Shown here: positions 1 through 64,000 of the stretch, piece by piece
Position numbering within the stretch: position 1 is the stretch's first letter
How the letters are laid out: each line of letters opens with the position of its first letter
DNA from: Pirellulales bacterium
Lineage (GTDB): Bacteria > Planctomycetota > Planctomycetia > Pirellulales > PALSA-1355
Direction: 5' to 3'
Length of the DNA stretch: 64,000 bases
NCBI GenBank assembly: GCA_963733035.1
Contig: CAVTBU010000005.1
Coordinates: 1,536,001 to 1,600,000, forward strand
Notes under the pieces: model-generated
Told to the model about the DNA's origin: nothing
What the model saw: the letters and a program-made list of their open reading frames with translations, nothing else
The model's database searches: none
Made by a program: the position numbers and the translations under genes

Positions 1-1409
1 CCACGATCGCGAACGCGTTCGTGTATTTGGTCTTCAATTGGATCGTGTTGCCATAAATAGTGGATGGCGAGCCGATGCCCCCAGTGGCAAAACCGGCGTG
101 CGGTCCGTTGTTGATCGTGTTGTTGTGGAAAGTACCGACCAATCCTTTCACTACCGCGCCATCGAAATTGTCTCGCGATGTGATGGTTTCCACATTGCTG
201 GTGAGCGAACTGTTGCCGATCACTACCGGCTGATTGAAAGTGTCCTTGCCCGCTATCGCAGAAGAGTTGGCGCCGTTGATGGTGATGTTCAAATTGTCAA
301 TCGCGACACCAGGCTCACTGTAAATGAATACGCCGTGCGCCGACGTCGCTCCGTCTGCTGCTTGGACAAGCGTCCCATTTCTGACAACGGCGTTCGTAGC
401 AGGCCCGTATTGCTTGACGTCGGGAGTCTCACCCGGATTCCAGTTCTTGGGGGAAACGACAACACCGTAGGTCTTGGTTCGCTGGATCTTTAGGTCGTCA
501 ATGTAGAACGGCTTGGCAATCGCGGGATCCAGCGCCGCGCCACCTTCGATCCCCACCTGCACGTAGCAGGTTTCCGGGGTCGCGCCGGTAGTAAATGTCC
601 CCTCCTGAAGCTGAATACCTCGCCAGTTCGTCCCATTCCAACTCACTTCCTGCGTGGTGCCCCCGTTGCCAACAAGTCTCACGTAGCCATTCACGCCAGG
701 ATTTGCCGTATCACCCTGCCCGCCGTACTCGAACATCGCCGATAGGCTATAGGTCGTGTTGGCCTCCAGCGTAATGGTTGAAGTCGAGGTGATGTGCTGA
801 TCGCCGTTGGGCAGTGCAAACTTCAGCGAGTAGTTGCCGTCATAGATCTCGTTGTGCAGCCAGACACCCTGAAAGCGCAATGCGCCGGGCGCGGCGCGTA
901 AAGTCCCAACCACTTGCCACCACACCGGCACCAGCTTCGAAACTGCCATTGGGTATGGTGATTGGGGTGGCATCGTCATAAGTAATCTTGTGCCCATTGA
1001 GGTCGAAGACAACATCCTTCGCGATAATCGCAAATGCCGTTCCGTCCGTGGTGACATCCGTTTGCAGCACATAGGTTGCTCCTGGCTGGTCCAGGTAGTA
1101 GGGCCCCGCTCCCCGGGCGTCCAACCAAGCTTGATCGATATCAATGATGCTTGTCGCAGCAACAACTGCAACTTGGTCCGATCCCGCATGGACAACCGGA
1201 GCCCCTTGGGAGTCAAGCGGTGCGGGGTCGCCTGACAAGAATTCCGGAGGCGGCAACTGAGATTGCTCGGCGGATGAAGTTGCGGCTTCGAGTGGCATCG
1301 TTGACAATAGATGCCTAGACTCAAGATGTTCCAATCGCAAGTTGGACGCTCTGAAGGCAGAACGTTTTGTCCTCTTGCCGCTCCAGATGCGAAACTGCTT
1401 CCTTGGCAA
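1..1409 (-). CDS. Large secreted protein (planctomycete-type export motif, CBM-like segment, probable beta-helix repeats); frameshifted near 895; runs off the window end
   Basis: TTG at 1409 after GGAGAA. The N-terminus PRKQFRIWSGKRTKRSAFRASNLRLEHLESRHLLS matches the planctomycete extracellular-protein motif. Removing one base near 895 gives an open frame to position 1 (AAPGALRFQGVWLHNEIYDGNYSLKF...IYGNTIQLKTKYTNAFAIV). Confidence 0.7.
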
Positions 1410-1682
1410 GGCAGGTTCTCCGACATCCTCGGGAGGCCTAAGTTCAACATCGGCTAAAGATGTGTCGCTTGCAGCAGTACGAAGACAAGAGGCAGACGGG
1501 CAGACTGGGATTAGAACGTATGCCAGGAAACAGAGCCGCAATGCGACGAACTTCTCAAACCCTAAACATAGCATGTTTTTTCACTCTGTGGGTTCTTCAT
1601 CGTCTGCCTTTGCTCCCCCATTGACTTCAATTCCGCCCAGTTTGCCCGATCGTCATGGCAGGCTCAGTCCGCTTTACTTCAC

Positions 1683-2112
1683 GGAGTCGAGTGACGCCGA
1701 GCTAAACGCGTTTCGCACAAACGGACTTCGTCGTGGCGGCCATAGATGTCGATCGTGAGATCGTGACGCGTCGAGCCCGCCCTGCCAGCATCGCCTCGGG
1801 CGTCGGCAGCAACGCGCCTCGTTTGCGTGGCCGACCAGGTGCACCTGGCTTTCGCTGGGGCGGAGCGTCATACAGCCGCGCGTTCAGCAGCAAGCGACTG
1901 GTCAGATCGCAGTTCTGCGGCAGTTCGCCGAGCACGCTCTGTCCGCCATAGGCACTATCGGCCAGCACGTGAAAACGGCGGTTTGCACGGTGTCCGCACA
2001 CTATCCACAGCATCTCCACGGCCAACTCAGGACGTGTGCGATATTTCCGCCGATCGCGCTGGGCCGACTTCTTGTTCAAGTACAAACGGAACAAGATCGG
2101 CAGGCAGAACGC
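1683..2112 (-). mobile_element. Internal fragment of an IS701-like DDE transposase (pseudogene)
   Basis: Translates to CLPILFRLYLNKK...FHVLADSAYGG...GRPRKRG. About 160 bp are nearly identical to the start of the fragment at 4479-5133, in inverted orientation. Confidence 0.8.
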
Positions 2113-2254
2113 CAGTCCTTTCGTGCTGGTACGGGTTCGTTCTCACAAACAAACTTCTACCAGTTCCAGGATTGCCCTTTCAATTTGTGCGCACAATCCA
2201 GGACGTTATCTGCAAAGGTCTGGCGTGTCCTTTCCTTGCTTCGGTATCCCGGAG

Positions 2255-3273
2255 CTATATCCAGTCGGAATCGGCGTGGGTCAGGAAGTACTCTGACGGC
2301 TGCAGTTTCCTGGCTCGCTCAGAAAGAGGCAGGATGATAACGTTCGCCGTATTCGGGAGTTCTCGAAATCCCGCGTGACGGAGTGCCGGTACGGTATAGT
2401 TAGTGGCCGGACATTGAATCTGGATTGACTCGAAACCGGCCGCCCGGGACTGGCGGGCCAGCGTTTGAATGGCGCCCGTGATAATTCCGGCATCGTTCGG
2501 AACGAGCATATCTACGAGTTCTCGATCTCTTCCCTGATTCCGGACCACGATATAACCGACATGGGCTTCCTGTCGGATGACAACCAACAACTCATACTGC
2601 TGCGTCGCGCCTGCAGAAACCGCCAGTGAATAAAGTCATGATCTCGAACCAGGGCAACCGACTGCGGAATGTCAACGTCGCTGATACTGGTTGTTACCTG
2701 ATGGGGCACGGCGTCCGAATGGCCGACCAGAGAACAGGCGGTGCCGGTCTTCCGAAACCGTCGGTTGGCAGCCACAATCGGAGCCGCGGTGGGCCCAAGC
2801 ACACCCTGCAGGAGACGGTTAGACGTCACTCGCCGTCCCAGATAGGCGCCCGTCAGAGGAAGTACAAAAGTCGACATCGCAGTCAGAATCTGGAAGCCGG
2901 CATTTAGTAACGACCCAAGAGATTGACTGTTGGGGAAGCCAAGAACGTATTCGAAACGCGATTCCAGGTCCCCTAAGACCACCTTGAGAAGACTATTGAA
3001 TATCCTGCGTCCCCGGTGCTCCTTAAGCACCATGCCATCAATCAACTGGGCCACCCGGCAAAGAGAGTTGTCCACACGTACCTGTTGGGGAATGACCTGA
3101 ACACAACCGACAATCGAGTCCTCGCTGATCGCACAATACGAAAGAGCCGGTCCCGACGGATTCTGGGTGCAAAGCCAGTCGAACTTTTCCGAATTACGAT
3201 CGGGGTGTACAACGCGGTATAGTTTCTGGATCCGCGTGATATCAGAGACTCTCTCAAATTTGAGGTCTGACAT
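2255..3273 (-). CDS. GNAT-family N-acyltransferase (frameshift near 2607)
   Basis: ATG at 3273 (MSDLKFER). Motifs DGMVLKEHRGRRIF and GFPNSQS..LLNAGF. One missing base in GCGC[C]GACG joins ORF 2512-3504 to ORF 2255-2590. Confidence 0.75.
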
Positions 3274-3289
3274 CGTGTTCCTACCTGTT

Positions 3290-4294
3290 CTATTCCTTGA
3301 TTCCCGACACGAACAATTTGAACTTGGCAAAGAACATGTCTGATCCGACTCCGAGGCGGGGCAGTTCGTACAGGTCAGCCGTGGGGAAAACAAGTTGTTC
3401 CGTGGTCGTGACGGCACTGTCAAAGGCTTCGCGTACCACCCCCAATACGGACTCATTGTAGTCATCCGGAGTGCCGTTCGGATAGGCAAAGTGGTCGATG
3501 GCATGACCGACTTTCCCCTCGATCAGCCTTTTCGAGTCAAGGATCTCTCTCCGCATGGCTGAGCCGCAAGTCTGTGAAAGAATCACGTGACTGACCGTAT
3601 GTGCGCCAAAATCTATCAGTCCCTTCTTGTCGATTGCCTGAATGTCCAACCAACTCATACCCCGAAACATCTCCCGATGCCGGTCGAGAATGACGGTATC
3701 CGCACGAGCAACCAATGCCTGGATGCACTCCAACCGACGTTCGGTCGGCAAGGCCTTGAGCTTCTGGCACACCAGCGCTTTGGCCCGGTGGCGAGACGCC
3801 TCGGAGGATAAATCCAATGACGCCAAAGAGAGATCCATGAGATCCAGACGCTCTTTTCTGGTCGCCAGTAGAATGGCGTGGACATAATCCGGCCAGATTA
3901 GTCCCTGAAACTCATTCTGCCCGTCGATAAATGACGTTGTCAGGTAGACCGTCGCCGGTATCTCGAATTCTTCCAGTATGGGGAGTGCCAGGGTTGCGAA
4001 ATTCTTGAAACCGTCATCGAACGTCACAGCCGTAGCCGCCGAAGGCAAATGGCCGGACGTCAGCCCGGACACCAGTTCAGGCATCGAGAGTACGGTCGTG
4101 GCCGACTTCAAGTAGGCCATCTGCTGGCGGAACATATCTACGTGAACCTGAGTCCAGGCTATGGGACATTGATCGACAATGCTGTGGTACATAAGCACTG
4201 CGGCCTTCCCCCGGTGATACCGGCGAAGAAGCGACGGGGTGCCAAGCGCGGCAAGAGCTCCATATGCGACTTTCTGCAGGTGGCTGCTACTCAT
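3290..4294 (-). CDS. Polysaccharide deacetylase (CE4/NodB family)
   Basis: Motifs VLMYH, VTFDDG, GAHTVSH and FAYPNG. Confidence 0.9.
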   Translation of the reverse strand: MSSSHLQKVAYGALAALGTPSLLRRYHRGKAAVLMYHSIVDQCPIAWTQVHVDMFRQQMAYLKSATTVLSMPELVSGLTSGHLPSAATAVTFDDGFKNFATLALPILEEFEIPATVYLTTSFIDGQNEFQGLIWPDYVHAILLATRKERLDLMDLSLASLDLSSEASRHRAKALVCQKLKALPTERRLECIQALVARADTVILDRHREMFRGMSWLDIQAIDKKGLIDFGAHTVSHVILSQTCGSAMRREILDSKRLIEGKVGHAIDHFAYPNGTPDDYNESVLGVVREAFDSAVTTTEQLVFPTADLYELPRLGVGSDMFFAKFKLFVSGIKE

Positions 4295-4478
4295 CCTTCT
4301 CGCCTTTGACAGACACTGCAATCAAGGATACTTGATTTTGGAAATGTCGCAGCGCAAAGGGGATCTGCTCGTCCGTACAATGCTTCCTGCCCATGGTCCC
4401 AAATCCTCCTCGTCAAAATGCCAGGTTCCAACAACTCTAACATTCCTCGCGGATCAGGAAATGGGGTGAAGGTCAGCC

Positions 4479-5133
4479 GCTGTATGACGCTCCGCCCCAG
4501 CGAAAGCTAAGTGCACCTGGCCGGCCACGCAAACGAGGCGCGTTGCTGCCGACGCCCGAGGCGATGCTGGCAGGGCGGGCTCGACGCGTCACGATCGACA
4601 TCTATGGCCGCCACGACGAAGTCCGTTTGTGCGATTGCCAAGCCCGCGTGCACTCGACTCCCGCGCGGCCCTTGCGTGTGGTGGCCGTCGAGCCGTTGTT
4701 GGGCGGACGAACACGCCAGGCACTCTACTCGACGTGCTGGCAGGCGGATGCCGAGCAAGTGCTGTCTTGGTACGCGATGCGCTGGAGCCTGGAAGTCAGC
4801 TTCCACGATAGCAAGCAGTCGCTGGGTTTCGAGGAACCCCAGGGCTGGACGCGCCGCGCGGTCGAGCGAACGGCGCCGATGGCGATGCTGTTGTATAGCC
4901 TGGTCGTGTTGTGGTTCGCCGAGGAAGGTCATCGCCGGTACCGTGCGTTCAAACGTCCCTGGTATACGACCAAAGTCCACGCTTCCTTCGCTGACATGCT
5001 CGCCACGCTCCGTCGCGAAACGATCCGCGAAAGGGTTTTGTCACTCCCGCTCACCGGCCCAGGAAGTCGAAAAATCACCCAAGCCCTGGACAACATCGCG
5101 GCACTAGCCGCCTAAAACTGCGAAACTCGAACT
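4479..5133 (+). mobile_element. 3' half of an IS701-like transposase with probable element end
   Basis: YAMRWSLEVSFHDSKQSLG (DDE Glu region) and PWYTTKVHASFADML. Stop at 5115 is followed by AACTGCGAAACTCGAACT. The 5' part is missing. Confidence 0.8.
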
Positions 5134-7056
5134 TACAGGAGAGGTCGGGACAAACCCAATCTTGTTATGTGTGAATCCGTTCGAGCCAGCCTGGAACATA
5201 AGCATGGAAAAGATTTGCTTGTCATTTAGAGTACGTCGTTGATAGTGGTTCTGAAGGACACATTGTACCTTCCTCGGATTAAGCACCTGATATCGTTCCA
5301 CGCTGTCGGGCGACAAAGTTGCGTCGACATATGGTCGAAGATCGCCGCGCAGCCAAATGGCCATCGGCGATGCGAACCCCTGCTTGCGATGATTCATTAC
5401 TGAGGCCGGGAGGTAGTCACGGGCGACACGACGTAGCAAGTATTTCTTCTGACCCCAACGGAGTTTCATTGACGTAGGTATCCGCGCGCAAAACTCAACG
5501 AGTTTGTGATCCAGGAACGGGACTCTAAGCTCAAGTGAGTGCCGCATGCCGACGCGATCGGTAAGAGCCAAAAGATCGTCCGGTAAGTACATCTTGATGT
5601 CCTGGTACAGTGCGCGGTCAAGCAAGTCACCTGTGTCAACCTGTTCAAAATATCGCGTACCCATCATGTCGACGGCGTCGAAATCGATCTCGCGCGCCAC
5701 GGTCGGCACGTACAGGGCTCGCCGCCTTTGGCGGTTCGCAATCATTTGATAGCTCTGCCATCTTGCGGCTGCGGAAAGTCCGGCGCCGTCAACGAATCGC
5801 TTCAGGTGATTAATGCGATTCTCTCCGTTACGTGGCTCTCGGAGTCCGTGCACGACTGGCGCTAGGATTCGGTCACGCACAAATCGGGGAATACGATCAT
5901 ATTGCGAGCTGAGAGCGAAACCGCGAAAGCGTTCATACCCGCCAAAGCTCTCATCTCCACCGAGACCAGTAAGAGCCACGGTGACATCTTTTGAAGCTGC
6001 TTGACAAATGGAATGCGTGGGTATCAATGAATCGTCAGCAAAGGGCTGATCGAAAGCGAATAGAGCTGCATCGATTGCTTCCTCGGGCGTTGGCATTACC
6101 GAGAATTCGCGGTGATTTGTTTGGTAACGCGCGCTGACCTCGCGAGCAAACGGCCGCTCATCGAGAAAGCTGCCGGTATCCCCCCCGAAACCGATAGTAA
6201 AGGTACGCGTCGACTCTCCGCCATTTTGGTTCATCATGGCAACAACTAGACTTGAGTCGATCCCGCCGCTCAAAAACGCCCCCAAGGGAACTTCGCTCAT
6301 CAGTCGCATTTTTACCGAATCTCGGAAGAGCGACACGAATTCCTGTGCAATGTCGTCCGGTCGCCCTGACAGCTTTGGCGTCATGGCTAGATCCCAATAT
6401 TGTTCCAAAGTGACGCCGCGTCGTTCCGCGATTAAAAAATGTCCAGGAAGCAATTGCCGAATCGACTTATAAGCTGTAAAAGGCGCTGGGATATAGCCGT
6501 AGGCAAAGTAAGCATCAATTGCCGTCCAATCCATATTTCGCGAGATCATTGGCCGAGACAACATGGTCTTGATTTCGGACCCAAATAGCAAAGAATCGTG
6601 GCCGAGCGCGTAATAGAGCGGCTTGATTCCAAGTCGATCTCGTGCGATGAACAGTTGATTCTTTCGCGAATCCCAAATAGCGAAAGCAAACATCCCCCGC
6701 AGGTGGCGTAGGCAGTTCTGCCCCTCCTCTTCGTACAGGTGAACTATGACTTCAGTATCCGTCGTAGTTGTGAACCGATGGCCGCGTTGCTTTAATTCAG
6801 ATCGAAGAGCGACGTGGTTGAACACTTCGCCGTTGAATACGATCCACAGCGTCCCATCTTCATTGCTGATGGGCTGATGCCCACCGCCTACGTCGATGAT
6901 CGATAGTCGACGTACACCCAACCCAACGCTGCCTGCCGTCCAATACCCCGCGTCGTTAGGCCCACGGTGGACAATTGCGTCGCACATCGACTTAACAGCA
7001 TCTACCTCCACGACTCGTCCAGGGTCGAAATAGAATATTCCGGCGATTCCGCACAC
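5104..7056 (-). CDS. asnB: Asparagine synthase (glutamine-hydrolysing)-like amidotransferase, EPS-associated
   Basis: N-terminal CGIAG, RRLSIID, FNGE, RDRLGIKPLY, LSGGIDSS and LTGLGGDE. A frameshift near 5190 would give the family-typical end WLERIHT with a stop at 5165. Confidence 0.93.
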   Translation of the reverse strand: MCGIAGIFYFDPGRVVEVDAVKSMCDAIVHRGPNDAGYWTAGSVGLGVRRLSIIDVGGGHQPISNEDGTLWIVFNGEVFNHVALRSELKQRGHRFTTTTDTEVIVHLYEEEGQNCLRHLRGMFAFAIWDSRKNQLFIARDRLGIKPLYYALGHDSLLFGSEIKTMLSRPMISRNMDWTAIDAYFAYGYIPAPFTAYKSIRQLLPGHFLIAERRGVTLEQYWDLAMTPKLSGRPDDIAQEFVSLFRDSVKMRLMSEVPLGAFLSGGIDSSLVVAMMNQNGGESTRTFTIGFGGDTGSFLDERPFAREVSARYQTNHREFSVMPTPEEAIDAALFAFDQPFADDSLIPTHSICQAASKDVTVALTGLGGDESFGGYERFRGFALSSQYDRIPRFVRDRILAPVVHGLREPRNGENRINHLKRFVDGAGLSAAARWQSYQMIANRQRRRALYVPTVAREIDFDAVDMMGTRYFEQVDTGDLLDRALYQDIKMYLPDDLLALTDRVGMRHSLELRVPFLDHKLVEFCARIPTSMKLRWGQKKYLLRRVARDYLPASVMNHRKQGFASPMAIWLRGDLRPYVDATLSPDSVERYQVLNPRKVQCVLQNHYQRRTLNDKQIFSMLMFQAGSNGFTHNKIGFVPTSPVSSSFAVLGG

Positions 7057-7059
7057 GAA

Positions 7060-8220
7060 TTAAGCTCCCTTTCTGGGGGTCCAGGTAACCTGTCGCTCGC
7101 CGCGCAGAAACTTGAATAGCGCCACCGCGGCGGCCGCGTTGATCAGGCTGAAATATAGAGGAACAAGCATCCAGCGAGAGTTAATCCGTCCTCGATAGGC
7201 GAAACCGAAGCCGGCGGCGCCATAAAACAGAAGCTGAGCACAAAGGGCTGCGAAGTAAAACGGTCGACCTAGGAGAAAGACGCTGCTGACAACGAGTACC
7301 GTCAGCGGAACAAAAGATAGGTAGCGCAGCCATTTGTGAACGAAAAGTTGAAATGCGTACAAACCGTACCTCGGTGACAGAAGCTGCCGAAATTCCCACA
7401 GTGTGTGCAAGGAGCGAAGGCTGACCCTCACTCGCATTCGGTACTCATCCTTTGCCGCGACTAGCGCCTCTTCGCGAGCAATTGCTAAAGGACTGAATAC
7501 CACACGATATCCTTGCTCAATAACGCGTAAGGGAAGTACAAAGTCCGGTAAATGATCGGGGCGCATCGACGAATACAGGGAGCGCCGAACAATGTCGATG
7601 CCGCCGTTTACCCCAACGACGGAGCTGGCTCGCGTTTCGAGGGTCCGAACCCAGTTTTCATAACGTAGATATATACTGGTTGCGCGACCAACGCTCGGTA
7701 CGCCAGGGCTGGGATGAACCAACAGTCCTGTGGCGTAGCCGACTTTAGGATCGGCCATGGCAGCTACTAACTCGCGCACTGCGGAGCGATCATAGAGCGA
7801 GTTTGCGTCCGAGAAGACCAGAAAGTCCCCCGAAGCGACCGCCACGGCACGGTTTAGCGCACTAGTCTTACCCTGCCGTCGCTCTTGACGCACTAGCCGA
7901 ACTCTCTTTGAGTCGATCCGCCGCACCATTTCATCCGTGGCATCCGTGGAGCCATCGGACACAACGATTATCTCGAGAAGGTTTTCAGGATAGTCGAGAC
8001 CAAGCTTATTCTCGATCGTCGCGACGATCGACTGCTCCTCGTTATAGGCGGCTATGAGAATGGAAATCTTAGGCAGTGGCGGCGACACACGCACGTCGGT
8101 CGGGCCTCGCCGGTGCATGCAAAATGACAGCAGACTAAGAGGATATCCAAAATAGACATATAAGACGATAATAGCGCAAGACCAGAACGCAGTCTCGGCT
8201 AGCACACAAACTGCGGGCAT
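7060..8220 (-). CDS. GT2 membrane glycosyltransferase
   Basis: AAYNEE, SDGSTD and FSDAN motifs; N- and C-terminal hydrophobic helices. Confidence 0.9.
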   Translation of the reverse strand: MPAVCVLAETAFWSCAIIVLYVYFGYPLSLLSFCMHRRGPTDVRVSPPLPKISILIAAYNEEQSIVATIENKLGLDYPENLLEIIVVSDGSTDATDEMVRRIDSKRVRLVRQERRQGKTSALNRAVAVASGDFLVFSDANSLYDRSAVRELVAAMADPKVGYATGLLVHPSPGVPSVGRATSIYLRYENWVRTLETRASSVVGVNGGIDIVRRSLYSSMRPDHLPDFVLPLRVIEQGYRVVFSPLAIAREEALVAAKDEYRMRVRVSLRSLHTLWEFRQLLSPRYGLYAFQLFVHKWLRYLSFVPLTVLVVSSVFLLGRPFYFAALCAQLLFYGAAGFGFAYRGRINSRWMLVPLYFSLINAAAAVALFKFLRGERQVTWTPRKGA

Positions 8221-8284
8221 TATTGCACTGTACCTATTGTCGGCAGCGGGTCCCGACGACGAAGTTCTTGAATCGTCCTGCTGA

Positions 8285-8400
8285 TTTTAGTTCCCCACTG
8301 GGCGGTCATCCTGTTCCTGCGAATCGCCGCAAAAGCCATCTTGGACTTAAACGTCGCCCCAAAACTCACGCCGCTTCCGCGTTTTCGTGACACACTTCCG
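8285..8400 (-). pseudogene. Degraded IS3-family orfA remnant
   Basis: Minus strand reads RKRR then, in a shifted frame, SFGATFKSKMAFAAIRRNRMTAQW, resembling the IS3 OrfA N-terminus RR.F...FKAKVAL.A.....T..QL. Confidence 0.45.
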
Positions 8401-8620
8401 ATTCGGCCATTCCCGGACCCTCGCCTGCGTCCTAGCGACTTGTAGAGACCGGCTCCGATGGTAAATCTAAGACAGCCTTGGCGGGTGAATTAGGCGAGCT
8501 TGTATGCAGGAGGCATTTCGTAGGTCGGCTAGGCTCGTCAATCCCATCGAATCACCAAGGCCGGTTGTGAGATAGACGCTATGCGGTGAAGTGCCTTACG
8601 GTCCGACGGAACACGTGGGC

Positions 8621-10099
8621 CTAGCGAGACAGCGCCGGTAAGTACCTATGTGCCATGCGCCAACTCCACGCCAACTGCCGGCGCACCCACGCTTCCTCGT
8701 CACCATCAACCACGCCAAGCTGCCAAAGCAGAGCAGGCCAACTGATCCACAAGCCGGCCTTTAGGAGTATGCCTGCTGCTCCCGTAGCAACAAATAGCTG
8801 AGCTGCTCCATACAGCCCAACAGCGGCCGCAGTTCCAATGATCACCGCACGCCAGTCATAGGCAACGAAGAAAACTCTCTGTGTCACGACAAATGTGACG
8901 CAAGCATGAACCGTAAATGCAATCGCAAGCGACACCGCTGCTCCCACGCTACCAAATCGTGGTACAAGAATAGAAAAGGAAAGCACAGCGACTACGCAGG
9001 ACAGGGCCATGATGAACGGCTTCCATTTCGTTTGGCGCTTCGCCCAAAAGCTTCCCTCAAACAGATTCGATGTGAAGTGCAAGGTTGACGATACTGTAAT
9101 GAGCGGAATGATATATGCTGCCGCTCTGTATTCTGCCGGGGCTACCAGCGTCACTAGTTCAGCGCTGAAGAGGCATACTCCTAGCCCGATAAACACGCGA
9201 ACTGCAACCATCCGCAAAATATATCGCCCAACAGCACGAGTTGCGTCGGGCCTCCCGAACACTTCATATAGTATTGCCGTCCACACTTTGAACAGCGGCA
9301 TCGTGGCCAGCAGTGGAATAACGTCAGCCAATTTGTAACCGAGGGAATAGACGCCAAGCTCGGCAGTTCCGTCATAGCTAATCAGAAAGAAGCGATCCGC
9401 ACTGCTCAGCCCTATTCCAAGAAGTCCCGTGGGCAGTAGGGGCAGCGCAAACAGGAGAACGTTGTGCGCCGTTGTGCGACTTGGCCGTGGAAAGCCTCGC
9501 GCCACTTCTCGCATCGTCAGCGAGATACCAAATATTCCTAGGCAGATGACGGTGCCTCCCAGCACACCCCAAACTCCCAACCCGAGCACCGCCACTCCAA
9601 CGATGATTAGAGTTAGCCTCGTGATGGCCATGAGTAAATTGACCGTTACGAATCCGAAGGAGTCGACGCGAGCCTGCATGAGCGCCAGTGGCAGCGACAC
9701 GGCACCTTCGAGAAGTACAACCGCAATCCCGAGGGTCACGAGCGCCGGACTTCCAATTCCCAGCCATGATGCCAGCAAAGGCGACAACACAACGGCCGCC
9801 AGACCGCCAAAAGTCAAGAGCGACCACAGCACAACCGCCACCGCAGAAAATGCATGCTGACGCGCATCGGGCGTTTTCGCCTGACAATAGAAGCTGAACG
9901 TGGCCACCTGGATTCCTCTTCCGAGGATGAGCAACACGAGAACATCTCCGGTGCGCTGGAGGATATCCAGGGTTCCATAATCGGCCGGTGAAAGGTAGTG
10001 GGTGTAGAGCGGCAAAAGCACGGCCGATGCCACTTGCATCGCCATCGCGCCGAAGCCATAAACTAGAGCGTTCGAAAGGAAACTACGCGAGTTAGACAT
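8621..10099 (-). CDS. wzx: Wzx-like oligosaccharide flippase
   Basis: About 12-14 hydrophobic segments; LLPLYTHYLSPADYG, ADRFFL and LGVYSLGYKL motifs. Confidence 0.85.
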   Translation of the reverse strand: MSNSRSFLSNALVYGFGAMAMQVASAVLLPLYTHYLSPADYGTLDILQRTGDVLVLLILGRGIQVATFSFYCQAKTPDARQHAFSAVAVVLWSLLTFGGLAAVVLSPLLASWLGIGSPALVTLGIAVVLLEGAVSLPLALMQARVDSFGFVTVNLLMAITRLTLIIVGVAVLGLGVWGVLGGTVICLGIFGISLTMREVARGFPRPSRTTAHNVLLFALPLLPTGLLGIGLSSADRFFLISYDGTAELGVYSLGYKLADVIPLLATMPLFKVWTAILYEVFGRPDATRAVGRYILRMVAVRVFIGLGVCLFSAELVTLVAPAEYRAAAYIIPLITVSSTLHFTSNLFEGSFWAKRQTKWKPFIMALSCVVAVLSFSILVPRFGSVGAAVSLAIAFTVHACVTFVVTQRVFFVAYDWRAVIIGTAAAVGLYGAAQLFVATGAAGILLKAGLWISWPALLWQLGVVDGDEEAWVRRQLAWSWRMAHRYLPALSR

Positions 10100-10434
10100 T
10101 GTTGAGCTAAAAGAGGCCTAGGATTGTCAATTGATGCGAAACCACAACATGCGGCGAGGGCCTCGCTTTCCGTCGCCAGCCCTTCACAATGTTGACTTGT
10201 CGCGGCGACAGTAAGATCGTTTGAGTGTAGTGCCACGCATTTCTTTCATCCCAGCCTGCGCGGAACGCAAAGAGTGAGCCTCGGCGGCCGTGCTGTGCGG
10301 TGGGGAGTGTGTGCCAGCACGCTGTTGACGACACGCAGAGCAAAGTTCGCGCAGCGACGCTAAATCGCATCTTGTGTTCCGTTGCCAACAGTGCCGCCCA
10401 TCGAGACGACTCTCCCAATCGTTTCTCAGGTGAG

Positions 10435-11805
10435 CTAACCTTGGAGCGGCCTATTAGCATCGATGAGGCACTTGCAGAATCGTACTTTCCCCGATGGCTC
10501 GCGTGGGATCGAGTCGACCACCGACACGATCGTCTCGGTGGATTCCTGCATGAACTCGCCGACCTTTCTTGCGATTTCTTGCTTTGACCTTTCTCCGTGC
10601 CAACTCATCCCGGGAATGACGAGAACTTCGAATTGCCCAACCGCCCTTTGTATGATCTGCATCTCACGAACGGTCGAGTCGTCCTTGACGATTCGATTTG
10701 TGAAAGCCACTCCCGGCACACGTTGGCCCGCGGAATTAATGAACGCGTCCGTGGTGCGTCCCTCAAGCGATGTAAGTCGCGGCAACTCCGATCCACACTG
10801 GCATAGTTCGTACGTCATCGTGCCGACGTCACCAATTTCGTAACGAATCATTGGCATCGCGACATTCCATAAGTCTGTAATCACGATCCGTCCCATGCTG
10901 GAGTCGGGATAGTCGCCTTGTCCGTCGATTTCAACGAAAACGCCGTAGACATTCACGTGCATTCCCGCATGGCATTCGCATTCTGTGGCAATTCGGCCCG
11001 ATTCGCGCGATCCGTACCAATTGTATGGCCTACAGCCAAACGCCTCAGTAATAACCTCGATCTGACTTCGAAGCAGTGGCTCGGCGGTGACAGAAATGTT
11101 CTGAATGTTCAGACGCAACTGGTTCCGAACAAGAAAATCTGCAAATATCGCGAGTGGCGTCGGATACGCCTGCAGGAATTTTGGCTTCCAACGGGCGAGC
11201 GTTTCGTAGTAGCCGCCCAAGATCCCATCATCGAGCGGACTCGAGGCCAGAAACTTTGTGCGTGTAACGTACCGACTCAACCATTTCTCTCTCCAAGATG
11301 CTGCTGAATTAAAGTCTTGCTGTGCGCCCCACAGGCAAGCAATCTTTTGACCTCGCTCGTAACCAATACGTCGATCCCACTCGTGAGTCGCCGCCCATCG
11401 TCGGTCAAGGGCTGGCCAATCCATATAGAACATGACGGGTGAACTGGTTGTTCCACCGGTCGCAGACTTATACCGCTTAGCCGCCGAGTGTCGTTTGCTC
11501 AGCAGGGCGCTCAGCCGCTCTCGGATGTCGGTTTTAGTCAACGTCGGAATTCGCCGAAACTCTTCCAGGCTGAACCTGTCAAAGGAATGAATCCCGAGCT
11601 CGTCAAACCGCTGACGATAGAAGTCGGTGTTTTCATACGCATACCTGCAGATATCGCGCAATCGACGCAGCTGAAATTCGCGTACATGTTTCGAGTTTCC
11701 CGAGAGGACCGATTGCACCTCAGCGCGATAGCGGCCAGCGTTGCTACCGCGCCAGCGATCCCAGGCCGGCAAGTAGACGTTCGTGGCTAGCGTATCAGCC
11801 AACAT
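10435..11805 (-). CDS. Phenylacetate-CoA ligase/CapK-like adenylate-forming enzyme
   Basis: PTLTK, ATGGTTSSP, YGSRE, PMIRYEIGD, EGR and SGKVRF. ATG at 11805 overlaps the end of the upstream paralog. Confidence 0.88.
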   Translation of the reverse strand: MLADTLATNVYLPAWDRWRGSNAGRYRAEVQSVLSGNSKHVREFQLRRLRDICRYAYENTDFYRQRFDELGIHSFDRFSLEEFRRIPTLTKTDIRERLSALLSKRHSAAKRYKSATGGTTSSPVMFYMDWPALDRRWAATHEWDRRIGYERGQKIACLWGAQQDFNSAASWREKWLSRYVTRTKFLASSPLDDGILGGYYETLARWKPKFLQAYPTPLAIFADFLVRNQLRLNIQNISVTAEPLLRSQIEVITEAFGCRPYNWYGSRESGRIATECECHAGMHVNVYGVFVEIDGQGDYPDSSMGRIVITDLWNVAMPMIRYEIGDVGTMTYELCQCGSELPRLTSLEGRTTDAFINSAGQRVPGVAFTNRIVKDDSTVREMQIIQRAVGQFEVLVIPGMSWHGERSKQEIARKVGEFMQESTETIVSVVDSIPREPSGKVRFCKCLIDANRPLQG

Positions 11806-13189
11806 TAGGGCACGAGTCCTGAAAACTGTCAACCGAATACACGAACCGAAATTTGCCAGTTGGAGTCTTGTCAAACTGCTCGGTGAATTCAATGCTTACA
11901 TTGCGGAATCCAAAACACTCTTCCATCTTCCGCCTCACCATCTCGTCAATCCGTTCGGAGCGGTCGGTTACTCGGACGCGCATGCGTAGCCGTTGTTCAG
12001 ATCGGGAATACACGACCTGAAATTGCTTGACGGTGTCGAAGCCAAAGAACAGGAACTCAAAGAATTCACCGTTGATGATCTTCCCGTCCGGCAGTTCGAT
12101 ATTGTCGTTATCCCGACCTTTCAGCCCGACCAGGCGGTGGGAGTACCGCCCACACTCGCACGCCTGAGTGTCGATGCCGTCCGCCAGATCTCCGACCTGG
12201 TAGCGGATGAAGGGCATGCCGAAGTTATTCAAGTTGGTCACCAGAATTTGCCCATCAACCACTTCCACATACTGGTTCTCCATGACAATATGCAGGCCGC
12301 GGTGGCAGGTACACTCCGTCGCAATCTGGCTCACCTCGCGGCAGCCGTATGAATCGATCACGTCGGCACCAAACACCGAAGAGATCTTTTTCCGCATCGC
12401 GGGCCATAGCATCTCCGCGGACGAAATCACAATCCGTGGCTTTTTGACACGTAGCTGGTTAGCCTCGACAAAGTTCGCTATGAAAAACAGCGAACTGGCG
12501 TAGCCACGCAGAATCTGCGGATGGACTAGGTTAAACGCGCGAAAGTATTTTTTTATCGTGACGCCATCGAGATCAAACGTGTTCAGTTGCAGCATACGGT
12601 AGCGCAGTAGACTTTTAGCGACCGATTTTAGCGAAAACCCCTGCCCGATATCTCGATCGGCCCCCCAGAGAACGGCCTCAATCGCGTGCCGCGAGATGCC
12701 CTTGTGGCGTCTCCATGCCCTGACGCGGGCCGCATCTGCCCAAAGACGGTAGTTGTCGTCCTGAAAAAAGTTCAGAGGCAACCCAGTCGACCCGCCTGTC
12801 GAGTTGGCCGTGATACCGGTGGCTCGCCGATCAGTGGAGATCATTCGACGGGCAGACTGTTGTATCTCAGACTTAGTGAGAATGGGCAATTTGCCGAGGC
12901 ATTCAAAATCCTTGAAATCCCGACGCGGATGCAATCCCAGTTTGTTCAGTCGCTGTCGATAAAACTCGCACGACTCATAAGCATGCCTAAGAAGCGTCTC
13001 TAGCTTGGCCCACTGTACCTCACGCAACTTGTCCGCTGGCCAATACTGCGACGCGAACAGGATGTTGCGAGCCTGCTTCGCAGTGGTCGGGAGGATAGCG
13101 TGTGAGGACGAATACATTCCGATTGTCACACCGTGACTCTTGGGCTGTGCCAGAGTTTTCCGACGGAGAACACCCGTAGTGTTATGCAC
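11795..13189 (-). CDS. Second phenylacetate-CoA ligase/CapK-like enzyme (start 13189 or 13117)
   Basis: LPILTK, STGGSTGLP, YGCRE, PFIRYQVGD and TGKFRF. Confidence 0.88.
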   Translation of the reverse strand: MHNTTGVLRRKTLAQPKSHGVTIGMYSSSHAILPTTAKQARNILFASQYWPADKLREVQWAKLETLLRHAYESCEFYRQRLNKLGLHPRRDFKDFECLGKLPILTKSEIQQSARRMISTDRRATGITANSTGGSTGLPLNFFQDDNYRLWADAARVRAWRRHKGISRHAIEAVLWGADRDIGQGFSLKSVAKSLLRYRMLQLNTFDLDGVTIKKYFRAFNLVHPQILRGYASSLFFIANFVEANQLRVKKPRIVISSAEMLWPAMRKKISSVFGADVIDSYGCREVSQIATECTCHRGLHIVMENQYVEVVDGQILVTNLNNFGMPFIRYQVGDLADGIDTQACECGRYSHRLVGLKGRDNDNIELPDGKIINGEFFEFLFFGFDTVKQFQVVYSRSEQRLRMRVRVTDRSERIDEMVRRKMEECFGFRNVSIEFTEQFDKTPTGKFRFVYSVDSFQDSCPNVG

Positions 13190-13326
13190 TCATACATTTG
13201 CGTAGCACGCACGTGCTGTAATCCACCACGTCTCGGCAGCGGAACGACGCAACAAACGTTCGCGACCTCGCAGAGCGTATCAATCGGGCTGTCAACGATA
13301 AAGAAGCTCAGGCAGCCAGGGCCTGA

Positions 13327-14215
13327 GAACGTGTCTTCAAATTAGTTTTGTCGGGCGAGTCGGCGGGCCATGAGGCTGATCATGGCGATGTGGATTATTG
13401 CTTCGCTCGTTTCGGTGTTCCGTTCGTAGTCGCGGGCATGTCGGCGGTGGCGAGCGATCCAGGAGAAGGTGCGTTCCACAATCCAACGTTTCGGCAATAC
13501 GACGAAGTCTTTGGCCGTCGCCGGCCGGAGGACCGTTTGTAAAAGCCAGCCGAAGGTCGTGCGAACCCAGTCGGGCAGCCCCGGACGGCCGTAGGCGCTG
13601 TCGGCGAACACGACCTTGAGGCGGCGGCATCGTTGGCTTAGCAGCATAAGCACGAAGTGAGTTCCCTCGTGATCTTGCCAGTCCGCCCCATGCACGACGA
13701 CCGCCCACACCAGGCCCAAGGTGTCAACGGCCAGGTGCCGCTTGCGACCAGTAATCTTCTTGCCTGCGTCATAACCCCGCTGTTCGCCGCCTTCGGCAGT
13801 GCGCACCGACTGACTATCGAGGATCGCTGCGGTGGGCTTGCTTCGTTTGCCAACACCCCGTCTCACCCGTTGCCGCAACACATTGTGAATCTGCTCCCAG
13901 AGGCCGGCCATGCGCCATCGCCGGAACACCGTGTAGACGGTCTTCCACTTCGGAAAGTCGAGCGGCAGCTGTCTCCACTGGCGGCCCGTGCGCACCACAT
14001 ACAGCACCGCATCGAGAATCTCTCGCCGGTCGATCGGTGGCCGACCACGCTTGGCCCGCCTCGGCAACAGGGGCCGAATCAACTGCCATTGTCCGTCCGT
14101 CAGGTCGCTGGGATAATGCTCGCTCATCGCTATGGCTCCGTCTTCCTTGACTTGATAATCCAAGGTGCGGAGTCGTAGCGTTTTTCATTGATTCAGGCAA
14201 TTTGAAGACACGTTC
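13327..14215 (-). mobile_element. Intact IS5-family insertion sequence (IS1031-like)
   Basis: Perfect terminal inverted repeat GAACGTGTCTTCAAATT / AATTTGAAGACACGTTC, flanked by TGA on both sides; single transposase ORF. Confidence 0.93.
13342..14127 (-). CDS. IS5-family transposase
   Basis: YPSDLTDGQW, ILDSQSV, GYDAGKKITGRKRH, ADSAY and RWIVERTFSW. Confidence 0.95.
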   Translation of the reverse strand: MSEHYPSDLTDGQWQLIRPLLPRRAKRGRPPIDRREILDAVLYVVRTGRQWRQLPLDFPKWKTVYTVFRRWRMAGLWEQIHNVLRQRVRRGVGKRSKPTAAILDSQSVRTAEGGEQRGYDAGKKITGRKRHLAVDTLGLVWAVVVHGADWQDHEGTHFVLMLLSQRCRRLKVVFADSAYGRPGLPDWVRTTFGWLLQTVLRPATAKDFVVLPKRWIVERTFSWIARHRRHARDYERNTETSEAIIHIAMISLMARRLARQN

Positions 14216-14281
14216 TGAGTCCGACACTTCTCGCGAATGCGCTTGAAGCGACGATTCATCGCACGCTTTTAAACACGTGCG

Positions 14282-15232
14282 TCACGCGCGATCCGGAAGC
14301 CGAAGCGGCAATCGCTCAGAGTTTTGTGGGAGTCTCTCTCGTGGAATAGCAACGATATTTACGAAGTCTTCGCCTCTGGGCTCATCACTCTCCATCATCT
14401 TCCTGAGTTGGATCCCTATCAATGACTTTGTAAGACAATATAGGCCGTACTCATGATAGTCCAACTGAAACAGAATCTCCCTAACCGACGCCTCGAACCG
14501 AGCAAGTGCTTTCGGACACAGTTCGATTAAGATCACCGGACGCAGATGTGCTAGTAGTGAATGTGCTCCGCGCAGCATCATGAGTTCGGCACCCTCTATG
14601 TCGCATTTTAAGAATTCCACATGCCGAATCCCTTTCTCGCGTACGTATTGATCCAAGGTGGTTGTCGGAACTGAGTCTGTAAGGTACCGCCGTTCGACAT
14701 CGATTGACGTCGTACCAGCACCAAATGTCGGCGTAATAGGTACCTCACCGACGAAGTCCGAGATCGCAGTTCTGTTGATGCACACTACGGAGGCGAAGTC
14801 ATTGAGCGCCACATTCGCCTTCAGCTGTGTGATCTCTTGGGCGGAGATCTCAAATGCGTGTACTTCCCCTATGGGGGCCACCTTTCTCGCGGCGAGCATA
14901 GTATAGTATCCCACATTTGCACCCACGTCGAAAAAGACGTCACCTGCTTTTAAGTTACATTCGATAAATCGTGTTTCGGCGTAGTCATAATATCCAGAAT
15001 AATAAAGCAGTACATCGAGATAGCTCGCTAGGTCGAGACGAAACCATACGCCGCGGCGTCTTGCAACAACAACATGCGCACGTCGCAGACCGAATACTCG
15101 GATCAGCGACGAGACTATCTGCCATCGACCGGGAAGTGGCGGTGTAACCTTTCCGTAGAAAAGAGTCAAAGTATGACCTAAGCGGATCAACTGCGGCTTC
15201 CCGATAATTGCACTCAGCCTTTTTAGCGGCAC
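14282..15232 (-). CDS. FkbM-family methyltransferase
   Basis: DVGANVGYY and LKCDIEGAE motifs. Confidence 0.9.
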   Translation of the reverse strand: MPLKRLSAIIGKPQLIRLGHTLTLFYGKVTPPLPGRWQIVSSLIRVFGLRRAHVVVARRRGVWFRLDLASYLDVLLYYSGYYDYAETRFIECNLKAGDVFFDVGANVGYYTMLAARKVAPIGEVHAFEISAQEITQLKANVALNDFASVVCINRTAISDFVGEVPITPTFGAGTTSIDVERRYLTDSVPTTTLDQYVREKGIRHVEFLKCDIEGAELMMLRGAHSLLAHLRPVILIELCPKALARFEASVREILFQLDYHEYGLYCLTKSLIGIQLRKMMESDEPRGEDFVNIVAIPRERLPQNSERLPLRLPDRA

Positions 15233-15241
15233 TGTTGCAGC

Positions 15242-15383
15242 CTAGTGTAGTGACGCATTAATCCGGGGCCTTTTGAAAAGCTCGAATATGGACGTTGAAC
15301 CGTTCGGCGGGATCGCATTCGTGTGAAAAGCCCAGCAGAAGTCACTTGCTATAAATACCCAACAACTCGATTCACTACACTAG
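15242..15383. mobile_element. MITE-like element 1
   Basis: Bounded by inverted repeats CTAGTGTAGTGA ... TCACTACACTAG; non-coding interior. Confidence 0.6.
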
Positions 15384-15525
15384 CGGGCTGTGCCGTCGCC
15401 ACCGGAATAGCAAAGATTATGAACCAACCAGCGCATCCAGCGCCGCTATGATCCCAATCACCATGATCACCTTGATTTCACGACGCTTGGCGCAAGTTCT
15501 CCGTAGGCAGTTACCGATTCTAGTT

Positions 15526-15649
15526 CTAGTGTAGTGGCTCAATCAGATGGGGTTTTATGCAGACGCACATCATTGGCCGCTAGCTAGCGAGAATCCCCCG
15601 GAAAACACCGGGAATCCTAAAGCCCGTTATTTCGCAGACACTACACTAG
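15526..15649. mobile_element. MITE-like element 2
   Basis: Bounded by CTAGTGTAGTG ... CACTACACTAG. Its end supplies the stop codon of the Wzy-like gene. Confidence 0.6.
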
Positions 15650-16842
15650 GTCGAAATGCGCCTGGAACAGTTGCCGGCGCGAACAATGCAGGGCGGTCAC
15701 CTGAAATGCGCCGTACCAGATCCATGTATACCGATAGAGATTGTGCCCTGCCATCCCTAAGATCAGCATCAAGAGCGCCGAAGCCAGAACCGACGCCGAG
15801 ACCCAGAAACAAAATCCCCTCTCCCTCCACGGAGTACCCGAGCAACAACGAGAGCTGTCGCGAGCATTCAATACTACGCCCGCGATCACGCCCGCAAATG
15901 CGATCATGCCGATGATGCCAACCTCTGCCAACAACTGGCCATATAGTGAATGCACCTGCATTCCAGTTCCGCTGCTCAAGGGAAAGGAACCAGGACCGAA
16001 CGAACACAAGGGTCGCTGCTTCCAAAGCTCAATTGCAATTTTGAAGAATTCTTCCGCGATTCCGCGGAGGCCTGAGCGTTTGCGGGACCGCGACCGGAAT
16101 CAAAGAGCGTGAGATAGCGGTTTTGTCGATCTTCGGGCAGCGTCACCCATACGAGCGGAGCTAGGCAAGCGACGGCGATTCCAACACGCCAGCGATAGCG
16201 CGACATGGTCACCAGGACAATCATGCCCACTGACAGCCCGACAAAACCAGCTCTTGACCCGGTAAGCATGACGCACGTGATAGTAAGAGCAGTGTAGATG
16301 CCAAGTAAAGTGGCGTCGCGCCAAGTTCGCAAGGTTCGCCAGAACGGGATAGTCATGGGAAGAGCATAGACCACGGTCGCGGCGAATGCATTCGGATCTC
16401 CGTGAGTGTTGTCTATACCGACCATTCGGGCCGTACCCATCCGCCATACATAGCGCCCATTGCCATACTCCCACAGACTGTGCGTCATGTAGAGGGCCAT
16501 GCAGACTAGAAAGCCTGTGACGATGAATTTAAGTTTCTTCTCGTCGCGGATACAGGATACAACCAACACATAGAATACGACGGTCTTCCAATACTCGTCC
16601 ACGGCTAGTGTACCCGCGTCATGATAGGGGCTCAGTATCCACGCGACGAGAAACGACAGAAAGAATGCTGCGAAGGCGAGATTCAAGCGATTGCGAGTCC
16701 ATCCTTTGTTGGCCGATAGAAACCAGCAACCAAGCGTCACCAGCATATATACTCGCTCAACGCGCAACGCACCAAGCCACGGCCAGACCTCAAAGGGCCG
16801 GTGGATATAGAGCCACATGTAGCCGACTAACAGCCAATGCAT
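15641..16842 (-). CDS. O-antigen ligase/Wzy-like polymerase (frameshift near 16052)
   Basis: Multi-TM protein with GDPNAFA, LTGSRAGF, FGPGSF and HSLYGQLLAEVGIIG. One added base in CGGAA[A]GAATTC joins the two ORFs. Confidence 0.82.
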
Positions 16843-16890
16843 AGTTGAAATCGTTGACCCCGGAAGATCTACTCGCGGCGAGCCCGCCGC

Positions 16891-18006
16891 TCATGTCCTG
16901 GAATGACCTGTCTCGTCGGCGAACACCAGTGCGAGCCGAAGTAGCCTCCGAATGAACTTGTCGTGCGTGAAGTTCTGGATCACATGTCGACGAGCGGCTT
17001 CTCCAAGGCGGCGCCGTTGGTCGGGGTCATTCCAAAGCTCAAGTATCCGCATACGGAGTGCTTCGGCATCCCCAGAAGCCACGATGTAGCCAGTTTGCCC
17101 GTCGAGAATGTAGTCGCTGGCCGCGATACTGTCGGCCGCAATGATGGGTTTCCCGTGCCACATGGCATTGCAGAAGTTCGCCTCCCCACCTCCCTTTAGC
17201 CCAGTATGTACCATTGGGATGACGACAAAACTCGATGCGGCTTGTAACTGTGCGAAGGCGGGCTCCGGTGCTCCCAGTACGATCACATTTGGTAACCGCT
17301 CTATTTGGTTTCGCACCTCTTGGGCCGTCGCACTGATGACTACCGGGATTCCGGTATCTCTCACCGCGTTAATCAAAGTCTGGTAGTCGCGTTTTCCGTT
17401 GCCACCCGAAAAGATGAAGGCGCCGATCGACAAATCATACACTGGACCTTTGGAGTGATTCGCTTTGAATGGCAAGAAGATGAAACGGTCCTCTGGTATA
17501 CCCAGATAAGCAGCGTGTGTGGCGACTTGCGGCTTTGACCACACCACGCTTAATCTTATGCCTTGTATTGCGATCTGTACGATTCGCTTTTTCCACGGCC
17601 GATTCATTTCCACGAAAATATCCCATAGCAACACTCGTCGCCGCCAATGAAACAGTAGACGGTTTAGAAGCCCTACGCTGAACCAGAGTGAGGAGCCGCC
17701 ATTCACAATCAACACACTATCGCCCCGACAGCGCCAAAGTAGCCTTATTGCGTACGCAACGCTGTAGAGACACGGTACAAAGCGGAGGAAGTGGACACAT
17801 GTACCTGCGGGTATGTAGTCGACATGGAACCCGTCAACTGGAGTGAATTGCTCATGAGATAGAAGCCGTGTATGTGGTTGCGACGCACAGTTACGGTGAT
17901 CGGAGTCCAAAAGCTTCCAATCGTCTTGAATTTCGCGAAGACTCGTTCTTCTGGCATTACCACGTTCGGCTGCTTGGATGGTCACAGCTTCATCGCCGGT
18001 AATCAT
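16891..18006 (-). CDS. GT4-like glycosyltransferase
   Basis: C-terminal GT-B domain: RDYQTL, AMWHGKPIIA and DGQTGYIV. Confidence 0.8.
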   Translation of the reverse strand: MITGDEAVTIQAAERGNARRTSLREIQDDWKLLDSDHRNCASQPHTRLLSHEQFTPVDGFHVDYIPAGTCVHFLRFVPCLYSVAYAIRLLWRCRGDSVLIVNGGSSLWFSVGLLNRLLFHWRRRVLLWDIFVEMNRPWKKRIVQIAIQGIRLSVVWSKPQVATHAAYLGIPEDRFIFLPFKANHSKGPVYDLSIGAFIFSGGNGKRDYQTLINAVRDTGIPVVISATAQEVRNQIERLPNVIVLGAPEPAFAQLQAASSFVVIPMVHTGLKGGGEANFCNAMWHGKPIIAADSIAASDYILDGQTGYIVASGDAEALRMRILELWNDPDQRRRLGEAARRHVIQNFTHDKFIRRLLRLALVFADETGHSRT

Positions 18007-18066
18007 TTCTGTGAAGATCGCATCACTATACAGAGTTAATATGGCAACTTAGCGCGGTGCCATTTG

Positions 18067-19254
18067 TCATGAACGCGGTTTGTCGAACAGTTCCTGATAG
18101 ACGGACGCATATCTGTGCAATTCTGTTGCGCGGCTATAGCGCTGCCGCGACTTCTGCAGTGCCTTTAGAGCGAGTCGACTGGCAATCGTAGGATCAACTA
18201 AGAGGTTCTCGATCGCGTGAGCTAGGGAGTCGGCGTTGTCCGGCGGCACCAAGAGTCCGTTCACGCCGTGTTCGATGACCTCGCGAGTGCCATCGATATC
18301 CGTTGCCACAATTGGCAGTCCCGCCGCCATGTACTCGAGGAGTGCGTTGGAGAACCCCTCGGAATCGGAGGTCAGCACGGCTACGTCGAACGTGTTCAGC
18401 AAGCTGGGAATGTCATCGACGCGACCGGCGAAGTGGACACATTCGTCGAGCCCGAGCTGGCGGGTGATCTCCTCTAGATGTGGTCGCAATTCACCGTCTC
18501 CCGCGATGCAGAACGTCAGGTCGGAATACCGCTCCTTCAGGATTGCCGCGGCGCGCAAGAAGAGGTCAAGGTTCTTGACGGGCCTAAGATTGGCCACGAT
18601 GCCAACCCGCTTGCGGGCTACCGAATTGCTGGGACTGCTGCGATCCCTGGGATGGAAACGATCGAGGTCGATGCCGTTGGGAATCACGTGGACGCTTTCG
18701 GGGCGCGCTCCCTCCTGTTCGATGACTGCCTGGCGGCAGCTTTCGCTGTTAGCGATGGTTCCATCGACCAATCGAGAAACGATTCGTCCCAACCAGCGAT
18801 GGCGGCGGGTAAGCCAGTACCCCGTGTTGCGCCGGGTGCGGATGCATTGCACACCGGCGAGCCTCGCCAACGGGGCTCCAAAGTAGGTGCTGTCTGGAAA
18901 ATGCAGTTGCACCAAGTCGATCTGCGATTTTCGCAGCCAACGAACAAAGCGCCAAGCTTGCCGCGCCGCATGAAAGGTTGCTAGAGATCGGATTTCGAGA
19001 CGCAACACCGGGCAATCTCGGGGCTCGAGCGCACGCGATGACTGGCTGCTGCCGTCAAGCAGGCAAAGGTACGGTTGGACTCGCCTGCGGTCAAGATTTG
19101 AAATCAAAGCCAAAAGTTGCTTCTCAGTACCGCCAATGGCAAGCCCATCGATCAGGTAGCAAGCCCGGATTGGACGTGGGCCAGCGGTCTTGCTAGACGT
19201 ATCATTTGAATCGACGGATGATTCAGCGTGCCGCAGCAAGTGACAATCCTTCAC
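18067..19254 (-). CDS. GT4 glycosyltransferase (start uncertain)
   Basis: GGTEKQ, VANLRPVKN and EGFSNALLEYMAAG. Confidence 0.9.
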   Translation of the reverse strand: MKDCHLLRHAESSVDSNDTSSKTAGPRPIRACYLIDGLAIGGTEKQLLALISNLDRRRVQPYLCLLDGSSQSSRALEPRDCPVLRLEIRSLATFHAARQAWRFVRWLRKSQIDLVQLHFPDSTYFGAPLARLAGVQCIRTRRNTGYWLTRRHRWLGRIVSRLVDGTIANSESCRQAVIEQEGARPESVHVIPNGIDLDRFHPRDRSSPSNSVARKRVGIVANLRPVKNLDLFLRAAAILKERYSDLTFCIAGDGELRPHLEEITRQLGLDECVHFAGRVDDIPSLLNTFDVAVLTSDSEGFSNALLEYMAAGLPIVATDIDGTREVIEHGVNGLLVPPDNADSLAHAIENLLVDPTIASRLALKALQKSRQRYSRATELHRYASVYQELFDKPRS

Positions 19255-20371
19255 GTGAACTCAGTCGAAGCATGTCAGAAAACAGGCGGAGATAGGCGTC
19301 TGCCTGCGCCTTGAAGGAAAACGATTGACGCACGCGTTCTCGACCGGCAACTGCCATTTGATTGCGGAGTGAAGCATTTGCAAGCAATTGGCTCAGGCGA
19401 GACGCCAGGGAGATTGGATCGCCGGCGGGTACCAAGTATCCGTTGATGCCGTCTTCGAGAACTTCCGGAGTCCCTCCCACAGAAGTTGCCACCGTGGGCA
19501 CGCCGGCAGCAAGTGCTTCAAGGACAACATTTGGAAGGCCTTCGGTATGCGATGGTAATGTGAACAGGTCACAACATGGCAGCAATGTATCCAGATCGTG
19601 CCGAAAGCCGCCCAGGATAAAGCACGATTCCAGTCCTAGTGATCGAATCTGTCGCTGCAACGACTCGCGGAGAGGACCATCGCCAAAAAGAACAAATCCC
19701 ACATCGGGCGTGGAACGAAGCACATCAGCGGCTGCATCTACCAGAACGTCGAATCCCTTTTCAGGACTCAGCCGGCCAGCGGCACCTACAATCAAGCGAA
19801 CTGGTGCGGGAAGCAAGGACTCTAATTCACCGCGACCAAGTTTATTGGGAGCATCGAACCGCTCACAACGAATGGCGTTATGGATGACGACCGTTCGGTC
19901 CTGTCGCACACCTGCGCACCGCACTTTGGCCGCTTGTCCGTGCGAAACACAAGCCACCCTGTCCATGCAGCGCAGGATGCGGCGGTCAATTGATTCGTAG
20001 AGTCGGATCTTAGCACTCTCGCCAGTCCATCCTCGCGAGACGGCCACGACGGGGATGCCGACTTGCCGAGCAGCAAACAAGCCAAGGAAGCCCGCCTTAT
20101 ATCCATGGCAAATAAGCATATCGGCAGGCACGGAGCGCAATAGCGAGCGCACCTCTCGACCTGCGGCGAACAGATGAGGTGTGTCATTGGCAATTGCCAC
20201 CGCCTTAAAGTCTTGTGCGCGTGCTCGTTCGAGAAAACCTTGACACAGACCGCCTTCGGAGAAGGAGGCGAAGACGGTATTGCAACGGTCGCGCAGTTCC
20301 GAAGCAAGCTCAAGCATCTGCCTCTCCGGACCCCCGAAGAATCTGGACGACGTTAGATTTACAAGATTCAT
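19223..20371 (-). CDS. GT4 glycosyltransferase
   Basis: GGPERQ, GRLSPEKG and EGLPNVVLEA. Confidence 0.92.
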   Translation of the reverse strand: MNLVNLTSSRFFGGPERQMLELASELRDRCNTVFASFSEGGLCQGFLERARAQDFKAVAIANDTPHLFAAGREVRSLLRSVPADMLICHGYKAGFLGLFAARQVGIPVVAVSRGWTGESAKIRLYESIDRRILRCMDRVACVSHGQAAKVRCAGVRQDRTVVIHNAIRCERFDAPNKLGRGELESLLPAPVRLIVGAAGRLSPEKGFDVLVDAAADVLRSTPDVGFVLFGDGPLRESLQRQIRSLGLESCFILGGFRHDLDTLLPCCDLFTLPSHTEGLPNVVLEALAAGVPTVATSVGGTPEVLEDGINGYLVPAGDPISLASRLSQLLANASLRNQMAVAGRERVRQSFSFKAQADAYLRLFSDMLRLSSREGLSLAAAR

Positions 20372-21645
20372 CGAGTTCGGACAGTTCCTCCGGTCGCATC
20401 AATGCCGCAGCGAACATAGATTCCTGCGGACGCGTCCCAAATGCGCTCAAGGTTGTCGGCAATAGCTGGCCAAGCATAGTGCATCTCGGCGTGATGCCGT
20501 GCACTGCAAGCCATCTGATACGACGAATTGGGGTTCTGTAGAATTCTAACCAGCGCAGCGGCGAGTGTCCCCGTAGAGTCCGCCTGAAGATAATGATCTC
20601 CGGGAAGCATCGAGAGTCCTTCAGCGCCGACTGCTGTCGAGACAACTGGTACTCCGGCCGCTGCGGCCTCTAGAATTTTTAGCCGCGTGCCGCCGCCAAT
20701 CCGTAGCGGCACAACCATTGCCGATGTGGCAGCGAGGTAAGGTCGCACATCAGGCACGTCAGCATGCAGTTTCACTCCGGGCCGTCGATGCACAGCGTCA
20801 GACAGCCAGCGCGGAGGATTGCGACCGACAATTGATAGCAGAATACCGGGGCGTTGCGAGACTAGCTGAGGAAATATATCGTCGAGTAACCAACGCACGG
20901 CATCTTGATTTGGTCGCCAATCAAGGGATCCCAAGAACAGAACGGTGTCTGAGTTGTGCTCTACTCTCGTTGGACGAAAGTACTCGATGTCCACGCCATT
21001 GCTAACAACTTCCGGACGCTTGATGCTGAACCACCTAAGTGCCAAGTCGGCATCCGATTCGCTTACAACGATCGTTCGACTCGCCTGAGTAAAGACCGCT
21101 CTTTCGAACCGCCGGAATTTCTTTAGTTGATGAGCGATAAACGATCGCTTTACTGGATTACTTTCCGTTTCGTGATAACGCTGCCAGATTTGGGATTCGA
21201 TGTTGTGGGCCATCACCACCCAGGGCTTACGCACGATTTTGCGGATATTCTCGGCGTACGGCGTCCATTCCACGTGCCACAAATCAACGTTACCAGTCTC
21301 GCTGAGCCGCCGTACCGCCCTTTGCAAGGCCGCACTCTTGTGACTTTGCACTGAGTATGGCAGCGGGGAACACAAGTTGGCGGCCAGTCGACCATGAAAC
21401 TTCAACCCAGACTTAGGCAAATCAAGGGGGTCGACAACGATCACTTCAATGCCGTGGTTTCGCAGGTAGGTTTCTGCCTCAATTGCTTCGATAGGATCTT
21501 GATTGCGATGAGCTAGATATGTGATCCGGTGCCGGCGGGCCAATCGCGTGACGAGATTTAAAGTACGGAGGCGTTTTCCGGAATTCGGCGGATAAGGGAG
21601 CTCCTCGTCCACCACAACAACGTTCATGGGTTTGCGATCAGCCAC
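20368..21645 (-). CDS. GT4 glycosyltransferase (type common in PEP-CTERM/EPS loci)
   Basis: PYPPNSG, FLGSLDWRPN and PLRIGGGTRLKILEA. Confidence 0.9.
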   Translation of the reverse strand: MADRKPMNVVVVDEELPYPPNSGKRLRTLNLVTRLARRHRITYLAHRNQDPIEAIEAETYLRNHGIEVIVVDPLDLPKSGLKFHGRLAANLCSPLPYSVQSHKSAALQRAVRRLSETGNVDLWHVEWTPYAENIRKIVRKPWVVMAHNIESQIWQRYHETESNPVKRSFIAHQLKKFRRFERAVFTQASRTIVVSESDADLALRWFSIKRPEVVSNGVDIEYFRPTRVEHNSDTVLFLGSLDWRPNQDAVRWLLDDIFPQLVSQRPGILLSIVGRNPPRWLSDAVHRRPGVKLHADVPDVRPYLAATSAMVVPLRIGGGTRLKILEAAAAGVPVVSTAVGAEGLSMLPGDHYLQADSTGTLAAALVRILQNPNSSYQMACSARHHAEMHYAWPAIADNLERIWDASAGIYVRCGIDATGGTVRTR

Positions 21646-22814
21646 TATTCTGGAACCGATGCCAAATTGTCTGACCGGGCGGGGGATGATAACTCTTCAC
21701 TTCCTGGCAAAGGGTCTGTTGTGAACTGCCTTCGCACAAATTCGCTTAACACGCCCCAGCCGCAGGCGGCGTGGAGGGTAACGAAAACTACTGGCAGCAA
21801 TGGAAGCAGTTGCAGAGAGCGCGAGCGAATCACGCCGGAGACGGATGCAGTACCGATCGCGCCACCATATGCGGCCAACGTAGCGAAGTAGATAGTGGAC
21901 AGCCAAGCTGAAACGAGGCAAAGCGGTAGACACGCGATCACTGCGAGCAAGAAAGCGGCTGGCAAGAACGACCCGACAGACAAAGTCGAGTGGTGCTTAG
22001 ACGCCAGCCGCACCCGACCGCGGCCGTAGCGCACCATTTGCCGAAATAATCCGGGCAAACTGCTGCGTGGATGATAATGAACCGCGACATGGGGAACAAA
22101 AAAACACCGGAGGCCGGTTTGGTCGATTCGCGTATTGAGTTCCACGTCCTCACACGCGTCAAACCGTTCGTCGAACAGCCCCACCTGGTCGAATACCTTC
22201 CGCCGGTAGGCCACGGCCACGCTCTGGGCCGGCACGTAGCCTTCTGTCCTCGAGTAGATGTACGAACCTGGGTGGTGACCAAGCCAAGAACTGCGGGCTG
22301 CCGCAATGGCCCGCTGCAGGGTCGTGGCGTCCTTCACGTCCAGCGGCTGCGGACGCCCGATGCAGTCCGCACCACTGCTGGAAAAAACATGGGCGATTTC
22401 CCGCAGATACTGCCGATCATCGATTTCGCAGTGTCCGTCAATCACCAGCACGATTTCCCCCATCGACTCCCGGATGCCGATGTTGCGTGCCGCACTTGAG
22501 AGTTGCTTGGGGTTGTCGAGTAGACGCAAGCACTCGGTTCGCGATGCATACTGCGCTACGATCTCTCGGGTCTGATCGGTCGAGCGACCGTCTACTACCA
22601 GCAATTCATAGCGGTCTCTTGGGTAATCTTGTCCGAGGAGCGAGTCGATCGTGCGAGCGATCAATTTTTCCTCATTGCGAACCGGCACAATGACCGCTAT
22701 CGTCGGGAGTTGTTTTTCGTCAAGCGTCTTATCACCGGCGCCATGCATCGAGTTCGAGGCAGGGCCAGATGACAACTCGGTTGCGAGTTCCAGATTGCCG
22801 ACTTGCGACTTCAT
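21645..22814 (-). CDS. GT2 glycosyltransferase (ExoA-like)
   Basis: PVRNEE, DGRSTD, IDGH, EDVELN and QMVRYGRGR; C-terminal TM segments. Confidence 0.88.
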   Translation of the reverse strand: MKSQVGNLELATELSSGPASNSMHGAGDKTLDEKQLPTIAVIVPVRNEEKLIARTIDSLLGQDYPRDRYELLVVDGRSTDQTREIVAQYASRTECLRLLDNPKQLSSAARNIGIRESMGEIVLVIDGHCEIDDRQYLREIAHVFSSSGADCIGRPQPLDVKDATTLQRAIAAARSSWLGHHPGSYIYSRTEGYVPAQSVAVAYRRKVFDQVGLFDERFDACEDVELNTRIDQTGLRCFFVPHVAVHYHPRSSLPGLFRQMVRYGRGRVRLASKHHSTLSVGSFLPAAFLLAVIACLPLCLVSAWLSTIYFATLAAYGGAIGTASVSGVIRSRSLQLLPLLPVVFVTLHAACGWGVLSEFVRRQFTTDPLPGSEELSSPARSDNLASVPE

Positions 22815-22815
22815 G

Positions 22816-23685
22816 TCAGAAAGCTGCTGTAGCAGTGGTGGTTGCAACCGCGCTATTCGCACAATCGCGGAGCGGCGCAAATGAAAAGTCTCGGAGCAGA
22901 GTTTTCAGTTTGTGTTCAGTCGTTGTCAAATTGACGTAGTGTCTGAATCGCGCGGCACGGGAGCCGAGGCCCATTCTTGGCTGCTGCGGATCGATCTCCC
23001 ACGGATGGACGTAGAACATGAACGGCTGTCTCGCTCGCTCGTTGATGTGCCGCAAGCAGGCGCGAGTGACCGACCAGGGGTAGAGCCGAAAATAGCCGCC
23101 TCCCAGTGGAATGTTGATCTTGGCCACGCGTGCAACCGAGGGGGGCACCTCCCAAATCGGGCCGGCGGCGGTGGCGATTTCGTGAGCGTGGGGCTTGGCG
23201 TCGGGAATCCCGTAGCGGTCGTGGTAGACCGGAAAAATGCTCGAGTCGACGGTGAATCCCTCTTCCACGAGGATCTCAAGGGCCCACAGCGATCGCTTAG
23301 TAATAGAGAAGCTCGGCGCGCGATACGCAGTTACCGGTACGCCCACAATCTGCTCGAGTGTGTCGCGCGACGATCGCACGTCACGCCGAAACTCTTCTGG
23401 AGTCTGCTCGTAGACCAGGCGGTGCCAATAGCCGTGAGAAGCAACCTCGTGACCACCGCGGTGAATCTCCCGCACGATCTGTGGAAACTTGTTGGCCACC
23501 CAACCCAGCACAAAGAAAGTCGCCCGCACCTGTTGGCGCTCGAGCAGCCGCAACATGCGGTGGGTATTTGCTTCTACCCGACAGGGAAACCGATCCCAAT
23601 TGGCTCGGGGAATGTGCCTTTCGAACGCGGAGACCTGAAAGTAGTCCTCCACGTCTACCGTGAACATGTTTTGGATCGCAGCCAT
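22816..23685 (-). CDS. Exosortase-system polysaccharide deacetylase (DUF3473-type)
   Basis: FTVDVEDYFQV, ATFFVLGW, YRAPSFSI, GGGYFRLYP and YVHPWEIDP. ATG at 23685 follows the upstream stop. Confidence 0.9.
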   Translation of the reverse strand: MAAIQNMFTVDVEDYFQVSAFERHIPRANWDRFPCRVEANTHRMLRLLERQQVRATFFVLGWVANKFPQIVREIHRGGHEVASHGYWHRLVYEQTPEEFRRDVRSSRDTLEQIVGVPVTAYRAPSFSITKRSLWALEILVEEGFTVDSSIFPVYHDRYGIPDAKPHAHEIATAAGPIWEVPPSVARVAKINIPLGGGYFRLYPWSVTRACLRHINERARQPFMFYVHPWEIDPQQPRMGLGSRAARFRHYVNLTTTEHKLKTLLRDFSFAPLRDCANSAVATTTATAAF

Positions 23686-23689
23686 TTCG

Positions 23690-24568
23690 TTAGCGAGGCT
23701 TCGGACGGTCTGAATGATGCTCATGACCATTTCGGCCGTGCGGGGTTGCTTTGTGCCCGTTGCCGTTCGACGAACTATGTAGAAGGGACTGCAGCGCACT
23801 GCCGGGCGAAACCTCCTCAGGCGATGATGCACGGCCGTCTGCCGGTTCCAGTTTCGGGCTACGATGCAAGCCGAATAAGCCGATGGTGGGCACCTTGATG
23901 AGCCGCGTGGCCGTACAGACGAGCAGGCGAGCTTCCATCCCGAAGCCCGCCTGCTCAACGTACTCTAAATCAAGCATGAGCTTCCGCCGTACGCTATTTA
24001 AATCGGTGTCTGGCGGCAAATTGAGCTGCGCCAGCCCGGTGATCCCGGGCGGCACTGCCAGTCGGTTTCTGTATTCGGGAATCTTTTCGGCAAGTACTTC
24101 GACGAACTCGGGACGTTCCGGTCGCGGGCCGACCAGCGACATCTCGCCTTTTATCACATTGATCAACTGCGGCAACTCATCCAGGTGAAACGTGCGTAGC
24201 ATGTGTCCGAAACGAGTGACCCGCGGATCATTGGTCGTGCACCAAACGGCGCCGGTGCCAACCTCGGCATCCTGCCGCATGCTTCGTAGCTTCAGCATGG
24301 TATAAGTCCGCCCGTCCTGACCGACGCGTCGTTGGCGATAGAAACCGGGTCCAGGAGAACCACATTTGACCAACAGCCACAACAGGCCAATCACTGGCCC
24401 AAATGGAATCAACAGCAACACGGCGAGAGGTAAATCAACGGCTTGCTTCCAGCGAAAGAAAGAAGAAACCGGCACCGCCGTTCCCGGCCGTGTTCTGGCA
24501 CTGTGTGTGCTCACCGAACTCGTCGGGGTATTTTGAGGCTGTAGGTCCAAGACTCGAGGTACCATCAA
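23690..24568 (-). CDS. Priming sugar (phospho)transferase
   Basis: KLRSM, DPRVT, LDELPQL and GEMSLVGPRPERP. Confidence 0.92.
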   Translation of the reverse strand: MMVPRVLDLQPQNTPTSSVSTHSARTRPGTAVPVSSFFRWKQAVDLPLAVLLLIPFGPVIGLLWLLVKCGSPGPGFYRQRRVGQDGRTYTMLKLRSMRQDAEVGTGAVWCTTNDPRVTRFGHMLRTFHLDELPQLINVIKGEMSLVGPRPERPEFVEVLAEKIPEYRNRLAVPPGITGLAQLNLPPDTDLNSVRRKLMLDLEYVEQAGFGMEARLLVCTATRLIKVPTIGLFGLHRSPKLEPADGRASSPEEVSPGSALQSLLHSSSNGNGHKATPHGRNGHEHHSDRPKPR

Positions 24569-24587
24569 TGTATCCTCATGTTCAATG

Positions 24588-25256
24588 TCAGCGACTCGAT
24601 GAACTACTCACCAGCTCTTCGCTAGCTTCCGGCAAAAAGGCACGCAGGAACAATTGCGTTGCGTCTTGGGTCTGGTCCAGCGCTGTAGACACAACGGGCG
24701 CAACCAACTGGATCTTGTAGAGAAAAGCACTCCCCGCGAATGCGAACCGTGGATCGTCCGGAGCCGACCAGGCACCTCCAGTCGACCATGCATAGTAGAC
24801 ACGGACCATTTCTCCCTCGACGTTCTGCAGTTGAAAATCCACGGCCCAGAAGGAATGGTCCACACCTTTCACGTCTTGAACTTCCACGCGCTGACGCTTT
24901 CCCAGCAGACGATAATTCTGGCTGGGAAAACAGATTTCTGGAGAATGAACGGCAAGCGTCCCGGCCGGACCCACCAATAAAGTCACGCCAATTGTCGAGC
25001 CAGTTTCAGCATCGACGTACTGCCGGATGACTTCGCCAGTGCACTCGAGTTGTGCTTGGGCGTAGTCGGGCAAGTGCGTTGATTCACCACCTTTCCAGGT
25101 AGCGAAGTTGGTCGGTATGCGTTCAAGTTTTGCGCCCGCTTCGCTCTGAATCTGCGTAGCTCCCCAGCGATTCGTAAGCCGTCCGTAGACCAAACCGCCC
25201 CCGGTCGTCAAGGCTACCACCAGAATCAAGCCAATCCACATGGATGGATTTCTCAT
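24588..25256 (-). CDS. epsI: Exosortase-associated EpsI-family protein
   Basis: N-terminal TM anchor, HSPEICF motif, location in an exosortase operon. Confidence 0.8.
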   Translation of the reverse strand: MRNPSMWIGLILVVALTTGGGLVYGRLTNRWGATQIQSEAGAKLERIPTNFATWKGGESTHLPDYAQAQLECTGEVIRQYVDAETGSTIGVTLLVGPAGTLAVHSPEICFPSQNYRLLGKRQRVEVQDVKGVDHSFWAVDFQLQNVEGEMVRVYYAWSTGGAWSAPDDPRFAFAGSAFLYKIQLVAPVVSTALDQTQDATQLFLRAFLPEASEELVSSSSSR

Positions 25257-25297
25257 GTGCTAGAGCGCTCCATCGGAGGTTTTCATTTGTTGCAGAT

Positions 25298-28200
25298 TCA
25301 TCGAACGTTCTCGTTCAATTCCGCGAGCATCTGGGTATCGGACTGTGTCAGAACCTGGCGGGACAGTTCGTGTTTGTTCGCGAATTCCAATGCTTCCCGT
25401 GCCTTGTCCACGTCACCGACTCGGAAGCGGCCAACGGCCAGATGCAAGTAGTAGCGGGGGTCGGAATTCGGCGCGGACGTCGCCGCGTTCAGCAATTTGA
25501 CTGCCTCTTCCTCCTGTCCAAGCGTCAGCAGAATCGTGCCTTTGGTATCGAGCAGATTTGGCTGAGCCCCGACCAACTCGATTGCTCGGTCGATATAGGT
25601 AATCGCCTCGCTCGCCCGTCCCGGCTGCTCCGCAAGAACGGTGGCCAGATTGTTGAGCGCGTCTGCGTTTTGCGGCTGCACCTCGAGCACTTTCTGGTAG
25701 AGGACCGAGGCGTCGTCGAGTCGTTGTTGCACTACCCGCAGCGCAGCCACTGCGGTGAGCAAGTCCACGTTGTCGCTATGTTCCTTGAGACTCTGCGAGA
25801 TCAACGCCTCTGCCCGCTCAGCGTTGTCTGAATTCGGCCTGCCGCGCAGTAGAACGGCAACCACGGAGGTGGCAGGAAGTTGCGAAGGATCCTGTGCAGC
25901 GGATTGAATACACAGTTCAATTGCCTCATCGATCCGTCCAAGCTCTGCCAGCGAGCGAGCCAGCCGACCATATTGCTGCGGATCGAGTTGGAACGCACGT
26001 CGATACCAGCGTTCGGCACCTTTGAAACTGCGCGCCGCGAAATACAGATCGCCAATGGTTTGACAGACTTGCAGTTTTTGACTTGCCGCCGGTTGGCCGT
26101 CACGTTCGGTCGGTTGCAGCATCCGCTCGGCGGTTTTCTCAAGCAGCGGTTCGATTTCGCTGTCGCGGTTCTCCGCGTGCAGCCACCGAACCCTTAGACC
26201 GAGGGTAGCGACACTATTTGCATTGAGCTGCTCAAGCTTATCGAGCCAACGCCCCGCTTCCTCTTTTTCATCGTGCCGCAGGAGAAAATCGACGTAAGCT
26301 GCCACATCGCCGGGACGAGGGGATGCCGTGTTTGTCAGCTCCAAATACTCTTTGCGAGCGAGCTCGCGATTGCCCTGGGCTTCACGCACGAGTGCCAACA
26401 TCAGCCGATCGCTGCGGGACGCCATGGGGTCAGAGTCAGCCAGCAACTCCTCCAGGATTTGCTGAGATCGCGCCAAATTTTCTGGGCCACCCCTTTGCGC
26501 CAGCAGCGCAGCCTCCAAGTGCCGGTCGGATTTCTCAGGCTTGTTGCCATCCGAGGAGCGATCAAGCATCTGCACAGCTTCGCGCCATCGCTCTTCGCCA
26601 CCGCGTCTGGCGAGCAATTCAGCCAGCATGCGACGCGCGTTATCGGAGCGCGGATTCAGTTCCAGCGCTCGACGCAAGGCTTTCTCAGCCACGGGCGGGT
26701 CGTCCGTTAGAAGGATCTTGCCAATCTCTTCCGGAATGCCGGCGTTCTGGGCGTCGAGCTGTTCTGCTTGCTGGAAATGAACCAAAGCTTGGTCGTGATC
26801 GCCAATCGCCTGGTAGCCGGCAGCCAAGATCATTTCACGTTCCGCCGGCGGGACTTCCACTTTGCGCGCGCACTGTTCAACGGCCGCGCGAGCCCGATCC
26901 AACTGTTTGGTGCGGACGAAATAATTCACTGCCGCACCGTACGTCCGTGGATCGGTGGGGCCCAGTTCGATCGCCCGTCGCAAGGCGTTTTCAGCTTCGG
27001 CCGTCTTGCCCGCCGCAAGTAAAAGCTGACTTACCCAGATCTGCGCCAGCGGGTCACTTGGGCGTCTAGCCGCTCCCAGTCGTGCTGCTTCCAATGCGCG
27101 GCCTGGTTGGCCGGACTGCATGGCCATCGAGATTTCCAGCGTAGATAGTCCGGTGGACGCCGCGGTCCGGCTGCTTAATTCGTCGAGATACTTGTTTGCT
27201 TCGTCGAACCGCTGGAGCCGGTAGAGAAGCAACATCAAACGTTCGTAGGCGACGAGTCGCTGTTCACCGAGTTGTATGGCCTTCTGATATGCCTCGACGG
27301 CTTTTGCTGGTTCGCCTTCTCGATCCAGGACATCTCCCAATAGCAGTTGTCCGCCCGAATTATTGCGTTGCTCCTGGCAGATTTCCGTCGCGATTTTTTC
27401 TGCTTCGGTTAGTCTCTCGTCCTGTGGACCCGTGGCCTGCAGGAGAAGACGATTTGCGCGATAGATTTGCCATTCGCTCGCCTTCACGCCAGGCAGCTTG
27501 CTCAAGCTTTGCTCGAGTGTCTCGGCGTCTTGAAATCGCTTTTGGTCCAGCGCAAGGTCGAGCGCCCGTTCCAACAGTGTCCGATTCGAGGGGTCCTGAC
27601 GCTGTAACTCGCTCAGAGCGTTCCAGGCCTCCTCTGCCCGTCCTTCTTGTACATCAAGACTGACGAATCCAAGTTGAATCGGCAATCGTTGATCTTCGGC
27701 GACCTTTTGTAGCCCTTCCTCCAAAATGCGACGCGCCGCGGGGAACTGTTTGCGAGTTGCCAAGATCATGGCGGAGTTGATGTAGGCGACAGCCTGGTCC
27801 GGAAACATTTTCCTCAAAGTCTCAAGTGCGCTGTCCGCTGCCGACTGGTCCCCGAGGCGCTCAAACATGTTCGCAAAACGGCTCCAGGCCTCGGCCGAGT
27901 GCTGACCCGTCTCGGTCGCATCCTGCAGTATTTGAAGCGCGGTCTTGATTCCACCTGCTCCGTCCCCACGATCTTCAGCCTGTCGCAGCCGGAATTCCGC
28001 TTCGAGAAGGCTGAGCTTCCACGAATCCGTGTCGGGGGTTTGACTTACTGCTTCCTTGGCGCCGTTTAGCAGCTTTTCGACGCTGTTCCAGTCGCGCTGT
28101 TTGAGCGGCAGGTTAAACTGGTTTCGAATCGCGGCTCCGGCCAGGAGCACGCGGTTTTCAAAGGAGTCCTCGATCTTTCCGGCCTTTCGTAGCTCATCTT

Positions 28201-29743
28201 CAGCGAGTTTCGGCCGGTCGACATTCATCCACATTGCCGCGGCAGCCAAGCGGGGCTCTGCCGAGTTGGGACTGACCAATGCCGCGTCATCGAATGCCTT
28301 CGTCGCTAGATCTTGTTGACCCTGGGCTGCGTAGATCTCGCCCAAGATCATCAAAGCCTCGTAACCGGGAGGGTTATTTCCGCGGCGACTAACCGGATCG
28401 TTACTAACCCGTCGCAAAATCTCGATAGCCTTGTCCTGCTCTTGTTTCGCGAGCGCAATCCGCGCTTCGAGCACCTCGGCATTTCGGGTAAAGCCCAGGT
28501 CAGATTCGAGAACCCCACGCTGCCGCAGCGTGGCGGCCGCCGATCTCAGCGCGGCAAGGCATTGTTCGGCACGGACAAACTCACCCTGGGGGATCAGGGC
28601 CGCGGCCATTCGCAGATTCAATAGGATGCTATTCTTGCCGCAGTTGGTCAGGCCCGATTCCCAGGTTTGCAGTGCTTCGTCTGGCTTTCCCTCGAGCCAT
28701 CGCACTTCTCCCAGCCCGAGATAGGCTTGCTCCAATGTCTTGGACGAAGCGATTGCCCGTTCGTAGAACTGGCCGGCCTGTGCGAGAAGCTCGGGCCTCG
28801 CTTGATCCGACGCGGGCGAACGACCAACCAGTTTCCGCAGGCGGTCTTGCGCTGCAACCATCAGTACGACCGTATTGTCGGGCTCCAGTTGAACCGCTTG
28901 ATCCAGGTCACTTTCGGTATCCGGCAGTCCGTTTTGAGATCGGTATTGATAGCGCGCCAAATGGGTGATTGCCCCTTTGGGGTCGGCCTTGACCAATTCG
29001 TCGACGCATTGGTCCGCCAGCTGGGCGCGGTCGACGTCGCTGCGAGCGCGAGCTTCTTCACTTTGCAGCCGTGGTTTGTTTCGGTAGACATCCGCCAGAG
29101 TCAATGCCAACTGCACATCCGTTGGGTTGAGTCGAAACGCCTCTTCCAGAGCAGCCCCGACTGTCATGCCGGATTGAGCGATCGACGATTCGCTGCTGGA
29201 CTGTGCCTGACCGAAGAGCGCCAAGGCAAGCAATCGGTGCGCTTTCGCATCCTTTGGATCGACTTCGATTAGCTTCCTGGCTTCGGCCTCGGCGGACACG
29301 AATTCCTGGGCTTGCATCAAGAGCTCGCCCACTCTTTGTCGCAACGCTTGCTGGCGTTCGGGCGGAGCGGCGGCCAGTGCCTGGTAGTACAGCTCGATTG
29401 CGCGAGTTAGTCTTGTCCGTTCACCTGCCAAGTGCTCGTAGGTCTCCGCCAATTGAATGCGCGCGTTGGCATCGTCGGGACGCATCCGCAGGTAGAGGAA
29501 AAGGTACTCGGCCGATTCCGCCCAAGACTCTTCTTTCGCCAGTGCTTCGGCCCGCGCCGCGAACACGTCTGCACCCTGCTTGACTTGGTGGGCGCGCCAG
29601 AAGTAAAGCCCCGGCAGCAACACGGCCAGGGTCACCAGCGTGCCAACGAGCAGCGGCAGCCGAATTCGTCGCTCGGTAACCGGGCGACGAGCGATCGCGG
29701 CTCTTGGTTTTTCTCTCATTTCGCGTTGGCGTGACTTTTTCAT
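25298..29743 (-). CDS. Membrane-anchored 1481-aa TPR protein (PrsT-like role inferred)
   Basis: One N-terminal TM helix followed by many TPR-like repeats; C-terminal ALNNLA...LLDTKG...YYLHLA. Confidence 0.85.
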   Translation of the reverse strand: MKKSRQREMREKPRAAIARRPVTERRIRLPLLVGTLVTLAVLLPGLYFWRAHQVKQGADVFAARAEALAKEESWAESAEYLFLYLRMRPDDANARIQLAETYEHLAGERTRLTRAIELYYQALAAAPPERQQALRQRVGELLMQAQEFVSAEAEARKLIEVDPKDAKAHRLLALALFGQAQSSSESSIAQSGMTVGAALEEAFRLNPTDVQLALTLADVYRNKPRLQSEEARARSDVDRAQLADQCVDELVKADPKGAITHLARYQYRSQNGLPDTESDLDQAVQLEPDNTVVLMVAAQDRLRKLVGRSPASDQARPELLAQAGQFYERAIASSKTLEQAYLGLGEVRWLEGKPDEALQTWESGLTNCGKNSILLNLRMAAALIPQGEFVRAEQCLAALRSAAATLRQRGVLESDLGFTRNAEVLEARIALAKQEQDKAIEILRRVSNDPVSRRGNNPPGYEALMILGEIYAAQGQQDLATKAFDDAALVSPNSAEPRLAAAAMWMNVDRPKLAEDELRKAGKIEDSFENRVLLAGAAIRNQFNLPLKQRDWNSVEKLLNGAKEAVSQTPDTDSWKLSLLEAEFRLRQAEDRGDGAGGIKTALQILQDATETGQHSAEAWSRFANMFERLGDQSAADSALETLRKMFPDQAVAYINSAMILATRKQFPAARRILEEGLQKVAEDQRLPIQLGFVSLDVQEGRAEEAWNALSELQRQDPSNRTLLERALDLALDQKRFQDAETLEQSLSKLPGVKASEWQIYRANRLLLQATGPQDERLTEAEKIATEICQEQRNNSGGQLLLGDVLDREGEPAKAVEAYQKAIQLGEQRLVAYERLMLLLYRLQRFDEANKYLDELSSRTAASTGLSTLEISMAMQSGQPGRALEAARLGAARRPSDPLAQIWVSQLLLAAGKTAEAENALRRAIELGPTDPRTYGAAVNYFVRTKQLDRARAAVEQCARKVEVPPAEREMILAAGYQAIGDHDQALVHFQQAEQLDAQNAGIPEEIGKILLTDDPPVAEKALRRALELNPRSDNARRMLAELLARRGGEERWREAVQMLDRSSDGNKPEKSDRHLEAALLAQRGGPENLARSQQILEELLADSDPMASRSDRLMLALVREAQGNRELARKEYLELTNTASPRPGDVAAYVDFLLRHDEKEEAGRWLDKLEQLNANSVATLGLRVRWLHAENRDSEIEPLLEKTAERMLQPTERDGQPAASQKLQVCQTIGDLYFAARSFKGAERWYRRAFQLDPQQYGRLARSLAELGRIDEAIELCIQSAAQDPSQLPATSVVAVLLRGRPNSDNAERAEALISQSLKEHSDNVDLLTAVAALRVVQQRLDDASVLYQKVLEVQPQNADALNNLATVLAEQPGRASEAITYIDRAIELVGAQPNLLDTKGTILLTLGQEEEAVKLLNAATSAPNSDPRYYLHLAVGRFRVGDVDKAREALEFANKHELSRQVLTQSDTQMLAELNENVR

Positions 29744-29756
29744 CTACATTATCTTT

Positions 29757-31997
29757 CTACAAATCGGCGTCATAGAAATAGCTGCCGTAGCGCCCCGCAT
29801 ATTCGCTGGTAGGAATGCCGCTGATCACGACCCCAGCAACCTTCGCACCGGTGAACAGGACACGTTCCGTTGCCTTTTTCAATTGCGACTGCCGGGTCAC
29901 ATCTCGCATGGCACAGACCAGGACCGCGTCTGCGCTGCGAGCTAAGACCAGTGCCTCGCTTGCCGCCAAGACCGGCGGAGAATCAATGATCACGTAGCGG
30001 TAAGTGGCAGGGATTTCTGCAATCAGTTTCGACCAGCGTAGCTCCTCGAAAAGCTTATGTGGGTTGCTGTCCAATTCACCGGCAGGCAACACGTCGACCA
30101 ATTCGGTACGAGTTGCGACGATGGCTTCGGCGAGCGAGCTTCTGCCAGACAGAACGTCGGCGAGCCCCGGTTCGCTGGGAATCTCAAACAGACGGTGAAC
30201 GCTGGGGTCGCGTAAGTCTCCGTCAATGAGCAGCACGCGTTTCTGGGTGGCGCGGGCGATGCTTGCCGCAAGCTGAACAGCGACGCTTGTCTTGCCCTCC
30301 TTGTTGACAGCGCTGGCGATAGCCAGGATTCGTACGGACTCGGCGTTTGCTCCCAGCAGCACGCTGCTACGCAGCGCCTCGATGCTTTCCTGAAACATTT
30401 GAACGGCTCGATGCTCCCGCGGTGCCAAACGCTTGGCCTTCGAACTCCGCGTCGGCAATGCGGTAATCTCGCCGAGGACAGCCAGGTGGGCACTTTTTTC
30501 GACGTTTTCCGCCGTGCTGATCCGACCCGTCAGTTGTTCCTTCAGGACCGCCAAGCCAAACGGAGCGGCGAGTCCGGCCAGCAACGCCACCAACGCGTTC
30601 AAATAAGGTAGAGACTGAACCGGTGCTACAGGCACCTCTGCCGTTTTGCGTTCGAAGACACGACGCGGAGCGCTCTGTTCGGTTGAAAGTACAACGATGC
30701 GATCCGATATCTGGTCCAGGACATTCTCGGCCCGCTCCAGCTTGTCCTTCTCGAACATCAGCGTCACCGAATCGCCGGTGGACTGTTGAACTTTGGCCAA
30801 TTCCGCGACTCGTCGCTCTTCTAACATCGATTTAGTCAGTTGACACTTTTCAATCTCCGCCTTCAACTGTGCGATGGCCTGATGATGATCATGCAGCCGC
30901 TGCGCTTCGAGTCGAGCCTTTGTCTGCGACCGCAATTCACTCTTCCATGTTTCAAATGCCTTTTGGTTTTGCACGACGCGATCAGCCGTGCGCTGGTATT
31001 CCGAGCTGTCCTTACCTTGTGCTGCGCTGGTCAAGATGCTACTCAAGTGCAAGTTCTGATCTGCGAGGGCCTCCGCGAATTGCAGCGTTTTTGGATTTCT
31101 CTCAATCTCCGCATCAATCATCGATTCCGGGACCGCCGCGATACGCTTCAGATCCGCGGATTCAAGCGAGTGCAGTCTCTTCGTGAGCACTATCTCTTCG
31201 ACCTCGGTATTAATCAGCTGGTTGAGCAGGTCTGCCAGTGGCTTGGCTTCCGTTGCAGACGCATCGGATCCGTCTTTGAAGGGATCCCGTCCAGTGACTT
31301 GCTTCGCAATCTCGCGAACGCTCTTGCGCAACTCCTCGACCTCCTGTGAACGCCACTGAACTTCACTGCGGAGCTGATTGACGACTTCTTCCGACCGCTT
31401 CTGAAGATCGTCCTTCCGCTGTTTGAAGTATGAATCGACAATCGCATTTACCGCGCGGGCGGCTGCCTTGGGCTGCGAGCAGGTGAAGGAGACGCTGTAT
31501 AACTCAGACTCGCCGATCCGGCTGACCACGATTTGTCGGCGCAACCATTCCAACGGGTTGTCCTGTTTGTTCAATTCTGGAAGTCCGATGAGTTCCCGTT
31601 CTGCTATCACCGGACGGACGACCATCGGGCTTCGCAGCAACTCAATTTGCGTGGCAACAAAGGCTTTTGACGATGATCCTTGATCCTTGGACTCGAACGC
31701 CAGGAAGGGAACGTGCTCCTCGATTTGGATCCACGCCGAGGCCTCGTATTTCGGGACGAAAAGCCAGTACACCGTCAGGCTCGCCACCGTTCCGAGCACG
31801 ATTCCCGCTGGCAATGCCCACTTCCACCAGAATCGGATGGCATCGATGATCCGACGCGGACTGAGTCCGGTATCGGACTCAGCAGCAGGATGTACCACGC
31901 GCGGCGGACGCGTGGGTACAGAATTACGCGCGATTGGCACCAGACTTCGCGATGCTTCCTGATTCGATGGGTCGTGTTTTTGCGAGGTGTCAGTCAT
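29757..31997 (-). CDS. wzc: Wzc-like polysaccharide co-polymerase/tyrosine autokinase
   Basis: Two TM helices flanking a coiled-coil region, Walker A SAVNKEGKT, IDGDLR, IIDSPP, and a C-terminal Tyr cluster YAGRYGSYFY. Confidence 0.9.
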   Translation of the reverse strand: MTDTSQKHDPSNQEASRSLVPIARNSVPTRPPRVVHPAAESDTGLSPRRIIDAIRFWWKWALPAGIVLGTVASLTVYWLFVPKYEASAWIQIEEHVPFLAFESKDQGSSSKAFVATQIELLRSPMVVRPVIAERELIGLPELNKQDNPLEWLRRQIVVSRIGESELYSVSFTCSQPKAAARAVNAIVDSYFKQRKDDLQKRSEEVVNQLRSEVQWRSQEVEELRKSVREIAKQVTGRDPFKDGSDASATEAKPLADLLNQLINTEVEEIVLTKRLHSLESADLKRIAAVPESMIDAEIERNPKTLQFAEALADQNLHLSSILTSAAQGKDSSEYQRTADRVVQNQKAFETWKSELRSQTKARLEAQRLHDHHQAIAQLKAEIEKCQLTKSMLEERRVAELAKVQQSTGDSVTLMFEKDKLERAENVLDQISDRIVVLSTEQSAPRRVFERKTAEVPVAPVQSLPYLNALVALLAGLAAPFGLAVLKEQLTGRISTAENVEKSAHLAVLGEITALPTRSSKAKRLAPREHRAVQMFQESIEALRSSVLLGANAESVRILAIASAVNKEGKTSVAVQLAASIARATQKRVLLIDGDLRDPSVHRLFEIPSEPGLADVLSGRSSLAEAIVATRTELVDVLPAGELDSNPHKLFEELRWSKLIAEIPATYRYVIIDSPPVLAASEALVLARSADAVLVCAMRDVTRQSQLKKATERVLFTGAKVAGVVISGIPTSEYAGRYGSYFYDADL

Positions 31998-32056
31998 GGC
32001 AGTTGGCAATTACGAATGCAGCGCAAGCGACTTTACCTGACGGGCGCAGATCGAGT

Positions 32057-33049
32057 TCAAGGTTTGCTGGCACGGCTTTGCGGTTCGCTTTGCCCCAGCA
32101 GAAGGTCGGCGACGTCCATCGTTTCCCGTTCGGGGAACAGCCGGTTCAGGTACCACAACACACCGCCAAACAGGAACGCGGCCATCAGGATCATGGCGAA
32201 ACCGGCGAAATCGTGTGAGAACTTCTGTCCCGCTTCACTCGAGATGTACTGATAACACAGTCCGGTAACAACGATTCGCGCGGTGTTGGCTGCCAGCGCG
32301 ACCGGAACCACGCTTAGAAGTAACAGCGCGCGTTCCCACCACGATTTCTTGAAGAACATCAGATAGGCGACTGCCAAGGCAATGATCCCCACCAACATGC
32401 GCAAGCCCGAGCAAGCTTGCTCCACGTCGAGCCGATGAGTTCCGAGGTGGATTGTGTATCCTTCACTAATTGCCGGTTGGCCCAGACACTGGAGCGTCCA
32501 CACGCTCAGCCTGGTGGCCGCCGAACGAAGCGGCAGGCTTAGCATCTGCTCCATGCGGAAGGGGAGCGGAACCATGAAGTACAGATACAGAGCCGCCGGC
32601 AAGCTCCAGCGCGCCAGTCGCCACCCTCCAAAGGTCCACACGACTCCAACGATCCATACTGGTATCGACCACGCGTCAATCGTTGGAATGTACAGAATGG
32701 CCGCCGGGATCCGCATGGCGATGCTCAGCAGCACGAGCAACAACCCGGGCCACGCGAACTGAAGGCGGAAGTCCGGAAAGCGATCGCGAGCGTGCCACAA
32801 AAAGAAACCCGCCAGCAGCGGCACAAGAAAACCGTGCGAATAGTCGGGCACGGTGTTCCAAGTGTGGATCAGATGGGCTGTCGTTGGCCAGTATGCCCAG
32901 AAAAACAAGACCACCAGCGACAGGCCAGCGATCGCGATGGTCGTGCGCGCCTTGCGCGGCGGATTGACCGCTATTTCAGCCGGGGAATCAGGCGAAGGGC
33001 TCGCCTGCGCTCCGACGAGCGGCGACTTTTCGTACACGCTCGAGCCCAT
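32057..33049 (-). CDS. xrt: Exosortase (EpsH family)
   Basis: Multi-TM protein with YSHGFLVP and the catalytic Cys (ACSGLR), Arg (ANTARI) and His (SHDFAG). Confidence 0.93.
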   Translation of the reverse strand: MGSSVYEKSPLVGAQASPSPDSPAEIAVNPPRKARTTIAIAGLSLVVLFFWAYWPTTAHLIHTWNTVPDYSHGFLVPLLAGFFLWHARDRFPDFRLQFAWPGLLLVLLSIAMRIPAAILYIPTIDAWSIPVWIVGVVWTFGGWRLARWSLPAALYLYFMVPLPFRMEQMLSLPLRSAATRLSVWTLQCLGQPAISEGYTIHLGTHRLDVEQACSGLRMLVGIIALAVAYLMFFKKSWWERALLLLSVVPVALAANTARIVVTGLCYQYISSEAGQKFSHDFAGFAMILMAAFLFGGVLWYLNRLFPERETMDVADLLLGQSEPQSRASKP

Positions 33050-33050
33050 G

Positions 33051-33710
33051 CTAGGTGCCGTCTCCAAAGAAACGCACAAACCGCTTATACACGCGATGCG
33101 TCTTTTGCCAGAAATTCGCCCGCGTCATCTCGTCCGTTTCCAGGTAGCTGTCATCGTCGGGGGAGTCGAGCAGGTACTCGCCACAAAATTGCCGTTCGCT
33201 GGGCGATAACGTTTCCAGAAACTCGTTGAGCGAGACATCAACCTGATCATCGTCTGTCGAGTAGTGAGGAGCTCGCTGGCGAGACGCTTTCCCCTCCCGG
33301 ACCCTGCGACGAAGCTCCGAGCGAAAGTGGCGACGGACTTCGTCGCGAGCGATGGCACGCAAGAACGTAATCAGGCGTGCCCCTCTGCCTGGATCGTAGC
33401 GCGTCAAAAGTTCGCCATCGTCTGCCACGAGGGCGTACCATACCCGAGCAGTGATTTCCTCGGCCAGGTTTATATCGCTCGTGCGACCGCTCAAGAGCAC
33501 GCAAACGATTTGAACGAGCTGATGATTGCATTGGGCGTGCAATTCCTCCCACGCGTTGACTTGTCCGGCTACGCACCGCTGAGCAAGATCGCGGTCCGCG
33601 TCGACCAACCGCTTGCGAGCAGCTTCCACTTCGGCCTGCGTTTGCAATGCCTCATCTGCAGGCGGCGCCTCCAACAGTTGACTGCTCGACGGCTTTTGTC
33701 TTCGCTTCAC
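33051..33710 (-). CDS. ECF-like sigma-70 family factor with divergent region 4
   Basis: Region-2-like DRDLAQRCVAG..AWEEL, AEEITARVW and RYDPGRGARLITFLRAIAR. The region-4-like start LSPSERQ is followed by an atypical HTH. Confidence 0.65.
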   Translation of the reverse strand: MKRRQKPSSSQLLEAPPADEALQTQAEVEAARKRLVDADRDLAQRCVAGQVNAWEELHAQCNHQLVQIVCVLLSGRTSDINLAEEITARVWYALVADDGELLTRYDPGRGARLITFLRAIARDEVRRHFRSELRRRVREGKASRQRAPHYSTDDDQVDVSLNEFLETLSPSERQFCGEYLLDSPDDDSYLETDEMTRANFWQKTHRVYKRFVRFFGDGT

Positions 33711-34701
33711 GCTGGTCTTATGGCTTTTTCAAAACCTGCAACGTAACTTAAGCGCCGGAGACAAATACGCGGCCTCCTACTGCGCCCAATTTGCGCGTAC
33801 TCCGTTCCCGTGGGTGACGTTGCACCCATTCCCAAACGATTGGAAAGCGCGTCCAGGCGACTAGTGGCCGTCGAATCCGTCGACGGCGCATACGACATCC
33901 ACGGCTCTCAGCCCGGCTCGGACAACGAGCGCCACAATCTCCGTCCAATCAGCGAATCAACAATTCAATGGTGTGCGGAACGGCAGGATTCTGGACAGTC
34001 CCAGCCCCGGCACGGGCTGGATCGCCGGGGCGGCCGAAGCGCATGAACGACGCGTCGACCGCGAACCGGCTGGTTCAGACAGATTTGATGCGGAACCCGA
34101 TACCCGGGGCGCCTCGCGCCACGAGCCACGACTCGCGAATCAAACTGCGTCAAGAAGCTTGCGTTCGTAGAGGAAACCCGGCCAGAACAGACAACAATCC
34201 GTGGAAATACCAACATTTTCCGGTCCAGTTTTTCGGTCGTTCGGCTACGAACCGACTGCAAATCGAACCGACTTTCAGCGGCAGAGTTCCACACGGTTGT
34301 TGCCCCCAGTTGCTAGCGGGTCTCCTCTATAAGCAACAAGGCGCATTTGGTCGTTGAAAGCGGACACGCTTGTGTCGCAGAGCGTATCAGCCAGAGCCGA
34401 TGATAGATTAGTAAGTCATTCTTGATGCGTCGGTTGCGCTTTCCAAAATTCTCCTAAAATTCTTTTTGGGTTCGTAGGTCTGATCGGCTACCGACGTCAG
34501 CGACCCACCGTCCCCCCCATATTCTTTACTCCATGGCATAGATCAAACGACGCCCAACAATGATCACGGATCGGATCTTCGCAGTCGAGATGACCTGAAC
34601 GCCGAGTGACAGGTTTGACTGAAATGATCGAGAATTGGCTGTAATCTTCAATCTTCGATAGGCAAGGAAGAGCCATCTCAGTCGCGGGGTGACCTTAGTT
34701 A

Positions 34702-34802
34702 TGACACAAAATGTCAGCACTTGTCCGCGGCGTCGGTTTTCGCAAAAAAACATCTCCACGACTTTAGAAATACTTGACATTCACCGCTGGCTCGGTTTTA
34801 AT
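34702..34802 (+). promoter_or_regulatory. Sigma70 promoter with upstream TGAC-N7-GTCA palindrome (class A)
   Basis: TTGACA (34774-79)-N17-TTTAAT (34797-802); TGACacaaaatGTCA at 34702-34716. Confidence 0.65.
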
Positions 34803-34876
34803 TTGCTTCATCGCGGTTGTCCGCGTTCAACATTGCCGATCAGCCAAGAACATTCATGCATACGGAGAAACGTCTA

Positions 34877-35257
34877 ATGCGTCGCATCTTGAGCCACTTT
34901 GCGTTTTGTTCTCTGGCGGCGGCAATCGTCTTCTCGGCTGCCACGGCACGAGCTGAAAGTATCTCGTTTGCCGACGGATACGAGGGCAGCGTAAACGCGG
35001 CAGCCGATGAAGCGTTGACCAGCGAATCCGCTGTTGAAGCTTCGACGCTTGTCAGCGACAAATCTCTGGACGCTGAATTCACATTTACCAGCCCTTCATC
35101 GGCGAGCGAAGTTGCCTCGTCGCAGTCAGTGAATCTGACGCCGGTCGGCATTATGGTCGCCACCTCGGCCACGGCCACCGTCCCGGAGCCAGCAACTCTG
35201 GTATTGCTTGGCCTTGGTTTTCTGGGCGTACTGGTTGCCCGTAGGCGAAGTCGCTGA
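34877..35257 (+). CDS. PEP-CTERM protein 1 (short, Ser/Ala/Thr-rich; non-Trp tail)
   Basis: Signal peptide ending ARA; tail VPEPATLVLLGLGFLGVLVARRRSR; GGAGA ribosome-binding site. Confidence 0.9.
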   Translation: MRRILSHFAFCSLAAAIVFSAATARAESISFADGYEGSVNAAADEALTSESAVEASTLVSDKSLDAEFTFTSPSSASEVASSQSVNLTPVGIMVATSATATVPEPATLVLLGLGFLGVLVARRRSR

Positions 35258-35315
35258 TTCATTTGCTGATCGCAACAAATACGTTGAACCGTGCAAACCA
35301 GTTTGCACTGCAAAT

Positions 35316-35339
35316 AGGACTGCTCGCCAGTCCTTTTTT
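35316..35339 (+). terminator. Rho-independent terminator
   Basis: AGGACTG-ctcgc-CAGTCCT followed by TTTTT. Confidence 0.7.
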
Positions 35340-35584
35340 GCGCGCCCGCCCTTCGAATGCACATACGCCCTGCGGCAACAGTTAATGCTTTTGATTTGAG
35401 CGGCCATTCATCCGACCGACTTGACTCTTGCAGGAACCTCGTCCAGCAGCGATGCTGAAAAACCGTGGGCATCGAGCGTCGCAAACCGTACCGCTCGACT
35501 AGGTCTGACAGGTCGCGGTTTCAAGATCAACCGGTGACGTGTCTTCCCGGTGTGCGGCAGCCGGCGCGGTTGGAGAGTCATGTG

Positions 35585-36694
35585 ATGCGGCAAAGCATGC
35601 TAGTTTTGACAATCTGCTGTATCGCGGCCAACCTATCTCAAGCCAGCGTCGCGGTCGTGACGAACCGCACGGACAGGACCGTGTCGTTTCGCTTGGCTAC
35701 CGAGGACGCGGATACCTCGCGCAATGCCGAGCAAGTGATCGAGCAAGGGGATTGCTTGCCGATCCCGCTGTCGGGCCAGGCACAGTTGTCGATCGTTTCG
35801 GGTGGAAAGCGCAAGCAATACCGCGTGAATCCTACCGCCATGTACTACTTCTATTTGAACAGCGCCGGGGAAATTGACTTCAGTCAGATCGGGTTGCAGG
35901 AGCCGCCTGGTGCCAACGTTGCTCCCATCGTCGCTGCTCGGGTAGCTGGCGCACCATTGACTCCCAGGAAATCGGGATCGGTCGTAATCCCGGTCAAGAT
36001 CCTGTATGACGATGCCGAGGTGTTGACTCGCAAAGCGTGGGAAGCTCGCATGCGGAGACGATTTGAAGAAGTCTCGCGCATTTTCCGGAAGCACTGTTTC
36101 GTTGAATTTCAAATCGTCGCGGTTGACAGCTGGCAGCGGCCAACCGCTGTGCAGGCACTGTTACCTACCATGGAGGAGTTTGAGAAGGCCGTTGATCCGG
36201 CGCCTGCGCAGGTGGCAATCGGATTCCTGGGACAGCCAATCAAAAAGAGGCCTGAAGATGGTCACCTCGGTGGCACGCGGGGACCGCTGAGCACGCACGT
36301 GTTAGTTCGTGAGTGGGTCAACGAAAACACGGAGCGGGAATGCTTGGAACTCCTGGTGCACGAACTGGGCCACTTCCTCGGTGCCGTTCATAGCCCCGAA
36401 GTCAATTCGGTCATGCGGCCAAATCTCGGGGACCGCTATGCGCGATCTCCATATTTTCGGATCGTTTTCGACCCGCTAAACACATTGGCCATGTGCCTGG
36501 TCAGTCAAGAACTGGCTGCCAATCGAACGCTTCGATTCGCGCAGCTAAGCCCTTGGACCAAGTTGGAATTGAAGGCGATCTACTACAACCTGGATCGCGC
36601 GAATCCCAAAGATCCAGCCGCAGGCAGCTATTTGCGCGCCTTGGGGGATATCTCTCCCCGACGAACCGGTCCGGACCCGATCCTGGGAGAATAG
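35585..36694 (+). CDS. Secreted metzincin zinc metalloprotease (M10/M12-like)
   Basis: Signal peptide; HELGHFLGAVH (HExxHxxGxxH) and Met-turn SVMRP. Confidence 0.82.
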   Translation: MRQSMLVLTICCIAANLSQASVAVVTNRTDRTVSFRLATEDADTSRNAEQVIEQGDCLPIPLSGQAQLSIVSGGKRKQYRVNPTAMYYFYLNSAGEIDFSQIGLQEPPGANVAPIVAARVAGAPLTPRKSGSVVIPVKILYDDAEVLTRKAWEARMRRRFEEVSRIFRKHCFVEFQIVAVDSWQRPTAVQALLPTMEEFEKAVDPAPAQVAIGFLGQPIKKRPEDGHLGGTRGPLSTHVLVREWVNENTERECLELLVHELGHFLGAVHSPEVNSVMRPNLGDRYARSPYFRIVFDPLNTLAMCLVSQELAANRTLRFAQLSPWTKLELKAIYYNLDRANPKDPAAGSYLRALGDISPRRTGPDPILGE

Positions 36695-36883
36695 AGATAC
36701 CGGCAATCGCGCATCGGTCGAGCATGGAAAATCATCGGGAGTGACCCGGCTAAGATGCGGGCGATCACGCTTGGGTTTTCAGCAGGCTGCCAACCGGTCA
36801 CCGGACCGCCCCAGTCGCGCGTGTTCCGACTCACAGTATGCTGCGCCACGGGGAGCGGAATGCACGCTCGTACCCGATCGCAA

Positions 36884-37780
36884 TTAGGCCCGCGGTCCGG
36901 ACACGGCATCCAAAATGGCTTGGCGCGTATCGCTTGACCAGCGTCCCTGCGCAACTTCCCGGCGTCGACGTCCCACGGTCAATCCGGCCGCACCTCCGGC
37001 CAGTAATGACCACACAACAAGGCTTGCCGGCTCGGGCACGGCGGCGCCCACCTGTGCGTCGGCAACAATGACCCCGTAGGCTTGGTCCTGATTGAGCGGG
37101 TTTGTCAATGCCCAGACCGTCGCGTTCGGCGATGCACTACCCAGGTTGCTTAAGAAAAACTGCGCCTCCGCCAGCATGTTCGCGGCAGCGCCCGTGGGCG
37201 TGTTTGTAACTCGCAAATTGCCCGTGCTGAAGCTGGAAGAAGCACCGTCGTATACTAACTTCCAGAGCGCGATCTGGTAGGCACCCGCCCACTCTCGACG
37301 GTCTTGAGTCGTCAGATTTGGATCGCTGAGGATCATCTGCGGATCCGGGTAAAAATTTGAAAAGAGCGCAGTAATTTCTCCCGCGATTGTCGCGTCGATT
37401 TGAGCTCCCGGATTGGGGGCACCGACTAAACCAGCGACCGTCCAACTCTGCAAGTGCCCCCAGTACACATCTTGCACGACTTCGATGCACGAAGTGTAAA
37501 AGTTGTCGACCGGGCTGCCGTTTACCGCAGCGTTGGTCCAATAAAGTAGCCCGCCCTGATCCGAGCCCCAGGTCGTGCTTGTAGGGCTCCCGTTGTTGTA
37601 GAGCCGAAAGTTTACTCCGGAGACGCCCAGGATCGAACCGTTCTGCGTCAGGTATCCCTGGACTTGATCATTTAATTGCAGGTCCAACGCCGCCATCAGC
37701 TGATGCCCGTTGCCGAGCACTACGGCGACAGCCAGGGAGGCTAGAATCGTGCGAGCAAGACTCTGTAACTTCATGGACAT
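36884..37780 (-). CDS. PEP-CTERM protein 2 (Trp tail; thioester-domain-like motifs)
   Basis: Signal peptide; FYTSCIE ... AYQIALW; tail VPEPASLVVWSLL...RRRR plus a C-terminal extension. Confidence 0.9.
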   Translation of the reverse strand: MSMKLQSLARTILASLAVAVVLGNGHQLMAALDLQLNDQVQGYLTQNGSILGVSGVNFRLYNNGSPTSTTWGSDQGGLLYWTNAAVNGSPVDNFYTSCIEVVQDVYWGHLQSWTVAGLVGAPNPGAQIDATIAGEITALFSNFYPDPQMILSDPNLTTQDRREWAGAYQIALWKLVYDGASSSFSTGNLRVTNTPTGAAANMLAEAQFFLSNLGSASPNATVWALTNPLNQDQAYGVIVADAQVGAAVPEPASLVVWSLLAGGAAGLTVGRRRREVAQGRWSSDTRQAILDAVSGPRA

Positions 37781-37848
37781 AACAATCTCTATCTCAGGCT
37801 GTGATTCTTGATGCGGGGAAGATCGTGTTATCGCTTTTATCTACCCTC

Positions 37849-37883
37849 CTATAGACCGCCACACGATTTTCCTGACAAAAAAA
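37849..37883 (-). promoter_or_regulatory. Class B motif (candidate alternative-sigma promoter)
   Basis: TTTTTTTGTCAGG...TCTATAG; spacer from GTCA to CTATA is 18 bp. Confidence 0.6.
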
Positions 37884-38074
37884 CCTCCCAATTTACCAAT
37901 TCGGCGCGGCGAGGGATTCTTAAATCAGGACGTCGGACACGGCTTGTCCGCTCCTGCGGCCAGAATTGACCATGAGAAAGCTGAAGGTCGCGAGTGACTG
38001 GAATCGGCGCTGCTCAGATTTGCGAGCTCGGCGAGAAAGGCAGATGGGAGCTTGAGCCCGTTTTCGTGGTGAGT

Positions 38075-38746
38075 TCAGCCCTGAGACTTCTTGCGGCGCC
38101 AACCGATGCCCATTGCAAGGGAACTTAGCAAAGTCCACACGATCAGGCTGGTGGGCTCAGGAACCGCAGCTGTTCCCGACATTTCGACCCGCAGCGCCGA
38201 TGGATTGGCGTTGCCGCTATTGTCACCAGGAGCGGAGCCACCGTTGTGAATTACGAATTCCAAGGTGTTCAATCCTGACACGAAGCCACTGGTAATCGTG
38301 AACGGGGCGAATCCCGAACTGAATTGCGTAAACGAGGTGGCGACAGTACCGATCGAAACACCGTTTATTTTGATGTCCACGCCATCGTTGTCGCTTGACC
38401 AGGCACCACTGATACTAGCCGTCGACGGATTGAGGCCGGTCAAATCGAACGTCGTTTCATAGACGTAATTTCCTGGAGGGGAGTTCAGGTCCGGGTCGTT
38501 GTTTGGGCCAATCCAACGGGACAACGAATTATCGCCCAAGTAGGGCGGGATTGGAAAGTTGCTCGCGGACGTTATGACTCGAATGTCGGTGGATCCACTG
38601 GGCACCGACGTCAAAGTGTAATGTGGGTCCCCAATCGTGCCGTCGGGCAGGACGGCTCCAGAAGCATCGACGCCTGTGTTGAACAAGGTCGTAATGATGG
38701 CTCCCTGGGCGTGTCCGACTTCGAAGGCCAACACGATTCCAAGCAT
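38075..38746 (-). CDS. PEP-CTERM protein 3 (Trp tail; beta-rich domain)
   Basis: Tail VPEPTSLIVWTLL...WRRKK. An out-of-frame ATG at 38765 with an RBS may be the true start. Confidence 0.9.
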   Translation of the reverse strand: MLGIVLAFEVGHAQGAIITTLFNTGVDASGAVLPDGTIGDPHYTLTSVPSGSTDIRVITSASNFPIPPYLGDNSLSRWIGPNNDPDLNSPPGNYVYETTFDLTGLNPSTASISGAWSSDNDGVDIKINGVSIGTVATSFTQFSSGFAPFTITSGFVSGLNTLEFVIHNGGSAPGDNSGNANPSALRVEMSGTAAVPEPTSLIVWTLLSSLAMGIGWRRKKSQG

Positions 38747-38875
38747 GCCGACAGATCCGTTTCATTTTCCAGTCCCTTGACGAGTCGAGGCGGTTCCGCA
38801 GGCGAAAGCTAAAGTCGTCGCGACGCGGGTTCCACGAAATGGGTCCATAGGTCCATATCCATACTTTCAGTTTCT

Positions 38876-38909
38876 ATTAGGTTCGCCAAGCATGGTATCC
38901 TGACACAAA
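38876..38909 (-). promoter_or_regulatory. Class B motif
   Basis: TTTGTGTCAGG...CCTAATAG; spacer 20 bp. Confidence 0.5.
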
Positions 38910-38991
38910 CCTCGAAAAAATAGTTATTCACCAGGGAATGCCATGTAGATTCATTAAGCGTCGAGTACGATTTCAAGAGCCAAATGACAGC

Positions 38992-39140
38992 AGCCGGAGC
39001 AGACCAGAGTGCGCCCCGGCTCAGTGGATTCGCTCGGCGACCAATTCCTAAGCAGCTCGTTTGCGTCGTCGCCAGCAACCAGCGCCGCCCAGGACTAACC
39101 CGAGGAGGGACCAAACAACGAGGCTGCCGGGTTCGGGAAC
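38992..39140 (-). repeat. PEP-CTERM tail plus terminator cassette, copy 1
   Basis: Collinear nucleotide similarity with 40291-40439, extending about 55 bp past the stop and including a hairpin. Confidence 0.8.
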
Positions 39141-39800
39141 CGAAGCTGATAGGAACTCTGCTCGAAGACCCGTCGGATTGCCGCTTCCGCCAGATGCGTT
39201 TGTCACTCGGAACTCTAAGGTATTTGCCCCAGCTACCAAGCCAACTGAAGAATTCAGTTCAAAATTCGTCCAAGTTCCAAAACCCAACGATGACGGCAAA
39301 ACTAGATTCCCATTCAAGAATAGCTGCCCCGAGTTGTCAGTTGCCCAATGCCCGTCAACCACCAAGTAGGAACCTGGCGCCGTGAACGTAAGCGAGTAGG
39401 TGTAAAGCCCCGCAGGAGCCGTCGACGGCCATATTCCACTGCCTGAATTTGCAAACTGGGTCGGAGTAATCCAGCTGGAACCACTTGACCCGGGAGCGTC
39501 ATTGGCAAGCCAATGACCATAAGCTGGGTTCGTCGTTGAGACACCCGAATTAGGCGGGGCTGCCGTTGTTGTTAGCGTGTAGTGCGTATCGAAAGCAACT
39601 GGAGCTAAGACTTTGTCGGCGGAGTCGGTGCCCGTGTTATAGAGGCCAATGCTCGGCAATGAAATTGCGGCCGATGCGTTCCCTGGCAGGCAGGTTGAAA
39701 CAGCGCCAGCGATCGCTAGAAATGCCAAGCCCCGATTTCCGAACAGCAAAAAGTCTTTATAACACATAGCCCACGTTTCCTTGTAGGTTGTTCGATTCAT
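39048..39800 (-). CDS. PEP-CTERM protein 4 (Trp tail; paralog of protein 3)
   Basis: LYNTG, HYTL, SWI, DN, LEF.V.N and NP.GLR.E are shared with 38075-38746; tail VPEPGSLVVWSLL...WRRRKR. Confidence 0.9.
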   Translation of the reverse strand: MNRTTYKETWAMCYKDFLLFGNRGLAFLAIAGAVSTCLPGNASAAISLPSIGLYNTGTDSADKVLAPVAFDTHYTLTTTAAPPNSGVSTTNPAYGHWLANDAPGSSGSSWITPTQFANSGSGIWPSTAPAGLYTYSLTFTAPGSYLVVDGHWATDNSGQLFLNGNLVLPSSLGFGTWTNFELNSSVGLVAGANTLEFRVTNASGGSGNPTGLRAEFLSASVPEPGSLVVWSLLGLVLGGAGCWRRRKRAA

Positions 39801-39982
39801 GTTGCTCTATGATATCGCTAAAACCCTGCTTCATTATCGGGGCGATTCGTAGGCCACTCTTTTGCCGTCGTAGCCACACCAACCGGCCCCACCGATAGTC
39901 ATGATCTCGCGTAGCGACCAGCACACTGCCGCTTATCTATCGCAGCTTTGTGGCGGCCTTAAACCGGCCCAACGCTACAAGC

Positions 39983-40014
39983 TTTAGGCCGGCAAACCCG
40001 GGAACCTGACAAAA
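39983..40014 (-). promoter_or_regulatory. Class B motif
   Basis: TTTTGTCAGG...GGCCTAAAG; spacer 19 bp. Confidence 0.55.
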
Positions 40015-40182
40015 GATTGGCCTTTCTGCGATCATATCCATCAGAGATTGGCAAGGCGTCCGAGCAGCGACTTGGCGAAACGACTGCCCGGCGAGGAAAA
40101 AGTGCACTAGGACGCGAAAACCGGGCGAAAAGCGATTCGGCAGTAGCGACCAGTCCGCTCGGCAATCCATTGTTCCAAAGGT

Positions 40183-40199
40183 CTGACAGTTTCTGTCAG
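40183..40199. promoter_or_regulatory. Perfect palindrome CTGACAG-TTT-CTGTCAG (TGAC-N7-GTCA operator candidate)
   Basis: Read directly; same half-site spacing as the class A palindromes. Confidence 0.55.
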
Positions 40200-40290
40200 G
40201 CCGAACGCAACCGATTGCTCTTAGAGTTGTGTTCGATCGGAGTACCATTTTACTGCAAGCGCTCGCTTTGCCAGAAGACGGAAACAGAAA

Positions 40291-40439
40291 AGCCGGAGCA
40301 GAACAAAGTCTGCCCCGGCTCATTGGATTCGCTCCGCGGCCAATTCCTAAACCGCTCGTTTGCGTCGTCGCCAGAAGCCGGCGCTGCCAATTGCCAAGCC
40401 GAGCATGGACCACACGACCAAGCTTGCCGGTTCGGGAAC
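40291..40439 (-). repeat. PEP-CTERM tail plus terminator cassette, copy 2
   Basis: Homologous to 38992-39140; minus-strand hairpin AGCCGGGGCAGA...TCTGCTCCGGCT followed by TTT. Confidence 0.8.
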
Positions 40440-40931
40440 AATCGACGCGTTTAGTGCTTCGGCCGTTGGAGTTGGCGATGCCCCGTTAGTGAAAGTCCAG
40501 TTATGTCCGCTCCAACTGGCGAGTGCGGAATCGACCAAGGTGCTACCCCGGTACGCGAACAGGTTGACCGAAAGGGGAGTGCTACTGGATCCGATGAACC
40601 AAAGATTGAAAGTGATATTCGTGGTTAGAGGTCCCTGTGCGATGCCCAGCGTACGATTGAGACCAACGCCAGCGGTGGGCTGGTCCGTCCAGCCAGCGAC
40701 TGAAATACTTCGAAATACCTGCGCTTCAAGCGGCCCGCCGGAGACGATTTGGGCGGCTATCATGTCGAAAGTTCCAACTCCACTCTCATTGATACCCTGG
40801 CCCCAACTGTTTCCCTCTATTGGGTCGCCAATTGCCGTGATCGAAGCTGAAGATTGCGAGATACCGACGGTGAGGATTAGCGCCACCGTTGTAAATCGCA
40901 CAATTCGCACGAAAAGATCGCTCGTTCGCAT
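40347..40931 (-). CDS. PEP-CTERM protein 5 (Trp tail)
   Basis: ATG at 40931, signal peptide ending SSA, tail VPEPASLVVWSML...WRRRKR. Confidence 0.9.
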   Translation of the reverse strand: MRTSDLFVRIVRFTTVALILTVGISQSSASITAIGDPIEGNSWGQGINESGVGTFDMIAAQIVSGGPLEAQVFRSISVAGWTDQPTAGVGLNRTLGIAQGPLTTNITFNLWFIGSSSTPLSVNLFAYRGSTLVDSALASWSGHNWTFTNGASPTPTAEALNASIVPEPASLVVWSMLGLAIGSAGFWRRRKRAV

Positions 40932-40987
40932 TACATCGCTCCGGCGGTGTGTCTCTTGAATGTGCTGGAAGACTTTTTCTAACTGTA

Positions 40988-41023
40988 TATAGGCCGACGG
41001 CGGACGATCACTGACAAAGAAAA
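40988..41023 (-). promoter_or_regulatory. Class B motif
   Basis: TTTTCTTTGTCAG...GGCCTATAT; spacer 19 bp. Confidence 0.6.
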
Positions 41024-41540
41024 TCGCAACGGCTAGATCGAGGATTCGCCCCGGAAGAAGGCACCGTTGACACGAATTGACATGGTCCTGTGACGCTACC
41101 GCACACGCTCGTCCTGTTGACCTAACGTTGAGAACGGGCAAAAATCGTAACGGTTGAAGTCGTAGCATCACGAGCGACCGCGTGATCGACTCGCTGGTCG
41201 AATTACTCGCCGATGCGTGGCAGGCTCCAGCAAATTCGCAGCGGCAACGGTCCGGAGTCTATCGCCGTCTTGATTCGTCGCTGGCTCGGCCGAGGTGGAC
41301 GTTGAGCGCTGCACATCATGCTGCTGGGAAGGCCGCTGTCCAGGGCCGTCTCGATAGCTGCCCGGAATCTTGCGCCCGAGTTTTGCGCCGTCGGTCGACG
41401 GCAATTCCTGGCATCATTCGTGCCAGTCACCGCCTCAGCCTTGGCCCCCCCTTGACGGCGGCAATATACCGATGCTGCGCTGACCCCTGGCTGCCACCTT
41501 ATGACCTTCACCAGGAGCCGATCCGGCCTTACCGGATGCC

Positions 41541-42407
41541 TTAGTTGAAATAGCCGATTCCACAGACCAAGGGCCCCTGCTTACGCGTGCCCCTCGTGCA
41601 AAATCCAAGTGCTTCATCAACACGTGCTACTTCGGCTTCGTACCGGTTTTGTTGCTGCGACGCGCAGAGGTAACCCAGCAAACTCAGGCTTCCGAAACTG
41701 AGCAGCATAATCGAAGACGGCTCCGGAACGATTTGAGCCAGTCCGGTGAGCACAGCGATATCCCCGCCGCCAGAAAGCGAGAATCCTAGGGTCAGTGACA
41801 TGTTCATCCAAGCACCCACGGGACCCGCCTGGGGGCCTGCCGTGTAGGAGCCGTACGTGTAGAAAGCACCAGGGGACGCGGCGCCATGTGCGTTGGCCGG
41901 GCCAACGTCGACACCCATGTTTGTCAACGGAAGTGACAAGTCAGCAATTTGAATGTTTGGGCCAAGAGTCGGCGTAATGGAAACGCCGTTTCCGTTCACA
42001 TCGTTCAAGGCACCCGCGATCGAGGCATTCACGCTGTTCGCCGTTGGTGGAAATGCGATCGGCGTTGAGAAAAAGAATCCAAAAGCGCTGGGCGCTCCCA
42101 AATCTTGCACCGAGATTCCGTAGCTGATTTGTGGATCAGGATCGAGCTCGCCACTAATGCTTGCCGAGAATTCGCTATTCGAAAGATCGACACCAGAAAA
42201 CTGATTTGTATTCGGGTCGAACGTTCCCGCGCCCCAGTGGCCGCTGCCGGGATCGAATGCCAGCGGAATCACAAAGTCCTGCCCGTCGACCGACAGAGTT
42301 GCACTGGGTGTCACTTGAACTGGCACCGCTTGGCTGGCGCTGGACCCCAGAACAAGCGCAAAGATGAAAGCCATGCAAACGACGAGAAGTCGATTTCGTA
42401 GTGACAT
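41541..42407 (-). CDS. PEP-CTERM protein 6 (non-Trp tail; probable frameshift in the basic tail, true stop probably 41627)
   Basis: Signal peptide; VPEPSSIMLLSFGSLSLLGY. Removing one base gives the basic tail ARRSNKTGTKPK*. Confidence 0.85.
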   Translation of the reverse strand: MSLRNRLLVVCMAFIFALVLGSSASQAVPVQVTPSATLSVDGQDFVIPLAFDPGSGHWGAGTFDPNTNQFSGVDLSNSEFSASISGELDPDPQISYGISVQDLGAPSAFGFFFSTPIAFPPTANSVNASIAGALNDVNGNGVSITPTLGPNIQIADLSLPLTNMGVDVGPANAHGAASPGAFYTYGSYTAGPQAGPVGAWMNMSLTLGFSLSGGGDIAVLTGLAQIVPEPSSIMLLSFGSLSLLGYLCASQQQNRYEAEVARVDEALGFCTRGTRKQGPLVCGIGYFN

Positions 42408-42594
42408 CACGAGCTGCTCTCCATTGCACCTTGTCTCGCCGCGACGAGCCAAGCTGGTCGGTTAATCTCAGCGTAAAGGACAAGAACACGGCCTACAACT
42501 GCGACAACTGGTTCAGCGTTTTCCTTGCGGCTTATATGCGGCAGCAAGCTATCCGCACAGACGCGAAAAACGAAAAACGTTCGCAACCAGCGGT

Positions 42595-42668
42595 AGCCTA
42601 GCAATCCAGTCGACAACCGTCAATCAAAATCAAAAGAAATCGCGAACTTATGATGACAGATGCCGTCA
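42595..42668 (-). promoter_or_regulatory. Class A: sigma70 promoter plus TGAC-N7-GTCA palindrome
   Basis: TTGACG (42623-18)-N17-TAGGCT (42600-595); palindrome at 42654-42668, 30 bp upstream of the -35. Confidence 0.72.
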
Positions 42669-42945
42669 TAGTAGCGTCGCAATTCGGTACTCAACTCGCG
42701 TGGCCGGCATCCCCGTGCCGCGCGGTGACATGGTCCATTGAACTTGGTGCTGGATATTCAGACTTGGCAGTCTACCTTCCGCCTATCACATTTAAGCTGC
42801 CGGTATGCGATCCTTGATAGCCGTGCAGCAAGAGGCTCAGAAAGCGATGCGATTGACGGGACAACAGACAGCGAATCGAAATAAGTCGGCCAGGGCAAAA
42901 CCTGGTGTTTGATCGAGACCGATCGCAGTTGTCTAGCCGGCCGTT

Positions 42946-43710
42946 CTACGCGATGCGCTTTCTTCGTCGGAATACCAGCAGGGCGAGCATGCCGAATAAC
43001 GCCAGCGCGATGCTGGTGGGCTCCGGGACGATAATTCCGAGCGATCCAGTGCCGGCGACATTGCCGGTACCAGCAGCGTGAAAGCCGGTGAGGTAGCCGC
43101 CGGCCGAGGTGACGCCCGTCAGGTTGGCGCTGGACATCGCGATCGTGATCGGCTGCGAGGGATCCCATTCCAAGTTGAACGGCAAATTCTGCGCGAACAG
43201 ATCGGTGGCGAAGCCGGCCACGGAGATCGCGATCTGGTTGCCCGTGTAGAAGAACTGCATGGTGTCGATGTTGAGTGCCAGACCCCAGCCAGGGGTCTGG
43301 TTTTCGGTCAGCAGATCGACGCCAAAAGCACCACCGTTGCCGGCGCTGTTGACGATGCTGCCGCCCGCCGCCGGAATGTTGAGCACGTCTTTGATGTAGA
43401 TGTCCGCAAAGACGTCGGTCGTTTCGGTTCCGACCAGCGTGCCGTCGAGGTAAAAGTTCATCGACGTCAGGGCATCGGACTGGGCCGGGTCGCCGATGCC
43501 CAGCGTATTGTGCGTCCCGGCATCGAAAATACTCGTACCGTCGTAATCGAGATTGAGACCGGTGAACTGGACCTCAAGCGTGCCGGCGCTGGCAGGACGG
43601 AAAGACAACAGAATCAGCGCGCATGCAGCGAAGCTCAAGCCAAGCTTCGCAAAACAACAATTCTTTCGCAGCACAGCAAGCCGCAAAGAGACATGATTCT
43701 TGGCATGCAT
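42946..43710 (-). CDS. PEP-CTERM protein 7 (non-Trp tail)
   Basis: Signal peptide ending ASA; tail VPEPTSIALALFGMLALLVFRRRKRIA. Confidence 0.9.
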   Translation of the reverse strand: MHAKNHVSLRLAVLRKNCCFAKLGLSFAACALILLSFRPASAGTLEVQFTGLNLDYDGTSIFDAGTHNTLGIGDPAQSDALTSMNFYLDGTLVGTETTDVFADIYIKDVLNIPAAGGSIVNSAGNGGAFGVDLLTENQTPGWGLALNIDTMQFFYTGNQIAISVAGFATDLFAQNLPFNLEWDPSQPITIAMSSANLTGVTSAGGYLTGFHAAGTGNVAGTGSLGIIVPEPTSIALALFGMLALLVFRRRKRIA

Positions 43711-43775
43711 GAAGCTACTCCAAAGTGGCTCAGCAAAGTGTTCGCGCGGACGCAGCGATGTTGACAACGAGCAGT

Positions 43776-43849
43776 AGCCTAAGTTCCCCCAGAGTGATTG
43801 TCAACCAAATTCAACAGAAATCGCGAACAAAGTGTGACAGGCATCGTCA
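43776..43849 (-). promoter_or_regulatory. Class A: sigma70 promoter plus TGAC-N7-GTCA palindrome
   Basis: TTGACA (43804-799)-N17-TAGGCT (43781-76); palindrome at 43835-43849, 30 bp upstream of the -35. Confidence 0.75.
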
Positions 43850-44156
43850 TAGTTCAGTGGCGTTACTGATTTGACGCTTGCGCGGCTCGATCCATCCAAT
43901 TCCTTTTGGACCTCAGGCCAGGCATTGCTTTCACTCCTCTCGCCGGCTTTTATCGGCCCGGAAGAAAGCCAAATCGCCACACTGCGATTTCGTTTCGAAC
44001 TACTCAAAAACCGCAAAATCACGGCATGTCATCAGTCGGTAATTTCCTTTCTGCACGCGAAGACGCGCACCGGAGGTTAACAAAACGAAAAGCTTTGTGC
44101 ACGAAGCCTTTATGTGAAAGGATATCGGCATCAGTCAGGTCTCCCCGAATTGCAGA

Positions 44157-44191
44157 TTTTTTGTCAGGCGGGCCTCATCGGGGGCCTATAG
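44157..44191 (+). promoter_or_regulatory. Class B motif
   Basis: TTTTTTGTCAGG...GGCCTATAG; spacer 19 bp. Confidence 0.6.
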
Positions 44192-44240
44192 AGGGTTAAG
44201 AAGCATTGTATGGAGTCCAACATCCGGCTGGGAGCCGACT

Positions 44241-44804
44241 TTGAAACCGCATATTTTCGCTCTCTGGGCGTTTGCGATCGTGGGCAGTACTTGCTGCCGA
44301 GCGGCGATTGTGCCGCTTTCGGGCGGCCCGGTGCGGATAGCGCTCGTTGACGTGACGTCCATCTCAGGCTCAGAGAATGCTGGGTCGGCGCTTGCCAATG
44401 CGACGCTCGTTGATATTTTTTATGCCGAAGCGTCACAAGGCGAGGCGCAACTCACCGCGGGCATGCAGGTGTGGGTGTACAATAATTTCGGTCAGCAGGT
44501 TGGCACCGGCATCATCGTTCCCCGCCCAGACACACATGACGAGCGGAACCAGTTGGGTATCTTCGGCAAGTCCCCCTTGCCCAGCAGTTACTTCGAAAGT
44601 TTCCTGAGTTTGCTGACCTCGGCCGCTCCCGCGACAGGCGGTTCTGCCCCGCAGAGCCCGTTGATTGCTGCCGGTCCGTATGCGATTTCGGCCACGCCAC
44701 TCGCTGCTACCGTGCCAGAACCGGGCAGCTTGATGATCTGGTCTTCTCTGATCGCGAGCATCGGCGTGTTGAGCGCCCTAGTCCGCCGCCGACTTCGCCG
44801 CTGA
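44241..44804 (+). CDS. PEP-CTERM protein 8 (Trp tail)
   Basis: TTG start after GGAG; signal peptide; tail VPEPGSLMIWSSL...RRRLRR. Confidence 0.85.
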   Translation: MKPHIFALWAFAIVGSTCCRAAIVPLSGGPVRIALVDVTSISGSENAGSALANATLVDIFYAEASQGEAQLTAGMQVWVYNNFGQQVGTGIIVPRPDTHDERNQLGIFGKSPLPSSYFESFLSLLTSAAPATGGSAPQSPLIAAGPYAISATPLAATVPEPGSLMIWSSLIASIGVLSALVRRRLRR

Positions 44805-44864
44805 AATCAGCATCGGCTTGCCGTGAACTGAAAGAAGCCAGCCGTTTGGCGGTTTCGCGCTCCG

Positions 44865-45428
44865 TGGCCGTCGCTTCGCTGGTGGTCTTGGCCTGCCGGA
44901 TGCCGAGGATCTGGGCGATGACACGGCTCACTTCGGCCGGCGGGTAGAACTGTCCCTTGCTCTTGCCACTTTCGGTGGCGAAGTGCCACATCAGGTACTC
45001 GTAAGCGTCGCCCAGAATATCGTCGCCTTCGGCGCGATTTTTGGAGAAGTCGAGGACCTTGTTCTCGAAGATAGCGATCAGGTTGGTGAGCCGATCGACC
45101 ATCTCCTTCCCGCTACCCAGTTTCGTGGCATCGTTAAAGTCCGGCACGTTGGACAGCTGATTGGCCGCGGCCAGAGGGGCGATGATCTTCTTGTTGATCT
45201 GGTCGCCAATGTCGCTTCTTGCCCTTGAGCGCCACCATGTCCTTGAAACTGGCCCCTTTCGGGATCGTGATCGGGGCATACGGCTGGCCTGCGTACTTAT
45301 CGCTGATGTACTTCACGAACAACAGCACCAGCAAATAGTCCTTGTACTGGCTGGCGTCCATGCCCCCGCGCAGCTCATCGCACGAAGCCCAAAGATGAAG
45401 AGTAAAGCTCGGATTTCTTCAGGGCCAT
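44865..45428 (-). pseudogene. hsdM: Truncated, frameshifted type I R-M methyltransferase N-terminus
   Basis: MALKKSELYS / LWASCDELRGGMDASQYKDY...ILGDAYEYLM.HFATESGKSKGQFY. Two frameshifts; ends before the SAM-binding motif. Confidence 0.88.
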
Positions 45429-46165
45429 TGAGCGGGCTTTCCTGGCTAGGGATGGAGGAGACCACCTAGTTTAGCGGCCAAACAGGCGGGGAAATAGTGA
45501 TCGAAGGAGTGACGGCGAGCGGGCCCCTAAGAAGTCCTCCAGTTCGCCGCGATTTTCAAATCTCGGGCTCGTATTGATGTCGTATTTTCGACGTTCAAGC
45601 GCGATGTGAGTCGTGCCAGCGCCGTGCAACGACTGTCTGACGCGGACCAGTCTGGCTCGATCAGCCGCTGGTAAAATGCGCAAGAGAGACAGCTCCGAGC
45701 CACGCTAGACAAGTGGTGGAACATGCAGTCATATGGATTTTCGGGCTGGATTTACATGCTGGATCAGAGGAGGCGCGCGAAATTTGACTTTGAGAGTGCG
45801 CGGTCGTTAGATTGGCATTTGTGTCGAGAAATGACCGGTTTCGGCCTAACATATCCGGCGTTGCTCGTCATGGGATAGCCGCGTCTTATCGCGACCGCGA
45901 TAGGCACGGTTCCGTCGAGTTTTTGGTTAGACGTATCCAGAGCACTGCCGACGAGAGGCCTGAATACGTTACGGCTGTTGATTGACCGCGTATCACCTTG
46001 TGGTGACAAACACCAAGAAACTCCGACCGAAGCTGCAGTAGAGATAATCCAGAGCGCCGCTGATACCAAGGGGCCTGGACGAGTTGCGACGGCATTTCGC
46101 CTGCGCAGTTCGCCCAGGCCCCTTTTTTTTGATAAAGCCACCTTCACCACCTAGGAGACGATTAG

Positions 46166-46444
46166 ATGAACCAATCCGCCAATGAAACGCAGATTTCGCT
46201 AAATGAAACGCAGGCGTCGCTCCTCGACGTCAAAGCCCTTGCGAAACTGCTTCACTGTTCACCCAGGCACATACGTCGGCTGGTCGAGTTGGGTCGGATG
46301 CCGAAGCCAGTTCGCCTCGGTACTCTTGTTCGGTGGCCAAGGCCGGCGATTGAAGCCTGGATCGGCGAAGGATGCGAGCCGGTCCGAAAAGCCAATCCGA
46401 AAAGCACCAAGGTATCGGACGTCAATAAATCGACTGCGACATGA
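46166..46444 (+). CDS. AlpA/excisionase-like HTH protein
   Basis: LLDVKALAKLL..SPRHIRRL...GRMPKPVRLG.LVRW....IEAWI. Confidence 0.85.
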   Translation: MNQSANETQISLNETQASLLDVKALAKLLHCSPRHIRRLVELGRMPKPVRLGTLVRWPRPAIEAWIGEGCEPVRKANPKSTKVSDVNKSTAT

Positions 46445-46519
46445 CATCTACTGCCGCTTACCGTGTTGTTCGCGAATTACAAGGACCGTTAATTCAATCC
46501 AGGAAAGGAGTCCGCTGCT

Positions 46520-49426
46520 ATGGCAGCAAAGAACAGCGATCTCAACGAGCTGCGCGACCAGATCATCGCGTCCCTCGATATTCCATACGAGTACAGTCAG
46601 ATGGGCCTACGGCTCGCTTCCGACAAGCCGCGATCGAGCGGCAAGATGGAAGCGTATTCCATGACCCGCGACGAGCGCAAGCCTAGCGCGTGGATCGACG
46701 CGAACACCGGCATGTACGGTGACTCGGGCCCCGGCGGCGAGTCTGGCCTGTCGATCTTCGACTTTGCCATCAAGTACGGCGGGCACGTCGATTTCAAGTC
46801 CGCGTTCGCTCACTTCGCCGAAAAGGCCGGCGTCGACATCAAGAAAAAGAAACGCAAGCGGCGCGAGGAGAAGCCGGAGGACAAGCTCGAATTCCAGGAA
46901 TGGGACGACGGCAATGACATCCTCGCAACAATGTGGTGCGTCAAGCACAAGCAGGGCGTGACCCTCGAATCTGTCAAGGCGGCAGGCGGCAAGATCGCTT
47001 TCTATCCGTGCTGGAAGGACAAGGAAACCGGCGAGAGAAAACGCGGCTCGCACAAGTGTATCGCGGTCCCATGCTATGTCGATGACGTGGCATCCGCAGA
47101 GCCGGTCGCCTGGGTGCTGTACGACCTGCACAACCAAAAGTTCAAGGTGTTTCGCGGCGACGATCAAGAGCCCGACTACGTCAAGATGAAGTCCATCGGA
47201 CCCACGCGGGGCGCGATGATGGGTCGCGCGGGACTGGAACGGCTGGCCGGCGACCGCAACGGCATCGAGCTAGTCTGGAAAACCGCCGGCCCTAGCGACA
47301 TGCTCGCGTTGATGGCTGCGATTCCCGAGGATAAGCGGGGCTCGCACGTAGTCGTGTGCAATGCGAGCGGTGAGACCGGCGACGTACTGCCAAACAACAT
47401 CGACCTGTTCGTCGGGGTCAAGGCGGCTGTGCTGCACGACGCCGATGACGCTGGCGAACTCGGCGCCGTGAAGTGGTGCCTGCCGCTGCATTCCGTCAGC
47501 CAAGAGGTTCGTCACGTCCGCCTGCCGTACGACGTGACACAGAAGGGAGGCAAAGACTTCCGCGACTTCGTGGCGGAGGGGAATAACTACGACTCTCTGT
47601 TGACTCTCTACAACGCCGCGAAGCCCTACGAGCCACCCGCCGAACCAGGCCACGGCGACGGCAAGCCAGAAATCAGCATGGCCGCCGAGCGGCAGATTGT
47701 CGGGATGATCCAACTCGACGTGCTCGGCGAAACAGATCGCGGCGGCGTGAAGGTGTTCAGTGAGTTCCATCGCAAGGCTGACGTCATCACCGACATCGGT
47801 AGGCTGACGTTCGAGAACTTGGCTCGCATCGCTGGACCGCGCGTGCGTGAATGCGTGATGCTCAGTAGCCGCGACGAGAAGCCGGGAATGGTTCCGCTCC
47901 AGGCGGTCAAGAATGCCATCGCGCTACTGTCTGGCTACCGGCGGATCGGTGAGCAAACCGAACTCGGCGCCGGCTGCTGGTCGGGCATGACGGAGGAGGG
48001 CATTGCGTACCCATCGGTAGTGATGGTCAACAACGGCGAGGCCGCCGAGTGGAACGGCACGAAACAGCTTGAGCGAATCGACCACCCACGGTTTAAAGAA
48101 CAATTGCTCGACTTCGAGAGCGCTCAGAGACCGTGGTATCGTTTCGATCACCTTAAGCAGTGCATTGAAAACTGTGACCGGGATTTTGCCACAGACACAA
48201 TGAACGAAGCGATCCAGCTCTTCGACAAGTTTCGCTGGAAGCATTCTGCAGCGCCGTTCACGACAACCGGACTCGTGCTGGCTAGCTGGGTTCAGTCGCT
48301 TTGGGATTGGCGACCACAGATCGCGGTCATCGGTCCTTCAGCGTCGGGCAAAAGCACGCTTTTTGGAGTGCTCGCAAGAATCTTTGGCAACTTGGCACGG
48401 AAGTCGTCCAGCAGCTCGGCTGCAGGACTTAGACAGGTCATTAAGCGATCGAGCCAAGTGATCTTGTTCGACGAGTTTGAAAACAGCCAATATCGCAAAG
48501 AGGTCCTCGAAATGCTCCGAATGAGCAGCAGAGGCGACACGATGTTGCGAGGCACGACCAGCCACCAGGCCCAACAATTCCAACTCCGGCACATCGCCTG
48601 GGTCGCGGCAATCGAGGCAGGTCTCAACAAGACGCCCGACAGAAATCGGTTCATAATGCTTGAGCTGGAGCGACGAGGAACCCTGGTCAATGAGAAACTC
48701 GAATTGCCAAGCGCTAGAGAGCTAGCGAGTTTAGGCCAGCGGCTGCTTGCTGTCGCTGTTAGGTATGCGTTTAAAGCATGTCGACTAGCCAACCAACTTA
48801 AGGAGCACCGGATCACCGGGGTTGATGATCGAGTGATCGAAAACTACGCAGTACCCACCGCGATGCTATCGACGATAAAGGAGTTCAATTACGCTGACGC
48901 GGTGGCCCTTTTGACTGAGATGCTGCATGGCGCAGAAGAACAACATGAAAGAATGTCGGACGAGATGGACCTATTGGAGGACATCCTCAACTCGCGATTG
49001 GCGAACAGCCCAAGCCGACTAGCTATGTGGCAGTTGGTACAAATCGTCCTGACTTCAACTGCCATCTCGAACGTCACGGTGGACCAGGCCAAATCAGAAC
49101 TGGATACTGCCGGACTACGATTTTCCCAATTCACAAAGAACGACGCCCTTACATTGAAAAACATGGACCTAGAAGGTCAGAGATGCCTCATAATCAGCTG
49201 CAAGGCCGTCTCGCGTCATTTGCTGACAGACGACGCCTATGCCGGAGTGGATGTATCAGCGATTCTGAAACGATTGCCCGTTTCATTAGCGAGCCGCAGA
49301 CAAACGAACCTCGGCAATGACCGCTCATGTATAGTTGTCGGGCTGAATACACTCGCAGAGGCGAAGGATGAGTTGCTATTCGCTCCACAAGCATGCAGCG
49401 GAACAGTTGGAACACGCGTGGAATGA
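46520..49426 (+). CDS. Mobile-element primase-helicase-like replication protein (CHC2-like, Toprim-like and P-loop domains)
   Basis: DERKPS...SIFDF N-terminal domain; Toprim-like AGPSD and HDADDAG; Walker A GPSASGKST; Walker B ILFDE; DRNRF. Confidence 0.72.
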   Translation: MAAKNSDLNELRDQIIASLDIPYEYSQMGLRLASDKPRSSGKMEAYSMTRDERKPSAWIDANTGMYGDSGPGGESGLSIFDFAIKYGGHVDFKSAFAHFAEKAGVDIKKKKRKRREEKPEDKLEFQEWDDGNDILATMWCVKHKQGVTLESVKAAGGKIAFYPCWKDKETGERKRGSHKCIAVPCYVDDVASAEPVAWVLYDLHNQKFKVFRGDDQEPDYVKMKSIGPTRGAMMGRAGLERLAGDRNGIELVWKTAGPSDMLALMAAIPEDKRGSHVVVCNASGETGDVLPNNIDLFVGVKAAVLHDADDAGELGAVKWCLPLHSVSQEVRHVRLPYDVTQKGGKDFRDFVAEGNNYDSLLTLYNAAKPYEPPAEPGHGDGKPEISMAAERQIVGMIQLDVLGETDRGGVKVFSEFHRKADVITDIGRLTFENLARIAGPRVRECVMLSSRDEKPGMVPLQAVKNAIALLSGYRRIGEQTELGAGCWSGMTEEGIAYPSVVMVNNGEAAEWNGTKQLERIDHPRFKEQLLDFESAQRPWYRFDHLKQCIENCDRDFATDTMNEAIQLFDKFRWKHSAAPFTTTGLVLASWVQSLWDWRPQIAVIGPSASGKSTLFGVLARIFGNLARKSSSSSAAGLRQVIKRSSQVILFDEFENSQYRKEVLEMLRMSSRGDTMLRGTTSHQAQQFQLRHIAWVAAIEAGLNKTPDRNRFIMLELERRGTLVNEKLELPSARELASLGQRLLAVAVRYAFKACRLANQLKEHRITGVDDRVIENYAVPTAMLSTIKEFNYADAVALLTEMLHGAEEQHERMSDEMDLLEDILNSRLANSPSRLAMWQLVQIVLTSTAISNVTVDQAKSELDTAGLRFSQFTKNDALTLKNMDLEGQRCLIISCKAVSRHLLTDDAYAGVDVSAILKRLPVSLASRRQTNLGNDRSCIVVGLNTLAEAKDELLFAPQACSGTVGTRVE

Positions 49427-49607
49427 GTTGGCGTAAAGGTAATTCACTACGAGCACAAGGGTTAGTCGCTCTCACTCTATCAGTATTCCAAGGTTCCAGA
49501 TATTCCACGATGAAAGACTCCATTCGACTGATCAGGACGATCTCGACGCGTGAGAAAATCAGAGGAGAACTGTTGTACTGGTATGTTGGAATCTGGGAAT
49601 GCTGAAC
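49400..49607. repeat. Clustered (T)GGAAY short repeats; candidate replication origin
   Basis: Three groups: forward 49400-49424, reverse 49485-49507, forward 49587-49607. Confidence 0.5.
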
Positions 49608-49700
49608 AGCAAGAGTATTGACGTGTACTGCGACGAGTTTTTTATTGCGAGACTACTTGACACGATCGGAGGAGTGGGATAAAAATCTCACTAGGGCAAG

Positions 49701-49895
49701 ATGCTCTCAGATGTATTGCGAGACAAGATCGCCAGGAGCGGCATTCCGTTGCTGGTACTTGAGCGCGAGACCGGAGTTCAGCGGGCCTCGATCCGCCGGT
49801 TTCTCGATCGCAAACAATCGCTGCGGCTCGATGCCGCCGATAGGTTGGCGAAATACTTTGGTCTGACGCTGGTTCAATCCTCAAGGAAGAAATGA
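49701..49895 (+). CDS. Small Cro/CI-like HTH protein
   Basis: LERETGVQRASIRRFL....SLRLDAADRLAKYFGL; directly upstream of the integrase. Confidence 0.8.
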   Translation: MLSDVLRDKIARSGIPLLVLERETGVQRASIRRFLDRKQSLRLDAADRLAKYFGLTLVQSSRKK

Positions 49896-49898
49896 ACT

Positions 49899-51557
49899 GT
49901 GGGCACTGTCTTTAAGAAAACATATACCAAGCCGTTACCCGCTGACGCGACGCTTGTTGACCGCAACGGCAAGCCGCAAGCGCAGTGGCGCGATAGCAAG
50001 GGGAAGCTCCGTCGGGCCGACGTGACAACTGGCAAGGACGGGAGGGATCGGCTCTTCTTGACCGCTCGTACGTACACCGCCAAATACCGCGATGGCCAGG
50101 GCTTGCTGAAGGAAGTTGCGACCGGCTGCCGGGACGAAGCTGCGGCACGCGCTGTCCTCTCGGACCTGGAACGCCGCGCCGAAAAAGTGAAGGGAGGGCT
50201 CCTTACGCGCGAAGAGGCGGATGCGATCGATCATCAAGATCTGCCACTGGACCGGCAGTTCGAGACCTACTTGGTTAAGCTGCAAGCCGAAGGCACCACA
50301 TCCGTTCACCGCGCAAACGTACGCCGCTGCTTGTTTCGAATCGCGAAGGATTGCAAGTTCATGCAGCTGTCCCAGCTGTCCCGGGATGCTCTTGAGCGCT
50401 GGCTCGTAGCGCAACAGAAGGCTGGCATGAGTGCTCGGACTCGCAATATCTACCGAGCTGCCCTCGTGGCGTTCTGCAACTGGTGCCTGGAGACGGGGCG
50501 CATGCTAACCAACCCGTTCACGAAGGTGGCCAAGGCGGACGAGGTGGCGGACCCGCGCCGACAGAGGCGATCCTTGACTGAGGAAGAGCTTGGCCGCCTC
50601 ATTCAGGCCGCTCGCACCCGTCCCTTGGCCGAAGCCGCCACGGTGCGACGTGGACGCCGCAAGGGTCAGCCCGCGGCGTCGCTCAAGGCCAAGACGCGCC
50701 AGCGCCTGGAAAAGCTCGGCTGGGAGCGTGCACTGATTTACAAGACTCTGGTGCTCACCGGGCTCCGCCGAGGGGAATTGGCGTCCCTCACGATTGGTCA
50801 GCTGCGGCTGGATGAGCCGACGCCTTATCTCGTATTGAAGGCAGCCGATGAAAAGAACCGCCAAGGAGCCACCATCCCTGTCCGCGCGGACCTCGCGGAG
50901 GATCTGCGGAATTGGCTGGTGACGAAATCCCACGAGGCACTGGATTCCCCGCTCTTCACAGTACCCAAGGGCCTGATTCGCATTCTCGACCGCGACCTGG
51001 TTGCCGCGGGAATTGCTCGTAGAGTTCAGGTCGGACCAAACAAATGGGTGATCGACAAGCGGGATGATCGAGGCCGTACGGTTGACGTACATGCGTTAAG
51101 GCATACATTTGGTACACTGCTGACTAAAGGTGGGGTTATGCCTCGCACTGCCCAGGCAGCGATGCGTCACTCGGACGTGAACCTGACCATGAACACGTAC
51201 ACCGATCCCAAACTGCTCGACGTGTCTGCGGCGATCGCCGCTCTGCCCGAGCTCCCGCTGGGCGCTTGCGCAGTGGGAAATCAGCTCTCTGGGTCGCTGG
51301 GAGCCGTGTGCGATAAAGCTAGCGCCGCGGAATCTCGGCTTGCACCAGAGCTTGCACCAACGCCTTTCCAAGCTGGACCAATCGGGTCAATTGTAGACAC
51401 TGCGGTAAATGCGCCGAGCCATTGCTCAGTCGAGAAGGGTGTCGACGAAGGTGCCTTTGCTGACAAAGAGATACGGCCGTTGTCCATCTCAGACAACGGC
51501 CGTCAAGAAGAGCGGGCGAAGGGATTCGAACCCTCGACATCCAGCTTGGGAAGCTAG
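49899..51557 (+). CDS. Tyrosine recombinase/integrase
   Basis: Catalytic set TGLRRGE, EKNR, HALRHT, MRHS and MNTY. The ORF ends inside the tRNA gene. Confidence 0.95.
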   Translation: MGTVFKKTYTKPLPADATLVDRNGKPQAQWRDSKGKLRRADVTTGKDGRDRLFLTARTYTAKYRDGQGLLKEVATGCRDEAAARAVLSDLERRAEKVKGGLLTREEADAIDHQDLPLDRQFETYLVKLQAEGTTSVHRANVRRCLFRIAKDCKFMQLSQLSRDALERWLVAQQKAGMSARTRNIYRAALVAFCNWCLETGRMLTNPFTKVAKADEVADPRRQRRSLTEEELGRLIQAARTRPLAEAATVRRGRRKGQPAASLKAKTRQRLEKLGWERALIYKTLVLTGLRRGELASLTIGQLRLDEPTPYLVLKAADEKNRQGATIPVRADLAEDLRNWLVTKSHEALDSPLFTVPKGLIRILDRDLVAAGIARRVQVGPNKWVIDKRDDRGRTVDVHALRHTFGTLLTKGGVMPRTAQAAMRHSDVNLTMNTYTDPKLLDVSAAIAALPELPLGACAVGNQLSGSLGAVCDKASAAESRLAPELAPTPFQAGPIGSIVDTAVNAPSHCSVEKGVDEGAFADKEIRPLSISDNGRQEERAKGFEPSTSSLGS

Positions 51558-51583
51558 CGCTCTACCAACTGAGCTACGCCCGC
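51511..51583 (-). tRNA. tRNA-Gly(CCC)
   Basis: GCGGGCG-TAGCTCAGTTGGTAGAGC-G-CTAGC-TTCCCAA-GCTGG-ATGTC-GAGGGTTCGAATCCCTT-CGCCCGC-T folds as a cloverleaf; CCA is not encoded. Confidence 0.97.
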
Positions 51584-51671
51584 AGGGTACCAGTTATCTT
51601 AGCTGATTTTGTTTGTGGATACAGCAAGGGCACCAGGAATTTGGTGGCTGCGACTATTGGCGCGGGGGGAA

Positions 51672-52442
51672 TTACGTAGGGCCGGAGCCGCGAAGGGCCT
51701 GGTCGATTCGCGATAGCGTCTGGCCAATGGGCTCGTGCAAGACGGCGTCGGCCGAGGCGTCCTGGTCGGTCGGGTCGCGGTTGACAATGACGAGTTTTGC
51801 GCCGGCGCGGCGGGCGACTTCCGGGAGGCCGGCCGCCGGGTAAACAACGAGCGACGATCCGATGGCCAAAAAGACATCGCTTTGCGCAGCCAACGCGGCG
51901 GACGCTTCCAGGATGTCGGTCGGCAGCGCCTGGCCAAACGATACAGTCGCACTTTTCAAACGTCCGCCGCACGCCGGGCAGTCGGGCACCGCCTGCTTTT
52001 CGCGAAACTCCGCCAGCAGCGGTAGCGGCTCGTAGCGCTGGTCGCAGTCGAGGCAAACAATCCACCGCACGGTGCCATGCAATTCGAGCACGCACTGGCT
52101 CCCCGCCAGTTGGTGCAGGCCGTCGATGTTTTGGGTGACCACGCCGGCCACGCGACCTTCCTGCTCCCAGCGGGCAATGATGCGGTGGCCAACGTTCGGT
52201 TCGGCTTGCACGAAGTCATCGGCGGCTAGCGCCTTCTGTCGCCAGTATTCAAAGCGGGCCGCGGCCGACGCAAGAAACTCGTCGTAGTAGACCGGCTTGT
52301 TCTGCGACCAAACGCCGCCGGGCGAGCGAAAGTCTGGAATACCGCTCTCGGTACTCATACCGGCGCCCGTAAAAACCACGGCTCGCCGGGCGTCGGCCAA
52401 CCAGCCCGCTACGCGCTCGATGGGGGAGTCTCTGCGCATCAT
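51672..52442 (-). CDS. cobB: NAD-dependent deacylase (sirtuin)
   Basis: TGAGMSTESGIPDFR, TQNIDGLH, ELHG, two CxxC pairs and GSSLVVYPAA. Confidence 0.92.
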   Translation of the reverse strand: MMRRDSPIERVAGWLADARRAVVFTGAGMSTESGIPDFRSPGGVWSQNKPVYYDEFLASAAARFEYWRQKALAADDFVQAEPNVGHRIIARWEQEGRVAGVVTQNIDGLHQLAGSQCVLELHGTVRWIVCLDCDQRYEPLPLLAEFREKQAVPDCPACGGRLKSATVSFGQALPTDILEASAALAAQSDVFLAIGSSLVVYPAAGLPEVARRAGAKLVIVNRDPTDQDASADAVLHEPIGQTLSRIDQALRGSGPT

Positions 52443-52531
52443 CGCCGCAACCTCGACCAGATTGAAATGACGTTGCCACGCTGAGAAAGTTGTATGCCGG
52501 TTGAAGGTCGGTTTGCAAACGGGCGACAGGT

Positions 52532-54344
52532 TTACACTGCGCCCTCCAGGTCGGCCCAGCGATTGAACGCGACCGCCAAACGGTCTTCCAACTCCTTCAG
52601 AAGTGCTTGCTTGGCCGCGATTTGTTCCCCCGGCTGACGGTAGAACGTCTCGCGGGCCATTTCCTGGTGCAAATCTCTGATTTGCAACTCGAGGCTCTCG
52701 ATGCTGCCGGGCAAGGTTTGGAGTTCCTGCTGCTCTTTGTAGGACAGGCGGCGTTTGCCCTGACCCGATGATCGCTGGTTTGCGGACGCCGACTTCGTTG
52801 CCGCCGGTATTGCTGTTTGTTTCGACGCGACGTCGCGAGGGCGATTCTGGCGTTGTCGCAGCCAGTCGTCATAGCCGCCGACGTACTCCTTCGCGTTTCC
52901 GTCTTCGAATACGATTGAGCTTGTCACGACGTTGTTCAAAAAGGCCCGATCGTGGCTCACCACGAGCACCGTTCCTTGAAACGTCACGAGTCGCTCTTCG
53001 AGCAGTTCGAGTGTTTCCGCGTCGAGGTCGTTAGTCGGCTCGTCGAGCACGATTACGTTTGCCGGCTTGGCGAACAGCCTGGCCAACAGCACGCGATTGC
53101 ACTCGCCTCCGGAAAGAAATTTCACCGCGGTGCGCGAACGCTCGGGGCTGAATAGGAACTCTCCGAGGTAGCCAATTACGTGGCGAACATTGCCCCCGAT
53201 GTTTACCGTGTCGTAACCATCGCCGACGTTGTCCTGCACCGAAGCGTTCTCGTCCAGCTGCTCGCGAAGTTGGTCGAAGTAGGCGATTTCCAGGTTCGTC
53301 CCCAAACGCGCGGTGCCCGACTGTGGCTCGAGCTTGCCGAGCAGCAGCCGCAAGAGGGTCGTCTTACCGGCACCGTTGGGGCCGAAGATGCCGACCTTGT
53401 CGCCTCGTAGAATCGTGGTCGAGAAGTTCTTGACGATCGATTGCTGGCCATAGCAGAACGACACGTCATCCAATTCGGCCACCAACGTCCCGCTCCGCTG
53501 CGCCTCCTGGATCGACATTCGCACGTTGCCGTCGCGTTCTCGCCGCTGTGCGCGCTCGCGCCGCATTTGCTCAAGGGCACGCACTCGCCCCTCGTTGCGC
53601 GTGCGCCGGGCTTTGATGCCTGTGCGAATCCAAACCTCCTCCTCGGCCAGCTTTTTGTCGAACAACGCGTTCTGCTTTTCTTCGGCCACGAGCAATTCCT
53701 CCTTGCGTGCCAGGAATGTGTCGTAGTCGCACGACCAATCGAACAGCCTGCCGCGGTCAATTTCCAGTATGCGCGTGGCCAGGCGCCGCAAGAACATCCG
53801 GTCGTGCGTGACGAAGACCAGTGCAACGCTCGTCCGCCCCAAAAACTCCTCGAGCCAATCGATGGCGTCCACATCGAGATGATTGGTCGGTTCGTCAAGC
53901 AGCAGCACGTCGGGCGACGAAACCAGCGCTCGGGCCAGTAGCACGCGGCGTTTCATGCCCGCCGAAAGCGTCTCGAACTCGGCATCGGCCGGAAGCTGCA
54001 TCTGGGCGATTAGCCGGTCACGTTGCTGCTCGGCGCGCCACGCTTGTTCCGGGTCGGCAGCCAATTCACCCATTCCCTCCGCGATTACCTTGCGGACATT
54101 TCCGGTCAGATCTCGCGGCACATCCTGCGGCAACAGCGCCACGCGCAGTCCCCGGGACAAAACTTACCTGACCCGAGTCCGGCTGCACTTCGCCGCTTAA
54201 GATTCGCAGGAAGGTTGTCTTGCCGGCACCGTTGCGGCCGAGCAGCGCGACACGCTGCCCGGACTCGATATTACAGGACACACCGTCGAGCAGCGCTGGT
54301 CCGCGAAACCCGATGGTCAGATCGCTAACAGTAATCAGAGCCAT
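52532..54344 (-). CDS. uup: ABC-F ATPase Uup (frameshift near 54153)
   Basis: Two ABC domains (GRNGAGKT, GPNGAGKT), WIRTGIKARRTRNEGRVRAL linker and C-terminal LSYKEQ.EL. An extra G in a G4 run splits the ORF. Confidence 0.9.
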
Positions 54345-54459
54345 CAACCCACGGCCGACGAGCGGTAGGAACAAGAGTACGAAGAACGATGCTCCGTATT
54401 ATGGCAAAACCTCTGGCGGCCCCGATATGCCTATTTCGCGCGGTGTGCGTTTGAGGCGT

Positions 54460-55425
54460 CTAGTTCGCACTCAATTTGTCGATCAGAAATTTTTCGATCG
54501 AGCCGTATTTCGTGTCCTTGTGTCCCGGGTACGAGACAACCGCTTCCACGCCGGCGTTTTCGAGGACCTCGGCCAGTTGTACGCCGTACATGGCCGAGTG
54601 CGTGGGGTCGCGCTCTTCCTGGCCGATTTTGGGAGACTGCTTTTGATTGGGGTAGTCGAGATAGATCGGCGGATCGTCCTTGGTCACCAATTCGATCGGG
54701 GAGTACTCCTTGATCCAGGGCAATACCTTCTCTCGATTGGCGATCAGGAGTTCGAACTCCTCTGGTCGGCCCCGTCCCGCGGCGGCAAAACCGAAGGCAT
54801 GACCGCCATAGATCGCATTGGGAATCCACTCGCGAAGCTGCTTGGGGTCGAGCGACGTCTGCGCTCCGGACACTGCCGCGCAGGTGAGGCGAGACGACTC
54901 GCGTGCAATCGGATCGCTGCTGGCGGGGTCGGCCAAATCATCGTGCAGTGCCAGCCAGACCGATGTGCAAGCGCCGGCCGAGCCGCCCGTTGCGCCGACC
55001 CGCGTGGGATCGAGATTCCACTGCTTGGCTTTCGAACGGATCGTCTGCAGCGCGCGGGCGGCGTCATGCAAGGGGGCCTTGACGGGCGGCTCGACGTGCT
55101 GCTGCATGGCTTGCTCGATAAATCGGTAGTTGATGGCGGCCACGGAAATGCCCGCGTCCAAATAGGGTTGAATTGACTTCGTGCCGTAGGTCGATTTGTC
55201 GCCACCGCGCCAGCCGCCGCCGTGAATCAGCAGCACCAGCGGCGTCGGCTCGTCCGACTGCGCCTGCCAGAAGTCGAACTTCTGCCGCTCGGAATCGTCT
55301 CCATAGAAAAAGTCCGCGACCGAGGGCGTCGGGCGGTCTGGGGAGTTGCGCTGGCGGGCGTTCTGCGCCGGTGCAACCGAGGGAATCAAGAGCAGGGCGG
55401 CAACAAGCAAACTTTTTGATTTCAT
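54460..55425 (-). CDS. Secreted alpha/beta hydrolase (esterase/lipase-like)
   Basis: Signal peptide; HGGGW and GGSAG motifs. Confidence 0.88.
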   Translation of the reverse strand: MKSKSLLVAALLLIPSVAPAQNARQRNSPDRPTPSVADFFYGDDSERQKFDFWQAQSDEPTPLVLLIHGGGWRGGDKSTYGTKSIQPYLDAGISVAAINYRFIEQAMQQHVEPPVKAPLHDAARALQTIRSKAKQWNLDPTRVGATGGSAGACTSVWLALHDDLADPASSDPIARESSRLTCAAVSGAQTSLDPKQLREWIPNAIYGGHAFGFAAAGRGRPEEFELLIANREKVLPWIKEYSPIELVTKDDPPIYLDYPNQKQSPKIGQEERDPTHSAMYGVQLAEVLENAGVEAVVSYPGHKDTKYGSIEKFLIDKLSAN

Positions 55426-55587
55426 GGCAGGATTTCCAGGTTGGCCAACTTGCGGGGAAGCCGACGGTTCGAGCGCCTATCGTCGACGAGTTGACGGTTC
55501 GAGTCAAGCAACTCCTCGCACGAGACGCGGTGGCGAAGCATTGTGCCGGCGGCACGCTTCGAACCAGTTTGTCGGACACGGTTGCAA

Positions 55588-58500
55588 CTACTTCCCGCTT
55601 CGCTCCCAACCGGTCAATTGCCGGTACACGTCTTCCCGTGGGAGTTTCGCCTGATTGAGGGGCATGGCGACTGCGGCGGGCCGCGCGAGAAAGCCGGCCG
55701 CGCGGCGCTGTTCGTTTGCCTCTTGTTCCAGCGATGCGAGCCAGGCGGGAACTTCCAGCCCAATGCCGGTCGGCTCTTGCGTGAGTTCGGCGGTTTCCTG
55801 CTCCAACTGGTCAAACGGTCCACCGGGCTGCGGGGCGGCGCCCGCTTTCACGGCTTCCATGGCGGGCCGGATCAAGGCGCGCAAACGGTCGATCACCAGC
55901 GGCTGAACAAAGCGCTCGGCAATGCGATCGGTGACCGTGGGCAGACGCATCGCATATTTCTGCCGCAATTCGGCGCCGCGCGTTTGCAGTGTGTCGGCCA
56001 GTTCGCTGGTGCGGTCGGCCAGCGCCCGGCGCCACATTTCGGCCGCGCCGTTTCGCCCTCGCTGCACGAGTACCGCATGCGCGATCAAGACCGGCCTCAG
56101 ATGCCACGCCACGCGGTCGTAGTGCACGCGAAGCCGCAGAAAGTCGAGCAGCGTGTAAATCATCTCGCCGCGGTCCGATTGCGTGGTCGTGCTATTGTAG
56201 TCGCGATACTCGCTGTAGTTCTCGACCACTGCTTCGATAACGAGATGCAACTGCTTGATTGCCTCGGCGCGCGAAACCTCCCGCCCCAACTCGTTAAGCA
56301 AGCGCAGTTCAGTGTCATCGGCCAGGGCAGGTTCTTCGACCAGTCGATCGAGCCACGCATCGACCCCCTGGTGCAGAATCGCCCGCAGATTGCCCATGTT
56401 CAGGAATCGCTGCGTAAATAAGTCGCCCCCGTAACGTTGGACAAACTGGACGAGCGACCGCCAGGCCCGGTCGTCGACAATCCGCTCGAGCACGGACAGG
56501 CGAAGCGTGCGACTGTGGGCCAGCCACTGCTTGAGCAGTGACTCGGTCACGCGCTCGAGCGCCTCGACCAACTCATTGTCTGTTTCTTCGGCGTCCCGGC
56601 CCGTGGCCCAATCGGACGACATCTCCACGATCGACTCCACGATCGATTCGTAACCGGCGGAGAACAAGCGGTCATATTCGCTGATTGCTCCCGGGCCCAC
56701 CGGATTAGTCGATTCCATCAGCCGCGCCACTTCTAGCAGTTGACAGGTCTCGGCAATGAGTCCCAGCTTGGGCAGCCACTGCAACAGGTCGCGCAGGAGT
56801 TGCTGCCGTACGCGCGCCTGCACCAATTGCGCCGGTTCGCCACCCTTGCTAACAGGTACGTATAGCAGCGTCTGGCTTTCCAGATTTGCGAGCAGTTCCG
56901 GCCAGCGACTTTTGACACCGGTGGCATCCTGCCGCACGATCGCTCGCAGGACGTCGACCGTGACATCCGAAGGCGTCTCAGCCCGTTCGGCGGGCAAGCC
57001 GGCGCGCATGATTCGTGATGCATCTTCAATTTCAATCGCCGCGGTGACGATCTTCTCCGTGAGCGATTCCTTGATCGCCCGACGGCGATCGAATTCAAGC
57101 AACGAATCTCGCGTATTCGACGGCGCGGGCACGCGGCGTTGACTTACTTCCCGCAATAAACTTAAAAGCCCTTGTTCGTTGGCACTTGCCTGTGCGAGCC
57201 AGCGCTGGAGCGTCGGCGAGTCGAGTGGTGCGTCGCTGGTGGGCCCTGCGGCCAGGGCAGCCTGTTTCCACAGCGAGGCGACCGTCTGCAGCAGTGTCAA
57301 CCGCTCACCCACGCGGCGCGCCTCGTGTTCGAGTTCAAAGTCGGTAACCGAGCCCGCGCCGCTTTCCAACATGTCGGCATCGATGCCGTCGGCCGTGCTG
57401 TCGACATACACGACTTCGTCATACGCGGCGCTGAACAGTCCTTCGTCTTCTTCGTCGTCGTCGAGCAAGTCGTCCTCTTCCAACTCGCGATCGTCGATGA
57501 CATCGCCGACTCCCGAACCGAGCAATTCGAGCGAAGGCACGCGCCAGTAGTCTTCCGCATTGGCTTCAAGGAGTTCGAAAAACCGGGTGATCAAGACGTT
57601 TCGGGCGTCGCCGGAAAGCTGTGGCGCGGAATCCGATGAGGACGAACAGAGTTGCGCGAGCCACCGCCGGGCCAGCGTATGGAACGAATATTCTCCCTGC
57701 TTGAGCGCGATTGAGCCGGCCTGGCTGAGCCATTGCATCAACAATGCCATCGCGGCGACCAGGTCGGGCTGCCGGCAAAGTGAGGCAACTACCAAGGCGT
57801 AGGCCTTCGGCGAATTGAACTGGGCCACCCGGTTCCGCCAAAATGCAATATCACCCGCGGCAGCGCCGGCCTGATGAAACGCCGACAATGCTTGGGCAAC
57901 TTCGCGCGCCGAATCGAAGGCCTCGGCTCCGCTAAAGCCTTCGATGCTTTCAATGCTTGTGGGCGCGAACTGATCCCACCAGGCCGTCAGTTCGCTCATG
58001 CGATGTGAAAGCACGGCTTGCAACGATTCTTCGTTGCGCGCCGCGGCTTCGCTCCAAAGTCGAGCATACAGCCCGACGATCTGCTCCATCAATTCGATGA
58101 GTTGTTCCAAGCGATGGTCTGGGACGCTGTTTTCCGGCGACGGAAACAAGCTAAATTGTCCTTGAAAGCCGAGAATATTCCACGGATCGACCAAGGCGCC
58201 GCACTCGATCGCGCGGTGAAGAAAATCTTCGGCCTCGACCAGCAGCGTCGACGCCTTATCCGGGTCCCCCGCGTCGAGGGCCAAATGTCCAGTCGTGAGA
58301 CGACATTGGATTTCGCAGACCATCCTTGCCGCGGCCACCGGAACGACTCGAGCCTGTCGCAAGGCCGCGTCTGGATACCCCATGCGCGCGAAGAGGAGCG
58401 CCAAATGAACATGTTCGAGTTGCGCGGCACGGCGGCGAGCCAATTGTTGATTGAGATGTTGGCGCGCCGCCGATAATGGCTGTTTGCCGGCAACCGCTTC

Positions 58501-59601
58501 GTCCCGCAACCGCTCGCCGTGACTTCCGCCCAGTCGAGCGATGAATTGCTCGTAAAAGGCATCGCGGTAGCCGGCGATCCGAGGTAGCAACGTGGAAAGC
58601 GTCGTCGCGGAATCGTGCGCGTCGGGTCCACTGCCGCTGGTGCCCGAGGCCATCAACATCGTGCCGGCCAGCACTGCCGCTGCTTCGAGCAGCAGCTCCT
58701 CGGGTGGCAGACTTCCTGGCTGATCCACGCGATCGAGCAGCACGTCGAGCGTGACCTGTTGGACGACGAACCGGCGGTAACGTCCCTGCCCGTCGATGTG
58801 ATGGGGATCCCATTGGCCGAAATGATAGTTTGGCCGTTTGTTCACGGGGTGGTCGAAATCGTAGGCCCGCGGATCGAACGCCAGTTCGTCGAGCAGTTCC
58901 GGATCAAACCAGGCATCGCGCAGAATCACCGGATCGGTGCCGTGCAGGATCTCCAGTGCCCGCTCGACGATTTTTTGATAGCGTCCGGTTCCGACGCCGG
59001 CGGATCGCACGTAGAGCGGGATGGGACGGACCCATTCGTGCGGGTACGGTTCGATCTTTTGCGCGGTCCTCAAGACGGCGACGGGTCGGTGCCCGACGAA
59101 ATCGTTCAAATGGGCAATGGCACCCGACGTGATTCGATCGTCTTCGTCCCAGGGCCCCCCCTGCTGCAAGAGGGCTTCGATTGCGCGGCCAACGAACAGG
59201 GGTCGCCAAATGGAGGAATCTGGCTGATGAAAGAGCAAGTCCTGGTGAAATCGACGGTAGTGTGGGGGAAATACCTCACCGGCCAGCCGCAACACTTGTT
59301 GAGCCTGCTCGACATTGCTAAAGGCGCCGGTCCCGCCGGCTACGGCGCGTAACTGTTCTTGGAGTTCGGCATAGACCGCGGGCCACGTCGCCGCGGTCCC
59401 TTGCTCTGCATTGCCCGAATCCTCAACGGCCTCGAACAGGCAATTGAGATTTGCCAGGAACTGCGGATCAGGTGTACCTGACGAGAAGTTCAGATAGCCG
59501 AGCAACTCCAGAAACTGGGCGGGACTCGGTTGGGGGGCCTCTCTACCGGTCATGGGCACTTGCCTGTGGATCTTGCTGGGTTCTGCCTCATGGTAGGACA
59601 T
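55588..59601 (-). CDS. Large hypothetical alpha-helical protein (about 1340 aa; start uncertain)
   Basis: Long ORF with host-like codon usage; no motif recognised; acidic linker EEDDLLDDDEEDE. Confidence 0.8.
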   Translation of the reverse strand: MSYHEAEPSKIHRQVPMTGREAPQPSPAQFLELLGYLNFSSGTPDPQFLANLNCLFEAVEDSGNAEQGTAATWPAVYAELQEQLRAVAGGTGAFSNVEQAQQVLRLAGEVFPPHYRRFHQDLLFHQPDSSIWRPLFVGRAIEALLQQGGPWDEDDRITSGAIAHLNDFVGHRPVAVLRTAQKIEPYPHEWVRPIPLYVRSAGVGTGRYQKIVERALEILHGTDPVILRDAWFDPELLDELAFDPRAYDFDHPVNKRPNYHFGQWDPHHIDGQGRYRRFVVQQVTLDVLLDRVDQPGSLPPEELLLEAAAVLAGTMLMASGTSGSGPDAHDSATTLSTLLPRIAGYRDAFYEQFIARLGGSHGERLRDEAVAGKQPLSAARQHLNQQLARRRAAQLEHVHLALLFARMGYPDAALRQARVVPVAAARMVCEIQCRLTTGHLALDAGDPDKASTLLVEAEDFLHRAIECGALVDPWNILGFQGQFSLFPSPENSVPDHRLEQLIELMEQIVGLYARLWSEAAARNEESLQAVLSHRMSELTAWWDQFAPTSIESIEGFSGAEAFDSAREVAQALSAFHQAGAAAGDIAFWRNRVAQFNSPKAYALVVASLCRQPDLVAAMALLMQWLSQAGSIALKQGEYSFHTLARRWLAQLCSSSSDSAPQLSGDARNVLITRFFELLEANAEDYWRVPSLELLGSGVGDVIDDRELEEDDLLDDDEEDEGLFSAAYDEVVYVDSTADGIDADMLESGAGSVTDFELEHEARRVGERLTLLQTVASLWKQAALAAGPTSDAPLDSPTLQRWLAQASANEQGLLSLLREVSQRRVPAPSNTRDSLLEFDRRRAIKESLTEKIVTAAIEIEDASRIMRAGLPAERAETPSDVTVDVLRAIVRQDATGVKSRWPELLANLESQTLLYVPVSKGGEPAQLVQARVRQQLLRDLLQWLPKLGLIAETCQLLEVARLMESTNPVGPGAISEYDRLFSAGYESIVESIVEMSSDWATGRDAEETDNELVEALERVTESLLKQWLAHSRTLRLSVLERIVDDRAWRSLVQFVQRYGGDLFTQRFLNMGNLRAILHQGVDAWLDRLVEEPALADDTELRLLNELGREVSRAEAIKQLHLVIEAVVENYSEYRDYNSTTTQSDRGEMIYTLLDFLRLRVHYDRVAWHLRPVLIAHAVLVQRGRNGAAEMWRRALADRTSELADTLQTRGAELRQKYAMRLPTVTDRIAERFVQPLVIDRLRALIRPAMEAVKAGAAPQPGGPFDQLEQETAELTQEPTGIGLEVPAWLASLEQEANEQRRAAGFLARPAAVAMPLNQAKLPREDVYRQLTGWERSGK

Positions 59602-59774
59602 CGCGAGGGAGTTGGTCCAGCGGGGTACGAGAGGCGGGCGCGAGACGTAGACCGAAGTTTCAGTGCTTTTGGAGCCAGGCCGCGTATCGACTATAGTGGA
59701 AGGAGCCCGCTCGGTTCCTACTAAATACCTTGGGGGCTGCCTTCCCATCGGAACAGATCTCGGAGTTTTCTCTC

Positions 59775-61058
59775 ATGCGCCAAGCGACGCGATTGACGCT
59801 CTGTGTAGTCGCCCTGCTCATCGTCTTTGGATCTCTGGCTCAAGCTCAGGGATTGATTCCGCGCACCACGGCAACACGGTACGGTTTGACAAGAGCCTGG
59901 TTTGCGCAGGTTGGGTCGCCGCAGGTGACCGGGCGGCTGGACCACGTCAACTATGACGAGGGGATGTTGCTCGCGCAGTCCAGCCGGGGCGTGATCACCG
60001 CGCTGGATGCGGAGACGGGACAACTATTATGGAGCACACAAATCGGCACTCGGGAGGGCTCCACCACCGAACCGGCCGCGAACGACAAGTTTGTCGTCGT
60101 GCTCAGTGGCTCGACGCTTTACGTCCTTGACCGCAAGGATGGTGGTGTCGTCTGGACCAAGCAGGTGAGCGGAGCACCCGGGGCAGGCCCCGGAGTCACG
60201 GCGACGCATGCGTTCGTACCCATGGTGTCGGGGCTGATTGAGGGATATGACCTGGAAGCTGGCGTCCATCAAACGCCTTGGAACTACCAGTCGACCGGGC
60301 GCGTTTTGATGCCGCCGTTGACGACGCCTTTATCCGTAAGTTGGACGACCGAACATGGCTATTTCTACGTCGCCGACCCATCGGGCGGCGGCATCAAATA
60401 TCGCCTGGAATCGCGGGGAGCAATTCACTCGCGCCCGGCCTCCTGGGCGCCGATGGTCTATGCCACGTCGATCGACGGATTGGTGTACGGGATCAACGAA
60501 GTCAAGGGAGACATCAAGTGGAAATTTTCGGTCGGTGAAGCGATTTACAAAGAACCCGTAGCGCTGTCGGACCGCGTCTACGTCGTTCCAGAATTCGGCG
60601 GCATGTATTGTCTTGACGCGGCGAGTGGCGGACTGGTATGGCACGTACCAGGCATTCAACAGTTCGTAGCGGCCAGCCCTTCACGCGTCTACACGGCGGA
60701 CTCCCTTGGCAATCTGGCGATGCTCGACGTCGAGACAGGCGGTCGTGTCGGCACCATGCCGGTTGATGGCCTGGCCACGAAATTAGTCAATCGCTCGAGC
60801 GATCGGATCTTTGTGTACGACAATTCATGCGTCGTGCAATGCCTGCACGAGGCGCAACTCGCGTCGCCCGCGATGCACACGCCACCGGAACCGGCCGCCG
60901 AGGAACTAAAACTCGGTCCTAAGAAGCCCGCCCAGCCCGAGGCCCCACCGGCCGACGAAGTACCGGCCGACGCAACGCCACCGGAAGAGCCGGCGGCGGA
61001 CGGCGACGACCCGTTCAGCGTGCCCCCTGATGATGGCGGCAATCCGTTCGCACCATGA
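59775..61058 (+). CDS. PQQ-like beta-propeller protein (BamB-like repeats)
   Basis: Signal peptide; repeated ALDAETG..LW / LD..DG..VW units; Pro/acidic tail. Confidence 0.82.
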   Translation: MRQATRLTLCVVALLIVFGSLAQAQGLIPRTTATRYGLTRAWFAQVGSPQVTGRLDHVNYDEGMLLAQSSRGVITALDAETGQLLWSTQIGTREGSTTEPAANDKFVVVLSGSTLYVLDRKDGGVVWTKQVSGAPGAGPGVTATHAFVPMVSGLIEGYDLEAGVHQTPWNYQSTGRVLMPPLTTPLSVSWTTEHGYFYVADPSGGGIKYRLESRGAIHSRPASWAPMVYATSIDGLVYGINEVKGDIKWKFSVGEAIYKEPVALSDRVYVVPEFGGMYCLDAASGGLVWHVPGIQQFVAASPSRVYTADSLGNLAMLDVETGGRVGTMPVDGLATKLVNRSSDRIFVYDNSCVVQCLHEAQLASPAMHTPPEPAAEELKLGPKKPAQPEAPPADEVPADATPPEEPAADGDDPFSVPPDDGGNPFAP

Positions 61059-61216
61059 GCCAAAAGCCGGGACGTGCCCGCTCAGGCGGGAGTTGACTGC
61101 CGGCGGGCAACTTCTTAAACCAAGGGGATGGCACGCGACGAGTGCCGTTCTTCTTGCCGACGACCGTGAACCATCGCCCGCGGGAGTCGGTCTGATTTCC
61201 ATGACTGCGAGCTGCC

Positions 61217-62797
61217 ATGTCTGCACCGATTTCTCCGCCAATCAAGCGAGCCCTGATCAGCGTTAGCGACAAACTGGGGCTGGGTGAGTTTGCCCTGGGA
61301 TTGGCTGCCGCGGGGGTGGAAATCTACAGTACCGGCGGCACGCGCAAGTTTTTAGAGGCCGCCGGAGTTAGAGTCCACGACGTGGCCGAGTATACGGGCT
61401 TCCCGGAAATGCTCGACGGCCGCGTCAAGACGTTGCATCCCAAGATTCACGGCGGGATTCTGGCCCGCCACGATCGCGCGGACGACCTTGCAGCGCTTGC
61501 CGCGCACGGCATCCGGACGTTTGAACTCGTGATCGTGAATCTCTATCCCTTCGAAGCGACCGTGGCCCGCGAAAACGTGGCCTTTGAGGAGGCCGTCGAG
61601 CAGATCGACATCGGCGGTCCGAGTTTGATCCGAGCGGCGGCCAAGAATCATGCGTTCATTACCGTGGCCACCGACACGGCCCAATATGGCGAAATTTTGG
61701 CCCAGGTTGCCGATCGTGGGTGTACCACGCCCGAATTTCGGCGCAAGCTGGCATATGCGGCCATCGCACGGACGGCGCAATACGATCAGGCAATCGCCCA
61801 CTATCTCGCCGGTCAGGTCGAGGGCGAAGTTTTCCCGGAGCGCTGGCCCGTGGATCTGCGCCGCAAGGAAGTCCTGCGGTACGGAGAGAATCCGCATCAG
61901 CGGGCGGCCCTGTATGCCCAAATGCATGCCGGTTGCGGGGCGAATCTGGTCGCGGCACAGCAACTGGCCGGCAAGGAGCTTTCATACAACAACCTGTTGG
62001 ATCTCGACAGCGCGCTGGCGATTGTCCGTTCGCTAAGCGGACCGGGAGTGTCCGTGATCAAACACAACAATCCCTGTGGTGCGGCCGTTCACGAGCAGCT
62101 TTCCACCGCCACGCGGGAGGCACTCGACGGCGACCCGCTCAGTGCGTTTGGTTCGGTGCTGGGATTCAATCGAGCGGTCGACGCGGCCTCGGCTGAAGTG
62201 CTGGCCGAGCCAGGGAGATTTGTCGAAGCGATCGTCGCACCCGATTTCGAGCCGGCTGCGCTTGAAATCCTGACAACGAGGCCGAAATGGAAAGCGAACG
62301 TGCGATTGATGAAAGTCGGACCGCTCGATGACGCCCAGTCCCACTGGCAATTACGGCAAATCGAAGGCGGCGTATTGGTGCAGGAAACCGATACGGCGGC
62401 CGATCCGCAGTCCGAATGGAAAGTTGTAACCAGCGTTCAGCCGCAAGACGATCAGTATGCCGACCTGAGATTCGCCTGGGCAATTTGCCGGCATGTCAAA
62501 TCCAACGCGATTGTGATTGCCAAGGACCGCACACTGTTGGGTACCGGCGCCGGGCAGATGAGCCGCGTCGATTCGGTTGAGATTGCCGTCGAAAAGGGGG
62601 GCGATCGCGGACGCGGCGGCGTTTTGGCCTCGGACGCGTTCTTTCCGTTTCCCGACTCGATCCAGCAGGCCGCCGCGGCTGGGATCTCGGCCATCATTCA
62701 GCCGGGCGGATCGAAGCGCGACGAAGAAGTGATCGCTGCCTGCAACGAACACCGAATTGCCATGGTCTTTACCGGCCGACGCCACTTCAAACACTAA
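61217..62797 (+). CDS. purH: Bifunctional AICAR formyltransferase/IMP cyclohydrolase
   Basis: RALISVSDK, GRVKTLHP, LRYGENPHQ, KHNNPCG, SDAFFPF and RHFKH. Confidence 0.98.
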   Translation: MSAPISPPIKRALISVSDKLGLGEFALGLAAAGVEIYSTGGTRKFLEAAGVRVHDVAEYTGFPEMLDGRVKTLHPKIHGGILARHDRADDLAALAAHGIRTFELVIVNLYPFEATVARENVAFEEAVEQIDIGGPSLIRAAAKNHAFITVATDTAQYGEILAQVADRGCTTPEFRRKLAYAAIARTAQYDQAIAHYLAGQVEGEVFPERWPVDLRRKEVLRYGENPHQRAALYAQMHAGCGANLVAAQQLAGKELSYNNLLDLDSALAIVRSLSGPGVSVIKHNNPCGAAVHEQLSTATREALDGDPLSAFGSVLGFNRAVDAASAEVLAEPGRFVEAIVAPDFEPAALEILTTRPKWKANVRLMKVGPLDDAQSHWQLRQIEGGVLVQETDTAADPQSEWKVVTSVQPQDDQYADLRFAWAICRHVKSNAIVIAKDRTLLGTGAGQMSRVDSVEIAVEKGGDRGRGGVLASDAFFPFPDSIQQAAAAGISAIIQPGGSKRDEEVIAACNEHRIAMVFTGRRHFKH

Positions 62798-63579
62798 TGG
62801 CAAACGTCCTCGACAAAATCGTCGCCACCAAACGCCGCGAAATTGCCGACGCCAAGGCGGCACGCAGCGAGTCGCAAGTGCGGCACGAAGCCGAAGCAGC
62901 GCCGCCAGTTCGCAATTTCTTCGAGACCCTCGCGGCCGGCGGCAAGATCAAGCTCATTGCCGAAGTGAAAAAGGCCAGCCCATCGGCCGGCGTCATTCGG
63001 GCGGACTTCCATCCGGTGGAAATCGCCATGACGTATCAGCAGCACGGCGCGAGTTGCTTGAGCGTGCTCACCGACGAGCACTACTTCCAGGGCAGCCTCG
63101 GCTACTTGCACGACGTTCGCGCAGCAGTCAACTTACCCGTCTTGCGCAAGGACTTCATTCTCGACACGTACCAACTATACGAAGCCCGGGCGGCGGGGGC
63201 CGACGCCGTCCTGCTGATCGCCGAGTGTCTCGACGACTGCAATTTGCGAAAGTTGCATAATGAAGCCGTTTCTCTCGGCATGTCGCCGCTGGTCGAGCTT
63301 TATGAGCCCGAGAATCTGCCACGTGTGTTCGACGCCGGCGCCACGCTGATCGGGGTGAACAATCGAGATTTGCGATCCTTCAAGACCGACTTGGAGCACA
63401 CGTTGCGCTTGCGAGATCAGATTCCAGACGAATGCGTGCTGGTGAGCGAGAGCGGCATCCGCACCAGGGCCGACGTGGAGCGGCTACAGGCGGCAGGGGT
63501 TGATGCCATCCTAGTGGGTGAATCGCTGATGGCCAGTCCGGATATAGGGGCGGCGGTTGATGCGATCTTGGGTCGGTAG
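62797..63579 (+). CDS. trpC: Indole-3-glycerol phosphate synthase
   Basis: IAEVKKASPS, SVLTD, LRKDF, GVNNRDL and SESGI. Confidence 0.97.
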   Translation: MANVLDKIVATKRREIADAKAARSESQVRHEAEAAPPVRNFFETLAAGGKIKLIAEVKKASPSAGVIRADFHPVEIAMTYQQHGASCLSVLTDEHYFQGSLGYLHDVRAAVNLPVLRKDFILDTYQLYEARAAGADAVLLIAECLDDCNLRKLHNEAVSLGMSPLVELYEPENLPRVFDAGATLIGVNNRDLRSFKTDLEHTLRLRDQIPDECVLVSESGIRTRADVERLQAAGVDAILVGESLMASPDIGAAVDAILGR

Positions 63580-63710
63580 GCAAGAGGCCGGATGATTTTA
63601 CCCCCGCTGCGTAACCGATAAACACAAAGACGGGACGCACGCGGCGTGTTTGCCTATAATTTCGCGAACGTGGTTCGTGCAATCCGGCGTCATCCGACGA
63701 GCATTTTCGC

Positions 63711-64000
63711 ATGGCTAACAACCTTACCAATATTGCCACGATCTTTCGCAGCATGATTTCTCTTGTGCTGCTCGGATTGCTGGGAACGGGCAGTTGGCTG
63801 GCGTACCAGACATATCACGAGCGAGATCGGCTCGGTCGCGAATTGCAGCAGGCCCGCGCCGCGGTCGAGCAGCTTGAAAAGGAAAACGAGCGTCTGGACG
63901 TCGCGCTGCGGCTCATGAAGGTGGATCATCGCGTGGCCGAGATCGAAGTACTCGACCAACGTCAGAACGGTCCGCGACCCCAAACGACGTTTCAGTTTGT
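63711..64000 (+). CDS. Hypothetical membrane-anchored coiled-coil protein (partial)
   Basis: ATG at 63711 (MANNLTNIATIFRSMISLVLLGLLGTGSWLAY), then a coiled coil; open to the window end. Confidence 0.7.
   Translation, partial: MANNLTNIATIFRSMISLVLLGLLGTGSWLAYQTYHERDRLGRELQQARAAVEQLEKENERLDVALRLMKVDHRVAEIEVLDQRQNGPRPQTTFQF

Follow-up and report, generated by a model that had tools for sequence, protein, structure and literature searches.

A two-part motif before a variant-tail subclass of PEP-CTERM genes in a Pirellulales bacterium, probably the promoter read by an ECF-like sigma factor encoded beside an exosortase

In Proteobacteria, the region upstream of PEP-CTERM genes holds motif 1, a PrsR site, together with a sigma-54 -24/-12 promoter, and the system comprises PrsK, PrsR and PrsT. 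The motif lies on average 71 nt from the start codon, and more motifs are still to be found outside the Proteobacteria, according to the portion of Haft et al. 2006 (PMC1569441) covered here. Among ECF sigma factors, the covered part of the supplement of Casas-Pastor et al. 2021 (PMC7826278) gives TGTCACA ... CGTC for the promoters of ECF41 and TGTCAACC ... CGTT for those of ECF37. The main text of that work, as far as covered, has no 'exosortase' and one word starting 'pep'; the covered part of its supplement has neither 'exosortase' nor any 'pep' word.

We analysed a 64-kb stretch of DNA from a Pirellulales bacterium (the window, meaning the whole stretch), for which a preliminary description had claimed a shared bipartite motif before five PEP-CTERM genes. 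The pattern TGTCAG-N15-19-CTAWW has five matches in the window against 0.15 expected (the mean of 100 dinucleotide shuffles, with a maximum of 1 and none of the 100 reaching five), and all five lie sense-upstream of ORFs with PEP-CTERM-like tails, which bears out the claim. The sites, the genes behind them (the proposed regulon) and the neighbouring cluster are as follows.

29757..32009, minus strand: polysaccharide chain-length / tyrosine autokinase gene, same cluster as the exosortase
32057..33079, minus strand: exosortase (TIGR02602, 152 bits; cut-off 105.55)
33051..33710, minus strand: putative sigma factor of a divergent, ECF-like type (219 aa), the proposed motif reader; last helix ..ANFWQKTHRVYKRF.. 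(W type)
36884..37780, minus strand: regulon gene 1, 298 aa, with signal peptide, PEP-CTERM anchor of the variant type (VPEPASLVVWSLL..) and, in addition, a conserved cytoplasmic tail (RRRR..GRWSSDTRQAILDAV)
37850..37877, minus strand: motif site 1, TGTCAGG-N16-CTATA with a T-run before it, end 68 nt from the ATG at 37780
38075..38746, minus strand: regulon gene 2, 223 aa, tail VPEPTSLIVWTLL..WRRKK
38876..38905, minus strand: motif site 2, TGTCAGG-N18-CTAAT, end 130 nt from the ATG at 38746
39048..39800, minus strand: regulon gene 3, 250 aa, tail VPEPGSLVVWSLLG..WRRRKRAA
39983..40011, minus strand: motif site 3, TGTCAGG-N17-CTAAA, end 182 nt from the ATG at 39800
40321-40290: terminator-like hairpin after regulon gene 4
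40347..40931, minus strand: regulon gene 4, 194 aa counted from the ATG at 40931, tail VPEPASLVVWSMLG..WRRRKRAV
40988..41016, minus strand: motif site 4, TGTCAGT-N17-CTATA, end 56 nt from the ATG at 40931
44162..44190, plus strand: motif site 5, TGTCAGG-N17-CTATA, end 50 nt from the TTG at 44241
44241..44804, plus strand: regulon gene 5, 187 aa, tail VPEPGSLMIWSSL..RRRLRR

As had been described, the spacers between GTCA and CTAWW measure 18, 20, 19, 19 and 19 nt, and the downstream box departs from the sigma70 TAnnnT pattern at every site (TATAGG, TAATAG, TAAAGC, TATATA and TATAGA). The start codons stand 50-182 nt from the end of this box. No sigma-70-type hexamer pair was found at any of the five sites, and there was no Rfam family match. 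Sigma-54-type promoters show no excess (TGGCAC-N5-TTGCW with at most 2 mismatches, 33 found against 34.06 expected), and none of the matches falls in the roughly 200 nt ahead of the five start codons. Aligned with MAFFT, the upstream regions of the five genes share 12 invariant columns, seven of them forming T.TGTCAG, two being G's in the stretch that precedes the putative -10 box and three being single columns scattered upstream; no further conserved run exists beyond T.TGTCAG. So few invariant columns, with no conserved run elsewhere, argue against a long repeat. The spacers had also been called unrelated, but some constraint is visible in them: 'GGC' (more widely sGCGGC) before CTAWW and a tendency towards GGAAT after TGTCA.

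The PEP sequence, hydrophobic helix and basic cluster are visible by eye in all five proteins. Given that PF07589 stays below its cut-off of 20.7 (13.8-16.2 bits for three proteins, no match for the other two) and that TIGR02595 matches none of the five, their tails constitute a divergent subclass. Genes 3 and 4 also have nearly identical 3' ends and downstream DNA. The motif is absent before three other PEP-CTERM genes of the array, at 34817-35257, 41541-42407 and 42946-43767. When the 6.6-Mb host genome was scanned with a weight matrix built on the five window sites only, 8 further sites scored at least 20 bits; five of these sit at most 200 nt upstream of PEP-CTERM ORFs, one precedes a decayed gene fragment with a PEP-CTERM ORF 384 nt downstream, and two have no PEP-CTERM ORF. 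The site at position 2313528 of contig C5 is followed by a decayed paralogue fragment. Overall, the genome holds 13 sites, two of them degenerate, with the consensus TTGTCAGG-N14-GGCCTATAG. About 100 of its ORFs have PEP-CTERM-like ends. A profile of the variant tail (VPEPxSLVVWSLLG..WRRRKR) has 11 matches, one being a 43-aa fragment, and the motif precedes all 10 intact genes; before the ordinary PEP-CTERM ORFs, about 90 in number, it is almost never present. Across the genome, the motif goes with one subclass of PEP-CTERM genes rather than with all of them, and a two-part motif before this special subclass is confirmed as real.

The candidate reader at 33051-33710 lies below the cut-offs of the standard sequence models (Pfam Sigma70_r2, PF04542, 18.3 bits against 24; TIGR02937, 16.9 bits against 42.9), and no region-4 model of Pfam or NCBIfam matches it. 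Its AlphaFold model has a mean pLDDT of 74.7, with residues 21-140 mostly at 78-92. In a Foldseek search against the PDB, everything that the predicted fold matches is a sigma factor, ECF-type or other; the top matches are ECF sigmas (sigmaE, SigK, AlgU, SigH, CnrH and SigW), with a best E-value of only 3.7e-3. The sigma-2 domain is recognised by fold: isolated sigma-2 structures of SigC (2o7g) and sigmaE (2map and 4lup) match it at TM 0.77-0.79, rmsd 2.3-2.8 and probability 1.00. Alignments with full-length ECF structures span 170-200 columns, at a low TM of 0.25-0.35. A disordered linker (146-158) separates two helical domains, the C-terminal part of the model containing helices 170-181, 187-191 and 197-215 at a low pLDDT of 42-77. 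With 219 residues in two helical domains, the protein has the ECF architecture of about 200 aa lacking regions 1.1 and 3, and the conserved motifs LSPSER.F and N.WQ..HR..K appear to be arranged like regions 4.1 and 4.2. Among its database relatives, 47 of 48 are without any Pfam domain. On the predicted fold a sigma-2 domain is present, and the protein is probably a divergent and mostly unannotated sigma factor.

The exosortase gene lies directly downstream, the two ORFs overlapping or abutting. The genome encodes two exosortases, this one included, and no named Xrt subtype reaches its cut-off. Of 75 other Planctomycetota loci around sigma homologues, 35 have an exosortase orthologue (43-59% identity) within about 3 kb, always closer in sequence to the window's exosortase than to the second one of the host, and 35 have a homologue of the autokinase gene. 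In the host genome, no copy of the motif was found before the sigma gene (best upstream score -0.1 bits), the exosortase or the rest of the polysaccharide cluster; among the 75 loci, the motif precedes the sigma gene in one only (L100, 34.9 bits). Autoregulation through an own promoter motif is common among ECF sigmas, though not universal; as the sigma gene has no motif copy, this usual feature is not seen here. Nor was an anti-sigma gene identified adjoining the sigma gene, the downstream gene being the exosortase.

Like the proteobacterial PrsK/PrsR system, as far as described in the portion of Haft et al. 2006 (PMC1569441) covered, the locus has a common DNA motif before many PEP-CTERM genes; most of these genes stand as single units behind long upstream regions, and the distribution of the motif follows that of a dedicated regulator whose gene lies close to the exosortase. 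The 50-182 nt up to the start codon here compare with an average of 71 nt there. However, the GG-N10-GC promoter of the sigma-54 system is absent, the best TIGR02915 (PrsR) score in the host genome is 396 bits, below the cut-off of 502.6, and the proposed regulator is a sigma-70-family ECF-like protein, as opposed to an enhancer-binding protein. Moreover, the motif here marks one tail subclass only, unlike the proteobacterial box. With ECF41 and ECF37, on the covered part of their description, the system would share a bipartite promoter with a -35 starting TGTCA, a small two-domain sigma and a small local regulon; it differs in the putative -10 box (CCTAWAG against CGTC and CGTT), in a protein that scores under the sigma cut-offs of Pfam and NCBIfam, and in its exosortase/PEP-CTERM context.

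Conservation was assessed in the 75 loci, 1.12 Mb in all, with a matrix from the host-genome sites. They hold 29 sites of at least 15 bits (1-8 in shuffles), most of them preceding PEP-CTERM genes, and 19 of at least 20 bits (0-1 in shuffles); only 17 of the 75 loci have a site of at least 15 bits. Among 30 raw matches, 20 directly precede PEP-CTERM ORFs and one precedes a sigma paralogue. Of 27 variant-tail ORFs, 18 score above the 99th percentile of 1664 control ORFs, as do 6 of the 31 other PEP-CTERM ORFs. The motif is shared by loci of several families whose sigmas are only 34-57% identical to this one, and the motif is conserved across many planctomycete genomes. Its spacer in other genomes is partly conserved as (GG)AATCG-N5-TCGGCGG; this exceeds what a plain -35/-10 pair needs, and a second factor could bind there.

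The sigma family occurs in 32 of 201 genomes of the order. With the host left out, a strict pattern (2 mismatches or fewer) gave 25 matches in the 31 sigma-positive genomes, 15 of which have at least one, and 44 matches in the 169 sigma-negative genomes, 39 of which have at least one. Several matches in sigma-positive genomes (G187, G188, G178 and G002) are no more than a few kb away from the sigma gene. In five sigma-negative genomes with variant-tail genes, none of 17 scorable PEP-CTERM ORFs reached the threshold, the top score being 9.3. The exact pattern has no site in 38 of the 40 nearest relatives and two sites in one unrelated genome; two congeners, with a sigma 56% identical, have no exact-pattern site, their sites being degenerate.

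Judged from these sequences, the -35 box and one residue in the last helix of the sigma change together, W going with TGTCAGG and R with TGTCACG. All 21 TGTCAGG sites belong to loci whose sigma has N-x-W-Q in this helix, while three T(G/C)TCACG sites (L076, L077 and L079) and one TGTCCCA site (L060) belong to loci with N-x-R-(Q/K); L108, also of the R type, has TGTCACG too. The co-varying loci are few and related, and perhaps represent 2-3 independent changes.

We consider it probable that the motif is a small-regulon promoter read by the ECF-like sigma at 33051-33710 beside the exosortase; its promoter nature, the assignment of the -35 and -10 roles and its reading by this sigma are what we infer from sequence comparison. 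The preliminary description had proposed -35/-10 elements of an ECF-type sigma, possibly this one, and the proposal gains from the sigma-like fold, from a gene that abuts the exosortase, from the recurrence of the motif near sigma homologues, upstream of PEP-CTERM genes and far above shuffles, from its not being found before like-tailed genes in the five genomes where no sigma was detected, and from the co-variation of helix and -35 box. In this promoter, the -35 element would be TTGTCAGG and the -10 element GGCCTAWAG; about 17 nt separate the two, a T-rich tract lies upstream, and the reader would be the divergent ECF-like sigma encoded next to the exosortase.

Should the motif instead be an operator for a DNA-binding activator or repressor, with the housekeeping or another holoenzyme transcribing the genes, the partial conservation of GGAATCG-N5-TCGGCGG, which leaves about 38 bp constrained, beyond two hexamers, would be readily accommodated, as would a sigma gene that itself lacks the motif. 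However, the two boxes are dissimilar and form no palindrome or direct repeat, an arrangement normal in promoters but unusual for dimeric regulators; none of the five sites coincides with a sigma-70-like hexamer pair; the downstream box, in a genome of 60% G+C, is rich in A/T and lies 50-182 nt before the start codons; the -35 box co-varies with a sigma residue; and no other conserved regulator gene was noticed in the loci as far as they were inspected. We regard an operator as unlikely. It is more improbable still that the motif is a promoter for a different alternative sigma, with 33051-33710 linked by neighbourhood alone. Weak ECF-like matches occur throughout these genomes, and one genome, G211 (an assembly of 290 contigs), combines a good site with a variant-tail gene and the tail protein discussed below, yet has no detected homologue of this sigma; against this, sites cluster a few kb from its homologues in many unrelated assemblies, like-tailed genes in the five genomes without a found sigma show no motif, and the W/R change in the helix goes hand in hand with that from G to C in the -35 box.

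A relic of duplication, in which promoter-plus-gene copies simply had not diverged and no special constraint acts, is hardly credible. The genes do form a tandem array, and the near-identical 3' regions of genes 3 and 4 and the decayed paralogue on contig C5 would be expected from such a process. Nevertheless, the two boxes stay nearly invariant although flanks, spacers and coding regions are no longer recognisably alike, the same boxes recur in several families with sigmas only 34-57% identical to this one, and the 19 sites of at least 20 bits stand against 0-1 in shuffles. Conservation across genomes contradicts such a relic, in keeping with the earlier argument for constraint rather than simple duplication.

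Under the promoter reading by the 33051-33710 sigma, the regulon would consist of single-gene units with one promoter each, a terminator-like hairpin having been found for one gene. The products would be secreted proteins with the variant PEP-CTERM anchor (VPEPxSLVVWSLLG...WRRRKR), presumably substrates of the exosortase beside the sigma gene, which would then be the enzyme that handles the variant-tail subclass. Once active, the sigma would switch on the whole set of surface proteins together.

The protein of gene 36884-37780 ends in VPEP..TM..RRRR-x-GRWSxExRxAIxxIV. PEP-CTERM proteins with the conserved cytoplasmic tail occur in 12 of the 75 sigma loci, and W34, R39 and I42 of the tail are invariant in 12 sequences. 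Their gene is directly downstream of the sigma gene in some loci (L063, L069, L079 and L093), and the motif precedes tail-protein genes at 9 sites. Clean full-length matches occur in 7 of 201 genomes, six of which (G000, G002, G003, G082, G187 and G204) are among the 32 sigma-positive ones; the remaining genome, G211, carries the motif. A further sigma-positive genome, G178, has a partial match at a contig edge. Very tentatively, and by association, this tail-bearing regulon member may be a membrane-bound partner of the sigma and a candidate anti-sigma factor. Cutting of its PEP-CTERM anchor by the exosortase would be the counterpart of a site-1 cut, and what becomes of the leftover helix-plus-tail would set sigma activity.

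Most likely, this is a dedicated alternative-sigma regulon for exosortase substrates, which would parallel the proteobacterial sigma-54/PrsR circuit. If the role suggested for the tail protein is true, a sorting enzyme would here process an anti-sigma factor whose topology is reversed, and the sorting reaction itself would be coupled to the transcription of exosortase substrates.

The genome spans 6.65 Mb in 10 contigs (60% G+C) and encodes two exosortases. One of them is part of the exopolysaccharide cluster of the window (TIGR02602, 152 bits against a cut-off of 105.55), and a 219-aa ORF proposed in the preliminary description as a sigma factor is found immediately upstream of its gene, on the same strand. 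The features of the locus are:

3–33 kb, exopolysaccharide cluster: two polysaccharide deacetylases (one with DUF3473), glycosyltransferases, a Wzy-like protein, a 1481-aa TPR protein, a tyrosine autokinase and the exosortase
13342–14163, minus strand, IS4/IS5-family transposase (DUF4096 and DDE_Tnp_1), sitting within the polysaccharide gene cluster
32057–33079, minus strand, exosortase
33051–33710, minus strand, candidate sigma factor
34.8–44.8 kb, array of eight PEP-CTERM-type genes
44707–51557, mobile-element remnant directly beyond the array, with the four parts that follow
44707–45279, truncated N6 DNA methylase
46166–46444, HTH_17 excisionase-like gene
46520–49426, 968-aa ORF without a Pfam match
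49899–51557, phage-type integrase

The five bipartite sites reported before PEP-CTERM genes were recovered where they had been placed: the window contains five copies of TGTCAG-N15-19-CTAWW, against a mean of 0.15 and a maximum of 1 in shuffled sequence. All five sites are in the sense orientation, with a start codon 50–182 nt beyond, and the genes that follow end in a PEP-CTERM-like anchor. The association holds for these five genes of the array but not for the other three (34817–35257, 41541–42407 and 42946–43767). The spacer lengths (18, 20, 19, 19 and 19 nt) were as described, and the second box of the window sites indeed lacks TAnnnT. When the five upstream regions are aligned, conservation is confined to T.TGTCAG and to the stretch just before CTAWW; hence, they do not form an extended repeat. 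In most sites CTAWW has 'GGC' before it, and TGTCA tends to have GGAAT after it. This partial conservation of the spacer is compatible with a second factor.

The assignment of TGTCAGG as '-35' and CCTAWAG as '-10' rests on geometry (16–18 nt between hexamers) and base composition. GGAAT was considered as the true -35 box; as its distance to CTATA is only ~14 nt and its conservation in this genome is weak, TGTCAGG was retained. A hairpin in the spacer was also rejected, the pairing CCGCC-CTTC-GGCGG being possible at some relatives' sites and impossible at most. TAGA, weakly conserved ~7–9 nt beyond the second box and carrying little information in the pooled sites, could mark the transcription start. 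Matches to sigma-54 promoters were at chance level, a sigma-70 consensus scan gave 5 matches against 2.9 expected with none at the motif sites, and an Rfam search of window 33000–46000 (E up to 0.1) found no family.

A weight matrix trained on the five window sites alone was then run over the whole genome, and eight additional matches were obtained at ≥20 bits. Five of these lie ≤200 nt before PEP-CTERM ORFs, at C7:176525, C5:1507113, C4:5037, C5:1523280 and C4:11230 (C5 being the contig that holds the window, at 1536001–1600000, and C4 and C7 two others). The site at C5:2313528 (+; matrix match C5:2313522) is followed by a decayed fragment (..HAGSPPNATNDNGYTADGGGFETPSGL..) and, 384 nt away, by a PEP-CTERM ORF. 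The short fragment resembles the N-terminus of the paralogous regulon gene on C7, and appears to be what is left of a regulon member turned pseudogene. The match at C5:1494926 has no evident gene. At C5:1529234–1529262 (−; match C5:1529268) an orphan motif, TTGTCAGG..GGCCTAAAT, scores 20 bits with no ORF ≥100 aa within 600 nt downstream, and could be a relic or belong to a small gene or a non-coding transcript. Another PEP-CTERM gene, at C5:1497744, has a degenerate site before it, AGTCAGT..GGCCTATAG. In total, 13 sites in the genome were accepted.

About 100 ORFs of the genome have PEP-CTERM-like ends. Those bearing the motif have in common a distinct anchor, VPEPxS(L/I)(V/I)VWSLLG..G.AG.WRRRKRA (the variant anchor), on which the Pfam PEP-CTERM model scores below cut-off or gives no match. 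A profile of this anchor finds 11 places in the genome, namely 10 intact genes and one 43-aa fragment, and the motif is present at all 10 intact genes.

Several further features of the array were noted. Regulon genes 3 and 4 (the third and fourth motif-bearing genes) have near-identical 3' ends and downstream DNA (38984–39060 and 40290–40360), including a strong hairpin (13 pairs at 40321–40290); the remainder of both genes differs, which suggests recent duplication or gene conversion of an anchor-plus-terminator segment. The product of 41541–42407 (−) has an atypical anchor end, in which VPEPSS and a hydrophobic helix come without a basic cluster and with a 40-residue extension (..CASQQQNRYEAEVARVDEALGF..). 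The motif-less PEP-CTERM genes starting near 42407 and 43767 have a common upstream module of ~80 nt (42600–42690 and 43775–43850, both −), CTATGACG..CTGTCA..TTCGCGATTTCT.TTGA.TTTG.TTGAC-N17/18-TAGGCTAC. The module resembles a promoter of the sigma-70 type, and its 11-nt core occurs in that context at only 2 places in the genome.

For the protein encoded at 33051–33710, sequence models gave sigma matches below threshold only. Among its database relatives, 47 of 48 are without a precomputed Pfam domain, and most of the named ones are called 'hypothetical protein'. An AlphaFold model built from six orthologues (mean pLDDT 74.7) has ECF sigma factors as its best matches in the PDB, with other sigma factors coming next. 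For the sigma-2 half, isolated sigma-2 structures match at a TM of 0.77–0.79; the sigma-4 half is predicted at low confidence. Since the predicted fold matches ECF sigmas, we refer to the protein as a divergent, putative ECF-like sigma, in which region 4, one defining feature, is recognized only tentatively. No motif copy is found upstream of the sigma gene in this genome.

Homologues of this protein were found in 5 of the 40 nearest relatives, in 32 genomes (this one included) of a sample of 201 from the order, and at 75 loci in a collection of species-level genomes, nearly all of them Planctomycetota MAGs judging by their titles; one locus, L089, comes from an isolate, Anatilimnocola sp. NA78. 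Exosortases occur within ~3 kb at 35 of these 75 loci, in every case more similar to the window's exosortase than to the other one of this genome, and a tyrosine-kinase homologue is likewise present at 35. A matrix built from the genome's 13 sites was scanned over the 1.12 Mb of these loci with ten block shuffles as control, giving 29 sites at ≥15 bits (1–8 in shuffles) and 19 at ≥20 bits (0–1 in shuffles). Among 30 raw matches, 20 lie directly before PEP-CTERM ORFs and 1 before a sigma paralogue. Upstream scores exceed the 99th percentile of 1664 control ORFs for 18/27 variant-anchor ORFs, as against 6/31 other PEP-CTERM ORFs. The family-wide consensus is T-rich, TTGTCAGGAATCG-N5-TCGGCGGCCTATAGG, and the system recurs across many Pirellulales- and Thermoguttaceae-type genomes.

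The exact pattern TGTCAGK-N13-15-GGNCTAWW, run over the 40 relatives, gave 9 matches in this genome and 2 in one unrelated genome. Its count of 0 in the other 39 genomes, sigma-bearing congeners included, is not evidence of absence, because the pattern is too strict and the congener loci hold degenerate versions (GGCATACA, GGCCAATA and GCCCTAAT). The two congeners (L043:8811 and L044:8782, −) also have a 21.1-bit motif before their homologue of the M10-like metalloprotease gene found at 35465–36694 in the window; in this genome, that gene has no motif. Regulon membership thus differs between close relatives.

The -35 box itself varies with the sigma. When the loci were re-scanned with a matrix in which the AGG of TGTCAGG carried no weight, 48 sites reached ≥13 bits. 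TGTCAGG accounts for 21 of them, all in loci where the last helix of the sigma reads N-x-W-Q (for three, the helix type was assigned from separate typing). T(G/C)TCACG accounts for 3, all in N-A-R-Q loci (L076, L077 and L079; in the latter two the helix is readable only past a frame change at a run of 9–13 G). The strongest remaining site, in L060 (27.6 bits), has TGTCCCA with N-A-R-K; the remaining 23 sites, with assorted triplets at 13–18 bits, were treated as background. At L108 (N-R-R-Q), TGTCACG stands before a PEP-CTERM gene. This W/R versus G/C co-variation, amounting to perhaps two or three independent changes, is what a region 4 that reads the -35 box directly would predict. Separately, the G run breaks the sigma homologue in two MAGs (L077:6990–7030 and L079:1000–1020), and the conserved last helix (..SANARQLTHRIRKKL..) resumes past it in a different frame. 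Either the assemblies contain a homopolymer error here, or the tract is prone to slippage and could act as an on–off switch for the sigma.

The motif might instead accompany the variant anchor irrespective of the sigma. The anchor profile matches in 30 of 32 sigma-positive and 53 of 169 sigma-negative genomes; the idea that the variant tail is restricted to sigma-bearing genomes is thereby ruled out. In anchor-gene clusters taken from five sigma-negative genomes (G023, G028, G032, G058 and G078), none of 17 scorable PEP-CTERM ORFs has the motif at threshold (top score 9.3), and several of these ORFs have, by eye, TTGAC..TAnAAT-like promoters in its place. A strict pattern, run over the 201 genomes with ≤2 mismatches, gave 25 matches in the 31 other sigma-positive genomes, several adjoining the sigma gene, and 44 across the 169 sigma-negative ones, a number of the order obtained with a reversed-pattern control. 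One exception is G211, in which a good site precedes a variant-anchor gene and no sigma was detected; the assembly has 290 contigs, and the relevant one is 5.9 kb long. All these genome counts are descriptive, since related genomes are not independent of one another.

Taken together, the motif is real, specific and conserved, and most likely serves as promoter for a regulon that is dedicated to one class of exosortase substrates and governed by an ECF-like sigma.

Two regulon members, 36884–37780 and its paralogue C5:1523370–1524317, carry ~25 extra cytoplasmic residues past the basic cluster, an extension conserved as GRWSxExRxAIxxIV in 12 sequences. Genes for such tail proteins occur at 12 of the 75 loci, with the motif at 9 sites, and in some loci directly after the sigma gene. 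Clean full-length tail proteins are found in 7 of the 201 genomes, six with the sigma (G000, G002, G003, G082, G187 and G204) and G211; in the sigma-positive G178 the match is partial and lies at the edge of a contig. A tblastn search of the 75 loci with the tail protein of the window returned nothing at 1e-5; only the anchor and tail are conserved, and the outer domain is not. Judged by position and behaviour, the tail protein would be a candidate sigma partner, albeit one whose membrane topology would be reversed and which would carry a site for cleavage by the exosortase. We regard it as a lead to a possible, more unusual regulatory loop.

According to Haft et al. 2006 (PMC1569441), proteobacterial PEP-CTERM genes share an upstream region that combines a PrsR site and a sigma-54 promoter, and additional motifs outside Proteobacteria were still to be found. 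Compared with that account, the present system would do the same job through a different regulator class; neither sigma-54 sites nor PrsR above cut-off were found in this genome. In the ECF re-classification (Casas-Pastor et al. 2021, PMC7826278), ECF41 and ECF37 have TGTCA-type -35 boxes, but their -10 boxes are unlike that of the present motif. In its main text 'exosortase' is absent and one word begins with 'pep', and the part of one supplement that was covered contains neither PEP-CTERM nor exosortase. Among the titles and abstract openings listed in searches of the literature outside subscription journals, none described an exosortase-linked ECF sigma.

Control of exosortase substrates outside Proteobacteria was left open by Haft et al. 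2006; a defined putative promoter, a defined candidate sigma and a target set made up of one anchor subclass are offered here. The family of the candidate sigma is mostly 'hypothetical' in annotation pipelines. The W/R to G/C co-variation provides a compact, testable prediction, and an orthogonal sigma–promoter pair is, judging by paper titles, the kind of part that ECF toolboxes gather. For the organism itself, our results suggest that each of its two exosortases serves a different subclass of anchor, and that one of these subclasses has a transcriptional switch to itself.
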